From the NCBI GenBank assembly GCA_017452165.1, contig JAFTMY010000037.1:1-49254 (forward strand): a DNA stretch of 49,254 bases, read 5' to 3'. This DNA is from Clostridia bacterium (GTDB taxonomy: Bacteria; Bacillota; Clostridia; Christensenellales; UBA1242). Below are positions 1 to 49,254 of the stretch, piece by piece. The position numbers were made by a program, and so were the translations under genes. Numbering within the stretch: the stretch's first letter is position 1; each line of letters begins with the position of its first letter. Under the pieces are notes generated by a model that searched no databases, was not told the DNA's origin, and was given only the letters and a program-made list of their open reading frames with translations.

Positions 1-665
1 ACGGCGTCTTTATATCTTCCATATGTTTTAAGGTTTGCTTTAAGGGCTTCGTCAGCAGATGTGCCGTTTGAAATTGCTTCCATCATTTTGCCCATATTAA
101 CAAATTCATAACCAATGATTTCATTGTTTTTATCAAGAGCGAGTTTTGTGATATATCCTTCAGCCATTTGAAGGTATCTTGAACCTCTAAGATTTGTTGA
201 ATAGCTTGTTCCAACTTGTGAGCAAAGGCCTTTTCCAAGATCGTCTAAGCCAGCGCCAATTTCAAGACCGTCATCAGAGAATGCTGATTGTGTTCTTCCA
301 TAAACGATTTGAAGGAAGAGTTCTCTCATTGCAACATTGATAGCATCACAAACAAGGTCTGTGTTTAATGATTCAAGAATGGTTTTTCCTGTTAAAATTT
401 CAGATGCCATTGCAGCAGAGTGGGTCATACCACTGCAACCAATTGTTTCAACAAGTGCTTCTTCAATAACGCCATTTTTAACGTTTAATGTAAGTTTGCA
501 AGCACCTTGTTGTGGTGCACATCTTCCAACACCATGTGTTAAACCAGAAATATCTTTGATATCTTTGGCAGAAATCCATTGTCCCTCTTCTGGAATTGGG
601 GCAGATTTGTGATTTGCACCCTTAGCTACTGGGCACATATTTTCTACATGTTTTGAAATATTCAT
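1..665 (-). CDS. NifU/IscU-like Fe-S cluster scaffold protein (type usually paired with GGGtGRT protein); 3' end outside window
   Basis: Absent from the ORF track because it runs off the edge. Manual translation from ATG at 665 (SD GAGGTG): MNISKHVENMCPVAKGANHKSAPIPEEGQW...HGVGRCAPQQGACKLTLNVKNGVIEEALVETIGCSGMTHSAAMASEILTGKTILESLNTDLVCDAIN; open to position 1. Confidence 0.85.
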   Translation of the reverse strand, partial: MNISKHVENMCPVAKGANHKSAPIPEEGQWISAKDIKDISGLTHGVGRCAPQQGACKLTLNVKNGVIEEALVETIGCSGMTHSAAMASEILTGKTILESLNTDLVCDAINVAMRELFLQIVYGRTQSAFSDDGLEIGAGLDDLGKGLCSQVGTSYSTNLRGSRYLQMAEGYITKLALDKNNEIIGYEFVNMGKMMEAISNGTSADEALKANLKTYGRYKDA

Positions 666-826
666 AATTCACCTCGTAAAATTTGCTATAATTAGCCAAG
701 TCAAGTATAACATACAGTTTTATATAAATGCAAGAATTTAATTTATGCAAATTAAACATTTATGTTTTGAAATTATGATTATTTGTGGTATATTTATTAT
801 GTAATCTTATTAAATTGGAGAATCTT

Positions 827-1543
827 ATGGGATATGTAAGTGTTGATACCATTTATGAAGAAGAAGGACAAGTTCAACAAGAAGTTAAAAATGACTATAT
901 TTCAATTGAACAAATGGTTCCTGTTGAAATGATTATGAAAAAGTCAAGATTTATTGGTATGGCTTTCAATGTAAAAAATGAAGATGAAGCACACACTATT
1001 GTTGCTAATATTAGAAAGAGCAATAAAAATGCTAAGCATGTTGCTTATGCTTTTGCTTTGGGTGAAGTTATCAATGTTGCTAAAAATAACGATGATGGTG
1101 AACCTGCTGGTTCTGCTGGTGCTCCTATTTTTGAAGCAATTAGACAAATGCATGTAACATTTACTTTGGTAGTTGTTGTTAGATACTTTGGTGGTGTTGA
1201 ACTTGGAAAAGGTAAACTTACTCGTGTATATAATGAAGTTGCTGTTGGTGCTATAAAAGAAGCCAAAAAGTTTAAAATGGTCTTTTGTAATGAAATTGAA
1301 ATCAAAGTTCCTTATGCAAACTATGGTAGTATTAGTAAATTATTCTCTGATTCAAGTGTCCATGTTATTGAGCAAAAAAATGATGAAAATATGCCACTTA
1401 TAAAACTCGCTGTTCCTGCAAACTCATCTGATAGATTACTTGAAAATATCCGTTCTAAAACTCGTGGTGCTAGTATTATTAATAAATATGGAACAGGTTT
1501 TTATAAATTTGAATATAAAGCGACATCTTCTACGGAGAAATAA
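827..1543 (+). CDS. yigZ: YigZ/IMPACT family protein
   Basis: KKSRFIG, AKHVAYAF, DDGEPAGSAG, VVVRYFGGVELGKGKL motifs; ATG 827 follows SD GGAG (track start is 785). Confidence 0.9.
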   Translation: MGYVSVDTIYEEEGQVQQEVKNDYISIEQMVPVEMIMKKSRFIGMAFNVKNEDEAHTIVANIRKSNKNAKHVAYAFALGEVINVAKNNDDGEPAGSAGAPIFEAIRQMHVTFTLVVVVRYFGGVELGKGKLTRVYNEVAVGAIKEAKKFKMVFCNEIEIKVPYANYGSISKLFSDSSVHVIEQKNDENMPLIKLAVPANSSDRLLENIRSKTRGASIINKYGTGFYKFEYKATSSTEK

Positions 1544-1544
1544 T

Positions 1545-2168
1545 TTGGGTATAATTACTAAAATTGAAGAACAAAAAAATAAGAATCGTGTCAACATTTT
1601 TGTTGATGATTCTTTTTTTTGTGGTCTTGAAAGAGAAACGGCTGTTATTTTTGGATTAAAAACAGGTAAAGAAGTTGATGAAAGTTATTTAAAAGATGCA
1701 ATAAGTAAAAGTGAAGAAAAACGAGCATTTGATAAGTCTATTAATTATATATCTATTAGAAATCACTCAAAGAAAGAACTTTATGATAAACTTTTAAAAA
1801 AAGATTATAACAGGGAAACAATTGAAAATGTTTTAGAAAAACTTGAAGAATATCATTATATTGATGATGAAAAATTTGCTAAGGCGTTTATTGAGCAAAA
1901 TAAAAAGTATTCAAAAATGGTTCTTTCTAATAAATTATATCAAAAGGGAATTGACAAAGAAATAATTGATAGATGTTTAGAGGTTGTTGAAGAAGATGAT
2001 GAGTTTAATAACTGTTTATTGGTTACTGAAAAATTATTAAAATCTACTAAAATAGAATCATTTAATGATAAACAAAAACTTTTTGCTAAACTTGTAAGAA
2101 GAGGATTTAAAGTTGATACAATTAATAATGTTTTTAGTGAACTAGAAATAAGTGTGGGTTTGGATTAA
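1545..2168 (+). CDS. recX: Regulatory protein RecX
   Basis: ITKIEEQKNKNRVNIFVDD N-terminus, RNHSKKELYDKL, YIDDEKFA, LVRRGF; TTG 1545 after GGAG, directly after the yigZ stop. Confidence 0.9.
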   Translation: MGIITKIEEQKNKNRVNIFVDDSFFCGLERETAVIFGLKTGKEVDESYLKDAISKSEEKRAFDKSINYISIRNHSKKELYDKLLKKDYNRETIENVLEKLEEYHYIDDEKFAKAFIEQNKKYSKMVLSNKLYQKGIDKEIIDRCLEVVEEDDEFNNCLLVTEKLLKSTKIESFNDKQKLFAKLVRRGFKVDTINNVFSELEISVGLD

Positions 2169-2247
2169 ATGTATTTTTTTAGGCATTGATAACTGCTTTA
2201 TTGCATTTTAAAATTCGTTATTAATTGAAATTAATAAATATTGGGTA

Positions 2248-2276
2248 TTGACAAGTAAGGTAAGTTATGTTAAAAT
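2248..2276 (+). promoter_or_regulatory. SigA promoter, extended -10
   Basis: TTGACA-17 bp-TAAAAT with TGn. Confidence 0.7.
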
Positions 2277-2350
2277 ATGACTAATCTAAATGTTATGGAT
2301 TAAATTTTAAATTTATTTCCATTAAAAACTGAAATAGAGAGGAGTGTTTT

Positions 2351-4909
2351 ATGGCAAAAATTGATGTTGAAAGAGTTATTACTGAATACTATATGTTAAA
2401 AACTGTTTTAAAGAATAAATATGCTATGGATATTGTATCTGGCAAGGTTGAACCTGCTGGACCAACTGCTGCTGCCGACAAAAGAACTTTGCAAGCAATG
2501 CAAAGATATGTTAGAACTTTAGATGAAGTTGTAATTCCAGGTAATGGTTTATCTAAAGGTGAAAACTTAGATAAGTTCTTAACAAGAGTTACTAGAAACT
2601 TTAAAGAAAAAGAAGCAAGTAAGCCAGAAAGTAGAAGATTAGAGTATTCAGAAAATCCATTTGATGATAACTTTAAATATTATGTTTCTACACTTTTAAA
2701 TACTGAGAATGCTAAAAGTAGAATTGAAAAAGCAATTACAAGCCATAAGCCAACTCTTGATAGTGTAAACTCTTTAGCAATTAATCTCGGTGGTAAAAAA
2801 CAAAGTTCTTATGTTAGACTTTTAGCAGAAAGTACTGAACTTTTCTCAACAGTTTCTGGTCTTAGAGATGAAATTGAAAGACTTAATAGTTCAAGTAGAA
2901 CTGATAAATCTACAATTGATAATCTTAGAGCACAACTTGCAGAAAAGACTAAAGAAGCAGAAAATTATAGACAACTTTGTGAAAAGGCTATTGAAGAACT
3001 TGGTCAAAATTCAGGTTCAACAGTTCTCGTTGCAATGCTTAAAGAAACTAATAGCACTTTAGAAAATGTTATTAGACAAGAATCTAAGCAAACTCGTGAC
3101 CATATCACAAAAGAAACTGATAGAGTTTTAGATGTTATGCAAAGAAAAGATAGAATTAAAACACATATCCTTTCAAATGCAAAAACATACCCAAGATATA
3201 TTGCTGTTTATCAAGGTAGAGAACTTAATAATAAAGGTCTTAAGAATTTACATAATGAAATCCAATATGCTGCAACTCAATTAGAGTATTCTAAAGATGA
3301 CCCAGCAGTTAGTGCAATATTTAATGAACTTTCTGAGCAAAATTTAAAGAACTCTATGAATAATAGTAGGCCAAAAAATGAAGCAAAAGGTAAGAAGGTT
3401 GTTCCTATTGTTACTGGAATTTTACTTGCATCATTATTTGCTACAACTGCATATTTTGGTATTGCAAATCATCACTTACATAATGATTTACATGAAGCAA
3501 ATCAAAAAATTAACGAAAATCAAAATAATAACGATAATACTAATGCTTCAGATTTCCAAAAAGAATATGAAGAATATGTTGCTAGAGAAAATGCACAATA
3601 TGATGATTATTCTCAAAAACTTCAAATTGCTCTTAATGATGGAACATTTGTAGTTATTGACCAAACTGGTGCTGTAACTGCAGGTGATGCAAGTGTTAAT
3701 GGTAATAACCTTGATACACTTAATGCTCTTAGAGATAAATATGCCGCTGATGACCGTGCAGATATGGGTTGGAATTCTACTACACTTATGGACGCTGATA
3801 CTCAAAGTGCAATCAATGCTGAAAAAGCAGAATATTTCCAAACTCACTACGAAGATATGGTTAATCAAGTTGCTCAACTTCAAGCAGAAATTGCTGATTT
3901 AAATTCTCAACTTGATTATGCTCATGACCTTATTTCTGCTGGTTCGCAAGAAAATGGTGTTTTACTTGCTAGAGTTCAAAAACTTGAAGCGCAAGTTGCT
4001 GATCTTCAAGCACAAATTGACAATCTTCAATCAATTATTGATGCTGGTAATGGTGGAAACAGTGGTCTTCAAGAACAAATTAATGAACTTCAAGAAGCGT
4101 TAAATCAAGCAAATGCAAAAATTGCAGAACTTGAACAAGAAAATCAAGAATTAACTGAAGAAAATCAAGAACTTAAAGAAGAGGTGGCTGAACTTCAATC
4201 TCAAGTTTCTTCATTAGAGGGAACAGTTGGTGATTTAAATTCAAAAATTGCTTCACTTGAAAATCAAAATTCAGTTCTTTCTACTGATAAGGCTGCTCTT
4301 CAAATTGAAGTTGCTGACCTTCAAGCAGAAGTTGCCGACCTTCAAGCACAACTTGAATCATTAATTGGAACAGATGCCTCTCAACAAATTCAAGCACTTG
4401 AAGAAAAGATTGATTACCTTGAAGGTGTAATTGAAGAAGCAAATGCAAGAATTGACTCATTACAATCAACAAATGAAGCGTTAACACAACAAATTGTTGA
4501 TTTAGAAAATAATATTAATAATCTTGAATCAGATATGGATGCTCTTGAAGATGCTATTGATTCACTTGAAAATGAAAATGCTTCACTTAAAACTGAAGTT
4601 TCAAATCTTCAAAAGAGTTTAGGGGATTCTATGAACTCATATAATGAACTTCTTGCTAAATATAATGCTTTAGCAAATTCAAATGTATCTCCTGAAGAAT
4701 TGGCTGCACTTCAAACAGAACTTTCTAATGCTTATAACTTAATTACATCTTATGAAGAACAAATTGTTGAACTTTATAATGGTATTACAAAGGAAAATAC
4801 AACAACTTCACAAGCACAACAAGATTTAGAACAATTATTTAAGTTATTTGGTATTGACTATAATGAAAAGGATAGTCCATCAAACGATAATAGCGAATAT
4901 CAACGCTAA
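2351..4909 (+). CDS. Hypothetical single-pass membrane protein with very long C-terminal coiled coil
   Basis: 852 aa, SD GAGGAG; one hydrophobic segment VVPIVTGILLASLFATTAYFGIA after KGKK; heptads such as VADLQAEVADLQAQL over about aa 500-830. Confidence 0.85.
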   Translation: MAKIDVERVITEYYMLKTVLKNKYAMDIVSGKVEPAGPTAAADKRTLQAMQRYVRTLDEVVIPGNGLSKGENLDKFLTRVTRNFKEKEASKPESRRLEYSENPFDDNFKYYVSTLLNTENAKSRIEKAITSHKPTLDSVNSLAINLGGKKQSSYVRLLAESTELFSTVSGLRDEIERLNSSSRTDKSTIDNLRAQLAEKTKEAENYRQLCEKAIEELGQNSGSTVLVAMLKETNSTLENVIRQESKQTRDHITKETDRVLDVMQRKDRIKTHILSNAKTYPRYIAVYQGRELNNKGLKNLHNEIQYAATQLEYSKDDPAVSAIFNELSEQNLKNSMNNSRPKNEAKGKKVVPIVTGILLASLFATTAYFGIANHHLHNDLHEANQKINENQNNNDNTNASDFQKEYEEYVARENAQYDDYSQKLQIALNDGTFVVIDQTGAVTAGDASVNGNNLDTLNALRDKYAADDRADMGWNSTTLMDADTQSAINAEKAEYFQTHYEDMVNQVAQLQAEIADLNSQLDYAHDLISAGSQENGVLLARVQKLEAQVADLQAQIDNLQSIIDAGNGGNSGLQEQINELQEALNQANAKIAELEQENQELTEENQELKEEVAELQSQVSSLEGTVGDLNSKIASLENQNSVLSTDKAALQIEVADLQAEVADLQAQLESLIGTDASQQIQALEEKIDYLEGVIEEANARIDSLQSTNEALTQQIVDLENNINNLESDMDALEDAIDSLENENASLKTEVSNLQKSLGDSMNSYNELLAKYNALANSNVSPEELAALQTELSNAYNLITSYEEQIVELYNGITKENTTTSQAQQDLEQLFKLFGIDYNEKDSPSNDNSEYQR

Positions 4910-4947
4910 TATTTTAATTCAATATTCCGAAATAACTCTCTATATAT

Positions 4948-4981
4948 AAAAAACCTCTATGTTACCCCGTAGAGGTTTTTT
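4948..4981 (+). terminator. Intrinsic terminator
   Basis: AAAAAACCTCTA...TAGAGGTTTTTT hairpin. Confidence 0.8.
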
Positions 4982-5049
4982 AATTGTAAAATTATATAAA
5001 TTAACTTAATATTTAATAAAAACTATCAAAAATTCAATTTAATATATTC

Positions 5050-5078
5050 TTGACAATAAATAAAAAGTAAAATATAAT
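5050..5078 (+). promoter_or_regulatory. Perfect SigA promoter of lgt
   Basis: TTGACA-17 bp-TATAAT. Confidence 0.8.
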
Positions 5079-5086
5079 ATTTTTAT

Positions 5087-5875
5087 ATGGAAAATAATTT
5101 TTTATTAGATAGAGTTGCTTTTACTATCTTTGGCTTTGAAATTTACTGGTATGGAGTATTTATGTGTCTTGCAATTGTTGCGGCTATTGTTGTTGCAATG
5201 TTTTTTTGCAAGAAAAGAGAAATTTCAGTTGATGAACCTATAAATGTCGCACTTGTTTCTGTTCCATCAGGAATTTTATGTGGCAGGCTTTTTGCTGTTC
5301 TTTTTGATGAAGACCTTTCAATTAAACAATATTTTAATTTTAGAACAGGTGGAATGAGTATAATTGGTTGTATTATTGGTGGTGGAATTGCACTTGCAAT
5401 ATACTCATTTATTAAAAAAGATAAAGATATTTTTAAATATACCGATATTCTTTGTTCTGTTTTACTTTTGGCTCAGGCAATAGGCAGATGGGGTAACTTT
5501 TTTAATGGTGAAATTTTTGGTCAGGTTATAACTGATAATAATTCAATTTTTTCAAGATTTCCATTTGCCGTTGAAATAAATGGTATACGTTATCAAGCAC
5601 TATTTTTTTATGAATCATTAATAAATGTCGTTGGATTCTTCTTTACGGCTGAAATGTTTTTATTTGTTAAAAAAGATGGTTATACAACAGGTTTCTATTT
5701 AATTTACTATGGTGTAGTTAGAACAATTCTTGAGAAATTTAGACAAGACCAATTTATTTTAAAAATTGGTAGTGCTCCAATTTCTTTAATTTGTAGTATT
5801 TTAATGATTGTGGCAGGTGTTGCAATCTTTGCATTTTCTATTTATAGAAATAAAAAGAAAAAGGAAAGTAAATAA
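5087..5875 (+). CDS. lgt: Prolipoprotein diacylglyceryl transferase
   Basis: IYWYG, GRL, GGMSIIG, AQAIGRWGNFFNGE, FFYES, EKFR motifs. Confidence 0.95.
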   Translation: MENNFLLDRVAFTIFGFEIYWYGVFMCLAIVAAIVVAMFFCKKREISVDEPINVALVSVPSGILCGRLFAVLFDEDLSIKQYFNFRTGGMSIIGCIIGGGIALAIYSFIKKDKDIFKYTDILCSVLLLAQAIGRWGNFFNGEIFGQVITDNNSIFSRFPFAVEINGIRYQALFFYESLINVVGFFFTAEMFLFVKKDGYTTGFYLIYYGVVRTILEKFRQDQFILKIGSAPISLICSILMIVAGVAIFAFSIYRNKKKKESK

Positions 5876-5877
5876 AA

Positions 5878-6993
5878 ATGAAAAAAAAGAGTAAGGTTAC
5901 TATTGAAGAACTTACAAAAAATGAAATTCAACGACTTGAAACTGAAAATAAGTTTTCAAATTATGAAAAAGAAATTGCTAAGTATAAAAAAACTATCGCA
6001 ACTTTAAAAGAAAAGGATAAGTTATATACAAAGGCTTTTGCTCTTTGTGAAAATAAAATCAATCTTATAAAGGAAACATCACTTGATAGTTTACTTTTAC
6101 TATGTGAAAATTTAAAAGAAATTAAAAATACATATTTAAATGAGTGTGAAGGCATTGAAAATGATGAAATAAAAACAAAGTTTTTAGCATTTGACTCAGA
6201 ATTTCAATTTATTTTAGATTCTATTTACGATGTTTGTGATAAGATTGAAGATGAAGCACATTTCAATAAAGTTGATAAAAAGGTTATTCCTAATAAATTT
6301 GAGTTAAAAGAAATCGGAGATTTTGATGATTTTGACCAATTTGATGAAATGAAAAAGGCTGTAAGAGAAAATATTGCTAAGAAAAATGCTAAGGATAATG
6401 CTAAGAAAGATAAATCTTCTAAAAATAATGACGAAATAGATTTTGATGAGTTAAATAATAGTTTTTATGGTGAATCTAACGATAATATCGATAAAAACTT
6501 TAATGATGGACTTGTTTCTGAAAAATTTAATAAGATGTTTTATGAAACACCTTCTGCATCAAGAGTTTCATCAAATATTACGCCAAGTGAGGATAGTGAA
6601 TTTGACTTTAATGAAGCATTAAATCCAACACTTTCTCTTAGTGATATTATGAATGATTTAATGGCATTAGACGAGATGGAAGAAGATGATGACCTTGATT
6701 TTGAAATTGATTCTGTAAAAAAAAACGATAAATTAGAAAACTCACTAGAAAATAAAAAAAATGATGAAGTTTTAAATGAAACGGAAGAGGATAAGATAAA
6801 AAATATTGCTGAAAAAATGAGAGAGGAAAGAGAGCAAAAGGTAGAAAATGCAATAGCAAATCATAATGAAAAGATAACTAGAAGAGATAATTCAGATAAT
6901 GATTTTGAGTATTATAAGGAAGAACCTAAAACAAGAGAAGAATATGAAAAGAAATTTACTTATCTTCAAAGTATTTTTAAAAATTTAAAATAA
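5878..6993 (+). CDS. Hypothetical protein: N-terminal coiled coil plus acidic low-complexity region
   Basis: 371-aa ORF starting 2 bp after the lgt stop; D/E/N/K-rich. Confidence 0.75.
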   Translation: MKKKSKVTIEELTKNEIQRLETENKFSNYEKEIAKYKKTIATLKEKDKLYTKAFALCENKINLIKETSLDSLLLLCENLKEIKNTYLNECEGIENDEIKTKFLAFDSEFQFILDSIYDVCDKIEDEAHFNKVDKKVIPNKFELKEIGDFDDFDQFDEMKKAVRENIAKKNAKDNAKKDKSSKNNDEIDFDELNNSFYGESNDNIDKNFNDGLVSEKFNKMFYETPSASRVSSNITPSEDSEFDFNEALNPTLSLSDIMNDLMALDEMEEDDDLDFEIDSVKKNDKLENSLENKKNDEVLNETEEDKIKNIAEKMREEREQKVENAIANHNEKITRRDNSDNDFEYYKEEPKTREEYEKKFTYLQSIFKNLK

Positions 6994-7033
6994 AAATAGG
7001 TTGCAACTAAATAAAGTTGCAACCTGTTTTTTT
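6992..7033. terminator. Bidirectional intrinsic terminator
   Basis: AGGTTGCAACT-loop-AGTTGCAACCT flanked by A and T tracts, between convergent genes. Confidence 0.8.
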
Positions 7034-7085
7034 ATGAAGATAATTATAAAAATATAATTTTAATATTTTACTAAATCCTTATAAA

Positions 7086-8971
<1,886 letters not shown>

Positions 8972-9111
8972 TTTATCTCTCCTTATGATTTAATTATATG
9001 TAATTACTTTTAGTTTATAACTTACGATTTTTATGTTTTTTGTCAAAATTTTGTTAGATTAGTCATAAAGTTAAAGTATACAACCTTATGATAAAATGGA
9101 GGAAATATAAA

Positions 9112-9849
9112 TTGCAAGATTTACTGACACACAAAAATCATAAAAAAAGAGTAATAATTATTATAAGTATCGCAAGTTCTTTTATATTTTTATTTTCTAT
9201 GATAATGGTTTCATTTTTTGCTTATTCTAAAAATAAAAGAAAGTATTTTGAAGAAAAAAAATTATATTTAGTCTATGCTTGTAAGAGTTTAAAGAAAAGT
9301 GAAGTGAGTGTTAATCAAAAAAAAATTAAGGATTTAGGTGGTGCAGGAAATATTTATAAAAATAAGGATTTTTATTATTTGATTGTGTCAGTTTATACAA
9401 ATAAAAAAGATGCTGAAGAAATAAAAAATAATGTAAAAAATAATTTTAAAGAGGCAGATGTTTTAACTTTGAATATAAAGAAATATTCAAGAAAAGATAT
9501 TGATTTATTAAAGACTAATAGTAATTGTATTAATTTTATTAAAATAGTAGACGCTTTTAATGAAGAATTTATAGAAAAACAATTATTGTTTTTGTCAGGA
9601 TTAATTACTGTAAGAGATATTTCAACTTTTTTGATTGAGAAAAGAATAAAAGTTGAAACATTTATAAATAATTTTAATTCAAAAGATGAACCGTTGTTTG
9701 AAAAAGTTTTTATTTATGAAAATATGGCACTTATGTATTTGACAAACTTTTTGGATAAATTTTTTGAATCAACAAAAAAAGATTCTTTAATTTGTGACAT
9801 TGCTGTAAATATGGCAATTTTACAGTTTGAAATGAGCAATAATTTGTAG
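9112..9849 (+). CDS. Membrane-anchored SPOR-like domain protein
   Basis: N-terminal TM; LGGAGNIY...YYLIVSVYTNKKDAEEIK resembles a SPOR repeat; TTG 9112 after GGAGG (track start is 9088). Confidence 0.6.
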   Translation: MQDLLTHKNHKKRVIIIISIASSFIFLFSMIMVSFFAYSKNKRKYFEEKKLYLVYACKSLKKSEVSVNQKKIKDLGGAGNIYKNKDFYYLIVSVYTNKKDAEEIKNNVKNNFKEADVLTLNIKKYSRKDIDLLKTNSNCINFIKIVDAFNEEFIEKQLLFLSGLITVRDISTFLIEKRIKVETFINNFNSKDEPLFEKVFIYENMALMYLTNFLDKFFESTKKDSLICDIAVNMAILQFEMSNNL

Positions 9850-9925
9850 ATAATAATTTTTTTTTGTAAAAATTATTTGATTTTTGTATAAAATATGTTA
9901 AGATAAGATTTGAAAGAGGTGTATT

Positions 9926-10480
9926 ATGGGATTAATTAATTGGATTATTAATGGTGCCGGTTTTGAATCAGATGAAACATATACAAGTCCTGAAGAGAAG
10001 CAAAAATATTATGAAGAAAAAATGAGGCAAAAAGAAGAAAAAAGAAATAAAAAACTTGAAAAGAAAACTAAGAAAACTAAAAAAGAACAAACAGTTGTGC
10101 CTCAAAAACAAGCAGAACCTGTAAAGAAAAATAATGCTGATTCTTATTTTGAAAATCCTGATCAATATAATACAGTTAAATATGATAAACCTGTCAATGA
10201 TTATGGTTTAAATTCATCAAATGTTGGTGGTTATGGAACTCAAAATGTAGAAATTGTAAATCCAACAAGATATGAAGATGCAAAAATTGTAATTAATTTT
10301 TTAAGACAAGGCGAATCAATTATGCTTAATTTAAATAAAATGGAAGAAGATGCACAAAGACTTCTTGATTGCATAGGTGGTGCTGTTTTAGCATTAAATG
10401 CTAACTTAAGAAGAGTTGATTCTAATATATTTTTAATAACTCCAAAGGGCTTTAATATTAGAGTTAGTGAAGAAAAATAG
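9926..10480 (+). CDS. sepF: Cell division protein SepF
   Basis: C-terminal PTRYEDAKIVINFLRQGESIMLNL...AQRLLDCIGGAVLAL...IFLITP; amphipathic N-terminus. Confidence 0.9.
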   Translation: MGLINWIINGAGFESDETYTSPEEKQKYYEEKMRQKEEKRNKKLEKKTKKTKKEQTVVPQKQAEPVKKNNADSYFENPDQYNTVKYDKPVNDYGLNSSNVGGYGTQNVEIVNPTRYEDAKIVINFLRQGESIMLNLNKMEEDAQRLLDCIGGAVLALNANLRRVDSNIFLITPKGFNIRVSEEK

Positions 10481-10494
10481 TGAATTTAAAGTTT

Positions 10495-10540
10495 AAGGCA
10501 TAAAGATTGATATAATCAAAATTTATGTCTTTTATTTTTT
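10495..10540 (+). terminator. Probable intrinsic terminator
   Basis: AAGGCATAAA...TTTATGTCTT followed by T tract. Confidence 0.55.
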
Positions 10541-10617
10541 AGAAATAACATTAAATTATAAAAGTTTTAATTGACAAAATAATAAATTATATTAAACTAA
10601 AAACAAGGAGAAAAATT

Positions 10618-11088
10618 ATGTTTAAAAAATTTGTAATTGCTTATGACCATAGAGTTGATTTAAAGTATATTGAAAAGATTAAAGAAGTTTTAACCAACAA
10701 ACAAATAGAAGTTTTGGTTTTTGAAGATGATGGTGAAACTAATGATTATCCAATTCTTGCTGAAAATGCTCATAAAATGTATTTAGAAAATGGTGCAGAT
10801 GGTATGATTTTATTATGTGGAACAGGAATTGGTATGAATATTGTTGCAAATAAATTTAATGGTATTCGCTCGGTTCTTGCTACAAGCGAAGCAGAAGCAC
10901 ACTTTGCTCGTCGCCATGAAGATGCTAACTGCTTAGTTTTTGGTGCAGGTTATGCTGATGATAAGTATGAAGTAAAACTTTGTAAGAGAAAAATGGGCAG
11001 AATGATAGAGGCTTTTGTTGATGGTGAGTTTGAAGGTGATAGACACATTAGAAGACTTAATCAAATTAAAGATATTGAAAATAAATAA
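10618..11088 (+). CDS. rpiB: RpiB/LacA/LacB sugar-phosphate isomerase
   Basis: YDH, DYP, LCGTGIGM..ANKFNGIR, FEGDRH.RR. Confidence 0.9.
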   Translation: MFKKFVIAYDHRVDLKYIEKIKEVLTNKQIEVLVFEDDGETNDYPILAENAHKMYLENGADGMILLCGTGIGMNIVANKFNGIRSVLATSEAEAHFARRHEDANCLVFGAGYADDKYEVKLCKRKMGRMIEAFVDGEFEGDRHIRRLNQIKDIENK

Positions 11089-11106
11089 ATTTTAATAAAA
11101 AATATG

Positions 11107-11133
11107 AAACTATACAAAAAATGTATAGTTTTT
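11107..11133 (+). terminator. Intrinsic terminator
   Basis: AAACTATACA-AAAAA-TGTATAGTTTTT. Confidence 0.7.
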
Positions 11134-11188
11134 ATTTTTATAAAATAAAAGAATTTTGATAAAAATGAAAATATCTTTACATTTGGTA

Positions 11189-11217
11189 TTGAAAAAATTT
11201 TTATCATTTGATATAAT
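11189..11217 (+). promoter_or_regulatory. SigA promoter, extended -10
   Basis: TTGAAA-17 bp-TATAAT with TGn. Confidence 0.65.
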
Positions 11218-11253
11218 AATGCTGTATAATTATAACTAGGGGAAGATGATTTT

Positions 11254-13182
11254 ATGTATTTATCAAATTCTTTAGATGAGCAATATAGAAATAAATCTTT
11301 TATCGTTGTTGATGAAGAAGAGTTTACTGATGAAGATGTTGCTAATATAAAAAGTCAAATAGAAGATATGTCTGATGCAAGAATTGTTATGGAAAGACAT
11401 ATTGCTTTAAAAAGCCCTGAAATGTTTAAAAAACTTTGCAAGGCTTTTCCTGGTGTTGATTTTTTTATTAAAGTGGATGATATTGAGTATGATGTAAACT
11501 TTATGGAAAGTCAGGTTTTTGATAGAGAAGAGATGAATAAGTTGTTTGAAAATAATGGCATTATCACTGAAAATGGCTCAAATCTTTATCTTCTTGGTTA
11601 TACTTATGGAGATGACCCTCGTGGTAGAGAAAATAGGATTCCTTTTTCTAAAGTTATTCAAGCAAACGCAAGAATGAATAACTGGGTTGAAAAGATAAAA
11701 AAGGCAAAAGTTGATGGTAAGTCGCTTACTCCTTTTGAAAAATATTTATATGCTTATCAAATTGTTACTCAATTTAAGTATACTGAAGACCAAATCTTTG
11801 AAGCAAGAGATATTTCAAGAGTATTATCTAGTAAATTCATTGTTTGTGCAGGATATTCATCTATTTTGTCTGAACTTTGTAGAAGAGTAGGAATTGTATG
11901 TAAAAGACAATATATTAAAGCGCATAATACTGGTAATAAACATCTAGATGAATGTTCAGTAAATCACGAAGGTTGTATTTTCTACTTAAAAGATAAAAAA
12001 TATGGTATTGATGGATTTTTCTATACAGACCCAACACTTGATTCTTATGATTCAAGCATTGAAGAGGATACATCAATCACATTTTCTTGTATTGACCCAG
12101 TTGAATATGAAGAACTCTATGATAATGAAGAACATATGGTTATTGATGAAGATTCAGACTTCTCAAACTTCTATTTTCTTAGAGATGCAAAGGCTATTCC
12201 TTATGAAAAAACTTTTGCAGAGAGTGAAACAATGTTAGATGATATTTCTAACGCACTCAAAAATGGTTATTTTGATAATAGTTTCTCATCATTTATGACT
12301 GATAATATCTATTATTTGCCAGACCCTAACGAAAATTGGGAAGGATTTAATTCAGGTAAAGATGTCTTTGATAAAATTTATATCAATGATAAGTCTTATA
12401 CAGTTGATGAAATTTCTAGTGATAAGGAACTAATGACAAGACTTGCACTAAAATTTTACTCAATTTCAGCGTTCCCTCAAGATGAGAATTATCATTGTTT
12501 AGAGGCGTTTTATAATCATAGTTTAAGCAAGTTTATACATAAGAATCATATTAGTTTAAGTGAAGAATCAAAAGAAAGTGTAATTAATACTATTGTGAAT
12601 ACTGCTAAAACTAATGAAGGTATTGTTAATGATGCACAGGTTCTTCTTTCTCTTGCTGATTATAATGACTTTTTGACGATTTTTAAGTGTGGAACTCGTG
12701 AAAAATTCAATGAAATAATGCATAATCCTAATAAAAAGTCACCATCTATTGATGATTATAAAAAGGCAATGGTAAATGTATATCGTGCAAATGGTCATAG
12801 TAAAGAAGAGGCTGTAAGCAAGGCTAATTTTATGGTAGGTTCATCAATTTGGGTTGCTGATTCTTATGGTTGGGGAGAAAAACAAGTAGGTAATACCTTT
12901 GCTAGTGAAGCGAAGAGAACAAAACCTATTCAAACTATTAGAAGAAAAGAAATTGAGGATTTCCTAAAAAATATAAATAAAGAAGATATTACTGTTGATT
13001 TAATTATTAAATTAATTGAAACCGAAGATATTAGTGAACTTGAAAATATAGGTCTTCCTTCAAGCATTTATGAAAAAGAAGAACCAGCAGATATTAATGA
13101 TAAAGATATGTCTAAGAAGAGGGCTAAATTTAATAGTTCAAAAGGTGCTTATTTAGAGAATACAGAAGATTTTTTGGCATAA
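11254..13182 (+). CDS. Transglutaminase-like (Cys-His-Asp) domain protein without signal peptide
   Basis: LTPFEKYLYAY, IVC198AGYSSILSELCRRVGI, NH238, YTD259PTLD. Confidence 0.75.
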   Translation: MYLSNSLDEQYRNKSFIVVDEEEFTDEDVANIKSQIEDMSDARIVMERHIALKSPEMFKKLCKAFPGVDFFIKVDDIEYDVNFMESQVFDREEMNKLFENNGIITENGSNLYLLGYTYGDDPRGRENRIPFSKVIQANARMNNWVEKIKKAKVDGKSLTPFEKYLYAYQIVTQFKYTEDQIFEARDISRVLSSKFIVCAGYSSILSELCRRVGIVCKRQYIKAHNTGNKHLDECSVNHEGCIFYLKDKKYGIDGFFYTDPTLDSYDSSIEEDTSITFSCIDPVEYEELYDNEEHMVIDEDSDFSNFYFLRDAKAIPYEKTFAESETMLDDISNALKNGYFDNSFSSFMTDNIYYLPDPNENWEGFNSGKDVFDKIYINDKSYTVDEISSDKELMTRLALKFYSISAFPQDENYHCLEAFYNHSLSKFIHKNHISLSEESKESVINTIVNTAKTNEGIVNDAQVLLSLADYNDFLTIFKCGTREKFNEIMHNPNKKSPSIDDYKKAMVNVYRANGHSKEEAVSKANFMVGSSIWVADSYGWGEKQVGNTFASEAKRTKPIQTIRRKEIEDFLKNINKEDITVDLIIKLIETEDISELENIGLPSSIYEKEEPADINDKDMSKKRAKFNSSKGAYLENTEDFLA

Positions 13183-13235
13183 AAAATGAAAATTTATTAA
13201 ATAATAAATAAATTAAATAATAAAGGGGGTCTTAT

Positions 13236-13922
13236 ATGAACGAAGTTCAAAATATGTTGCAAAGATCAGGCATTTATGTCGATATTACAAAGATTATAAC
13301 TGCCTATGATAAGTCTTTGGAAGTTGAAAAAGATGATATTTTTTGCGTGCAAGACCCATCTTCTAAAGAAGATAAAAAATTTAGTGTAACAAAATATATG
13401 GAGGCGAGAAAACTCTATGATTCAGGTGAACTTCAATCTGAAATTAGAGAACTTGCTAAAAAGATTAGTCAGCATAGATATATTATCTCTAAAAATCGTG
13501 AAAAAGATAGAGAAAGCCTTGAGTTTTTAAGGTCTAAAAGTGAAAAAATTAGAAGTTGCATTTGCTATATTGATACAAAAAAGGAATGGAATAATATTAT
13601 TAGTGATAGTTATCCTAATAGAAATACAGGTTCTTATCTTCATAGCCTTAATCATTTTGTCGATATTTATAAAAATTTAGCAGATACTATGGAAAAAACT
13701 TGTCAAAGACATTTAGGTGATAAACATTTTGCTGAAAAACTAAATGATATGCTTGAAGCAGATATGAAAAAAACCGACGTTACTGCTGACCAAGGTAGGG
13801 AAGATTATCAATTTGCACTTAAAACTAGAAGTAAGTTTGTTGGTGTGCTTCAAAAATATCAAGATAGATATCTTGAAAATTCAAACGACCTTTCATCAGA
13901 ACAAAGTTCTAAATGGTTGTAA
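13236..13922 (+). CDS. Hypothetical helical protein
   Basis: 228-aa ORF, SD AAGGGGG, no motif recognised. Confidence 0.75.
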   Translation: MNEVQNMLQRSGIYVDITKIITAYDKSLEVEKDDIFCVQDPSSKEDKKFSVTKYMEARKLYDSGELQSEIRELAKKISQHRYIISKNREKDRESLEFLRSKSEKIRSCICYIDTKKEWNNIISDSYPNRNTGSYLHSLNHFVDIYKNLADTMEKTCQRHLGDKHFAEKLNDMLEADMKKTDVTADQGREDYQFALKTRSKFVGVLQKYQDRYLENSNDLSSEQSSKWL

Positions 13923-13935
13923 AAATCAAATAAAT

Positions 13936-13974
13936 AAAAAAAACTATTGCAAATTAGAGCAATAGTTTTTTTTT
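13936..13974. terminator. Bidirectional intrinsic terminator
   Basis: A8-CTATTGC-loop-GCAATAG-T9. Confidence 0.85.
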
Positions 13975-14001
13975 ATTTATTTAATATAGTTAACAAATTT
14001 A

Positions 14002-15384
14002 TTAAAACATAATCTTTTCTTCAACATATTTGATGAGTTCATCAACTGTCATTCTAACTTGTTCCATTGTATCACGGTCACGAACAGTAAATGTCTCATT
14101 TTCAAGTGTTTCAAAGTCTATTGTAATAGAGTATGGTGTTCCGATTTGGTCTTGTCTACGATATCTCTTACCAATTGAACCTGATTCATCATATGTGCAC
14201 ATAAATCTTTTAGAAAGTTTTTTGTAGATTTCTCTTGCTTTTTCACCTAAATTCTTTTGAAGTGGTAAAACAGCAACTTTGTATGGAGCGATTGCTGGGT
14301 GGAAGTGGTAAACAATTCTTGTATCACCACCTTCAAGTGTTTCTTCATCATAGAATTCGCAAAGAACTGCAAGAGTAAGTCTGTCAGCACCGATTGAGTA
14401 TTCTACATCATGTGGAATATATTTTTCGTTTGTCATTGGGTCGATATAGAAGAGGTTTTTACCTGAATATTCTTGGTGTTGAGCAAGGTCATAATCAGTT
14501 CTATAATGAATACCATTAAGTTCGTTCCAACCAAATGGATATTTAAAGATAATATCACAAGCAGCCTTAGCATAAAAGGCGAGTTTTTCGTGGTCTTTGT
14601 AGTTTAAGTGTTCTTTGTTGAATCCAAGGTCAAGAAGGAAATCCATTGCTTCTTTTTTGTATTCTTCATAATATTTGAAGCCTTGTTCTTCATTTTTACA
14701 GAACCATTGATGTTCCATTTGTTCAAATTCGATTGTTCTAAATGTGAAGTTTCCTGGTGTGATTTCATTTCTAAATGCTTTACCAATTTGACCAATTCCG
14801 AAAGGAACTTTTGCTCTTGCTGTTCTTTGAACATTGAAAAAGTTTACAAATTCACCTTGAGCAGTTTCTGGTCTAAGATAAATAACATCATTTGAATCTC
14901 CTGTAATATCACGGCTTGTTTGGAACATTAAGTGGAATTGACGAATTGGTGTCCAGTTGAAATTTCCACAGATAGGGCATTTTACTTTATGTTCGTTAAT
15001 GTATGCTTCCATTTCTTCATTTGTCATAGCATCAACATCAGTTTCGCCCTTAGAGTATGCTTCAATTAAGTTATCGGCTCTCATTCTTGCTTTACATGAT
15101 TTACAATCCATCTTTGGGTCGGTAAATGATGCAACGTGTCCAGATGCTTCCCAAACTTTAGGATTCATCATAATAGCAGCATCTACACCATAACTGTTTT
15201 CAGATTCTTGAATAAATCTCTTCCACCAAACTTTTTTAATGTTGTTTTTAAGTTCAACACCTACTGGACCATAATCCCAAGTGTTAGCAAGTCCATCATA
15301 GATGTCAGAGCCAGGGTAAACAATACCTGTTGTTTTACAATGAGTAACAAGTTTTTCCATTGTAAGTTTGTTTTTTTCTTCCAT
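14002..15384 (-). CDS. glyQS: Glycine--tRNA ligase (alpha2 type)
   Basis: WDYGPVG, YLRPETAQG, GQIGKAFRNEITPGNF, EFEQME, SIGKRYRRQD.IGTP. Confidence 0.97.
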   Translation of the reverse strand: MEEKNKLTMEKLVTHCKTTGIVYPGSDIYDGLANTWDYGPVGVELKNNIKKVWWKRFIQESENSYGVDAAIMMNPKVWEASGHVASFTDPKMDCKSCKARMRADNLIEAYSKGETDVDAMTNEEMEAYINEHKVKCPICGNFNWTPIRQFHLMFQTSRDITGDSNDVIYLRPETAQGEFVNFFNVQRTARAKVPFGIGQIGKAFRNEITPGNFTFRTIEFEQMEHQWFCKNEEQGFKYYEEYKKEAMDFLLDLGFNKEHLNYKDHEKLAFYAKAACDIIFKYPFGWNELNGIHYRTDYDLAQHQEYSGKNLFYIDPMTNEKYIPHDVEYSIGADRLTLAVLCEFYDEETLEGGDTRIVYHFHPAIAPYKVAVLPLQKNLGEKAREIYKKLSKRFMCTYDESGSIGKRYRRQDQIGTPYSITIDFETLENETFTVRDRDTMEQVRMTVDELIKYVEEKIMF

Positions 15385-15423
15385 AAATATTCTCCTAAAA
15401 ATTTATTTTGTTTTTTAGCCAAA

Positions 15424-15652
15424 ACAAAAGGCCTAATCTTGCCGTTAGTAAAAAATAATAATGTAAAAAATTATTAAATTTACTAAGGGACGAGAGATTA
15501 GACCCGTGGTTCCACCCTTATTAGCAGAAAAATCTGCTCACTTCATTAAATTGCTCCAAAGTGCCTTCATAATTACTGCTTTATTTCTTTTCACCAACCA
15601 GAAACTCTCTAAAAAGCGACATAACTACTACTTTTCTTTTTCAACGCAAATA
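15424..15652 (-). ncRNA. Glycine T-box riboswitch
   Basis: Minus strand: AGAGA box, GGTGA box, specifier GAA-GGC-A (GGC at 15563-15565), no stem II, stem III AGCAGA/TCTGCT, T-box AAGGGTGGAACCACGG pairing with CGTCCCTT, then terminator and T tract. Confidence 0.92.
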
Positions 15653-15660
15653 CATAAAGT

Positions 15661-15689
15661 ATTATAATAAATTATAAAAAAATTGTCAA
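15661..15689 (-). promoter_or_regulatory. Perfect SigA promoter of the T-box/glyQS transcript
   Basis: TTGACA-17 bp-TATAAT on minus strand. Confidence 0.85.
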
Positions 15690-15702
15690 TTCATTTATAA
15701 AA

Positions 15703-16287
15703 TTAATTGCTACTAAATTTATCATGGTTAACTAATTTTTCAAAATTAGTTTCAATTTGACTATTTTTATTATTGAAAATAGAACTATTAACCATAGATG
15801 TTATAAGTCTTGCCATTTCATCAGGAGATTCTTTTGCTCCTTCTTTAAGCCAGGTAATAATAACAGAGCCAAGTGCTGAAAAGTAGAAAATAGGTATATA
15901 TTTTGAAGTTTTTTTCATATAGTCATTTGGTGTATTTTCTTGAAGTTTTTTAGATATTTCTAATGCGATTATATCTGATATAGAACTTGATTCAATTGAA
16001 TGAATTAAGTCTTTATAGTTAATAAATCCATTAAAGAATTCTTTAATAATTGTATATTCATTACAAACATCAAGTTTTTCGATATTATTTTTTATGTTTA
16101 AAATTATTTTGCCAAAGCCTTTTAATGTTAAATCTTCCTTTGAACTAAAACTTCTATAAAAAGACATTCTTGAAACACCTGCTTTTGTGCAGATTTCACA
16201 AACGGAAATTTTATCATAATGTTTTTTAGAAAGTATTTGCATATATGCTTGATAAATATATTCTTGTATTAAATTTTGGTCTTTCAT
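15703..16287 (-). CDS. TetR/AcrR family transcriptional regulator
   Basis: HTH ISVCEICTKAGVSRMSFYRSFSSKEDL; C-terminal WLKEGAKESPDEMA. Confidence 0.93.
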   Translation of the reverse strand: MKDQNLIQEYIYQAYMQILSKKHYDKISVCEICTKAGVSRMSFYRSFSSKEDLTLKGFGKIILNIKNNIEKLDVCNEYTIIKEFFNGFINYKDLIHSIESSSISDIIALEISKKLQENTPNDYMKKTSKYIPIFYFSALGSVIITWLKEGAKESPDEMARLITSMVNSSIFNNKNSQIETNFEKLVNHDKFSSN

Positions 16288-16373
16288 AAATAAGGCTCCT
16301 TTTGATACTATAATATAATAAACGATTTATTGTATCATTTTATTTGTATATTTTAATATTTTATTAAAAAAAT

Positions 16374-16555
16374 TGTAACATACATAATATTTTGCTATAA
16401 ATATTAAATTTTCAAGGTTTACATAGTGTTTATTGTTACAATTTTAAAAAAGTTGTAACATAATTTGTAACATTAAATTAGGAGTTAGTGTAACAAAAAT
16501 TATTATAAAATTTTATAACATCTTTGTTAATTATATATAAAATTAATTTGTTACA
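16374..16555. repeat. Array of six TGTWACA boxes, putative operators
   Basis: Exact copies at 16374, 16434, 16454, 16466, 16489, 16549. Confidence 0.7.
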
Positions 16556-16629
16556 AAAAATGCTGTAAAAGTCTTTATAAATTTTTATTTATAAAGTATA
16601 ATAGAAATATTAATTTTATGGGAGATATT

Positions 16630-17637
16630 ATGATTGAACTTAAAAATATAAAAAAATACTATAAAATGGGTGATGATATTGTCAAAGCACTTGATGATAT
16701 ATCTTTAACTATTAATGATGGTGAGTTTGTTTCAATCATAGGTCCTTCAGGTTCAGGAAAATCAACACTGATGAATATTATGGGTTGTTTAGATAAAGTT
16801 ACAGAAGGTGAATACTTTGTCGATGGCACTGAGATTTCAAAATTTTCAGAAAAACAACTTGCTTTTCTTCGTAATAAAAAAATGGGCTTTATTTTTCAAG
16901 GTTTTAATCTTCTCCAAAATTTAAATGCTTATGAAAATGTTGAACTTCCACTTATTTATCAAGGAATTTCTAATCAAGAGAGAAAAAAGATAGTTTTGGA
17001 ATCGTTAAATGCTGTTGGTATGAGCGATAGAATAAAACATAAACCTAATGAACTTTCAGGTGGTCAACAACAACGTGTTGCTATTGCTAGAGCGCTTGCA
17101 ACTAAACCTATGTGTATTTTAGCAGATGAACCAACAGGTAATCTTGATTCAAAAACAGGCGAAGAAATTATTAAAATTTTAAAACAATTAAATTATAAAG
17201 GAACTACTGTTGTGGTAATTACTCATAATGAAGAAATTACTAAATATTCAAATAGAATTATTAGAATTTATGATGGTAAAATTGAATCTGATGAATTGAA
17301 TCAAAATTCTGTGGAAATAGAAATAAAAGAAGATATTTTTTCTAGTGATTTAGAAGAAAATAAAAGTGAAAATTTTGCGAACAATGAAAATGAGTTTGAA
17401 AAAATTAATGAAAGTATAAATAATGAAAATCTCTCAGAAGAATTATTAAAAATTGATAATAATGGTGATGACTTAAAAACAGATATAATTTCAGTTGATA
17501 ATGAGTTTAAATCAAGTGATTTACTTGGTTTAGATAAATCTAAAAACGTTGATATTAATGATAATTTGCACATTGTAAAAGGTAATAAAATTTTGATTAA
17601 ATCAAAAAAATCCCAACAAAGTAAGGAGGAGAAATAG
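16630..17637 (+). CDS. MacB/LolD-type ABC transporter ATP-binding protein with acidic C-terminal extension
   Basis: [47 protein letters not shown]; ATG 16630 after GGAG. Confidence 0.93.
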
Positions 17638-17639
17638 TT

Positions 17640-19442
17640 ATGCATTTTATGCAATCTATTAAAATGGCTTGTAAATCACTTTGGACTAATAAAATTAGAA
17701 GTTTTTTAACAATGCTAGGCATCATAATTGGCGTATTTTCAATTTCTTTGCTTATTACCGTAACTCAAAGTTTTTCAAATGTAATTATTTCATCTATTAG
17801 GACAAAAAGTACACTTTCTATTATGCTTAATATTTCAGATAAACTTACAAATAAAAATGCTAATAATATTATTTCTAATGTTCAACCTAAAGATAAAAAT
17901 GTAAATGATTATTTTGATTATACCTTAATTTCTGCTACAACTTCTCTTGTTGCAAATGATTCTTTAGAGTGCTTTGATGGTGATATGATTGCAGATTTTT
18001 TAACTGCTGATAGAATTTATACAATGGAAGATTTTGAAAATTATGATTCTATGACACCTGAAGAGCAGGCGATAGTTAAACTTTTACTTATGAAAAAGAA
18101 GGGTTCATTAAAGGCTAATGTTTATGATATTGATGAAAAATTTAGAGATATTTACGATTTTAAATATCAAGGTGACTATTTAAGTGGTTCAAATGATATT
18201 TTAGTTGATAGAATTTTTATTGATACTTATTTTGGAACAAATGTTTCAAATGAAGAAGCAGTTGGTAGAGTGATTACTCTTGGTGTAACAAATTATACAA
18301 ATATAAAATTAATATATAAAGAACCTTTAAAAGAATTTAAAATCAATTCAATAATGAGTATGATTACTAAAGAATACGAAGTTGAAACAGGTAAAGATTT
18401 AGATGGTAATCCTATTAAAAATAAAGTAAGTTTAAGTATTTTAAATAACGAAGATGGAACAAATTATACTTATACAGAAGTTCAAAATGAAGATGGCTCA
18501 AAATCTTATGAATTATCTATAAATGTTGATATTATAAAGTATTTTACAAATGATGATTTAAAAGAGTTGTTTAATGAAAAATCAAAAGAACCACAATATG
18601 CTCATTTATTTAAAGATTCTGAAATGTTTTTAAAAGATATTTATGAAAAAGATGATACAAAAGAATTTAAGATTGTAGGAGTTGTTGATGATTCTAATAA
18701 TAGTCTTATAACAGATGTGTTTAAGGTTCAAGAACTAGATAAAAAAGAGGGTAGTTCAAGTGAAGAAAAAGAATCTGTGGTAAACACTTTTATGAAAAAT
18801 ATGAATTCTTCGAGGGGAAATTGTTATTTGCTTCTTGATGATTCAAATGCTAAGTGTCTTTATCAAGATAAAGAACTTACTAAAGATAAAACTATTGTTT
18901 CTCTTGCTTATTTTAAGTATAAAAGTGAAGATGTTATGGCTTCTAGCACAGCAAACTTAATTGTTTCTTTTGTAACTTCTGGTTATGGGTTTATGTCTGA
19001 GTTTGTTTTAGTTTCATTTAACACAGTGGCTAATATTGTTTCAAATATTATGGAAATTTTAACCGTTCTTTTATTGGTTATTTCTTTTGTTTCTCTTTTA
19101 GTTGGTGGAATTGGTATTATGAATATTATGCTTGTTTCAGTTTCAGAAAGAACTAAGGAAATTGGTATTAGAAAGGCAATAGGTGCTAGAAAATCAAATA
19201 TTTTAATTCAATTTTTGATTGAATCATTATTTATTTCATTGGTTGGTTGTGTTTTTGGTTTGATATTCTCAGGAATTGGAATTTTAATAATTTCAAGCAT
19301 TGTAGAGTTTACTCTTATTATGCCACTTTGGGTTATTTTAATGAGTGTAGGTTTTTGCTTGTTTATTGGTCTTGCTTTTGGAATGTTTCCAGCAATTAAG
19401 GCAAGTAATATGCAACCTATTGATGCTCTTAGAAGAGAATAG
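17640..19442 (+). CDS. MacB/FtsX-type ABC transporter permease
   Basis: RSFLTMLGIIIGV, GGIGIMNIMLVSVSERTKEIGIRKAIGA, PAIKASNMQPIDALR. Confidence 0.93.
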   Translation: MHFMQSIKMACKSLWTNKIRSFLTMLGIIIGVFSISLLITVTQSFSNVIISSIRTKSTLSIMLNISDKLTNKNANNIISNVQPKDKNVNDYFDYTLISATTSLVANDSLECFDGDMIADFLTADRIYTMEDFENYDSMTPEEQAIVKLLLMKKKGSLKANVYDIDEKFRDIYDFKYQGDYLSGSNDILVDRIFIDTYFGTNVSNEEAVGRVITLGVTNYTNIKLIYKEPLKEFKINSIMSMITKEYEVETGKDLDGNPIKNKVSLSILNNEDGTNYTYTEVQNEDGSKSYELSINVDIIKYFTNDDLKELFNEKSKEPQYAHLFKDSEMFLKDIYEKDDTKEFKIVGVVDDSNNSLITDVFKVQELDKKEGSSSEEKESVVNTFMKNMNSSRGNCYLLLDDSNAKCLYQDKELTKDKTIVSLAYFKYKSEDVMASSTANLIVSFVTSGYGFMSEFVLVSFNTVANIVSNIMEILTVLLLVISFVSLLVGGIGIMNIMLVSVSERTKEIGIRKAIGARKSNILIQFLIESLFISLVGCVFGLIFSGIGILIISSIVEFTLIMPLWVILMSVGFCLFIGLAFGMFPAIKASNMQPIDALRRE

Positions 19443-19453
19443 TTTGATGTATC

Positions 19454-19487
19454 GGAATAATAAAAAGTTGTTTTATTATTCCTTTTT
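19454..19487 (+). terminator. Intrinsic terminator
   Basis: GGAATAATAAAA...TTTTATTATTCC-TTTTT. Confidence 0.75.
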
Positions 19488-19532
19488 CATCTATTTTTAG
19501 ATAATATGTAAAAGTTTATAGGTGGTAAATTT

Positions 19533-20171
19533 ATGGAAGTTGTTGTTGAACTTGGAATTTTACTTGATGGTGATTTAGATTACTATCAGGATTTGCTTGA
19601 AAAAGCAGGTGCTGAAAATGAATTTAATTGTGAAACTCATGATAGATACTGGACTAATAAAACTTATGATGAACTCTCAAAAATGACTGAAAATCAAATA
19701 AAAATGTCTTGTATTAGAGTGCGTGATTGTAATGGGATTGGTGGAACAAAATTAAAACCTAAAAAAGGTGGTTTATTTAAAAAAGTTATCTATGATGTAG
19801 ATAATTTATTTTTGTATGACAACACAAGAAAAAAACGTGAAAAAATGGATAAAAAACAGTGGAAAGAATTGGTTTCAGTTATTGAAAATAATGGTTGGTA
19901 CGAAATTTTCGATACTTTTAAAACAGATTTTCAATATGTAATTGGAGATATGAAAAGTAGAATTCAACTTCAAGAAATTGACAATATTGGACTTGTTTTA
20001 TATTATGATAATCCAGATTATTATACGATGCCAGCAGACCTTCAATGGAAGTCTTTGGTAGATGAACTTAATTCTTATGGTTTTAATTTAAGACATGATG
20101 AGCAAGGAATTGATAAACTTAGAACATTGCTTCTAGGCTATGATTGTTATAGTTATAACCAAAATGGTTAA
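19533..20171 (+). CDS. Hypothetical protein, possibly degenerate CYTH fold
   Basis: Order of segments EVVVELG, HDRYW, CIRVR, KTDFQY, IQLQEIDNIGLVL resembles CYTH enzymes. Confidence 0.5.
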   Translation: MEVVVELGILLDGDLDYYQDLLEKAGAENEFNCETHDRYWTNKTYDELSKMTENQIKMSCIRVRDCNGIGGTKLKPKKGGLFKKVIYDVDNLFLYDNTRKKREKMDKKQWKELVSVIENNGWYEIFDTFKTDFQYVIGDMKSRIQLQEIDNIGLVLYYDNPDYYTMPADLQWKSLVDELNSYGFNLRHDEQGIDKLRTLLLGYDCYSYNQNG

Positions 20172-20235
20172 AATTTCTAAAATAATGTTAAAAATTATAT
20201 AAATATGATAAAATAGATATACTAGGAAAATTTTT

Positions 20236-22284
20236 ATGAGTAATAGTGATAAAAAATTTGAGTTGGTGTCAAAATATGCACCTACAGGCGATCAACCTCA
20301 AGCAATTGAAAGTTTGGTTGAAGGGTTAAATGATGGGCTTAGAACACAGGTTTTGCTAGGTGTAACAGGCAGTGGCAAAACTTTTACTATGGCAAATATT
20401 ATTGAGAAAGTTCAAAGACCAACACTTGTTATTGCTCATAATAAAACTCTTGCTGCTCAACTTTGCAATGAGTTTAGAGAGTTTTTTCCCAATAATGCAG
20501 TTAATTATTTTGTTTCTTACTATGATTATTATCAGCCAGAAGCATATATTGTAAGTTCTGACACATACATTGAAAAAGACCTAAGTATTAATGATGAAAT
20601 TGATAAACTTAGACACTCGGCGACTTGTTCGCTATTTGAAAGACGAGATGTAATTATTGTTGCGTCTGTTTCATGTATCTATGGTTTAGGTGAACCTAGC
20701 GAGTATCATAAAATGGCAATATCACTTAGACCTCAAATGGAAATTTCGAGAGATAAAGTTATTGAAAAATTAGTTGAAAATCAATATAAGAGAAATGATA
20801 TTGATTTTGTGCGTGGAACTTTTAGGGTTCAAGGAGATACACTTGAAATTTTCCCAGCAAACTCAAGTGAATACTCGGTTAGAGTTGAATTTTGGGGTGA
20901 TGAAATCGATAGAATTTGTGAAATTGAAGCAGTTTCAGGGCATGTTGTTTCAACGCTTGAGCATATTGCAATTTATCCTGCATCTCACTATGCTGTTGGT
21001 AGTGAAAAAATGGAAAATTGCCTTAAAAATATTGAGAAAGATATGATAAGTGAAGTTGCTGAAATGGAAGCAAAAGGCAAGATTTTAGAGGCAGAACGAT
21101 TAAAACAACGAACAAGTTATGATATTGAAATGATGCGAGAAATTGGATATTGTAACGGAATTGAAAATTACTCGAGATATTTTGATGGTAGAAATCCAGG
21201 AGAAACACCATATACTCTTATGGATTATTTTCCTGACGATTTTTTAGTTTTAATTGATGAAAGTCATATGACTCTTCCACAAATTCATGCTATGTATAAT
21301 GGAGATAGGTCAAGAAAAAATGCTTTAGTTGAATATGGTTTTAGACTTAAATCTGCTTATGATAATAGACCACTTAAATTTGAAGAATTTGAATCAAAAT
21401 TTCATCAACTAATTTGTGTATCGGCAACTCCTGCAAGTTATGAAATGGAACAACAAGACAATATTGCTGAGCAAATTATTAGACCAACGGGTTTAGTAGA
21501 CCCTGAAGTTGTGGTAAAACCTGTAAAAAATCAAGTTGATGACCTTATAGATGAACTTTATAAGACTATTGAAAGTGGTGGAAGATGTTTAGTTACAACG
21601 CTAACTAAGAAAATGGCTGAAGAATTATCTAAGTATTTGACTGAAAAAGGAATAAAAACAACATATCTTCACTCTGAAATAAAAGCAATGGATAGAATTA
21701 CTGTTATTAATAAACTTAGAAGTGGTGAAAGTGATGTAATAGTTGGTATAAATCTTTTAAGAGAGGGTTTAGATTTGCCAGAGGTTAAACTCGTTGCTAT
21801 TCTTGATGCAGATAAAGAAGGTTTTTTGCGTAGCACTGGTGCGCTTATTCAAACTATTGGTAGAGCAGCGAGAAATGCTGAGGGTAGGGTTGTAATGTAT
21901 GCAGATGTTATGACTGATAGTTTAAAAAGGGCAATAGATGAAACTAATAGAAGAAGAGAAATTCAAATTGCTTATAATAAAGAGAATAACATTATACCTA
22001 AAACAATTATTAAAGATATAAAAAATACTTTAAAAATTACTAATAAAGAAAATGCAAACGATAAACTTAGACCAGAGGATATAACCAAAAAGATAGAGAG
22101 TTTGACTGCACTTATGAATGTTGCTGTGAAATCATTAGACTTTGAAAAGGCAATTGTGCTTAGAGATGAGATTGCTAATCTTAAAGCAAAACAAGAGGGA
22201 AAAATTATAAAAAGAGAAGAAAAAATTGAAAAAGTTAGAGAAAAAGTTTATGAGAGAACTAGAAAGTCTAGTAAAAGTAAATAA
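20236..22284 (+). CDS. uvrB: Excinuclease ABC subunit B
   Basis: [52 protein letters not shown]. Confidence 0.98.
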
Positions 22285-22357
22285 TTAATCTAACCTATAT
22301 AAATGCTTATAAAATAAGGTGTTATGAGTGACATAATACTATAAATTAGAGGTTAAA

Positions 22358-25156
22358 ATGGACGATTTTATAAAAATTATTGGAGCAAGAGAAAATAACT
22401 TAAAAAATGTAAGTTTAACAATACCTAGAAATAAACTTGTAGTCTTTACTGGACTATCAGGAAGTGGTAAAAGTAGCCTTGCATTTGATACAATATTTGC
22501 AGAAGGACAAAGAAGATATATGGAGTCTTTGTCTTCTTATGCAAGACAATTTTTAGGACAAATGAAAAAACCTGATGTTGACCAAATTGATGGATTATCT
22601 CCTGCAATTGCTATTGACCAAAAGACAACTTCTTCAAATCCTAGGTCAACAGTTGCGACAGTAACTGAAATTTATGACTATTTAAGACTTTTATTTGCTA
22701 ATATTGGTGTTCCTACTTGTATACATTGTGGAAAACCTATAAATGCTCTTTCAGTTGATCAAATAGTTAGACTTGTTATGGACTGTGAAGAAGGGACAAA
22801 ATTAATGATTATTGCTCCTGTTATTCGTGGAAAAAAGGGAGAATACAGAGAATTATTTGAAGATTTTAGAAAAAAAGGATTTGTTAGAGTTAAAGTTGAT
22901 GGCGAAGTAAAAACTCTTGATGAGGAAATAATTTTAGAAAAAAATAAAAAACATAATATATCAGTTGTTATTGATAGATTGAAAAATTCAGAATCTATAA
23001 AGGTGCGTCTTGGTGAGAGTATTGAGACGGCTTTAAAAATTGCTAATGGGCTTGTAATTGTAGATTTTAACGGCAATGAGGTGCTTTACTCAAATAAACA
23101 TAGTTGCCCTGATTGTGCATTTTCTTTTGATGAAATTTCATCAAGATTATTCAGTTTTAACACACCAATAGGTGCTTGCCCTGACTGCTCAGGTCTTGGA
23201 ACTAAAAATACAATTGAAGAAGATTTGATTGTTAAAAATTGGGATTTATCGTTAGAAGATGGTGCTATTTCACAACTTGGCTGGGGTGATTATGGTTTTG
23301 GTGGTATGGTTTTTAGGACAATATCTGAAAAATTTAATTTTAGATTAGATACACCACTAAAAGATATACCTAGAGAAGCACTTGATATGCTGTTTTATGG
23401 TTCAAATGGCGAAAAACTTGACTATGTAACAAAATACTATGATACTTGGTCAGGAAAATTTAATGGAATTATACCAAATTTATATAAAAGATACGAAACA
23501 GCAGGAAATTTCACTAAAAGTGAGATTGAAAAGTATATGGTTACAAAACCATGTAAAACTTGTCAAGGAAAAAGACTAAATCCTCAGGCACTTGCTGTTA
23601 AAATTGATGGAAAATCAATTATAGATGTAACTGACCTAAATGTGCTAAAAATCAAGGATTGGATAGAAAATTTAAAACTTTCTGAGAAGGAAAAGGCAAT
23701 ATCAAATAGTATTTTTAAAGAAATTAATGCAAGAGTTCAATTTTTAATCAATGTTGGACTTGATTATTTGACACTTTCACGAACGGCAAGCACACTTTCT
23801 GGTGGTGAAGCGCAAAGAATTAGACTTGCAAGTCAGATAGGCAGTGGACTTATGGGTGTTTTATATGTTTTAGATGAACCAAGCATTGGTCTTCATGCAA
23901 GAGATACTAATAAATTAATTGCAACCCTTAAGCATCTTAGAGATTTAGGTAATAGTGTAATTGTTGTTGAACATGATGAAGATACAATACGCTCAGCAGA
24001 TGTTGTTGTAGATGTTGGACAGAAGGCTGGAGTTCATGGTGGAGAAGTGGTAGCAGTCGGTTCTCCTAAGGAAATTGCAAAAAATAAAGAATCTTTAACA
24101 GGTGCATATTTGAGTGGGGAAAGAAAGATACTTGTGCCAGAAAATCGAAGAGTTATGTCAGACAAAATACTTGAAATTATCGGGGCTAAGCAGAATAATT
24201 TAAAAAATATCAATGTTAAAATACCACTTGGATTATTCGTTGCTGTAACCGGTGTTTCGGGTAGTGGAAAGTCAAGTTTAATCAATGAAATCCTTTATCC
24301 GGCACTTGCAAACAAAATTAATAAATCTTATTTGCCAGAGGGAAAATATGACGAAATAAAAGGTGTAGAACACTTAGATAAAATAGTTGTAATTGACCAA
24401 AGTCCAATTGGTAGAACTCCAAGAAGTAATGCTGTAACTTATACAGGAGTATTCTCTGCCATTAGAGAACTTTTTGCAAGTGTTCCTGAAGCAAAAGCAA
24501 AAGGTTATAGCGCAGGTCGATTTAGTTTCAATGTAAAAGGTGGTAGATGTGAAACTTGCTCGGGTGATGGTGTGCTTAAAATTGAAATGCACTTTTTACC
24601 TGATGTTTATGTTACTTGTGATGAATGTAAGGGTAAAAGATATAATAGTAACACCTTAGAAGTAAAATATAAGGGTAAAACTATCAGTGATGTTTTAAAT
24701 ATGACAGTTGAAGATGCTTTAGAATTTTTCTATAACTTGCCAAGTATTAGAAATAAACTTCAAACACTTTATGATGTGGGGCTTGGATATATTACGCTTG
24801 GTCAGCCAGCAACAACACTTTCTGGTGGGGAAGCACAAAGAGTAAAACTTGCAACAGAATTGTCAAAAAGACCAACTGGTAAAACAATTTATATTTTAGA
24901 TGAACCTACAACAGGTCTTCATTCATACGATATAGAAAAACTTGTTTCAATACTTCAAAGACTTGCTACTGGTGGCAATAGTGTTGTTGTTATTGAACAC
25001 AACCTTGATTTAATCAAGGTTGCCGATTATATTATCGACATTGGCCCTGAGGGTGGAGATAATGGTGGAACTATTGTTGCTACTGGAACTCCTGAAGAGA
25101 TTTCTAAAATTAATAAGTCTTATACAGGTAATGCCTTGAAACCTTATTTGAAATAA
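22358..25156 (+). CDS. uvrA: Excinuclease ABC subunit A
   Basis: GLSGSGKSSLAFDT, two LSGGEAQR signatures, CxxC zinc modules, GVSGSGKS. Confidence 0.98.
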   Translation: MDDFIKIIGARENNLKNVSLTIPRNKLVVFTGLSGSGKSSLAFDTIFAEGQRRYMESLSSYARQFLGQMKKPDVDQIDGLSPAIAIDQKTTSSNPRSTVATVTEIYDYLRLLFANIGVPTCIHCGKPINALSVDQIVRLVMDCEEGTKLMIIAPVIRGKKGEYRELFEDFRKKGFVRVKVDGEVKTLDEEIILEKNKKHNISVVIDRLKNSESIKVRLGESIETALKIANGLVIVDFNGNEVLYSNKHSCPDCAFSFDEISSRLFSFNTPIGACPDCSGLGTKNTIEEDLIVKNWDLSLEDGAISQLGWGDYGFGGMVFRTISEKFNFRLDTPLKDIPREALDMLFYGSNGEKLDYVTKYYDTWSGKFNGIIPNLYKRYETAGNFTKSEIEKYMVTKPCKTCQGKRLNPQALAVKIDGKSIIDVTDLNVLKIKDWIENLKLSEKEKAISNSIFKEINARVQFLINVGLDYLTLSRTASTLSGGEAQRIRLASQIGSGLMGVLYVLDEPSIGLHARDTNKLIATLKHLRDLGNSVIVVEHDEDTIRSADVVVDVGQKAGVHGGEVVAVGSPKEIAKNKESLTGAYLSGERKILVPENRRVMSDKILEIIGAKQNNLKNINVKIPLGLFVAVTGVSGSGKSSLINEILYPALANKINKSYLPEGKYDEIKGVEHLDKIVVIDQSPIGRTPRSNAVTYTGVFSAIRELFASVPEAKAKGYSAGRFSFNVKGGRCETCSGDGVLKIEMHFLPDVYVTCDECKGKRYNSNTLEVKYKGKTISDVLNMTVEDALEFFYNLPSIRNKLQTLYDVGLGYITLGQPATTLSGGEAQRVKLATELSKRPTGKTIYILDEPTTGLHSYDIEKLVSILQRLATGGNSVVVIEHNLDLIKVADYIIDIGPEGGDNGGTIVATGTPEEISKINKSYTGNALKPYLK

Positions 25157-25264
25157 ATTATGAAAATAATTAGTTAATAAATAAAAAATAAATGAAATTA
25201 TCACTATTTTAGTCTTAATTTCATCTTTTATTGATTAAATTTATAAATTAATTTATTAAAAACA

Positions 25265-25293
25265 TTGAATTGTTAAAAATAATGTGATATAAT
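25265..25293 (+). promoter_or_regulatory. SigA promoter, extended -10
   Basis: TTGAAT-17 bp-TATAAT with TGn. Confidence 0.6.
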
Positions 25294-25335
25294 ATACACA
25301 AATATGTTTAAAAGTTTCTAATAGGGGGCTTTGTT

Positions 25336-26376
25336 ATGAAAAGATTTATATTATTTATTCTTACCATTGCATTACTTGGTGGCATTGGTTATACTGGCTA
25401 TGTAATTTTTAGTTCAAAAAATATTTCTAAGGTTGAAATTGAGGGTAATGTTCAAACAATTTATTTGTTAAATGAAACTGATACTCCTGATTTTCAAGAT
25501 GCAAAACTTAAAATCACTTACAAAAGTGGCGATGTAAAATATCTTGATATGGCAACAATTGGTGAAAAAATCACTGTTGACAACTTTACAACATCACTTG
25601 AAGCAAGTGAAACTATGAAAATTACATATAAATCACAACTTATTACTATTGATTATAAGGTTATTAAATCTGGACTTTATTATATGAGTTTTAAAGAATC
25701 AACAACTTCAACTGGAAGCAAATCTACTCAAAGATATACTATTTCTAAAACTCAAAATTTTTATAATTTAGGTGAAGATGGTGTTTTAAAATATTATCAT
25801 TATGATGGAAATAAAGGTAAGTGGTTTTTGTATGATGGAAAATATTTAAAAAATTATAAGTATGAAATAGTAAATGATAAGGTTAATATTTATCTTGGTA
25901 GTGATAAACCATCTTATGGTCTTCAAGCAGAAGCAGTTAATGGTGAAATTGTTGTAACTTCAACAAATTACTTATATGATGGTGAGTTCCAAACTGGTAA
26001 AAATGTCTTTGGTTTTACTCAATATCAAATGAAAGATAATATAGAAATTACTTCAGCAAAACTTTATAGTGATAACTTTATTACTAATACAGATGTGTCT
26101 TCAGAAGAATATTTATCTTTCGTAGCAGGTGATAATTTAGACACTTCAAGTAATAGATTATACATAAAAGTTAACTATTCAAGTCCATTAATTTATACTG
26201 CGTCAGCATCAAATCCTACTCAAATGATTAATATGCTTGGCGAGGTTTATGTTGTTTTAGATAATTCTATGACAAATAATACACTTATGACAGCACTTGT
26301 TCGTCCTTATATTTCTACTTGTTATGTGTATTATGAGACTTGGACATTACCATTTAGTTACATTGTAGTTCCATAA
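25336..26376 (+). CDS. Exported/membrane-anchored protein with bacterial Ig-like domain
   Basis: N-terminal hydrophobic segment; TIY...DFQDAKLKITYKSGD...FTTS...KITY is typical of Big_3-like Ig domains. Confidence 0.7.
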   Translation: MKRFILFILTIALLGGIGYTGYVIFSSKNISKVEIEGNVQTIYLLNETDTPDFQDAKLKITYKSGDVKYLDMATIGEKITVDNFTTSLEASETMKITYKSQLITIDYKVIKSGLYYMSFKESTTSTGSKSTQRYTISKTQNFYNLGEDGVLKYYHYDGNKGKWFLYDGKYLKNYKYEIVNDKVNIYLGSDKPSYGLQAEAVNGEIVVTSTNYLYDGEFQTGKNVFGFTQYQMKDNIEITSAKLYSDNFITNTDVSSEEYLSFVAGDNLDTSSNRLYIKVNYSSPLIYTASASNPTQMINMLGEVYVVLDNSMTNNTLMTALVRPYISTCYVYYETWTLPFSYIVVP

Positions 26377-26400
26377 TTTTGTGGTTAATATAAAAGCAAC

Positions 26401-26440
26401 AAGAGTATGTTAAATTCAATATAAACATACTCTTTTTTTT
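26401..26440 (+). terminator. Intrinsic terminator
   Basis: AAGAGTATGTT...AACATACTCTT plus T tract. Confidence 0.8.
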
Positions 26441-26577
26441 GTGATAAAATTTAAAGAATTGGGTTGTTTTATAACTTAAATAAAAATTTTAACTATATAT
26501 AGTTAAATTATTAAAGAAGAATAAAAATAAATTGTGTGCAGATACTAAATAAAAAAAATAGTTATTAATAAAAATAA

Positions 26578-26639
26578 TTCGACAAAATTATATAAAATTA
26601 AGCATTATTGTTGCAATTGATACTGATTTGTATTATAAT
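26578..26639 (+). promoter_or_regulatory. SigA promoter with upstream Spo0A-box match
   Basis: TTGCAA(26611)-17 bp-TATAAT(26634); TTCGACA at 26578 is the reverse complement of TGTCGAA. Confidence 0.5.
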
Positions 26640-26671
26640 ATCTATACTATATTTGTTTTAGGAAGTAAAAA

Positions 26672-28111
26672 ATGTATCCAATTATTATTTTTGTGGCATC
26701 AATTTTGGTTATATGCCTTTCTTTATTGTGTTTTCATAAAAAAACTGATGACAAATTTAATAAGTTTTTAAAAATATTTACAATAACATTTTGTGCTATT
26801 GGTTTTTTTAGATTTTTTTTATCAGATTCATTTGTTTTTGTTATAAATGGTGCAAGTTTTAACGGCACATATTATGATGTTACCGATGTTCTACAAACTG
26901 TTCTTCGTTGGGGATATTACTTAAATTATGTAATACTTCCAATGGCTATTTTTTTTGATAGTAGACTTTTTAAAAATATTGCTTGCTATGTTTGTTTGTT
27001 TTTCTCATTACTTTCAGCAGTATTTTTTAATAATTATATGGAATATTTTTTATCTCCAAAAGGTCAAGGACTTCATTTATATGACTGGTTTAGATATTTC
27101 TATTTTATTTTAGAACTTGTGATGGCGATTTCGATTCCTGTTATTATGCAGGTTCGTCAAAAATATTTCTTTAATTATTTAGATAAAAAAGAGTGGGCTA
27201 ATTTCTTAATTTCGTTACCATTTATTGTAATTGCATTGATGCCAGCATATGTCCCACAATCATTAATTGGTTATTCATCTCTTATTCCAACAGTTGGTTC
27301 GGTGTATCATATTGGTTGGATAACCTTATCTGTTGTTTTAATAGTAGTGTTTTATCATATTTTTAGATTTAAAGATTATAAAACAAGATATATGTTTTGT
27401 GTTTTTTTAACTTTAGCATTGTTTTTCCATTATAATTCCATTTTCTTAATGGGTATTACAATACCTCGTTTACCAATTCAACTTTGTAATTTAGCGGCTT
27501 ATATTTATATAATTACTATTCCATTTAAACTTAAAAGAACTTTTCAGTTCAGTTATATTGTAAATATTGCAGGTGCTATAGTTGCTTATGTTGTTTCAGA
27601 CTTCTCAGGTGGTGCTTTTGGTTTTTGGAATATGCACTTTGTTTATGAACATACCTTTGTTTTAATGGTGCCTGCTCTTACAATGGCGTTAAGAGTTTTC
27701 CCAAGAGTTGAGAAAAAGTCACTTAAATATGCATTTATTGGTTTTTCAATATACTTTATTTTATGTTGGATAACCGGAACAATTTTAAATGGGTTTTCAG
27801 ATAAAATTGGAACAACTGTAAACTACTTTTTTATGTTCGACCTTAAAAAAGCCTTTGGTTTTTTCCCGTTTTTAACTTTTTCGGGAAATTATTATATTGA
27901 AATTGGTAGATTTATAATTTATCCTGTGGTTTCTCTTATAATTTATGTGGCATTTTCAATACTTTATTTGTTATTTTATGGATTTACTAGATTTATGTAT
28001 AAATATGAAGATGACCATATTGAACTTAGAAAATCGGGAATAGATTTATTAGAAAAAATGACAAAAAGGAAATTTAATATTCCTAGAGATTTCCAAAAAA
28101 CTAATGAGTAG
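26672..28111 (+). CDS. YwaF/TP0381/TMEM164-family polytopic membrane protein, internally duplicated
   Basis: LPIQLC272N, FVYEH327, NYFFM in the C-half; similar TM pattern without Cys/His in the N-half. Confidence 0.75.
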   Translation: MYPIIIFVASILVICLSLLCFHKKTDDKFNKFLKIFTITFCAIGFFRFFLSDSFVFVINGASFNGTYYDVTDVLQTVLRWGYYLNYVILPMAIFFDSRLFKNIACYVCLFFSLLSAVFFNNYMEYFLSPKGQGLHLYDWFRYFYFILELVMAISIPVIMQVRQKYFFNYLDKKEWANFLISLPFIVIALMPAYVPQSLIGYSSLIPTVGSVYHIGWITLSVVLIVVFYHIFRFKDYKTRYMFCVFLTLALFFHYNSIFLMGITIPRLPIQLCNLAAYIYIITIPFKLKRTFQFSYIVNIAGAIVAYVVSDFSGGAFGFWNMHFVYEHTFVLMVPALTMALRVFPRVEKKSLKYAFIGFSIYFILCWITGTILNGFSDKIGTTVNYFFMFDLKKAFGFFPFLTFSGNYYIEIGRFIIYPVVSLIIYVAFSILYLLFYGFTRFMYKYEDDHIELRKSGIDLLEKMTKRKFNIPRDFQKTNE

Positions 28112-28123
28112 GAGAAAATAGTC

Positions 28124-28867
28124 GTGTTAGTAGAAATTAAAAACTTAACTAAAAGTTATGGTAATTCGCAAGTAAAAGCAGTTGATGATTTATCAATTTC
28201 TTTAAATTCGGGTGAAATTTATGGTTTCCTTGGCTCAAATGGTGCAGGTAAAAGCACTACAATTAAGTGTTTAGTTGGAATTTATCCTTTTAATTCAGGT
28301 GATATTTTAGTCGATGGTGTTTCAATAAAATCAGACCCACTTAGCGCTAAAAAATTAATAGGTTATGTTTCAGATAATCACGCAGTTTTTGAGAGACTCA
28401 CAGGTAGAGAATATGTAAATCATATAGCAAACTTGTATAATGTAAAAGTTGAAGATATGCAATCTCGTTGTGATAAACTTCTTAAAATATTTAACCTTGA
28501 AAAACACTTTGATAAGCCAATTAAGAACTATTCACATGGTATGAAACAAAAAATAACAGTTATTGCAGCACTTGTTCATAACCCAAAACTTTGGGTTTTA
28601 GATGAACCATTGACTGGTCTTGACCCACAGAGCGCTTTCCAATTAAAAAAGGTTATGAGAGAACATGCAAATGAAGGAAATACTGTATTTTTCAGTTCAC
28701 ATATCTTAGACGTTGTTGAAAATCTTTGTGATAGATGTTGCATTATTGAGCAGGGTAAACTTAAAGGTGTTTATGATATAAATGAAATTAAAAACAATAA
28801 GCAATCGTTAGAAAAAATATTTATGAACGAAGTTTCAGAAGACTTGGAAGATGAAGGAGAGATGTAA
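28124..28867 (+). CDS. ABC transporter ATP-binding protein (exporter type)
   Basis: GSNGAGKST, YSHGMKQK, LDEPLTGLDP, FSSH; GTG start after AGGAG. Confidence 0.95.
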   Translation: MLVEIKNLTKSYGNSQVKAVDDLSISLNSGEIYGFLGSNGAGKSTTIKCLVGIYPFNSGDILVDGVSIKSDPLSAKKLIGYVSDNHAVFERLTGREYVNHIANLYNVKVEDMQSRCDKLLKIFNLEKHFDKPIKNYSHGMKQKITVIAALVHNPKLWVLDEPLTGLDPQSAFQLKKVMREHANEGNTVFFSSHILDVVENLCDRCCIIEQGKLKGVYDINEIKNNKQSLEKIFMNEVSEDLEDEGEM

Positions 28868-30468
28868 TGACAAATATTTTAAATCTTCTCAAACTTCAAA
28901 TTGACAACCAAACAGATATTTTAAAGACTAAAACTCCTAAAAAAATGTTAGTAGCGCTTTTTAAAGTTGTTTTACTTTTAGCATTTTTGGTTGTTTTATC
29001 ATGGTTTGTTGAATCAAAGATTTTTATACTTGGTATAAAAATAAATGCAGAACTTATTGGAATTATACTTTTAATTACACAAATTATTTCACTTCTTTTT
29101 TCAATAGGTCATATAATTAATACTTTGTATTTAAGTAAAGATAATGAAATGCTTATATGCTATCCTGTTACAGCAAATCAATTATTTATTTCAAAAATAC
29201 TTCTTATTTATTTAAAAGAAATTGCTGTGAATTCAATAATTACTCTTCCAATCTTTATTTGTTTAGGATTAATGGGAAAGTTAGGTGCAAGTTTTTTTCT
29301 TTCTTTAATTATATTTTTATTAGTTTTACCAATACTTCCAATTGTTTTGGCATCATTTATTAGTATTATTGTTATGATGATTACTAAATTTTTGAAAAAA
29401 CATACAATCTTAGCAATAATAACAATTTTATCGCTTGTTTCAGCCTGTATTATTTGTTACATATTACTTGTAGGTAATATTATGGAAACATTTAATATTG
29501 CAACAAAACAACTTGAAACTGTGAGAGAAATAAATAAAAATATAGAAATATTTGGTAAATATTTAGTTATTTATTATCAACTTGGGCTTGCTATGGTTAG
29601 TTTTAAAAAGTGGTATTATATTGGATTATTTATTCTTATTTGTGCTGTATTATTTATTATTACCATTTCAATTATTAAACCATTTTATTTAAAAGTTGCA
29701 ATGTCTAGCATGGAAAATAGTTCTAAAACTAAATACAAACAAGGAACGTTTAAAAGTTACAATCCTTTTTTAAGTTTAGTTTATAAGGAAATGAAATGTA
29801 TTTTCAGGTCTCCATCGGAAATTTTTGATTTCTTTTTGTTTACACTTCTTATGCCGTTTATTGTATTTTCCTATGACAAAATGCTTATGTCTATTACTGT
29901 AAATCAGGCAGGCGTTAATATGATTGCAGGTTCACACGTTATGGTTGTTGCAATACTTGCAATGTTATCTAATATTATTTCTGCTTCTGCTGTGTCTAGA
30001 GAAGGTCGTAATTTCTATATTTCAAAGGTTATTCCAGTTAATTATTATACACAGATTTTTGCAAAACTTACTTTTAATGTAATATTTACAATTGTTTCAT
30101 TATTTGTAACAATGATTATTTCATTTTTCATTTATCCAGTATGGCAAATAATTCTTGGAACTATTGCTGTAATGTTTTTTTCAATAGGACATGCAGCGCT
30201 TAGCATTGATATGGATATTAAAAAACCAGCCAGAAACTTTGAAGGTGATGGTAAGTCTTCTAGTGTAAGTAAAAGCACAACTGCTAGTATTATATATGCT
30301 TTATTGTTTGGATTTTTAATTGGTTTTATTATTATATTAATGTCTTCTTATGAAAAAGTCGTTGTTCCTTATCTTATAATTGTTGCTATTGGACTTGTGT
30401 TTATGCTTTATAGACTTTATATTTTAGTCCTTAGAATCAATTTACAATATGATAAAATAGAAATGTAG
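28867..30468 (+). CDS. Putative ABC-2 type exporter permease
   Basis: Many TM segments; LYLSKDNEMLICYPV....FISK, KEMKCIFR, SREG...K.IPV; TAATG overlap with the ATPase gene. Confidence 0.85.
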   Translation: MTNILNLLKLQIDNQTDILKTKTPKKMLVALFKVVLLLAFLVVLSWFVESKIFILGIKINAELIGIILLITQIISLLFSIGHIINTLYLSKDNEMLICYPVTANQLFISKILLIYLKEIAVNSIITLPIFICLGLMGKLGASFFLSLIIFLLVLPILPIVLASFISIIVMMITKFLKKHTILAIITILSLVSACIICYILLVGNIMETFNIATKQLETVREINKNIEIFGKYLVIYYQLGLAMVSFKKWYYIGLFILICAVLFIITISIIKPFYLKVAMSSMENSSKTKYKQGTFKSYNPFLSLVYKEMKCIFRSPSEIFDFFLFTLLMPFIVFSYDKMLMSITVNQAGVNMIAGSHVMVVAILAMLSNIISASAVSREGRNFYISKVIPVNYYTQIFAKLTFNVIFTIVSLFVTMIISFFIYPVWQIILGTIAVMFFSIGHAALSIDMDIKKPARNFEGDGKSSSVSKSTTASIIYALLFGFLIGFIIILMSSYEKVVVPYLIIVAIGLVFMLYRLYILVLRINLQYDKIEM

Positions 30469-30478
30469 GTGAGGTGTT

Positions 30479-31399
30479 ATGAAGAAAACGGTAATTATAA
30501 TTTTAGCCATACTACCAATATTTTTAGTTATAACAATTTCATTTGCAGGAAAAATTTTATCTTTATATCAACACATTGCCGTTGAAAAAGTTAGATTTGT
30601 AGATGAAAGTAATAAAGAATTTGAACCAGACTATATTTTAGTTTTAAGTGTGGGGGAAGAAAAACAAACAAATGTAAGAGTTTATCCAGACCTTGCATCT
30701 AATAAAAAAGTTACATATATTTCAGACAATGAGAGTGTTTGCACTGTAAATCAAGAAGGAGTGGTTAAAGGTGTTTCATTTGGAACTTCTGCAATCATTG
30801 TTAAAACTGAAGAGGGAAGCAAAACTACTATGCTTGTCGTAAAAGTAACTCAAGATAAGGTTTTAGGTGTAACTCTTTCTCATGAGACATTAGATCTAAA
30901 AATAGGTGAAAGTAAAGTATTAACTGCAACTGTAGAAGCGTATGTTGCTCTTAATAAAAAAGTAATTTTTACTTCTAATGATGAAACAGTTGCTACTGTT
31001 AATGCAAATGGAAAAGTTGAAGCGGTTGGTATTGGTCAAGCAATAATAACTGTAACAACAGAAGATGGTGGTTTTACTGATACTTGCGTGGTAACTTGTA
31101 TAGAAGGTATTCCAGCACTTCAATTTGATTTATCAAATGATAGTAATTTCGTAAAAAGCGGAAAAGGATATATTGTGTATATTAAAGAAATCGACTTACT
31201 TAATTATTTAAAGTTTGACGATAAAAAGGTTGATATACAAGAAATTAAGTTCAGAATCAAGTCAGGTGGTAGTTCTGCTAGTTTAACTGGTGATAAACTA
31301 ACAATAACTGGTAAGGGCATTATAACAGTTGTTGCTTATGTTGGAGAGCAAAATGATCCAACATATCAAACAGAATTACGTATGATGATTCAAGATTGA
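30479..31399 (+). CDS. Membrane-anchored protein with Big_2 Ig-like domains
   Basis: N-terminal TM; ASNKKVTYISDNESVCTVNQEG.V, SNDETVATVNANGKVEAVGIGQAIITVTTEDGG. Confidence 0.9.
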   Translation: MKKTVIIILAILPIFLVITISFAGKILSLYQHIAVEKVRFVDESNKEFEPDYILVLSVGEEKQTNVRVYPDLASNKKVTYISDNESVCTVNQEGVVKGVSFGTSAIIVKTEEGSKTTMLVVKVTQDKVLGVTLSHETLDLKIGESKVLTATVEAYVALNKKVIFTSNDETVATVNANGKVEAVGIGQAIITVTTEDGGFTDTCVVTCIEGIPALQFDLSNDSNFVKSGKGYIVYIKEIDLLNYLKFDDKKVDIQEIKFRIKSGGSSASLTGDKLTITGKGIITVVAYVGEQNDPTYQTELRMMIQD

Positions 31400-31452
31400 T
31401 TAATAATTTAATCAAAATTTACTCAAACTAAAAAATATCAAAGGAGAAAAAT

Positions 31453-34400
31453 ATGGGGATTTTAAAGAAATTTTCTTTGCTACTTTGCTGTTTTATGATG
31501 ATGTTTACATTTACAGCATGTGGTGGAGGCGAAAAAAGTTTAATTCTTTCATCAGATAAAGATTTCGCTTATCGTGGTGATGTTGTAACTTTCTCAGTAA
31601 ATTTAAAAGATGAGAAAGATAAAACATACACAGTAGAAGAAGTTGTTTATGAAATTGTATCTGGTGGCGAATATGCAACTATTAGTGGAAATACTTTAAC
31701 AATCAAAGATGATGCATTGCCAGGTGCTGTAGTTGAAGTTATTGCTAAAGCAGAAGAAAAAGTTTCAAATAAAGTTAAAGTTGAAGTTAATGTGCCACTT
31801 ACAGACATTGTTATATCTGCAAATGGTTTAACTAACATTGAAGCAGGCGATTTTGTTCCTTTAACAATGGAACTTAATCCTGAAATTTCAAATGTTTCAA
31901 AAGATGATATTAAATGGGTAATCGTTGAAGGTGCAGATCTTTGCATTATTTCAAATGATATTCTTTTTGTAAACAAAAATGCTTCAACAAATGAAGTTAT
32001 AAAAATTAAAGCTCAATCTAACACCTTATCAAGTAATGTTTTAACATTTACTGTTGGTTATGCTCTTGAAAAGATTGAGTTAGATGTTGTTGGTTCATTA
32101 AGTATTGAACCAGGTAATTCAAGAGCCTTAAAAACAACACTTACACCATCTAATGCTACTGATGTAAACATTGAATGGGTGTTTAGTGAAGGTCAAAATT
32201 ATTGCTCAATTTCTAATAATATCATTACTATTAATGATGATGTTGAAATTGGAACAATTATTAAAGTTAAGGCAAAAAGTGGCTCAGTAGAAAGTGAAGA
32301 AATCACAATTATTGTTGGAACTCCTGTGACTAAGATTATAATTAGTGCTGTTGGAGCAGATAAAGTTATCACAACAAACACAGTTTCATTAAATGCAAGT
32401 GTAGAACCACAAAATGCTTCTACTGTTGGTATTGAATGGAGTGTTACAGAAGGCAAGCAATATGCTCAAGTTGTTAATAATACACTTGTTATTAAGTCAG
32501 AAACTCCATATGGAACAATTATTAAGGTAAAAGCAAAGAGTGGTTTAGTTGTAAGTGAAAATGAACTTTCAGTTCAATATGGTGTTGCTGTAACATCTGT
32601 TACAATTGACACTGTTGGTTCTCTTGAAGTTATTACAAACAATACAATTGGTTTAAATGCAGTTGTAAACCCAGTTGATGCAACAGAAAAGACTATTAAT
32701 TGGAAAGTGACACAAGGTAGTGAGTATGCTGAAATTTCAAATAATGCACTCGTAGTAAAAGCAGGAACACCTTATGGAACAATAATTAAAGTAAAAGCAA
32801 CATGTGATGGCATTGAAAGTAATGAACTTTCAGTTCAATATGGTATTAAATTAAAATCTCTTGAATTAAATGTTTCAGGTTCATCAAATATTGAACCAGG
32901 AAACACAAGAGCACTCTTAACAACTCTCACACCAGAAAATGCAACAAATGTTGTTGTTGAATGGGTAACACTTGAAGGTGAAGGTTTATTCTCAATTTCA
33001 AATAACATCATATCAATTAATAGTGATGCTGAAATTGGTTCAAAAATCAGATTAAAAGCAAAGAGTGGCACAGTAGAAAGTAACGAAATCACAATCATTG
33101 TCGGAACACCTATTACAAAAATTACAATTAGTGCTGTTGGTGTAGATAAAATAATCACAACAAATACAGTATCATTAAATGTAAGTGTAGAACCACAAAA
33201 TGCAAGTGCTATAGGTGTAAACTGGAAAGTAACACAAGGAAGTGAATATGCAGAAGTTGTAAATAACACACTTGTAATAAAAGCAGGAACACCTTATGGA
33301 ACAATTATAAAAGTAAAAGCAGAAAGCGGAACACTTGAAAGTGAAAACGAACTTGAATTCCAATATGGTGTAAAAGTAGCATCTGTAGTAATTAATACTG
33401 CTGGTTCACTTGAGGTTATTCATGTAAATACAGTAGGTCTTAATGCTACTATAAGCCCATCAAATGCAACAGAAAAAACTGTTACTTGGAGTGTTACTGA
33501 AAACAGTGAATATGCAGAAATTTCAAACAATGCACTCGTAGTAAAAGAAGGAACACCTTATGGAACAATAATTAAAATAAAAGCAACAGTTGATGGCGTA
33601 GAAAGTAATGAACTTTCAGTTCAATATGGCGTTGCAGTAACATCTGTTACAATTAGTGCAACAAGTGAAGTAATTGTAAGTGGTAATACAGTAGGTTTAA
33701 ATGCAGTTGTTAATCCTTCAAATGCGACAGAAAAAACTGTTTCTTGGATGGTAATTCAAGGTGCAAATAATGCTGACATTGTAAATAATACACTTGTAGT
33801 AAAAGCAGGAACACCTTATGGAACAATAATTAAAGTAAAAGCAATATGTGATGGCGTAGAAAGTAATGAACTTTCAGTTCAATATGGTATCGCAGTAAGT
33901 TCTGTTGTAATTAGTCCTGCAGGTTCTCTTGAAGTTATAAAAGGTAATTCAGTAGGTTTAAGCGCTGTTATTAATCCATCAGATGCAACAGAAAAAACTG
34001 TTTCTTGGACAATTACAGAAGGAAGTTCTTATGCTGATATTGTATCTAATACTCTTGTTGTAAAAGCAAATGCTGAAACTGGTGCTATAATAGTAGTTAA
34101 AGCAACAGTTGATGGCGTAGAAAGTAATGAACTTGAATTTGTAGTAAAAGCAACTAAAGAAGAAGAAAATGCATCTAAATTTATGATTAATGTTTCTGAA
34201 GAAAATATTAAACTTGATAAAAATGCAAACTTCTCTCCAGTTTTAGAGGTTGAACTTTATGACTATAACTTTGAGCCTGTAACAGATAAAGTTATTACTT
34301 ATAAAATTGTTGAGGGTGAAGAGTTTTTAGCAATTTCTCCTAATGGTTATAACTGTAATTTTGAAATTCTTGGACATGGAAATGCAACATTAGAAGTTGG

Positions 34401-35982
34401 TATTCAAGGTTATAGTGAAAAGACAATAGTAAATGTAAGTGTTGTCTTACCACCAGAAAAGATAAACATTCCTGAAGTATTTACTGAGAGAACAGGTTAT
34501 GTGTATAATTTCTCTAAGTTAAATCCAAGCAACTCAGCAGTTGAAACTCTTCCATTTATTGCAACTGCTACAGGTACAAATGTTTGTCAAGATATAAAAT
34601 ATACATTTATGCATGAAGACGGAACAAGTGGTGATTTAGTTGCTACTTGGAACGATGGAAGAATTACATTTAATAAAACAGGTAAAATAACTGTTATTAT
34701 TTCATCAGATTCTGGTAGTAGAATTGAAACAACAACATCTTATTCATTTAATATTAATGAAGGATTTAATGTTTATACATTTGAAGAACTTCAAGCATTA
34801 GCATTAAGTTCTAAATATAACGGACAACCAATTAACATTGTTGTTTTAGAAAGACCTGATGGTAGTGCAAATAACTATGAATATGGTTTTGATTTAGTTT
34901 CACCTGCAGGTTTAAAGGCTAAATTAGAGCAAACCTTTGATGATGTATTTACAGCGAAAGGTGGATTTGCAAATGGTCAAAGAATTAACTTTGTTTGCAA
35001 GAGTGTTCATATTAATGGTAATAAGCACAAAATTGACCTTTCTCAAGTAAGAAAAATTAAAAAAGAAGAAATTGAACCATTAGTTGCAAATGGAAGACTT
35101 ACTGCTGATTGGAAGAATTTTGATGCTCTTATTTCAATTATTCCTTGGACAAATGATACAAATGTTATTTTAAAAGGTTCTTATGAAGCAAAAATTTATG
35201 ACTTTGAAGTTGTAGGAAATTGCTCAGTAGACCATGGTTCTACAGAAGATGGAGGAGAATTTTCTGGAACAAAGCCATTTGGTGTTGTTTCAACAGGTAT
35301 AACAATTGGCGCTATGGGACATGAAGTTAAATATTATGTTGATATTAATAATCTTACAACATCAGGTTTAAGAACTGGTTTATCTGTTAAAAAGGTTGTT
35401 GGTAATGGTTTAGTTCAAAATATTCATGCATATAACTGCTTTACAAATGGCATTGAAGTTGGTGCATCTATTGTTAGATTAAAGAATTTAAAATTCGGTA
35501 GTTGTGGTGCTGCTTCAATTGAGTTACTTCCAGCGGATTCAAATGCAGCAGGTGAAAATTTTGATCAAAAACAAAATGTTTCATTTGAAGGATATATGGA
35601 TGTTGAGCAAAACTTAAATAATGGTAATACAACATATTTTGCTAATTATCAAGTTTTAGGAACTACAATACCATCAGTAGTTGAGGGATTACTTACTCAA
35701 TATGATGTAACACAAGGTTCTCATATGAGAAATGAAAAGGGTGAATATATATTTGTTTGCTTTAATTTAGCAGATATGACAACATTCTATCCAAATCATT
35801 CAACTTATAATTATCCTGCATTCCAAGAAGGTGGTATTATAAATGCAAGAGATTTACCAAAAGATGGAAACGCAGTGGATACAACTCATCAATATATTGA
35901 ACTTGATGTTGACCTTACATTTATGGGTGGAAGCAATATTGGTAAAGCAATTCTTTACAACCATCATTATCAAGGCAATTAA
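31453..35982 (+). CDS. Large lipoprotein with tandem Big_2-like Ig repeats and C-terminal beta-helix-like domain
   Basis: Lipobox FTA-C23; about 10 units of ~87 aa ending IKVKA...SNEL; C-terminal GFNVYTFEEL...SVHINGNKHKID. Confidence 0.85.
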   Translation: MGILKKFSLLLCCFMMMFTFTACGGGEKSLILSSDKDFAYRGDVVTFSVNLKDEKDKTYTVEEVVYEIVSGGEYATISGNTLTIKDDALPGAVVEVIAKAEEKVSNKVKVEVNVPLTDIVISANGLTNIEAGDFVPLTMELNPEISNVSKDDIKWVIVEGADLCIISNDILFVNKNASTNEVIKIKAQSNTLSSNVLTFTVGYALEKIELDVVGSLSIEPGNSRALKTTLTPSNATDVNIEWVFSEGQNYCSISNNIITINDDVEIGTIIKVKAKSGSVESEEITIIVGTPVTKIIISAVGADKVITTNTVSLNASVEPQNASTVGIEWSVTEGKQYAQVVNNTLVIKSETPYGTIIKVKAKSGLVVSENELSVQYGVAVTSVTIDTVGSLEVITNNTIGLNAVVNPVDATEKTINWKVTQGSEYAEISNNALVVKAGTPYGTIIKVKATCDGIESNELSVQYGIKLKSLELNVSGSSNIEPGNTRALLTTLTPENATNVVVEWVTLEGEGLFSISNNIISINSDAEIGSKIRLKAKSGTVESNEITIIVGTPITKITISAVGVDKIITTNTVSLNVSVEPQNASAIGVNWKVTQGSEYAEVVNNTLVIKAGTPYGTIIKVKAESGTLESENELEFQYGVKVASVVINTAGSLEVIHVNTVGLNATISPSNATEKTVTWSVTENSEYAEISNNALVVKEGTPYGTIIKIKATVDGVESNELSVQYGVAVTSVTISATSEVIVSGNTVGLNAVVNPSNATEKTVSWMVIQGANNADIVNNTLVVKAGTPYGTIIKVKAICDGVESNELSVQYGIAVSSVVISPAGSLEVIKGNSVGLSAVINPSDATEKTVSWTITEGSSYADIVSNTLVVKANAETGAIIVVKATVDGVESNELEFVVKATKEEENASKFMINVSEENIKLDKNANFSPVLEVELYDYNFEPVTDKVITYKIVEGEEFLAISPNGYNCNFEILGHGNATLEVGIQGYSEKTIVNVSVVLPPEKINIPEVFTERTGYVYNFSKLNPSNSAVETLPFIATATGTNVCQDIKYTFMHEDGTSGDLVATWNDGRITFNKTGKITVIISSDSGSRIETTTSYSFNINEGFNVYTFEELQALALSSKYNGQPINIVVLERPDGSANNYEYGFDLVSPAGLKAKLEQTFDDVFTAKGGFANGQRINFVCKSVHINGNKHKIDLSQVRKIKKEEIEPLVANGRLTADWKNFDALISIIPWTNDTNVILKGSYEAKIYDFEVVGNCSVDHGSTEDGGEFSGTKPFGVVSTGITIGAMGHEVKYYVDINNLTTSGLRTGLSVKKVVGNGLVQNIHAYNCFTNGIEVGASIVRLKNLKFGSCGAASIELLPADSNAAGENFDQKQNVSFEGYMDVEQNLNNGNTTYFANYQVLGTTIPSVVEGLLTQYDVTQGSHMRNEKGEYIFVCFNLADMTTFYPNHSTYNYPAFQEGGIINARDLPKDGNAVDTTHQYIELDVDLTFMGGSNIGKAILYNHHYQGN
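32060..34150 (+). repeat. Intragenic ~260-bp Ig-domain repeats with a 786-bp higher-order duplication
   Basis: ATTGAACCAGG at 32104 and 32890; GGAACACCTTATGGAACAAT and GAAAGTAATGAACTT recur. Confidence 0.85.
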
Positions 35983-36014
35983 TAAATTTAAACAATTAAA
36001 TTTGTTTTCCAAAT

Positions 36015-36055
36015 AATAAAAAATAGTTTACTTTTTTAGTAAACTATTTTTTATT
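36015..36055 (+). terminator. Intrinsic terminator
   Basis: AATAAAAAATAGTTTAC...GTAAACTATTTTTTATT. Confidence 0.85.
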
Positions 36056-36138
36056 GCAAACTATATAAAAAATTTAATTTTGGCATAATAAAAATTATAA
36101 TTATGTATTATTTTTATTTTTTAATCAATAATTAATGT

Positions 36139-36861
36139 ATGGCAATAATGGCAATAAGGTCAATAATTATATATTTTTGTGTTATTATCGTGATTAGGCT
36201 TATGGGAAAAAGGCAAATTGGTGAAATGCAACCGTTTGAGTTTGTAATAACTTTGATTATTGCTGACCTTGCGTGTATTCCAATGGCAGAACTTTCAGTT
36301 CCACTTGTTCACGGAATTGTTCCCATAATAACACTTTTAATTTTTCATTTTTTGATATGTGTGATAGCACGAAAATCTTTGTTTGCTAGATATTTAATCT
36401 CTGGTAGACCTGCAATAGTAATTAGTCCAAAGGGCATAAATTATAACGAATTAAAATCACTTAATATGACACTTGATGATTTAATGGAACTTATTCGTGG
36501 TTGTGATGTTTTTAAAATTGAAGAAATTGCTTATGCTATTTTAGAAACAAACGGCAAACTTTGTATCTTAAAAAAGGCAGAAACTGAGCCTGTTACAAGA
36601 GATGATTTAAACATAAATGTAACTGAAAATTCTTTACCTATAAATCTTGTTATGGACGGACAATTAATGGACGATAATATGAAAATTGCTGGTGTAAATA
36701 GAGAATTTATTGACATTTACTTAGAAAAGTCAGAGATAAAAAAGATAAAAGAAGTGCTTTTAATGACTCTTGATAAAAGTGGTCTTGTTTTTATTCAAGG
36801 AAAATTTGGAGACAAATATTATACTTTTCAATCTGATTTTCAAGGTGGTGAAAAGTGGTAA
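36139..36861 (+). CDS. DUF421 (YetF-like) membrane protein
   Basis: RLMGKRQIGEMQPFEFVIT, AILETNGKL, LVMDG. Confidence 0.92.
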   Translation: MAIMAIRSIIIYFCVIIVIRLMGKRQIGEMQPFEFVITLIIADLACIPMAELSVPLVHGIVPIITLLIFHFLICVIARKSLFARYLISGRPAIVISPKGINYNELKSLNMTLDDLMELIRGCDVFKIEEIAYAILETNGKLCILKKAETEPVTRDDLNINVTENSLPINLVMDGQLMDDNMKIAGVNREFIDIYLEKSEIKKIKEVLLMTLDKSGLVFIQGKFGDKYYTFQSDFQGGEKW

Positions 36862-37250
36862 AGAAATGGGTAGTAATGGTTGCTTTGACTATAATTTTAG
36901 TTGTGGGGTGTGTTTATGAATCAAAATATATTCACTCGTCATTTTCAGGTCTTATTAATTCACTTGAAACACTTCAAATCGAAATTACAGAAAATAAAGA
37001 AAAGATTGATACAGAAGAACTTATAACTAAATCTTATAATCTTCATGATAAATGGCATAAAAGTATTAGAGGAATTAAGTGTATGATTTGGCATACTGGA
37101 GTAAAAGATATTGAAGTAGGTTTTGCTAGAATTGCCGCTTATGTTGAAGAAAATGAGTATGCTGACGCTTATGCAGAGATTGCTTCGCTAATTGATTATA
37201 TAGCACATTATTTAGATGATTTTAAAATATCAATAGAAAATGTTTTATAG
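36855..37250 (+). CDS. DUF4363-like protein
   Basis: N-terminal TM, W...HTGVKDIE, C-terminal SIENVL; usual partner of DUF421. Confidence 0.75.
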   Translation: MVKKWVVMVALTIILVVGCVYESKYIHSSFSGLINSLETLQIEITENKEKIDTEELITKSYNLHDKWHKSIRGIKCMIWHTGVKDIEVGFARIAAYVEENEYADAYAEIASLIDYIAHYLDDFKISIENVL

Positions 37251-37280
37251 AATATAAAATTCTAAAATATAATCAGTGAA

Positions 37281-37315
37281 AAAAAAGAACCCTATTATAA
37301 ATAGAGTTCTTTTTT
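37281..37315. terminator. Bidirectional intrinsic terminator
   Basis: AAAAAAGAACCCTATT...AATAGAGTTCTTTTTT. Confidence 0.75.
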
Positions 37316-37322
37316 ATGTTTT

Positions 37323-38405
37323 TTATAATCCAAATTCATTACCACTAAATGATTTGTTTTGTTTTTTATCATTAAAAGATAAAGAGTTAAATACCTCGTT
37401 GAGATGTTGTTTATCCCAACTAATTAAAAAGTTAATAAGTGTATCTTTTGGGCAATTATTTAATTCAGCAAGTTTAAGAAGCATTGATAATTCTTCTTTA
37501 GTTGTTGTTGAATAAGGGGAGTCGATAACTGAAATAAATGTATTAAAAACTTCGCCTTTACTTACAAAATTAGATGAAATAAACTCATAGATTTGATTTT
37601 TTAGATTATCATCACAACCTAAAAGAACTAATGAGCCAATTCTACAATTAAATCTATTTTCATATGCAAATCTTTCATTAGACATTGGACTACAGTTCTT
37701 TGTGTCATTGATAAATTCTTGTTTTATTTTATCAAAAGCATCATAAATAAAATTAGGATTTTGACTTAAAAATGAATTAATTTGTGTAGTTGCACGGACA
37801 TTATCTAAATTTTCTCTATCCCATCTTAGTTGAACTTGGTTAATACATCTATCAATTAATCTCTTAGTGCTGTTTTGAGATGGTTGTGTTTTTGTGATAT
37901 TATTTAAAGAATTAAACAATTCCATTGCACATTCACTACCAACATCTCGTGCTTGCTTTTCTTTTTGTGATGTGTAGTAAAATAAAAAAGGGCTTATTCC
38001 TAAAATTTCTGGTGGCATAAATCTTTCATCACCATAACATCTTTCAAATGGAAACTTTGCAGGTTTTGAAGTTCCAATTCTTTTTTTATCATTAGTTTTA
38101 TCTTGATGAATGTGTGTAAGTTCATGATAAATTGTTGAAACAGTTTTAAATAAGGTATTTTTGTCCATTTTTCTTAGGTTAAGTGTTACAGTGTTGTCCA
38201 TAGAAGAAGCAAAACCTAAGTTATTCTTTTCATCATTAACAAATTTTAGTTTACAATCAGGGCTATTTAATTGTTTTTTTGCTATTTCAAAAAGTTCAAT
38301 AGCAAAATTTTTAAAGGTCTCATTTTCCATATGAGGCTGTGTATTTAAAATATCAAAACATTTTTGATAATCATTTAATGTTGCTTTATTCCAAATTTTT
38401 TCCAT
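37323..38405 (-). CDS. Hypothetical HExxH zinc metallopeptidase-like protein without signal peptide
   Basis: TIYH94ELTH98IHQ, downstream Y....EKQAR, upstream LGFA...TVTLN strands. Confidence 0.7.
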   Translation of the reverse strand: MEKIWNKATLNDYQKCFDILNTQPHMENETFKNFAIELFEIAKKQLNSPDCKLKFVNDEKNNLGFASSMDNTVTLNLRKMDKNTLFKTVSTIYHELTHIHQDKTNDKKRIGTSKPAKFPFERCYGDERFMPPEILGISPFLFYYTSQKEKQARDVGSECAMELFNSLNNITKTQPSQNSTKRLIDRCINQVQLRWDRENLDNVRATTQINSFLSQNPNFIYDAFDKIKQEFINDTKNCSPMSNERFAYENRFNCRIGSLVLLGCDDNLKNQIYEFISSNFVSKGEVFNTFISVIDSPYSTTTKEELSMLLKLAELNNCPKDTLINFLISWDKQHLNEVFNSLSFNDKKQNKSFSGNEFGL

Positions 38406-38426
38406 AATTAATTCTCACTTTACAAT

Positions 38427-38455
38427 ATAATAACACATTGTAGCAGATGTGTCAA
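38427..38455 (-). promoter_or_regulatory. SigA promoter of the HExxH gene
   Basis: TTGACA-17 bp-TATTAT with TGn on minus strand. Confidence 0.65.
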
Positions 38456-38462
38456 TATTGGT

Positions 38463-39968
38463 TTAAGTAGAGGATTTGTTTAAAATTAAAACTTTAAAAT
38501 TAGCGATATTAAAAACATATACAAGGGCGAACATTGAAATCATAATAATAGAACTTGAAACTAATAAAGATAAGATAATATTAGATATAAGATTTTTTAT
38601 TAAGAAACCCAAAATAGCACAGAAAATTGAAACACATAACATAATAAAAATAGTTTTTATAAAGTCATAGTCCACAATTTTTCTTTTTCTAAGCATTATA
38701 ATATTTAAAATTGATGACATAGCAGACATTAAGAAATAGCCGATAGTGATAGAGTATGTTCCAATATATTTTGGTAAAAAAACAACAGATAAAATCAGTA
38801 TTGAAGCAGAAATAAGATAATTTTTAAGAGACTTTAATTCTAAACCGAGAGCGTTTAAAATTGAGGTTGTTATTTGAGAAAGACCTAGTGGTAACATGAT
38901 TAGTGCTGTTGTTGTTAGATAAATACCTGCTTTTTCATTTTTAAAAATGATTTGACAGATTGGTTTTCCAAGCGAAACAAAAACAGGCAACAAGATTGTT
39001 GAAAAAAGTATAGTAATTTTAATAATATAATTAATTTTTGATTTTAGGTTATCAAGATTTTTAAGTTTTCCATTGTCTATATTGTTAGACTGTTCGCTAA
39101 TTGATGGAATAGTTGTAACCGCGAGTGAGCCTATTAGTGTAGAAGGTATCATAATAAGAGGGAATGTCATACCCATAATTATTCCGTATTCAGATAAAGC
39201 CTCTGTTGAAGAATAACCATAGTCCATTAATTTTATTGGAATTATTACAGCAATTATTGATGAAAAAGCAGATGAGATAGTTTTTATTGTTGTAACTAGT
39301 GAACTATCTTTTAAAAGAGACTTAAATTCTAGTTTTGGACTTGAAATATTACCACCACACTTGATATAAATTATAATTACTATAATTGACGAGATAATAC
39401 ATGCTAAACTAAGAGAAAGGGCAGTTTTGTTTGTAAGAGATAGAGAACTAAGGGTTGTTTCAAATAAAATTATTAAAATAATTATTCTTAAAACTTGCTC
39501 AATAAATTCAGTAAAACTTATTGCAAAAAATCGTTTTTGTCCCCATAAAGCGCCTCTTAAAACCTCATAGATTGCACTAAATATTAGCGCAGGTAAAAGA
39601 ATCATAATCATTTCAGATGATTCTTTTGATGTAAAAAGTTTATTAAACAAATTAGGAAAGAGAAGTATTGCAAATGATACAATAAAGCATATAATTCCTG
39701 TTATTATAAGACCTGATGATACGGTTGAACCAATGGCTTTTTTATCTTTTTTGCCATAGTAAAAAGCAATATTTCTTGAAGAAACAACGGGAATACCACT
39801 AGATACAAGAGTCATAAGAACACCAAAAACACTCATCGCAACTTGATAACTTCCGAGAAGTTCAGTTGACATTTTTCTTGATAAATATATCTTTAAGAAA
39901 AAACCAAGTGCTCTTGTTGCTACTGAAAAAAAGGTTACACAAAATAATGCTTTAATTAAATTCTTCAT
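38463..39968 (-). CDS. SpoVB/MurJ-like MOP flippase (polysaccharide biosynthesis protein)
   Basis: TRALGFFLKIYLSR, LGSYQ, SGIP, EQVLRI, YGIIMGM, IPSISE, many TMs; ATG 39968 preferred over track start 40013. Confidence 0.85.
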   Translation of the reverse strand: MKNLIKALFCVTFFSVATRALGFFLKIYLSRKMSTELLGSYQVAMSVFGVLMTLVSSGIPVVSSRNIAFYYGKKDKKAIGSTVSSGLIITGIICFIVSFAILLFPNLFNKLFTSKESSEMIMILLPALIFSAIYEVLRGALWGQKRFFAISFTEFIEQVLRIIILIILFETTLSSLSLTNKTALSLSLACIISSIIVIIIYIKCGGNISSPKLEFKSLLKDSSLVTTIKTISSAFSSIIAVIIPIKLMDYGYSSTEALSEYGIIMGMTFPLIMIPSTLIGSLAVTTIPSISEQSNNIDNGKLKNLDNLKSKINYIIKITILFSTILLPVFVSLGKPICQIIFKNEKAGIYLTTTALIMLPLGLSQITTSILNALGLELKSLKNYLISASILILSVVFLPKYIGTYSITIGYFLMSAMSSILNIIMLRKRKIVDYDFIKTIFIMLCVSIFCAILGFLIKNLISNIILSLLVSSSIIMISMFALVYVFNIANFKVLILNKSST

Positions 39969-40069
39969 AGTAAATATTATTATGTCTTTATAAAAAATAT
40001 TATAAAAAATCAAATTCTTTAAATAAAATTGATTATTTTTATTAAAAATGAATTATTTTGCTATTTAGA

Positions 40070-40098
40070 TTGAAATTTTTTATTAAATGTATTATAAT
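40070..40098 (+). promoter_or_regulatory. SigA promoter
   Basis: TTGAAA-17 bp-TATAAT. Confidence 0.6.
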
Positions 40099-40122
40099 TA
40101 ACAAGATTATCAGGAGTTACTA

Positions 40123-41244
40123 ATGTTAGTTATAAGGCAAATAAATAGTAAAAAGGATTTTAAGAAATTCGTTAAATTTCCTACCGAATTATATAAGGAT
40201 AATCTTAATTATATTCCACCTATGGAAATGGACGAATTTAAAATGACAACTAAAAAAAATGCGCACTATAACGAGTGTGAGCAAGCATATTTTTTAGCAG
40301 AAGAAGATGGAAAGGTTGTTGGTAGAATTGCATGTGTTATTCTTTATCCATTTAATAAGAAAAATAATTCAAAATATGCTAGATTTACTAGATTTGATGT
40401 TATTGAAAATGAAGAAATTGCACATAAAATTTTAAAAACTGCTGAAGATTGGGCTAAAGAAAAAGGAATGGAGTATATTCATGGCCCACTTGGTTATGAT
40501 GACTTAGAGAGAGAAGGACTTATGACCTTTGGATATGAAAATAAAGGTTCTTTTTTATCTAGTTATAATTTCCCTTATTATCAAAATTATATTGAAAATT
40601 ATGGTTATACTCCTGATGCAAAATGGGTTGAGTGGAGATTTAAACTTCCAGTCAAAATGAATGATAGGGTTGCTAGAATTGCAGATGTTGTTGAAAAAAG
40701 ATATGGTTTTCATGAAAAAAAATTCAAAAATATCAATGAAATTATAAAAAAGCATGGTGATGATTTCTTTGATTTGATAGATGAATCGTTTGAAGATCTT
40801 TATGGAACAATCCCTTTTACTCCTGAGTTAAGAAAGCAAGTTATTGATACTTTTAAACTAATCTTAGACCCAAAATATATTTGTTTGGTATTTAACAAAG
40901 ATGAAAAATTAATAGGTTTTGGTCTTTCTTGGCCATCACTTGCTGATGCAATGCAAAAAACAAAAGGCAGAGCGCTTCCGTTTGGCTTTATAAAGTGGCT
41001 TAAAGCAATTAAAAATCCAAATGCTGTAGAACTTGGTATTCAAGCAGTTAAAAAAGAATATAGAAAATATGGTGTTACAGGTTTTATTATCAACAAACTT
41101 TTAAATCGTTTAAATGCTATTCCTAGTTTAACTTATGCTGACACTGGTCTTCAACTTGAAACTAATGAAGGTGCTATAAAATCACTTGAAATGTTTGAAA
41201 GAGAACTTATTCGTAAAAAAACTTGTTACATAAAAAAATTATAA
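40123..41244 (+). CDS. Tandem GNAT-fold acyltransferase (YghO-like)
   Basis: FVKFP..LYK, VVGRIA, RF.RFD, GPLG..D..REG, YN.PYY, AVKKEYRKYGV, LETN. Confidence 0.8.
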   Translation: MLVIRQINSKKDFKKFVKFPTELYKDNLNYIPPMEMDEFKMTTKKNAHYNECEQAYFLAEEDGKVVGRIACVILYPFNKKNNSKYARFTRFDVIENEEIAHKILKTAEDWAKEKGMEYIHGPLGYDDLEREGLMTFGYENKGSFLSSYNFPYYQNYIENYGYTPDAKWVEWRFKLPVKMNDRVARIADVVEKRYGFHEKKFKNINEIIKKHGDDFFDLIDESFEDLYGTIPFTPELRKQVIDTFKLILDPKYICLVFNKDEKLIGFGLSWPSLADAMQKTKGRALPFGFIKWLKAIKNPNAVELGIQAVKKEYRKYGVTGFIINKLLNRLNAIPSLTYADTGLQLETNEGAIKSLEMFERELIRKKTCYIKKL

Positions 41245-41258
41245 ATTAAATTAAAGAT

Positions 41259-41603
41259 TTGATTTATTGGTTTACTGATGAAAAAGAACTTAAAAAACAT
41301 AACAAAATGGTAGCAAAACAGGAAAAGAAAAAGGAAAAAAGACCTATGAATCCAATCTTTATTGGTTTAATTATTTGTGGTGCTGGATTACTACTTGCAA
41401 TTATAAGCGTATTTATTTTTCCATCTTATAGAGTTCCACTTTTAGAATTATTTAAAGAGTATCCACTTTCATCTTGGTCTAATTTATCACACTATTCAAA
41501 ATATACTTCACTTTTAGGATATTCATTAATACCGGGACTAGTTTTTCTTGGATTTAGATTTTTAGGTTGGTTACTTGAAATTATTATTATGAAATGTTTT
41601 TAG
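41259..41603 (+). CDS. Small hypothetical membrane protein (2 TM); start uncertain
   Basis: Basic N-terminus followed by two hydrophobic segments. Confidence 0.6.
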   Translation: MIYWFTDEKELKKHNKMVAKQEKKKEKRPMNPIFIGLIICGAGLLLAIISVFIFPSYRVPLLELFKEYPLSSWSNLSHYSKYTSLLGYSLIPGLVFLGFRFLGWLLEIIIMKCF

Positions 41604-41633
41604 TAATAATATAAAAAAATTTATTCAATAATA

Positions 41634-41704
41634 AAAACCACGAGTTTATCTCGTGGTTTTATAAATAAAAAAGATAAAACAATTAAGTTTTATCTTTTTT
41701 TATT
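41634..41704. terminator. Two adjacent terminator hairpins between convergent genes
   Basis: AAAACCACGAG/CTCGTGGTTTT and AAAAAAGATAAAAC/GTTTTATCTTTTTT. Confidence 0.8.
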
Positions 41705-41709
41705 GTTTA

Positions 41710-44700
41710 TTATAAGAAACCTTCATCTCCGTTTGAATTCTTTGTTTCAGCAGTTTCAGCAGATGCTTCTTCTGTTTCTTCAGTTGGAGTTTCATTAGAA
41801 TCAGTAATTGATTCTTCATTAGAAGATTCATCATTAGTTTCTACTGTTGTTTCTTCTACTGTAGCAGGAGTTTCTTCGTTTGTTTCTTCTACTGTAGCAG
41901 GAGTTTCTTCAGTTGTTGTATCTAATGAAACATTTTTATTTGCTTCATATTTTGCTTTTTTCTTATCTTCTTTTTCTTTTACTTTTGTATCAACTTTGTT
42001 TGGATTAACAACGATGATATCTCCTTCAACTTTATGTTTAGAAGATTTAATAGGGTGTTTCTTAATGAAGATTGCAACAAGTGCAATGATAAGAACAATA
42101 CCTAAGAGGAGAGAAGAGAAGATATAGAAGAATGTTGCCCAAATTGATGAATCCTCATCTTCTTCTTCAGTTGTTTCATCTTTCTTAACTTCTTCTGTGC
42201 CATAGAATCTCTTAGCGATAGAAGATGAATCATTTTCTTTGTATAATTCTTCATTTGCTTCACAATACTCATTAAATAATGTTTCGTTAGCAAGTTTTTC
42301 AAGAGAAATACCAGCAATGATTGCATATCCAGAGCAAGGTGATTTTTCAGAACCGAGTGAGAATTTCACTTTAAATTCTGAGTAAGAACTTGTGTTTGTT
42401 TTAAGCCAAAGTTCATAGCATACGAAACCATTTTCATCAGCGTTCTTAGATTTTGTTGTATCAATGTTATTCCAGTTTACTGTAACTGCATCAACAGAGA
42501 TATTTAAACCACTTTCGCCATTCTTAGCAACAATTTCACTTGTTTTAACATAAATCTTAAGAACATAGAATGAAGATTTTGCTACAGAATCAAGTAATCT
42601 TGGAGATACTACAGTGTAATCTGTTGTATATCCATTTGAAAGAATAAGAACATTTTGTGAATAATTGTTGTTTAATTCAGAACCAGGAATTACTTGATTA
42701 TTTAATTCAATATCGTTATTGAAATTATATGTGTAATTATTTTTGTTTACTGTTGTAGTTGTTGTGTCAGTATCATTAAATGTAATTTTAACTGTTGAAC
42801 CATTTTTAGTAATTGTATAGTTACCAAGTTCATTGTTATCAGCCTTTTTATTCTTATTTAAGTCAAAACCTGCAACTTCAACAGTGAACATTGAATCACT
42901 ATAAAGTTTAAATGTTGTTGTTTCGCCTTCTTTAACTTCTTTAATATAGAAAATATTATCAGCATCAGTTTCAGATGTATAAGTATTTTCTTTTTCTGAT
43001 TTTAAGAATAATACATCTTTAATTTCAGCAGTGTAGTGTGTAGATGTTGTTTTTGAGTAGTAGTTAGCAACAACAGTTCCAGTAGCACCAACTGTGTATC
43101 CAGATGTGTTAACGCTTGTATTTGTATAGTTAGAACTATTAAATACACCATTTTCTTCTTTATTTGAGTGAATAGAGAAGTTATAGTCACCTAAATTAAT
43201 AAATTGATAGTTAGAAAGTGAAGGGTAGTTATAAATAGAATCGGTTGATGTTTCAACATTTTCGCTAGCATCAACAATAGCGTCTCTTGCTTCATCAATT
43301 GATTTGTAAGTAGATGTTGCATTTGTAACTTTTTGGAAGAAACAAGTTCCAACTGCATCTTCAACACCAATTTCAATATAAACATTAGTAGAAGCAGAAC
43401 CACCCATAATATAGAATGTAAATTTATTCCAACCTTCTTGTAAATCATCGCTAGAAACTTTGAAGTTAGTTAAGATATTAGCATCAGAAACTGAACTAGA
43501 GTATAAGTTAGCAATCATATTACCTTTAAAGTTATAACCAGCGTAGAATTCAAATGACATTTCATAAAGAGTTCCTGATGAAAGACTAGTAGATGATGAA
43601 TAAATTGCATAGTTGTTTGTTACATTATATTCTTTACCGTCTTCACCATGAATAGATGCTTTTGCTTTATCTGGAGCATAGATAGCGAAGAGATTGCTAT
43701 CAAAACCATTTGTAGGAACTTTTGATACTTCAATATCTTTTTCGCTTTCTGCTTTATTATATTTTGTGTAGAAGTTGTCATTGTTTGAATTGTTCCAATA
43801 ATCTTGAGATGTAGGAACAACACCTGCAATAACATTTTGAGATGCTGTTTTTGATTTTGTCCAACTTTCAACGTCAAATGGTTTTGTATAATCAACGTCA
43901 ACATAATCAGTTGTAAGTGTCATTAAGTTAAAGTAACCATTTGTGATACCTTTGTTAAATACAGATTTAGAAGGTGAGAGAGCAAGACAAGTTGTAAGAT
44001 TTTCAGAATCTGAATTTGCTTTATCATAAGTTGTGCTATTTACTTTTTCAATTGTGATATTGTCAAAATAAACAGTTGAATCAGCGTCAGCAAGTAAAAC
44101 TACATTAACATCTTGGTTGTGATAAGCATTTCCTTCAATATAGAAAGAAACAGGGATCCAACTATATTCATTAGTTGGTTTTGTTGTGTAATCAGCAAGA
44201 TAAGCACTTACTTTAGAGTTACTAGCAGAAACTAAAGAACCTTGGTTTGTTGTTCCTGCAGTGTATAAGATTGATTCTAATTTAATAGTTGCAGTAGATT
44301 CTTTCTTTGGAGAATAAATCCATACTGTAACTTTATAATATTCATTTTGTTTTACAGTAAATGTGTTAGAAGCAATACCAAGAGATTTTAATCTATCTTT
44401 GTTTTCAATTTTGATAACTTGGTTATTAGAGATAAATGTGCTGTCGATAGTAGGAACATCATTTTTATTATCTTCTTCTTTCTTGTCTTCTTCCTTATTA
44501 TCTTCTTCTTTTTTATCTTCCTCTTTGTCTTCTTCTTTCTTGTCTTCTTCTTTAATAGTTTTATCAATAGTTGATTCTTCAACTACAGAGATTGAAACTT
44601 TTTTATCTGTGTATGCTTGTTGATAAGCCTTTAAGATATCATTGTTTCCTTGACCAGAATGTTCTCTACTAATATAGTAGTGCCAATCAGAGTGAGAAGT

Positions 44701-47700
44701 GAAACCGTCTTGACCATCAACAAATGTAAGATTTGAAAGTCTATTATTAAGTGTAGCACTTGAATCTAAATTAAAGTTTTCGTTCCAATCAGAAATAATT
44801 GAACTGTTTGTAATACGATTATTTAATTTTTCATTTTCACCAATTGCAATAAGATTTTTATTTTCTTCACCTGTAGCAATTGTTTCAGCTGCTAAAAATA
44901 CAGGATTTTTATATTCATCTACATTTTCAAATAGGTGAGTTTTTGTAATAACCTTAATAGGTAATACTGTTGCAGTTGAATCGTTTACACCTTGGTAAAC
45001 ATAAATAACTTTGCTGTTATCTTTTTCTTCAAATGATGGAAGAACTTTATTATCTGAATCAATATTATGTTTATAATAATAGTCATATTCTTCGTCTAAA
45101 AGCATATCTTCAGCAACTTGAAGATCATCAAGTTTAACATATCTTTCAGCGATTTCATCAATATTTGCTTGAGTAACGATAGGGAAGTCTTTAGTAACTG
45201 TATTATATTCTTTAATTTCTTGTTGAACAGGTTTGTTATCAATAGTTTGATTATTATAGTCAGTTTCACCAATTAAAGTGATTTTAATGTTATCAAACAT
45301 TACAGTTCCTGAAACTTCAGTTTGATTTGTTGAGCCAGCAATGCTATCTTCAGTTCCTAAATACATATACATATATATTTTAGAAGGAGTAATAGCATCA
45401 GTAGCAATGAATGCATTGTATTGAACCCATTTTCCGTCAGTAGAAATGTTTTCAATAGAAACATCTGAAATTACTTTATCATTATCTTTAATATAGAATG
45501 ATGCAGTAACTTTATTATTTTCATCTACTACTGTATTGTTGTTTTCATCAACATAATTGCTATTTGTATAAGCGTAGAATGAAATGTTATAGTAACTATT
45601 TGCTTTAAGTTCTACTGAAGATGATGTTTTGAAATAATAATATGAATTTTCTTCATAGTAAGTTGGTGTAGGTTCTCCAGAAACTAACTTTTTGTAGTAA
45701 AGTTCAAGACCTGGAACATAATTTTCATCTTTACTTCCATCTTTTTTATATGGTTCAATCAATTCATAAGCATTTTTATCATAATTTACATCTGTAGAGT
45801 AGAATGATTCATAAAGTAAACTTTCATCTTTAGAATATACATAAATTTTCTTGTCAGATTGAGCAGTATTTGTATATTTGTAGTAAAGTTTTGTATAAGT
45901 TTTGCTATAGTTGTCATCATTTTCGTTGATGAGAACATAGAATTCTGAGTTTTGTTTTAATTCATCTGTTGTAATTGTTGTATAGTAGAGTGATTTATAT
46001 GAAGCCTTATCTGTTGAAGTAAGTGAGTCATCTACAATATATACAGCATTTCTTCCAGTGATTTGGTTTTGAACGAATAAGTTGCTATTTGAAATATAAG
46101 CATCTTTATTTTCAAAATTTGTGCTTAATTTGTAATAAAGTTTAAAGTTTTTGTTATAGTTTGAATCAATTGTTTCAAGTTCTACATATTTAAAATATGT
46201 TTCCTTGTAATCTTTAGAAGTAAATACTTTATAGTTAAGATTTTTATAAACTTGGTTATCCTTAGCATTGTCTGTATCGTCAATGATATAGATTTGTTTT
46301 ACTTCTTCAGTTGTGTGTTTGTAGTAAACATCATATGAATTTGATTCACCATTAATTTCTTTTGAAACTGTTGAAGGAACTTTTGAATATAAATTTCTAA
46401 TAATATCAAGAGATTGCTTAGAAATTGCTGTATAAGAAGTTTCTCCAACTTTTACATCTACTGTATAAACATAAATAACTTTTTCGTTATTAAGAGTTTC
46501 AAATTCGTTTAAGTTTGGATTACCATTTTCACCGATTGTGTGTTTGTAGTAGAATTTGTAGTTAGAATTTAATGTTTTGTCAGTAACTTCGTCATAATGA
46601 GAAGTTTGTTTTTCAATAACATCTTTAGAAACAGTAGGGTATTTAACTCCATCAATTTCTAAATTGTCAACTAAAACATAAACATTTTTGTTACCTTCAG
46701 AATCCTTTTCATATTTTTTTGAAGCAACTGTTGTTTTTTCAAATTCTACATTAGGAGTAGATTCTGTTACATAACCAGAATAGTTTGTAGTTGTTGTTTT
46801 AAAATATGTTCTATTTTTCCTGTAGTAAAGAGAGTATCCTTTAATATATGGAGAATCAGTTGATTCAATCAATTGATAATCTTTCATAGTAATAGGATAT
46901 TGTTTTGTTTGATCATCATTTGCATCTTCACCAAGTTTAAGTTCTTCAACTGGTAAAGAGAAGTTTGGATTATTTGCTTTAAAATCTTCAAGAGATGTTT
47001 GTGATGGATCAATATATACAACTTTTTTAGATGAAGTATATGAAGATGAAGATATCTTGAAGAAAAGTTTGCTTCTATTTTCACTATCTTTAAATAAATT
47101 TACAATTCTATTAAAGTCGTTTGTAGAGATTGTGCTAAATAATTTACTAAAGTAAACATTAGCATAGTTTACAGAACCTGCCAAGTATGGAACTTGAACA
47201 TAAGTATAGTTACTTGTATCTTTATAACCATCTTTATTTGTTTCAAGTCTATCTTCTGTTCCTTTATTAAGTTCAGTATTTGAAATAACATGAACATAGT
47301 AGAGAGAATCATAAGTTGCTTGTTCTGAAATTGATGGATTATCATTAACAACATAAAGTTCATAAACTGAGTTTGTCATATCATAAGGAACTTTTTCATA
47401 AGCATAGTATGTTTGTTTTTCTTCAAAATAACCAAATTCTCCATGTTGAATTGGTCTATAATAAAGGGCATTTGATTCAAGTTCAGAAATTGCATAAGAT
47501 GTATCAACTTTATAGCCTTTATCTTTGAAACTTCTATAACTTTCATTATTGCTAAGTTCTGTTTCATTACCAAAGTAATAAACTCTTGGCATTGAGAATG
47601 TTATACCATTATTTGTATAAGTTTCTTTTTTGTAATTAAAGTCGGTTCTTTTATTTTCAAGTAAATCATCTTTGTCAAAATAGTAACCTTGAACAACTGG

Positions 47701-48555
47701 TGCTTTGTTAGCAATGATTGCTGCTACGTGATCATCTTGTGAAGAACCATCATAGTTTGTAATTACAGTTGTTTCTTCAATTTTCTTATCAATAAAAGTT
47801 TTAACTCTTTTAAATGATACGCTCTTAGCATAGAAATCATCGTTATCATCTGCTAAACCGTCATTTCCTTCAACAGCGATTTGATTATTTTCAAGGAAAT
47901 TAGCAATTGAGTTATAGATGTTTGCTTTGTAGAGTTCACCACCAGCACCTTTGCTAAATAAAGCAGGGAGTGTGTGTTCTTCATTTATAGTAGTTGTTAC
48001 ATTATCATTTTTTTCTTCATCAAATTTTGTTTCTGTTTTTTCAACTGTAAAAGGAGATTCAGTTGTAACAAAATATTCAAAATACTCTCTAAATGAGGTG
48101 TATGATGAAAGAGAAGCAGATGAATTTGCTTCATAGTATGAACTGAGGCTTTTTTGATTTAAGAATTCTAAGTATAAAGAATATTCACCAAAATATTTGC
48201 TGTTTTTATCTTTATCTTGTGCTTCAAGGAATTCATTAATATATTGATTAAATAATTTATTATATCTTTCAGAATAATTCTTTAAGATATTGTAATTATT
48301 TGAACTTCCTGTGAAGTAACTGCTAGTTCCATCAGCATATAAACCAGCATTTACATTAGATTCTTGTTTTACACCATCATCACCATAATATGTTTGAGTG
48401 GTGCTAGAGGAATAAGCACTTGTCTTTTTATTTTTAGAAATACTCATCGAAATTAAACTAATTGGTGAGTAGTTAAAACTAAATAATAAAATGAAAGCAA
48501 GAATTATTCCAAAAATAGATTGTTTCTTTTCTTTTATAAATTTAATTTTTTTCAT
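41710..48555 (-). CDS. Giant (2281 aa) surface protein: signal/TM, Tyr-rich repeats, about four CBM-like domains, C-terminal TM and acidic tail
   Basis: N-terminal hydrophobic segment; repeated (L/F/V/Y)YY(K/R); LKANSYYNISFY...W..Y...FDNIKI-type beta-sandwich motifs; TM IWATFFYIFSSLLLGIVLIIALVAIFI-KK. Confidence 0.85.
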   Translation of the reverse strand: MKKIKFIKEKKQSIFGIILAFILLFSFNYSPISLISMSISKNKKTSAYSSSTTQTYYGDDGVKQESNVNAGLYADGTSSYFTGSSNNYNILKNYSERYNKLFNQYINEFLEAQDKDKNSKYFGEYSLYLEFLNQKSLSSYYEANSSASLSSYTSFREYFEYFVTTESPFTVEKTETKFDEEKNDNVTTTINEEHTLPALFSKGAGGELYKANIYNSIANFLENNQIAVEGNDGLADDNDDFYAKSVSFKRVKTFIDKKIEETTVITNYDGSSQDDHVAAIIANKAPVVQGYYFDKDDLLENKRTDFNYKKETYTNNGITFSMPRVYYFGNETELSNNESYRSFKDKGYKVDTSYAISELESNALYYRPIQHGEFGYFEEKQTYYAYEKVPYDMTNSVYELYVVNDNPSISEQATYDSLYYVHVISNTELNKGTEDRLETNKDGYKDTSNYTYVQVPYLAGSVNYANVYFSKLFSTISTNDFNRIVNLFKDSENRSKLFFKISSSSYTSSKKVVYIDPSQTSLEDFKANNPNFSLPVEELKLGEDANDDQTKQYPITMKDYQLIESTDSPYIKGYSLYYRKNRTYFKTTTTNYSGYVTESTPNVEFEKTTVASKKYEKDSEGNKNVYVLVDNLEIDGVKYPTVSKDVIEKQTSHYDEVTDKTLNSNYKFYYKHTIGENGNPNLNEFETLNNEKVIYVYTVDVKVGETSYTAISKQSLDIIRNLYSKVPSTVSKEINGESNSYDVYYKHTTEEVKQIYIIDDTDNAKDNQVYKNLNYKVFTSKDYKETYFKYVELETIDSNYNKNFKLYYKLSTNFENKDAYISNSNLFVQNQITGRNAVYIVDDSLTSTDKASYKSLYYTTITTDELKQNSEFYVLINENDDNYSKTYTKLYYKYTNTAQSDKKIYVYSKDESLLYESFYSTDVNYDKNAYELIEPYKKDGSKDENYVPGLELYYKKLVSGEPTPTYYEENSYYYFKTSSSVELKANSYYNISFYAYTNSNYVDENNNTVVDENNKVTASFYIKDNDKVISDVSIENISTDGKWVQYNAFIATDAITPSKIYMYMYLGTEDSIAGSTNQTEVSGTVMFDNIKITLIGETDYNNQTIDNKPVQQEIKEYNTVTKDFPIVTQANIDEIAERYVKLDDLQVAEDMLLDEEYDYYYKHNIDSDNKVLPSFEEKDNSKVIYVYQGVNDSTATVLPIKVITKTHLFENVDEYKNPVFLAAETIATGEENKNLIAIGENEKLNNRITNSSIISDWNENFNLDSSATLNNRLSNLTFVDGQDGFTSHSDWHYYISREHSGQGNNDILKAYQQAYTDKKVSISVVEESTIDKTIKEEDKKEEDKEEDKKEEDNKEEDKKEEDNKNDVPTIDSTFISNNQVIKIENKDRLKSLGIASNTFTVKQNEYYKVTVWIYSPKKESTATIKLESILYTAGTTNQGSLVSASNSKVSAYLADYTTKPTNEYSWIPVSFYIEGNAYHNQDVNVVLLADADSTVYFDNITIEKVNSTTYDKANSDSENLTTCLALSPSKSVFNKGITNGYFNLMTLTTDYVDVDYTKPFDVESWTKSKTASQNVIAGVVPTSQDYWNNSNNDNFYTKYNKAESEKDIEVSKVPTNGFDSNLFAIYAPDKAKASIHGEDGKEYNVTNNYAIYSSSTSLSSGTLYEMSFEFYAGYNFKGNMIANLYSSSVSDANILTNFKVSSDDLQEGWNKFTFYIMGGSASTNVYIEIGVEDAVGTCFFQKVTNATSTYKSIDEARDAIVDASENVETSTDSIYNYPSLSNYQFINLGDYNFSIHSNKEENGVFNSSNYTNTSVNTSGYTVGATGTVVANYYSKTTSTHYTAEIKDVLFLKSEKENTYTSETDADNIFYIKEVKEGETTTFKLYSDSMFTVEVAGFDLNKNKKADNNELGNYTITKNGSTVKITFNDTDTTTTTVNKNNYTYNFNNDIELNNQVIPGSELNNNYSQNVLILSNGYTTDYTVVSPRLLDSVAKSSFYVLKIYVKTSEIVAKNGESGLNISVDAVTVNWNNIDTTKSKNADENGFVCYELWLKTNTSSYSEFKVKFSLGSEKSPCSGYAIIAGISLEKLANETLFNEYCEANEELYKENDSSSIAKRFYGTEEVKKDETTEEEDEDSSIWATFFYIFSSLLLGIVLIIALVAIFIKKHPIKSSKHKVEGDIIVVNPNKVDTKVKEKEDKKKAKYEANKNVSLDTTTEETPATVEETNEETPATVEETTVETNDESSNEESITDSNETPTEETEEASAETAETKNSNGDEGFL
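41847..41910. repeat. 33-bp-period tandem duplication encoding EETPATVEET x2
   Basis: TTGTTTCTTCTACTGTAGCAGGAGTTTCTTC exact at 41847 and 41880. Confidence 0.9.
44462..44552. repeat. ~15-bp minisatellite encoding (K/N)KEED repeats
   Basis: KEEDKKEEDKEEDKKEEDNKEEDKKEEDNK in the giant protein. Confidence 0.85.
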
Positions 48556-48591
48556 ATTAACCGTCCCATATTGAATAATTAACTAGCGTAT

Positions 48592-48620
48592 ATTTTAATA
48601 TATTCTTTAATAAAAATCAA
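48592..48620 (-). promoter_or_regulatory. Probable SigA promoter of the giant gene
   Basis: TTGATT-17 bp-TAAAAT on minus strand. Confidence 0.5.
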
Positions 48621-48861
48621 CCTTTTTGTGTGATTATTATTCGAAAAATTAAACAATTTTTAAATTAAGTAAAAAAATAATAAAAATTGGACATAATATT
48701 GATTAGAAATATTAAAACAAGATGATTTTCATAGATTATTTAAGATAAAACAAAATAAAACTATAAGTTAAAACTTATAGGAAATAAAAAATCTTATAAA
48801 ATAATTATTATCAATACTATAAAAAATATTCAAAATAAATTTTTCTAAAAAAGGGGTAGGT

Positions 48862-49218
48862 ATGACAAAAAATATAAAATTCATTATATGTGGAATTATA
48901 GCAGGGATAATTAACGGATTTTTTGGTGCTGGTGCAGGGCTTATTTTAGTGCCACTAATGAGTGGAGTAGGTAAACTTGATTCTAAAAAATCTCACGCAA
49001 CAACTCTTTCTTGTGTTCTATTTATGTGTATCTGTGGAAGTTTTGTTTATTTTTTTAATAAAGTTATTGACTATAAACTTACAATTTTTTGTGTAATTGG
49101 TTCTGTTATTGGTTCTTTAATAGGAACAAAGTTACTTAAAAATTTAAAAAATAATATCATTGATTTAATCTTTTCAATTGCTCTTATTGGGGCAGGTGTA
49201 TGTATGATTTTATTTTAA
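48862..49218 (+). CDS. Half-size TauE/SafE (TSUP) family transporter
   Basis: GIIAGIINGFFGAGAGLILVP, KKSHATTL, GSLIGTKLL. Confidence 0.85.
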   Translation: MTKNIKFIICGIIAGIINGFFGAGAGLILVPLMSGVGKLDSKKSHATTLSCVLFMCICGSFVYFFNKVIDYKLTIFCVIGSVIGSLIGTKLLKNLKNNIIDLIFSIALIGAGVCMILF

Positions 49219-49254
49219 ATTGTTATGAGTATTTTTTAAAAAAAATTACTGAAA

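Follow-up and report, generated by a model that had tools for sequence, protein, structure and literature searches.

A conserved five-gene module combining an ABC-2-type exporter, a TMEM164-like membrane protein, an Ig protein and a stalked lipoprotein in uncultured gut Clostridia

A module of five genes is inherited as a unit in a group of uncultured gut Clostridia. It encodes an acyltransferase-type membrane protein (gene 1), the ATPase and permease of an ABC exporter (genes 2 and 3), a membrane-anchored Ig protein (gene 4) and a large stalked lipoprotein (gene 5), and we are highly confident that the five genes form one functional module. The combination of ABC exporter, TMEM164-like acyltransferase, Ig protein and lipoprotein appears to be undescribed: the literature was searched for a system of this composition and none was described, in agreement with the original prediction made on this DNA. 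Judging from sequence comparison, a YwaF-ATPase fusion found widely among relatives is split here into genes 1 and 2.

The window, i.e., the whole stretch of DNA analysed, covers 49,254 nucleotides (contig JAFTMY010000037.1). The features of the locus are the following:

26401-26442 (stem 26401-26434), + strand: hairpin and U run ending the upstream gene (ORF 25336-26376), from folding
26611-26639, + strand: promoter-like TTGCAA-17-TATAAT upstream of gene 1 (10/12 matches; assigned by position)
26672-28111, + strand: gene 1, ORF of 479 aa
27485-27487, + strand: codon of Cys272 within P-x-[Q/H]-x-C-N, the presumed nucleophile that takes up the acyl group (sequence, conservation)
27650-27652, + strand: codon of His327, presumed catalytic or metal-binding (sequence, conservation)
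28124-28867, + strand: gene 2, ORF of 247 aa
28867-30468, + strand: gene 3, ORF of 533 aa
30479-31399, + strand: gene 4, ORF of 306 aa
31453-35982, + strand: gene 5, ORF of 1509 aa
31453-31521, + strand: gene 5 signal peptide and lipobox FTAC, with predicted lipidated Cys23 (sequence, orthologues)
31522-34764, + strand: gene 5 base and stalk, i.e., membrane-proximal part, ~10 Ig repeats and two Ig-like domains (Pfam, repeats)
34765-35982, + strand: gene 5 head, right-handed beta-helix of pectin-lyase-like fold (AlphaFold2, fold searches)
36014-36056, + strand: intrinsic-terminator-like hairpin after gene 5, a 19-bp A/U-rich stem followed by a U run, from folding

The coordinates match exactly the five same-strand genes, with gaps of 12, −1, 10 and 53 bp, that had been predicted. 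A Shine-Dalgarno-like purine run lies ahead of all five gene starts, and genes 2 and 3 overlap in TAATG. Transcription from one promoter fits this layout, and the sequence upstream of gene 1 is a candidate; we consider it plausible only, because promoter-like matches are not enriched between 25000 and 37500 (73 found vs. 82.5 ± 10.2 expected) and equal-scoring + strand matches occur inside the operon (first hexamers at 27407, 27484, 29088, 29392, 32315, and 34480). The expected strong terminator was borne out: the hairpin at 36014-36056 folds at −18.2 kcal/mol (z −7.3; as stable in 0/200 shuffles), and a terminator scanner gives no site there because it requires 3 G-C pairs. The hairpin of the upstream gene (−11.4 kcal/mol, z −3.1; as stable in 0/200 shuffles) separates the module from its 5' neighbour. 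Genes for SpoVAC, SpoVT, and YetF lie nearby, which makes these Clostridia spore-former-like, and an outer membrane was assumed to be absent.

Genes 1-4 were found in identical order in 30/30 loci from other species-level genomes of related uncultured Clostridia, and the gene-5 head in 29 of them, the exception being a locus whose contig ends inside gene 4. The co-occurrence check suggested with the original prediction thus came out in its favour, with the five families co-ordered across 30/30 related loci. Such conservation in 30 other genomes also indicates that all five are real genes and not chance ORFs. Among 505 ORFs from 31 sources, these five families are the only ones common to more than three sources, and none of the flanking families is; the flanks (76 ORFs) contain unrelated housekeeping genes and no transposase. 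Furthermore, the pairwise identities of the five proteins covary (Spearman 0.49-0.81, 26 sources). All 30 loci come from one related group (gene 1 identity 46-59%), and shared ancestry alone can keep gene order, so that the five genes might be neighbours by descent only, without a shared function. This explanation is hardly credible and already close to refuted: rearrangement has changed the flanks in almost all genomes but has left the five genes together, genes 2 and 3 overlap, and the counterparts of genes 1 and 2 are joined in one protein in most relatives (see below).

Gene 1 matched the Pfam family TMEM164 (PF14808) with an E-value of 5.2e-13 and 49.5 bits (cut-off 25), and the NCBIfam model TIGR02206 with 38 bits, under its cut-off of 75. 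The AlphaFold2 model (pLDDT 85.6, pTM 0.87) has 13 helices. The first six (residues 1-205) form an N-terminal domain specific to the family and the next seven (residues ~206-438) a core of the TMEM164/YwaF type, in the ATGY superfamily; a conserved cytoplasmic tail helix (residues 439-479) follows. No internal duplication was detected by hhalign. Both motifs noted in the original prediction, LPIQLC272 and YEH327, are present, and Cys272 and His327 are invariant in 23/23 aligned split forms.

Human TMEM164 (9lw1) shares with gene 1 the Pfam family (over cut-off), the seven-helix core, the Cys nucleophile, a conserved Gly ~30 residues further on (G155; G301 in gene 1) and an invariant His ~55 residues after the Cys. 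The fold match between the gene-1 model and the solved structure (9lw1_A) is weak, with E 0.79, probability 0.72, and TM 0.45 by target, and the gene-1 family profile gave no match among PDB sequences. Unlike the gene 1/2 system, TMEM164 is a 7-TM dimer without an ATPase, which moves C20:4 chains between phospholipids, and its motif is N-P-C-H, whereas gene 1 has P-x-Q-x-C-N and the fused relatives P-x-H-x-C-N.

Across 23 gene-1 sequences, the K+R counts of the loops alternate over the 13 helices, and the tail averages 8.4 K+R. Read through the positive-inside rule, these loop charges would put the N-terminus outside and the C-terminus inside, would locate the Cys/His pair in the outer-leaflet half of the membrane, and would have the conserved, cytoplasmic tail helix lead into the ATPase. 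An active site facing outward is, on this reading, fairly probable.

Genes 2 and 3 had been predicted to form an exporter-type ABC system, and they encode an ABC_tran ATPase and a PF16949 ABC-2-type permease. Gene 2 is an ATPase of the ABC-2/DrrA/ABCA-like kind: its closest solved structures are the lipid exporters ABCA4, ABCA1, ABCA3, and ABCA7 (~220 bits, a sum of two stretches, one per ATPase domain of those chains), and NosF is also among its solved relatives (116.9 bits). Gene 3 matched PF16949 with 29.8 bits (cut-off 25.7), as did 21/23 of the scanned orthologues, and hydropathy gives it ~11-12 TM helices with all loops short; a Bacillus relative matches ABC2_membrane too. In Bacillus sp. 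N5-665, a PF16949 permease and its ATPase stand alone, without a YwaF, Ig or lipoprotein neighbour; the exporter thus has its own job, which counts against the acylation proposal made below. This lone pair would also suit a resistance or immunity pump, with a toxic peptide or drug as the cargo of genes 2 and 3 and with accessory or merely co-regulated envelope proteins encoded by the remaining genes. So would DrrA, the lantibiotic-protection ATPase and PmtA, which are among the best NCBIfam models of gene 2 (the top ones being DrrA and GldA), all scoring under their cut-offs. We regard a pump of this kind as very improbable: bacteriocin, lantibiotic or regulator genes do not recur beside the module (31 sources; 76 flanking ORFs), PADLOC gave generic ATPase matches only, and the fusion with an acyltransferase-type domain is left unexplained.

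This fusion emerged from an Atlas structure search with gene-1 residues 1-208, which led to a cluster of 745-aa proteins with ABC_tran and TMEM164. When the 120 longer proteins most similar to gene 2 were examined, 115 carried PF14808 and PF00005 in one chain of about 700-790 aa, and in blastp 115/120 aligned with gene 1, whose counterpart forms their N-terminal portion; Pfam finds both domains in P0278 and P0350. Among the fusion-length proteins (n = 108), Cys272 is kept in 107, His327 and Gly301 in all 108, and the membrane part has a median length of 480 aa, equal to gene 1. In the ATPase tree, the 31 split forms make up one clade (support 0.996) nested among the fusions. The counterparts of genes 1 and 2 are thus fused in most relatives, which argues that the acyltransferase belongs to the ABC machine, and the acyltransferase-like protein is very likely a physical part of the ABC complex. 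The earlier view of the module as one machine is strengthened both by these single-chain relatives and by the LhaT precedent discussed below. In P0306, a protein cluster of 31 sequences that falls within the clade of split ATPases, a cytoplasmic GNAT acetyltransferase domain is joined to the ATPase.

Peptidase-containing ABC transporters, type-IV exporters to which a C39 peptidase, soluble and cytoplasmic, is attached, likewise hold enzyme and ABC parts in one polypeptide, coupling catalysis and export. Here, in contrast, a 13-helix intramembrane acyltransferase-type domain is joined to an ABC-2-type ATPase, and the permease is a separate gene.

Gene 4 was rightly predicted to be a TM-anchored Big_2 protein. 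It is bitopic: a single TM helix at the N-terminus is followed by two Ig domains of the Big_2 type and, at the C-terminus, by an Ig-like domain. Conservation is highest in the TM and juxtamembrane region, with a column identity of 64-73% over residues 1-40 vs. 30-50% in the ectodomain (window protein and 27 orthologues). As judged by profile comparison, the C-terminal Ig-like domain is related to the gene-5 stalk domains (hhalign probability 94.8%, E 5e-8 against gene-5 domain 1).

Gene 5 is the predicted lipoprotein, with the lipobox FTAC and Cys23; the lipobox Cys is present in 30/30 orthologues, and an lgt gene lies in the window at 5087-5875. The long Ig stalk with a beta-helix-like tip was also recovered, as ~10 Ig repeats and a modelled beta-helix. 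The tandem repeats are ~87 aa each (DNA period 258 bp), while the base and the two Ig-like domains after the repeats are conserved; the first ~290 residues align in most orthologues, whose length ranges from 769 to 1728 aa. AlphaFold2 models the C-terminal part as two Ig-like domains and a beta-helix (pLDDT 87.2). In the Atlas, the head matched beta-helix clusters at 0.95, and against viral models Foldseek returned tailspike/pectin-lyase-fold matches (best E 1.4e-5, low TM-scores). The head family counts 197 representatives at 50% identity among 1.84 billion proteins and, from this distribution, is clade-restricted. The fusion family looks much larger, so gene 5 may be a clade-specific add-on rather than the purpose of the core.

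The combination of an ABC-2-type ATPase and permease with an extracytoplasmic beta-helix protein and lipoprotein recalls NosF, NosY, NosD, and NosL. By comparison with NosDFY and NosL, or with FtsEX, the module could transport nothing and use ATP to move its extracytoplasmic partners, the gene-4 and gene-5 products, and so turn beta-helix activity or binding on and off. Coherently, NosF is a solved relative of gene 2, and proteins close to the head in the Atlas have both the NosD and the Beta_helix Pfam families. The window's head, however, has no Pfam match at E up to 0.01, the NosD model included. NosD is seated on the permease itself, but the beta-helix of gene 5 lies at the tip of a long stalk, and the roughly two-fold difference in length between species argues against a fixed mechanical link. 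The Nos system lacks an acyltransferase, and the invariant Cys/His pair of gene 1 would be without a role. Mechanical transmission is thus an improbable account of the module.

We give similarly little credence to a hydrolase, in which gene 1, like the AIG1/ADTRP branch, would strip the lipoprotein anchor of an acyl chain, and the exporter would pull the lipoprotein out of the membrane, as LolCDE does, to be shed or handed to the wall. LolC and LolE have an extracytoplasmic domain, whereas gene 3 has short loops only, and the conserved, membrane-anchored gene 4 suggests retention rather than release. As far as the available text of the superfamily report goes, the ATGY superfamily does include hydrolases with the same nucleophile/His pair, but the Cys nucleophile of gene 1 is that of the transferase branches, AIG1-type hydrolases using Thr (10.1101/2022.07.06.498872). 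The available cryo-EM account of TMEM164 describes an acyl-Cys123 thioester, and its hydrolysis when the acceptor is absent (PMC12830759).

Tentatively, we propose that the five genes form one envelope machine around the exporter, in which a lipid acyl donor is given to the outward-facing acyltransferase and an extracytoplasmic acceptor, most likely the co-encoded lipoprotein, is acylated. The donor would be either a lipid charged with an acyl group on the cytoplasmic side or simply an ordinary membrane lipid; the ATP-driven exporter would move or lift this lipid to the outer leaflet and pass it to the attached acyltransferase. The acyl group would then form a thioester with Cys272 and be handed on to an acceptor outside the membrane, possibly gene 5, in which the free N-terminal amine of Cys23 would be the most likely site, as for LhaT of B. 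subtilis. Through the strongly conserved TM helix, gene 4 would dock in the membrane complex, and through the related Ig domains it would keep hold of the lipoprotein base, and gene 5 would show a glycan-binding or glycan-cleaving beta-helix head on a stalk of species-dependent length.

Lnt and LolCDE of diderms offer a partial parallel, a Cys-thioester acyltransferase acting on lipoproteins followed by an ABC system handling them; they are separate proteins of unrelated folds (nitrilase-type and MacB-type), and the destination is the outer membrane. Among known lipoprotein N-acylation enzymes, none is described as ATP-dependent, which counts against the proposed acylation. Indeed, to our knowledge Lnt, LnsAB, and Lit are not described as ATP-dependent, and ATP dependence is not described in the available text for Lnb (PMC11573676) or LhaT (PMC12345273).

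LhaT (YpjA) is the closest precedent. According to the available part of its report, this ATGY-superfamily integral membrane transferase N-acetylates lipoprotein N-termini on the outer side of the membrane, with a lipid-linked acetyl donor that is made in the cytosol and needs to reach the outer leaflet; the route of this donor across the membrane is stated as unclear, and no ABC partner or donor transporter is identified there (PMC12345273). LhaT, with six predicted helices, falls in the DUF1405/YpjA branch, and gene 1, with 13, in the TMEM164/YwaF branch. The same text places the three required genes at three separate loci, in contrast with one five-gene module here, and has LhaT act on lipoproteins generally (PMC12345273). 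No PcrB or YvoF-type gene was found in the 27 window ORFs scanned. One would not look for a general lipoprotein modifier in a single-client operon, which speaks against gene 5 as the acceptor.

The module could, alternatively, remodel and export lipids or glycolipids: the acyltransferase would shift acyl chains from one membrane lipid to another, as TMEM164 does between phospholipids, or attach them to a glycolipid or polymer, with the exporter moving the substrate or product. The Ig protein and the lipoprotein would then not be substrates but use or bind the product, or the head would work on an external glycan. This is somewhat unlikely, and it draws on several observations: the ATPase is nearest to the solved lipid exporters of the ABCA type, the fusion proteins make up a far broader family than gene 5 does, and two fusion proteins carry Acholeplasmataceae in their source names. 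Acholeplasmataceae are wall-less and, if this applies to these two sources, the core would act on the membrane rather than the wall. Lipid-to-lipid transacylation is also the activity of TMEM164 itself in the available texts (10.1101/2022.07.06.498872; PMC12830759). Remodelling, however, does not account for the retention of both the Ig protein and the lipoprotein alongside the core in 30/30 genomes or for the TM helix being the best-conserved part of gene 4, and lipid-synthesis genes do not recur beside the module (76 flanking ORFs).

Regarding the substrates, the original prediction had the large lipoprotein acylated, or a lipid or glycan captured at a distance; neither of these, nor a phospholipid as acyl donor, was supported by the analysis. 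The relation between genes 1 and 2 as the two halves of a split fusion is new here. If the proposed transfer of an exported acyl donor to an acceptor such as gene 5 is true, the module would provide these bacteria with a route for acyl transfer outside the cell.

The module lies in a chromosomal window with a G+C content of approximately 28%, downstream of uvrB and uvrA, and lgt is located in the window farther upstream than these two genes. The features of the module and of its immediate borders are the following:

26401–26434: hairpin ending the upstream gene
26611–26639 (+): −35/−10 promoter match
26672–28111 (+): gene 1, YwaF/TMEM164-type membrane protein, 479 aa
28124–28867 (+): gene 2, ABC ATPase, 247 aa
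28867–30468 (+): gene 3, permease, 533 aa
30479–31399 (+): gene 4, TM-anchored Ig protein, 306 aa
31453–35982 (+): gene 5, giant Ig lipoprotein, 1,509 aa
36014–36056: module-terminal hairpin, with a 19-bp A/U-rich stem and a U run
36139–37250: DUF421/DUF4363 pair, downstream of the module, the DUF421 protein being of the YetF type

The original prediction described genes 1 to 5 (26672–35982, all on the + strand) as same-strand genes with gaps of 12, −1, 10, and 53 bp, served by one promoter and closed by one strong terminator. The ORF coordinates give exactly these gaps, with genes 2 and 3 overlapping as TAATG, and a Shine-Dalgarno-like run precedes the start of each of the five genes. A terminator-like hairpin was also confirmed: the one at 36014–36056 folds at −18.2 kcal/mol (z −7.3), and 0/200 shuffles fold as well; it was overlooked by the terminator scanner because the scanner needs three G-C pairs. 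As for the promoter, the −35/−10 match is present at 26611–26639 (+), but equal-scoring matches occur inside the operon and promoter-like matches are not above those of shuffled sequences (73 versus 82.5 ± 10.2). Judged from the layout, a single promoter for the module is likely. No leader RNA was found ahead of gene 1 with Rfam, whose sole match in the window is a T-box leader unrelated to the module (RF00230, 119 bits, 15483–15653, − strand), upstream of a class II aminoacyl-tRNA synthetase ORF (14002–15384, − strand).

Other parts of the window deserve a mention. A second ABC system, of another type, consists of a TetR regulator (15703–16287, − strand), an ATPase (16618–17637), and a MacB_PCD/FtsX permease (17640–19442). 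Two ORFs without Pfam match flank the module, one of 346 aa with an N-terminal hydrophobic segment (25336–26376, + strand) and one of 360 aa (37323–38405, − strand), and in the other loci the module is flanked by neither of them. Finally, an ORF of 2,281 aa (41710–48555, − strand), without Pfam match and not related to gene 5, has a high content of Ser, Asn, Thr, and Lys and an N-terminal hydrophobic segment; its sequence suggests another giant protein that is secreted or exposed at the surface.

A genome scan with an alignment of 23 gene-1 homologues gave 72 pattern matches, 31 of which encode a relative, for a total of 30 distinct loci. Each of these loci belongs to a metagenome-assembled genome whose label is Christensenellaceae, Eubacteriales, Oscillospiraceae, Ruminococcus, Candidatus Scatosoma, or Clostridia. 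The module is thus carried by uncultured Clostridia, and several record titles name sheep, goat, or roe-deer gut samples. The co-occurrence of the five families, proposed as a check of the system, was found: using the proteins of the window as tblastn queries, genes 1 to 4 are present in the same order in 30/30 loci, and the C-terminal beta-helix region of gene 5 (34765–35982 in the window; hereafter, the head) in 29/30, the remaining locus (L007) ending within gene 4.

These results speak against the rival explanation that the module is a mere neighbourhood of five genes. Clustering of all ORFs from the window and the 30 loci (505 in total) gave only five families with members in more than three sources, namely those of the module (31, 31, 30, 28, and 28 of 31 sources); the counts below 31 are due to the incomplete L007 locus and to the ORF filter, by which opposite-strand shadows were retained in some loci. 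The pairwise identities of the five proteins correlate (Spearman 0.49–0.81, 26 sources with all five called), and the flanking ORFs are unrelated housekeeping genes (LigD/Ku, NeuB, SpoVAC, SpoVT, BipA, and others). The module is conserved as a unit. A mobile element was considered and rejected: no transposase or integrase is present among the 76 flanking ORFs scanned with Pfam (out of 78, two having been left out as gene-5 shadows). SpoVAC and SpoVT genes were observed in the flanks of three related loci (L003, L007, and L010) and the YetF-type DUF421 gene in the window; by their gene content, the carriers appear to be spore-forming Clostridia.

Gene 1 had been assigned to the TMEM164/YwaF type, and Pfam PF14808 matches its residues 213–409 with 49.5 bits (cut-off 25, E 5.2e-13), as it does all of the 120 gene-1 homologues among the matches listed. 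Against NCBIfam TIGR02206 (TP0381/YwaF subfamily) gene 1 scores 38 bits, the cut-off being 75, and a word-based search for short canonical YwaF relatives found none, its six matches all being pieces of the long form. Gene 1 represents a separate, long, ABC-linked subfamily. The motifs read from the sequence are found at the positions claimed, with Cys272 in LPIQLC and His327 in YEH, both invariant in 23/23 aligned split forms (genes 1 and 2 as separate ORFs).

In the AlphaFold2 model of gene 1 (pLDDT 85.6, pTM 0.87), 13 helices cross the membrane and a long helix forms the C-terminus; Cys272 is at the start of helix 268–285 and His327, two helices further on, in helix 318–339. The 7-TM fold of TMEM164 would be represented by the last seven helices; the match with the TMEM164 structure (9lw1_A) is weak (rank 32, E 0.79, TM 0.45 by target, 280 columns), while having the highest probability in the fold-search list (0.72). 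In the structural study of TMEM164, C123, G155, and H181 were each found to be essential, and an acyl-Cys123 thioester was seen by cryo-EM (PMC12830759). The corresponding spacings in gene 1 are near these, both from Cys272 to Gly301 and from Cys272 to His327, the latter being 55 residues against 58 in TMEM164. No PDB sequence was found for gene 1 by profile search.

The first six helices of gene 1 are specific to its own family: the N-terminal domain gave no Pfam match and no usable feature match in the protein atlas, where its structural neighbours outside the family have TM <0.45. An internal duplication was rejected, the hhalign probability between the two halves being only 0.6%. The Lys and Arg residues per loop alternate regularly, reaching 8.4 in the tail (mean over 23 sequences), and by the positive-inside rule the N-terminus would be outside and the C-terminus inside, which fits an ATPase fused at that end. 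With this topology, Cys272, in the first turn of helix 268–285, and His322/His327, in the first third of helix 318–339, would lie in the outer-leaflet half of the membrane.

A structure search of the protein atlas with residues 1–208 of gene 1 returned its own family and a cluster of 745-aa proteins, in which ABC_tran is present in 100% and TMEM164 in 98%. When gene 2 was searched against longer proteins and the best 120 matches were kept (54–61% identical to gene 2), PF14808 and PF00005 were found together in 115/120, most of them 700–790 aa long. Gene 1 itself is matched by blastp in 115 of the 120 (21–33% identity), its counterpart preceding the ATPase in the chain, and in 58 of these relatives more than 400 of its 479 residues are covered; Pfam confirmed both domains in two of them (P0278 and P0350). 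Some of the fusions, which come from Clostridia, Bacilli, and Acholeplasmataceae assemblies (two proteins are source-named as Acholeplasmataceae), carry the name “YwaF family protein” and others “ATP-binding cassette domain-containing protein” in their sources.

The membrane part has a median length of 480 aa in the 108 fusion-length proteins, among which Cys272 is kept in 107, His327 in 108, Gly301 in 108, Asn273 in 104, and Pro268 in 107. At position 270, where the clade of the window has Gln, 101/108 have His. A FastTree phylogeny was built from the ATPase parts, with a stand-alone Bacillus ATPase as root. In it, a single clade (support 0.996) nested within the fusions unites the 31 split forms with four proteins of “ATPase-first” type; with this sampling and rooting, splitting is the derived state. 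That the YwaF domain and the ATPase are joined in one chain argues strongly that they act within a single complex.

Within the split-ATPase clade, a cluster of 31 member sequences (P0306) has the ATPase fused to a cytoplasmic GNAT domain. This would fit the loading of a donor at the inner face of the membrane and, coming from one cluster only, is a lead. In three other ATPases of this clade (P0287–P0289), a C-terminal tail of about 220 aa takes the place of the membrane domain; the tail of P0287 is acidic and low in complexity. The window also contains a GNAT ORF of 373 aa (40123–41244, + strand), 4 kb downstream of the module, with orthologues in 2/30 loci (L026, 8078–9190, and L030, 6819–7931) about 0.8 kb upstream of gene 1. 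This ORF is unrelated to the GNAT domain of P0306, as it has no blastp match at E 1e-3 among the best 120 longer gene-2 relatives, P0306 included, and it adjoins the module in only 3/31 sources: as a partner of the module, it is a weak lead.

The reading of genes 2 and 3 as an exporter-type ABC held: an ABC_tran ATPase (gene 2, PF00005, E 1.2e-28) is followed by an ABC-2-related permease, and no binding protein is found among the five conserved families. Gene 3 matches PF16949 just above the cut-off, as do 21/23 orthologues scanned, and has about 11–12 hydrophobic helices joined by short loops only; it has no sequence match in the PDB, and its description as two related halves found no support (hhalign 0.5%). 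The best NCBIfam models of gene 2 are DrrA and GldA, and no NCBIfam model reaches its cut-off. A resistance pump is a rival, though improbable, explanation of the module. Of the proteins with a solved structure, those nearest to gene 2 are ABCA lipid exporters (in their ATPase domains), a Thermotoga ABC ATPase (1vpl), LptB, and NosF. Membership in a known anti-phage defence system was rejected, as PADLOC gave no match for genes 1, 3, 4, and 5, and a generic ATPase only for gene 2.

In the plasmid collection, the sole relative of gene 3 is in a 5.5-Mb Bacillus record, where an ATPase is paired with a PF16949/ABC2_membrane (PF01061) permease, with no YwaF, Ig, or lipoprotein neighbour; the other matches in the collection are to the generic ATPase only. 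This stand-alone pair indicates that the exporter pair is an older, self-sufficient unit. The record in question (L031, NZ_CP093325.1, 2088000–2112000) is labelled “plasmid p1” of Bacillus sp. N5-665 and, with 5.5 Mb and 25 annotated features, looks like a chromosome filed as a plasmid.

Gene 4, described as a TM-anchored Big_2 protein, has indeed one N-terminal helix followed by PF02368 (83.4 bits, cut-off 22.8), a domain matched also by gene 5 (61.1 bits). In the alignment of the window’s protein with 27 orthologues, the TM helix and the next 20 residues are the best-conserved part, with 64–73% column identity against 30–50% in the ectodomain, a pattern that would be expected for a helix packed on specific membrane partners. 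By hhalign, the C-terminal domain of gene 4 and the membrane-proximal domains of gene 5 are relatives (94.8%, E 5e-8).

For gene 5, the three predicted parts (lipoprotein base, long Ig stalk, beta-helix-like tip) were all recovered. The N-terminus has a signal peptide and a lipobox (FTAC) with predicted lipidation at Cys23, and a lipobox-like Cys after a hydrophobic stretch is present in 30/30 orthologues (29 loci and the window). The stalk consists of approximately 10 tandem repeats of about 87 aa. Orthologue lengths range from 769 to 1,728 aa, implying that the stalk can take different lengths, with base and head retained. At the DNA level, repeats at 33245–34134, with a 258-bp period, are still 76–77% matched, which indicates that the stalk grew by recent tandem duplication and fits the two-fold range of lengths.

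The AlphaFold2 model of residues 961–1509 (23 sequences, pLDDT 87.2, pTM 0.86) shows two Ig-like sandwiches and then stacked short strands, a predicted right-handed parallel beta-helix. Residues 1100–1509 adjoin “right-handed parallel beta-helix” clusters in the protein atlas (0.95). Among PDB structures, the best Foldseek matches of the model are Ig domains, followed by snake adenovirus LH3 and the Klebsiella K1 capsule lyase (E about 8e-3); among predicted viral structures, the top matches comprise a Bacillus phage tailspike (E 1.4e-5) along with proteins of the pectin-lyase fold, at low TM (0.16–0.29). The 550-aa C-terminal part of gene 5 has no Pfam match, and the 23 orthologue heads gave weak ones only (Pectate_lyase_5 in two, Beta_helix in one). 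No sequence match to the head was found in the PDB, nor in phage genomes by tblastn. A profile search among 1.84 billion proteins found 197 representatives (E up to 0.001), with the head domain C-terminal in the full-length matches (about 600–1,730 aa), the rest of the 150 listed being short fragments. The head is therefore a predicted beta-helix, with the fold found in proteins that cleave or bind glycans, and by sequence it belongs to no named family with known catalytic residues. A variable stalk bearing a beta-helix head suggests glycan contact at a distance from the cell.

An ABC exporter accompanied by a beta-helix protein also recalls mechanotransmission of the NosDFY kind. The likeness is limited to the parts list and to the generic similarity of the ATPases, and NosDFY-type machinery was rejected as an identification, the gene-5 head having no NosD Pfam match.

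The ATGY superfamily, which includes TMEM164, YwaF, and LhaT, is described in the TMEM164 preprint as a group of membrane enzymes that transfer or hydrolyse acyl groups, whose nucleophile varies and whose His is invariant (10.1101/2022.07.06.498872). Its bacterial member LhaT is reported to N-acetylate lipoproteins on the outer side of the membrane from acetyl-heptaprenylglycerol, a donor made in the cytosol, and its authors call unclear how the donor crosses the membrane (PMC12345273). The presence in one operon of a lipid-type exporter, an attached ATGY enzyme with a predicted outward-facing active site, and a lipoprotein leads us to propose an acyl relay. The ABC-2 exporter (genes 2 and 3) would bring a lipid-borne acyl group to the outward-facing Cys/His acyltransferase built into the same complex (gene 1), Cys272 would carry the acyl group, and this would end on an extracytoplasmic acceptor, by analogy most likely the N-terminus of the lipoprotein encoded by gene 5. 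Gene 4 would be a docking subunit. More broadly, the YwaF-ATPase fusion could be the core of a new class of Bacillota ABC machines, ATP-driven transmembrane acyl relays acylating extracellular proteins or polymers, a generalization that we offer tentatively and consider rather doubtful as it stands.

The same composition is open to two further explanations. The module could remodel lipids in connection with export, as the relatedness of gene 2 to the ATPase domains of lipid exporters would also allow; or gene 1 could act as a hydrolase releasing the lipoprotein, acyl hydrolysis being among the activities of its superfamily. Against the acyl relay, to our knowledge the known lipoprotein N-acyltransferases need no ATP. 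Also against it, the fusion family greatly exceeds the head family in size, and gene 5 may be a lineage-specific client.

In agreement with the original prediction, no described system of this composition was found in the literature searched (mostly non-subscription journals). In particular, an ABC-linked YwaF protein was not found in the literature on TMEM164 acyltransferases and bacteria, or on ATGY lipoprotein acyltransferases. YwaF as the name of this protein family, or PF14808, occurred only in the TMEM164 preprint (10.1101/2022.07.06.498872), TIGR02206 was absent, and PF16949 was named only in unrelated work. No function is given for bacterial YwaF/TMEM164-type proteins in the literature searched. 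All parts of the module belong to known families; what is new is their combination, in which an ABC system bears an acyltransferase-type domain within the membrane and, in one clade, has constant partners of the Ig and lipoprotein kinds.

The module is testable, being small, complete in itself, and suitable for expression. A large YwaF/TMEM164 subfamily gains a firm context, its domain being joined to an ABC ATPase and, in one clade, firmly associated with a stalked lipoprotein and an Ig protein. The passage of acyl groups to the cell exterior is an open problem, and a review of Mycoplasma genitalium gives the lipoprotein-triacylating enzyme as unknown, a statement that does not imply the presence of this family there (PMC9262362). 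If true, the acyl relay would fill a gap in extracellular acylation, the “flippase plus transferase” step, and it would be a candidate for lipoprotein N-acylation in Bacillota without Lnt.
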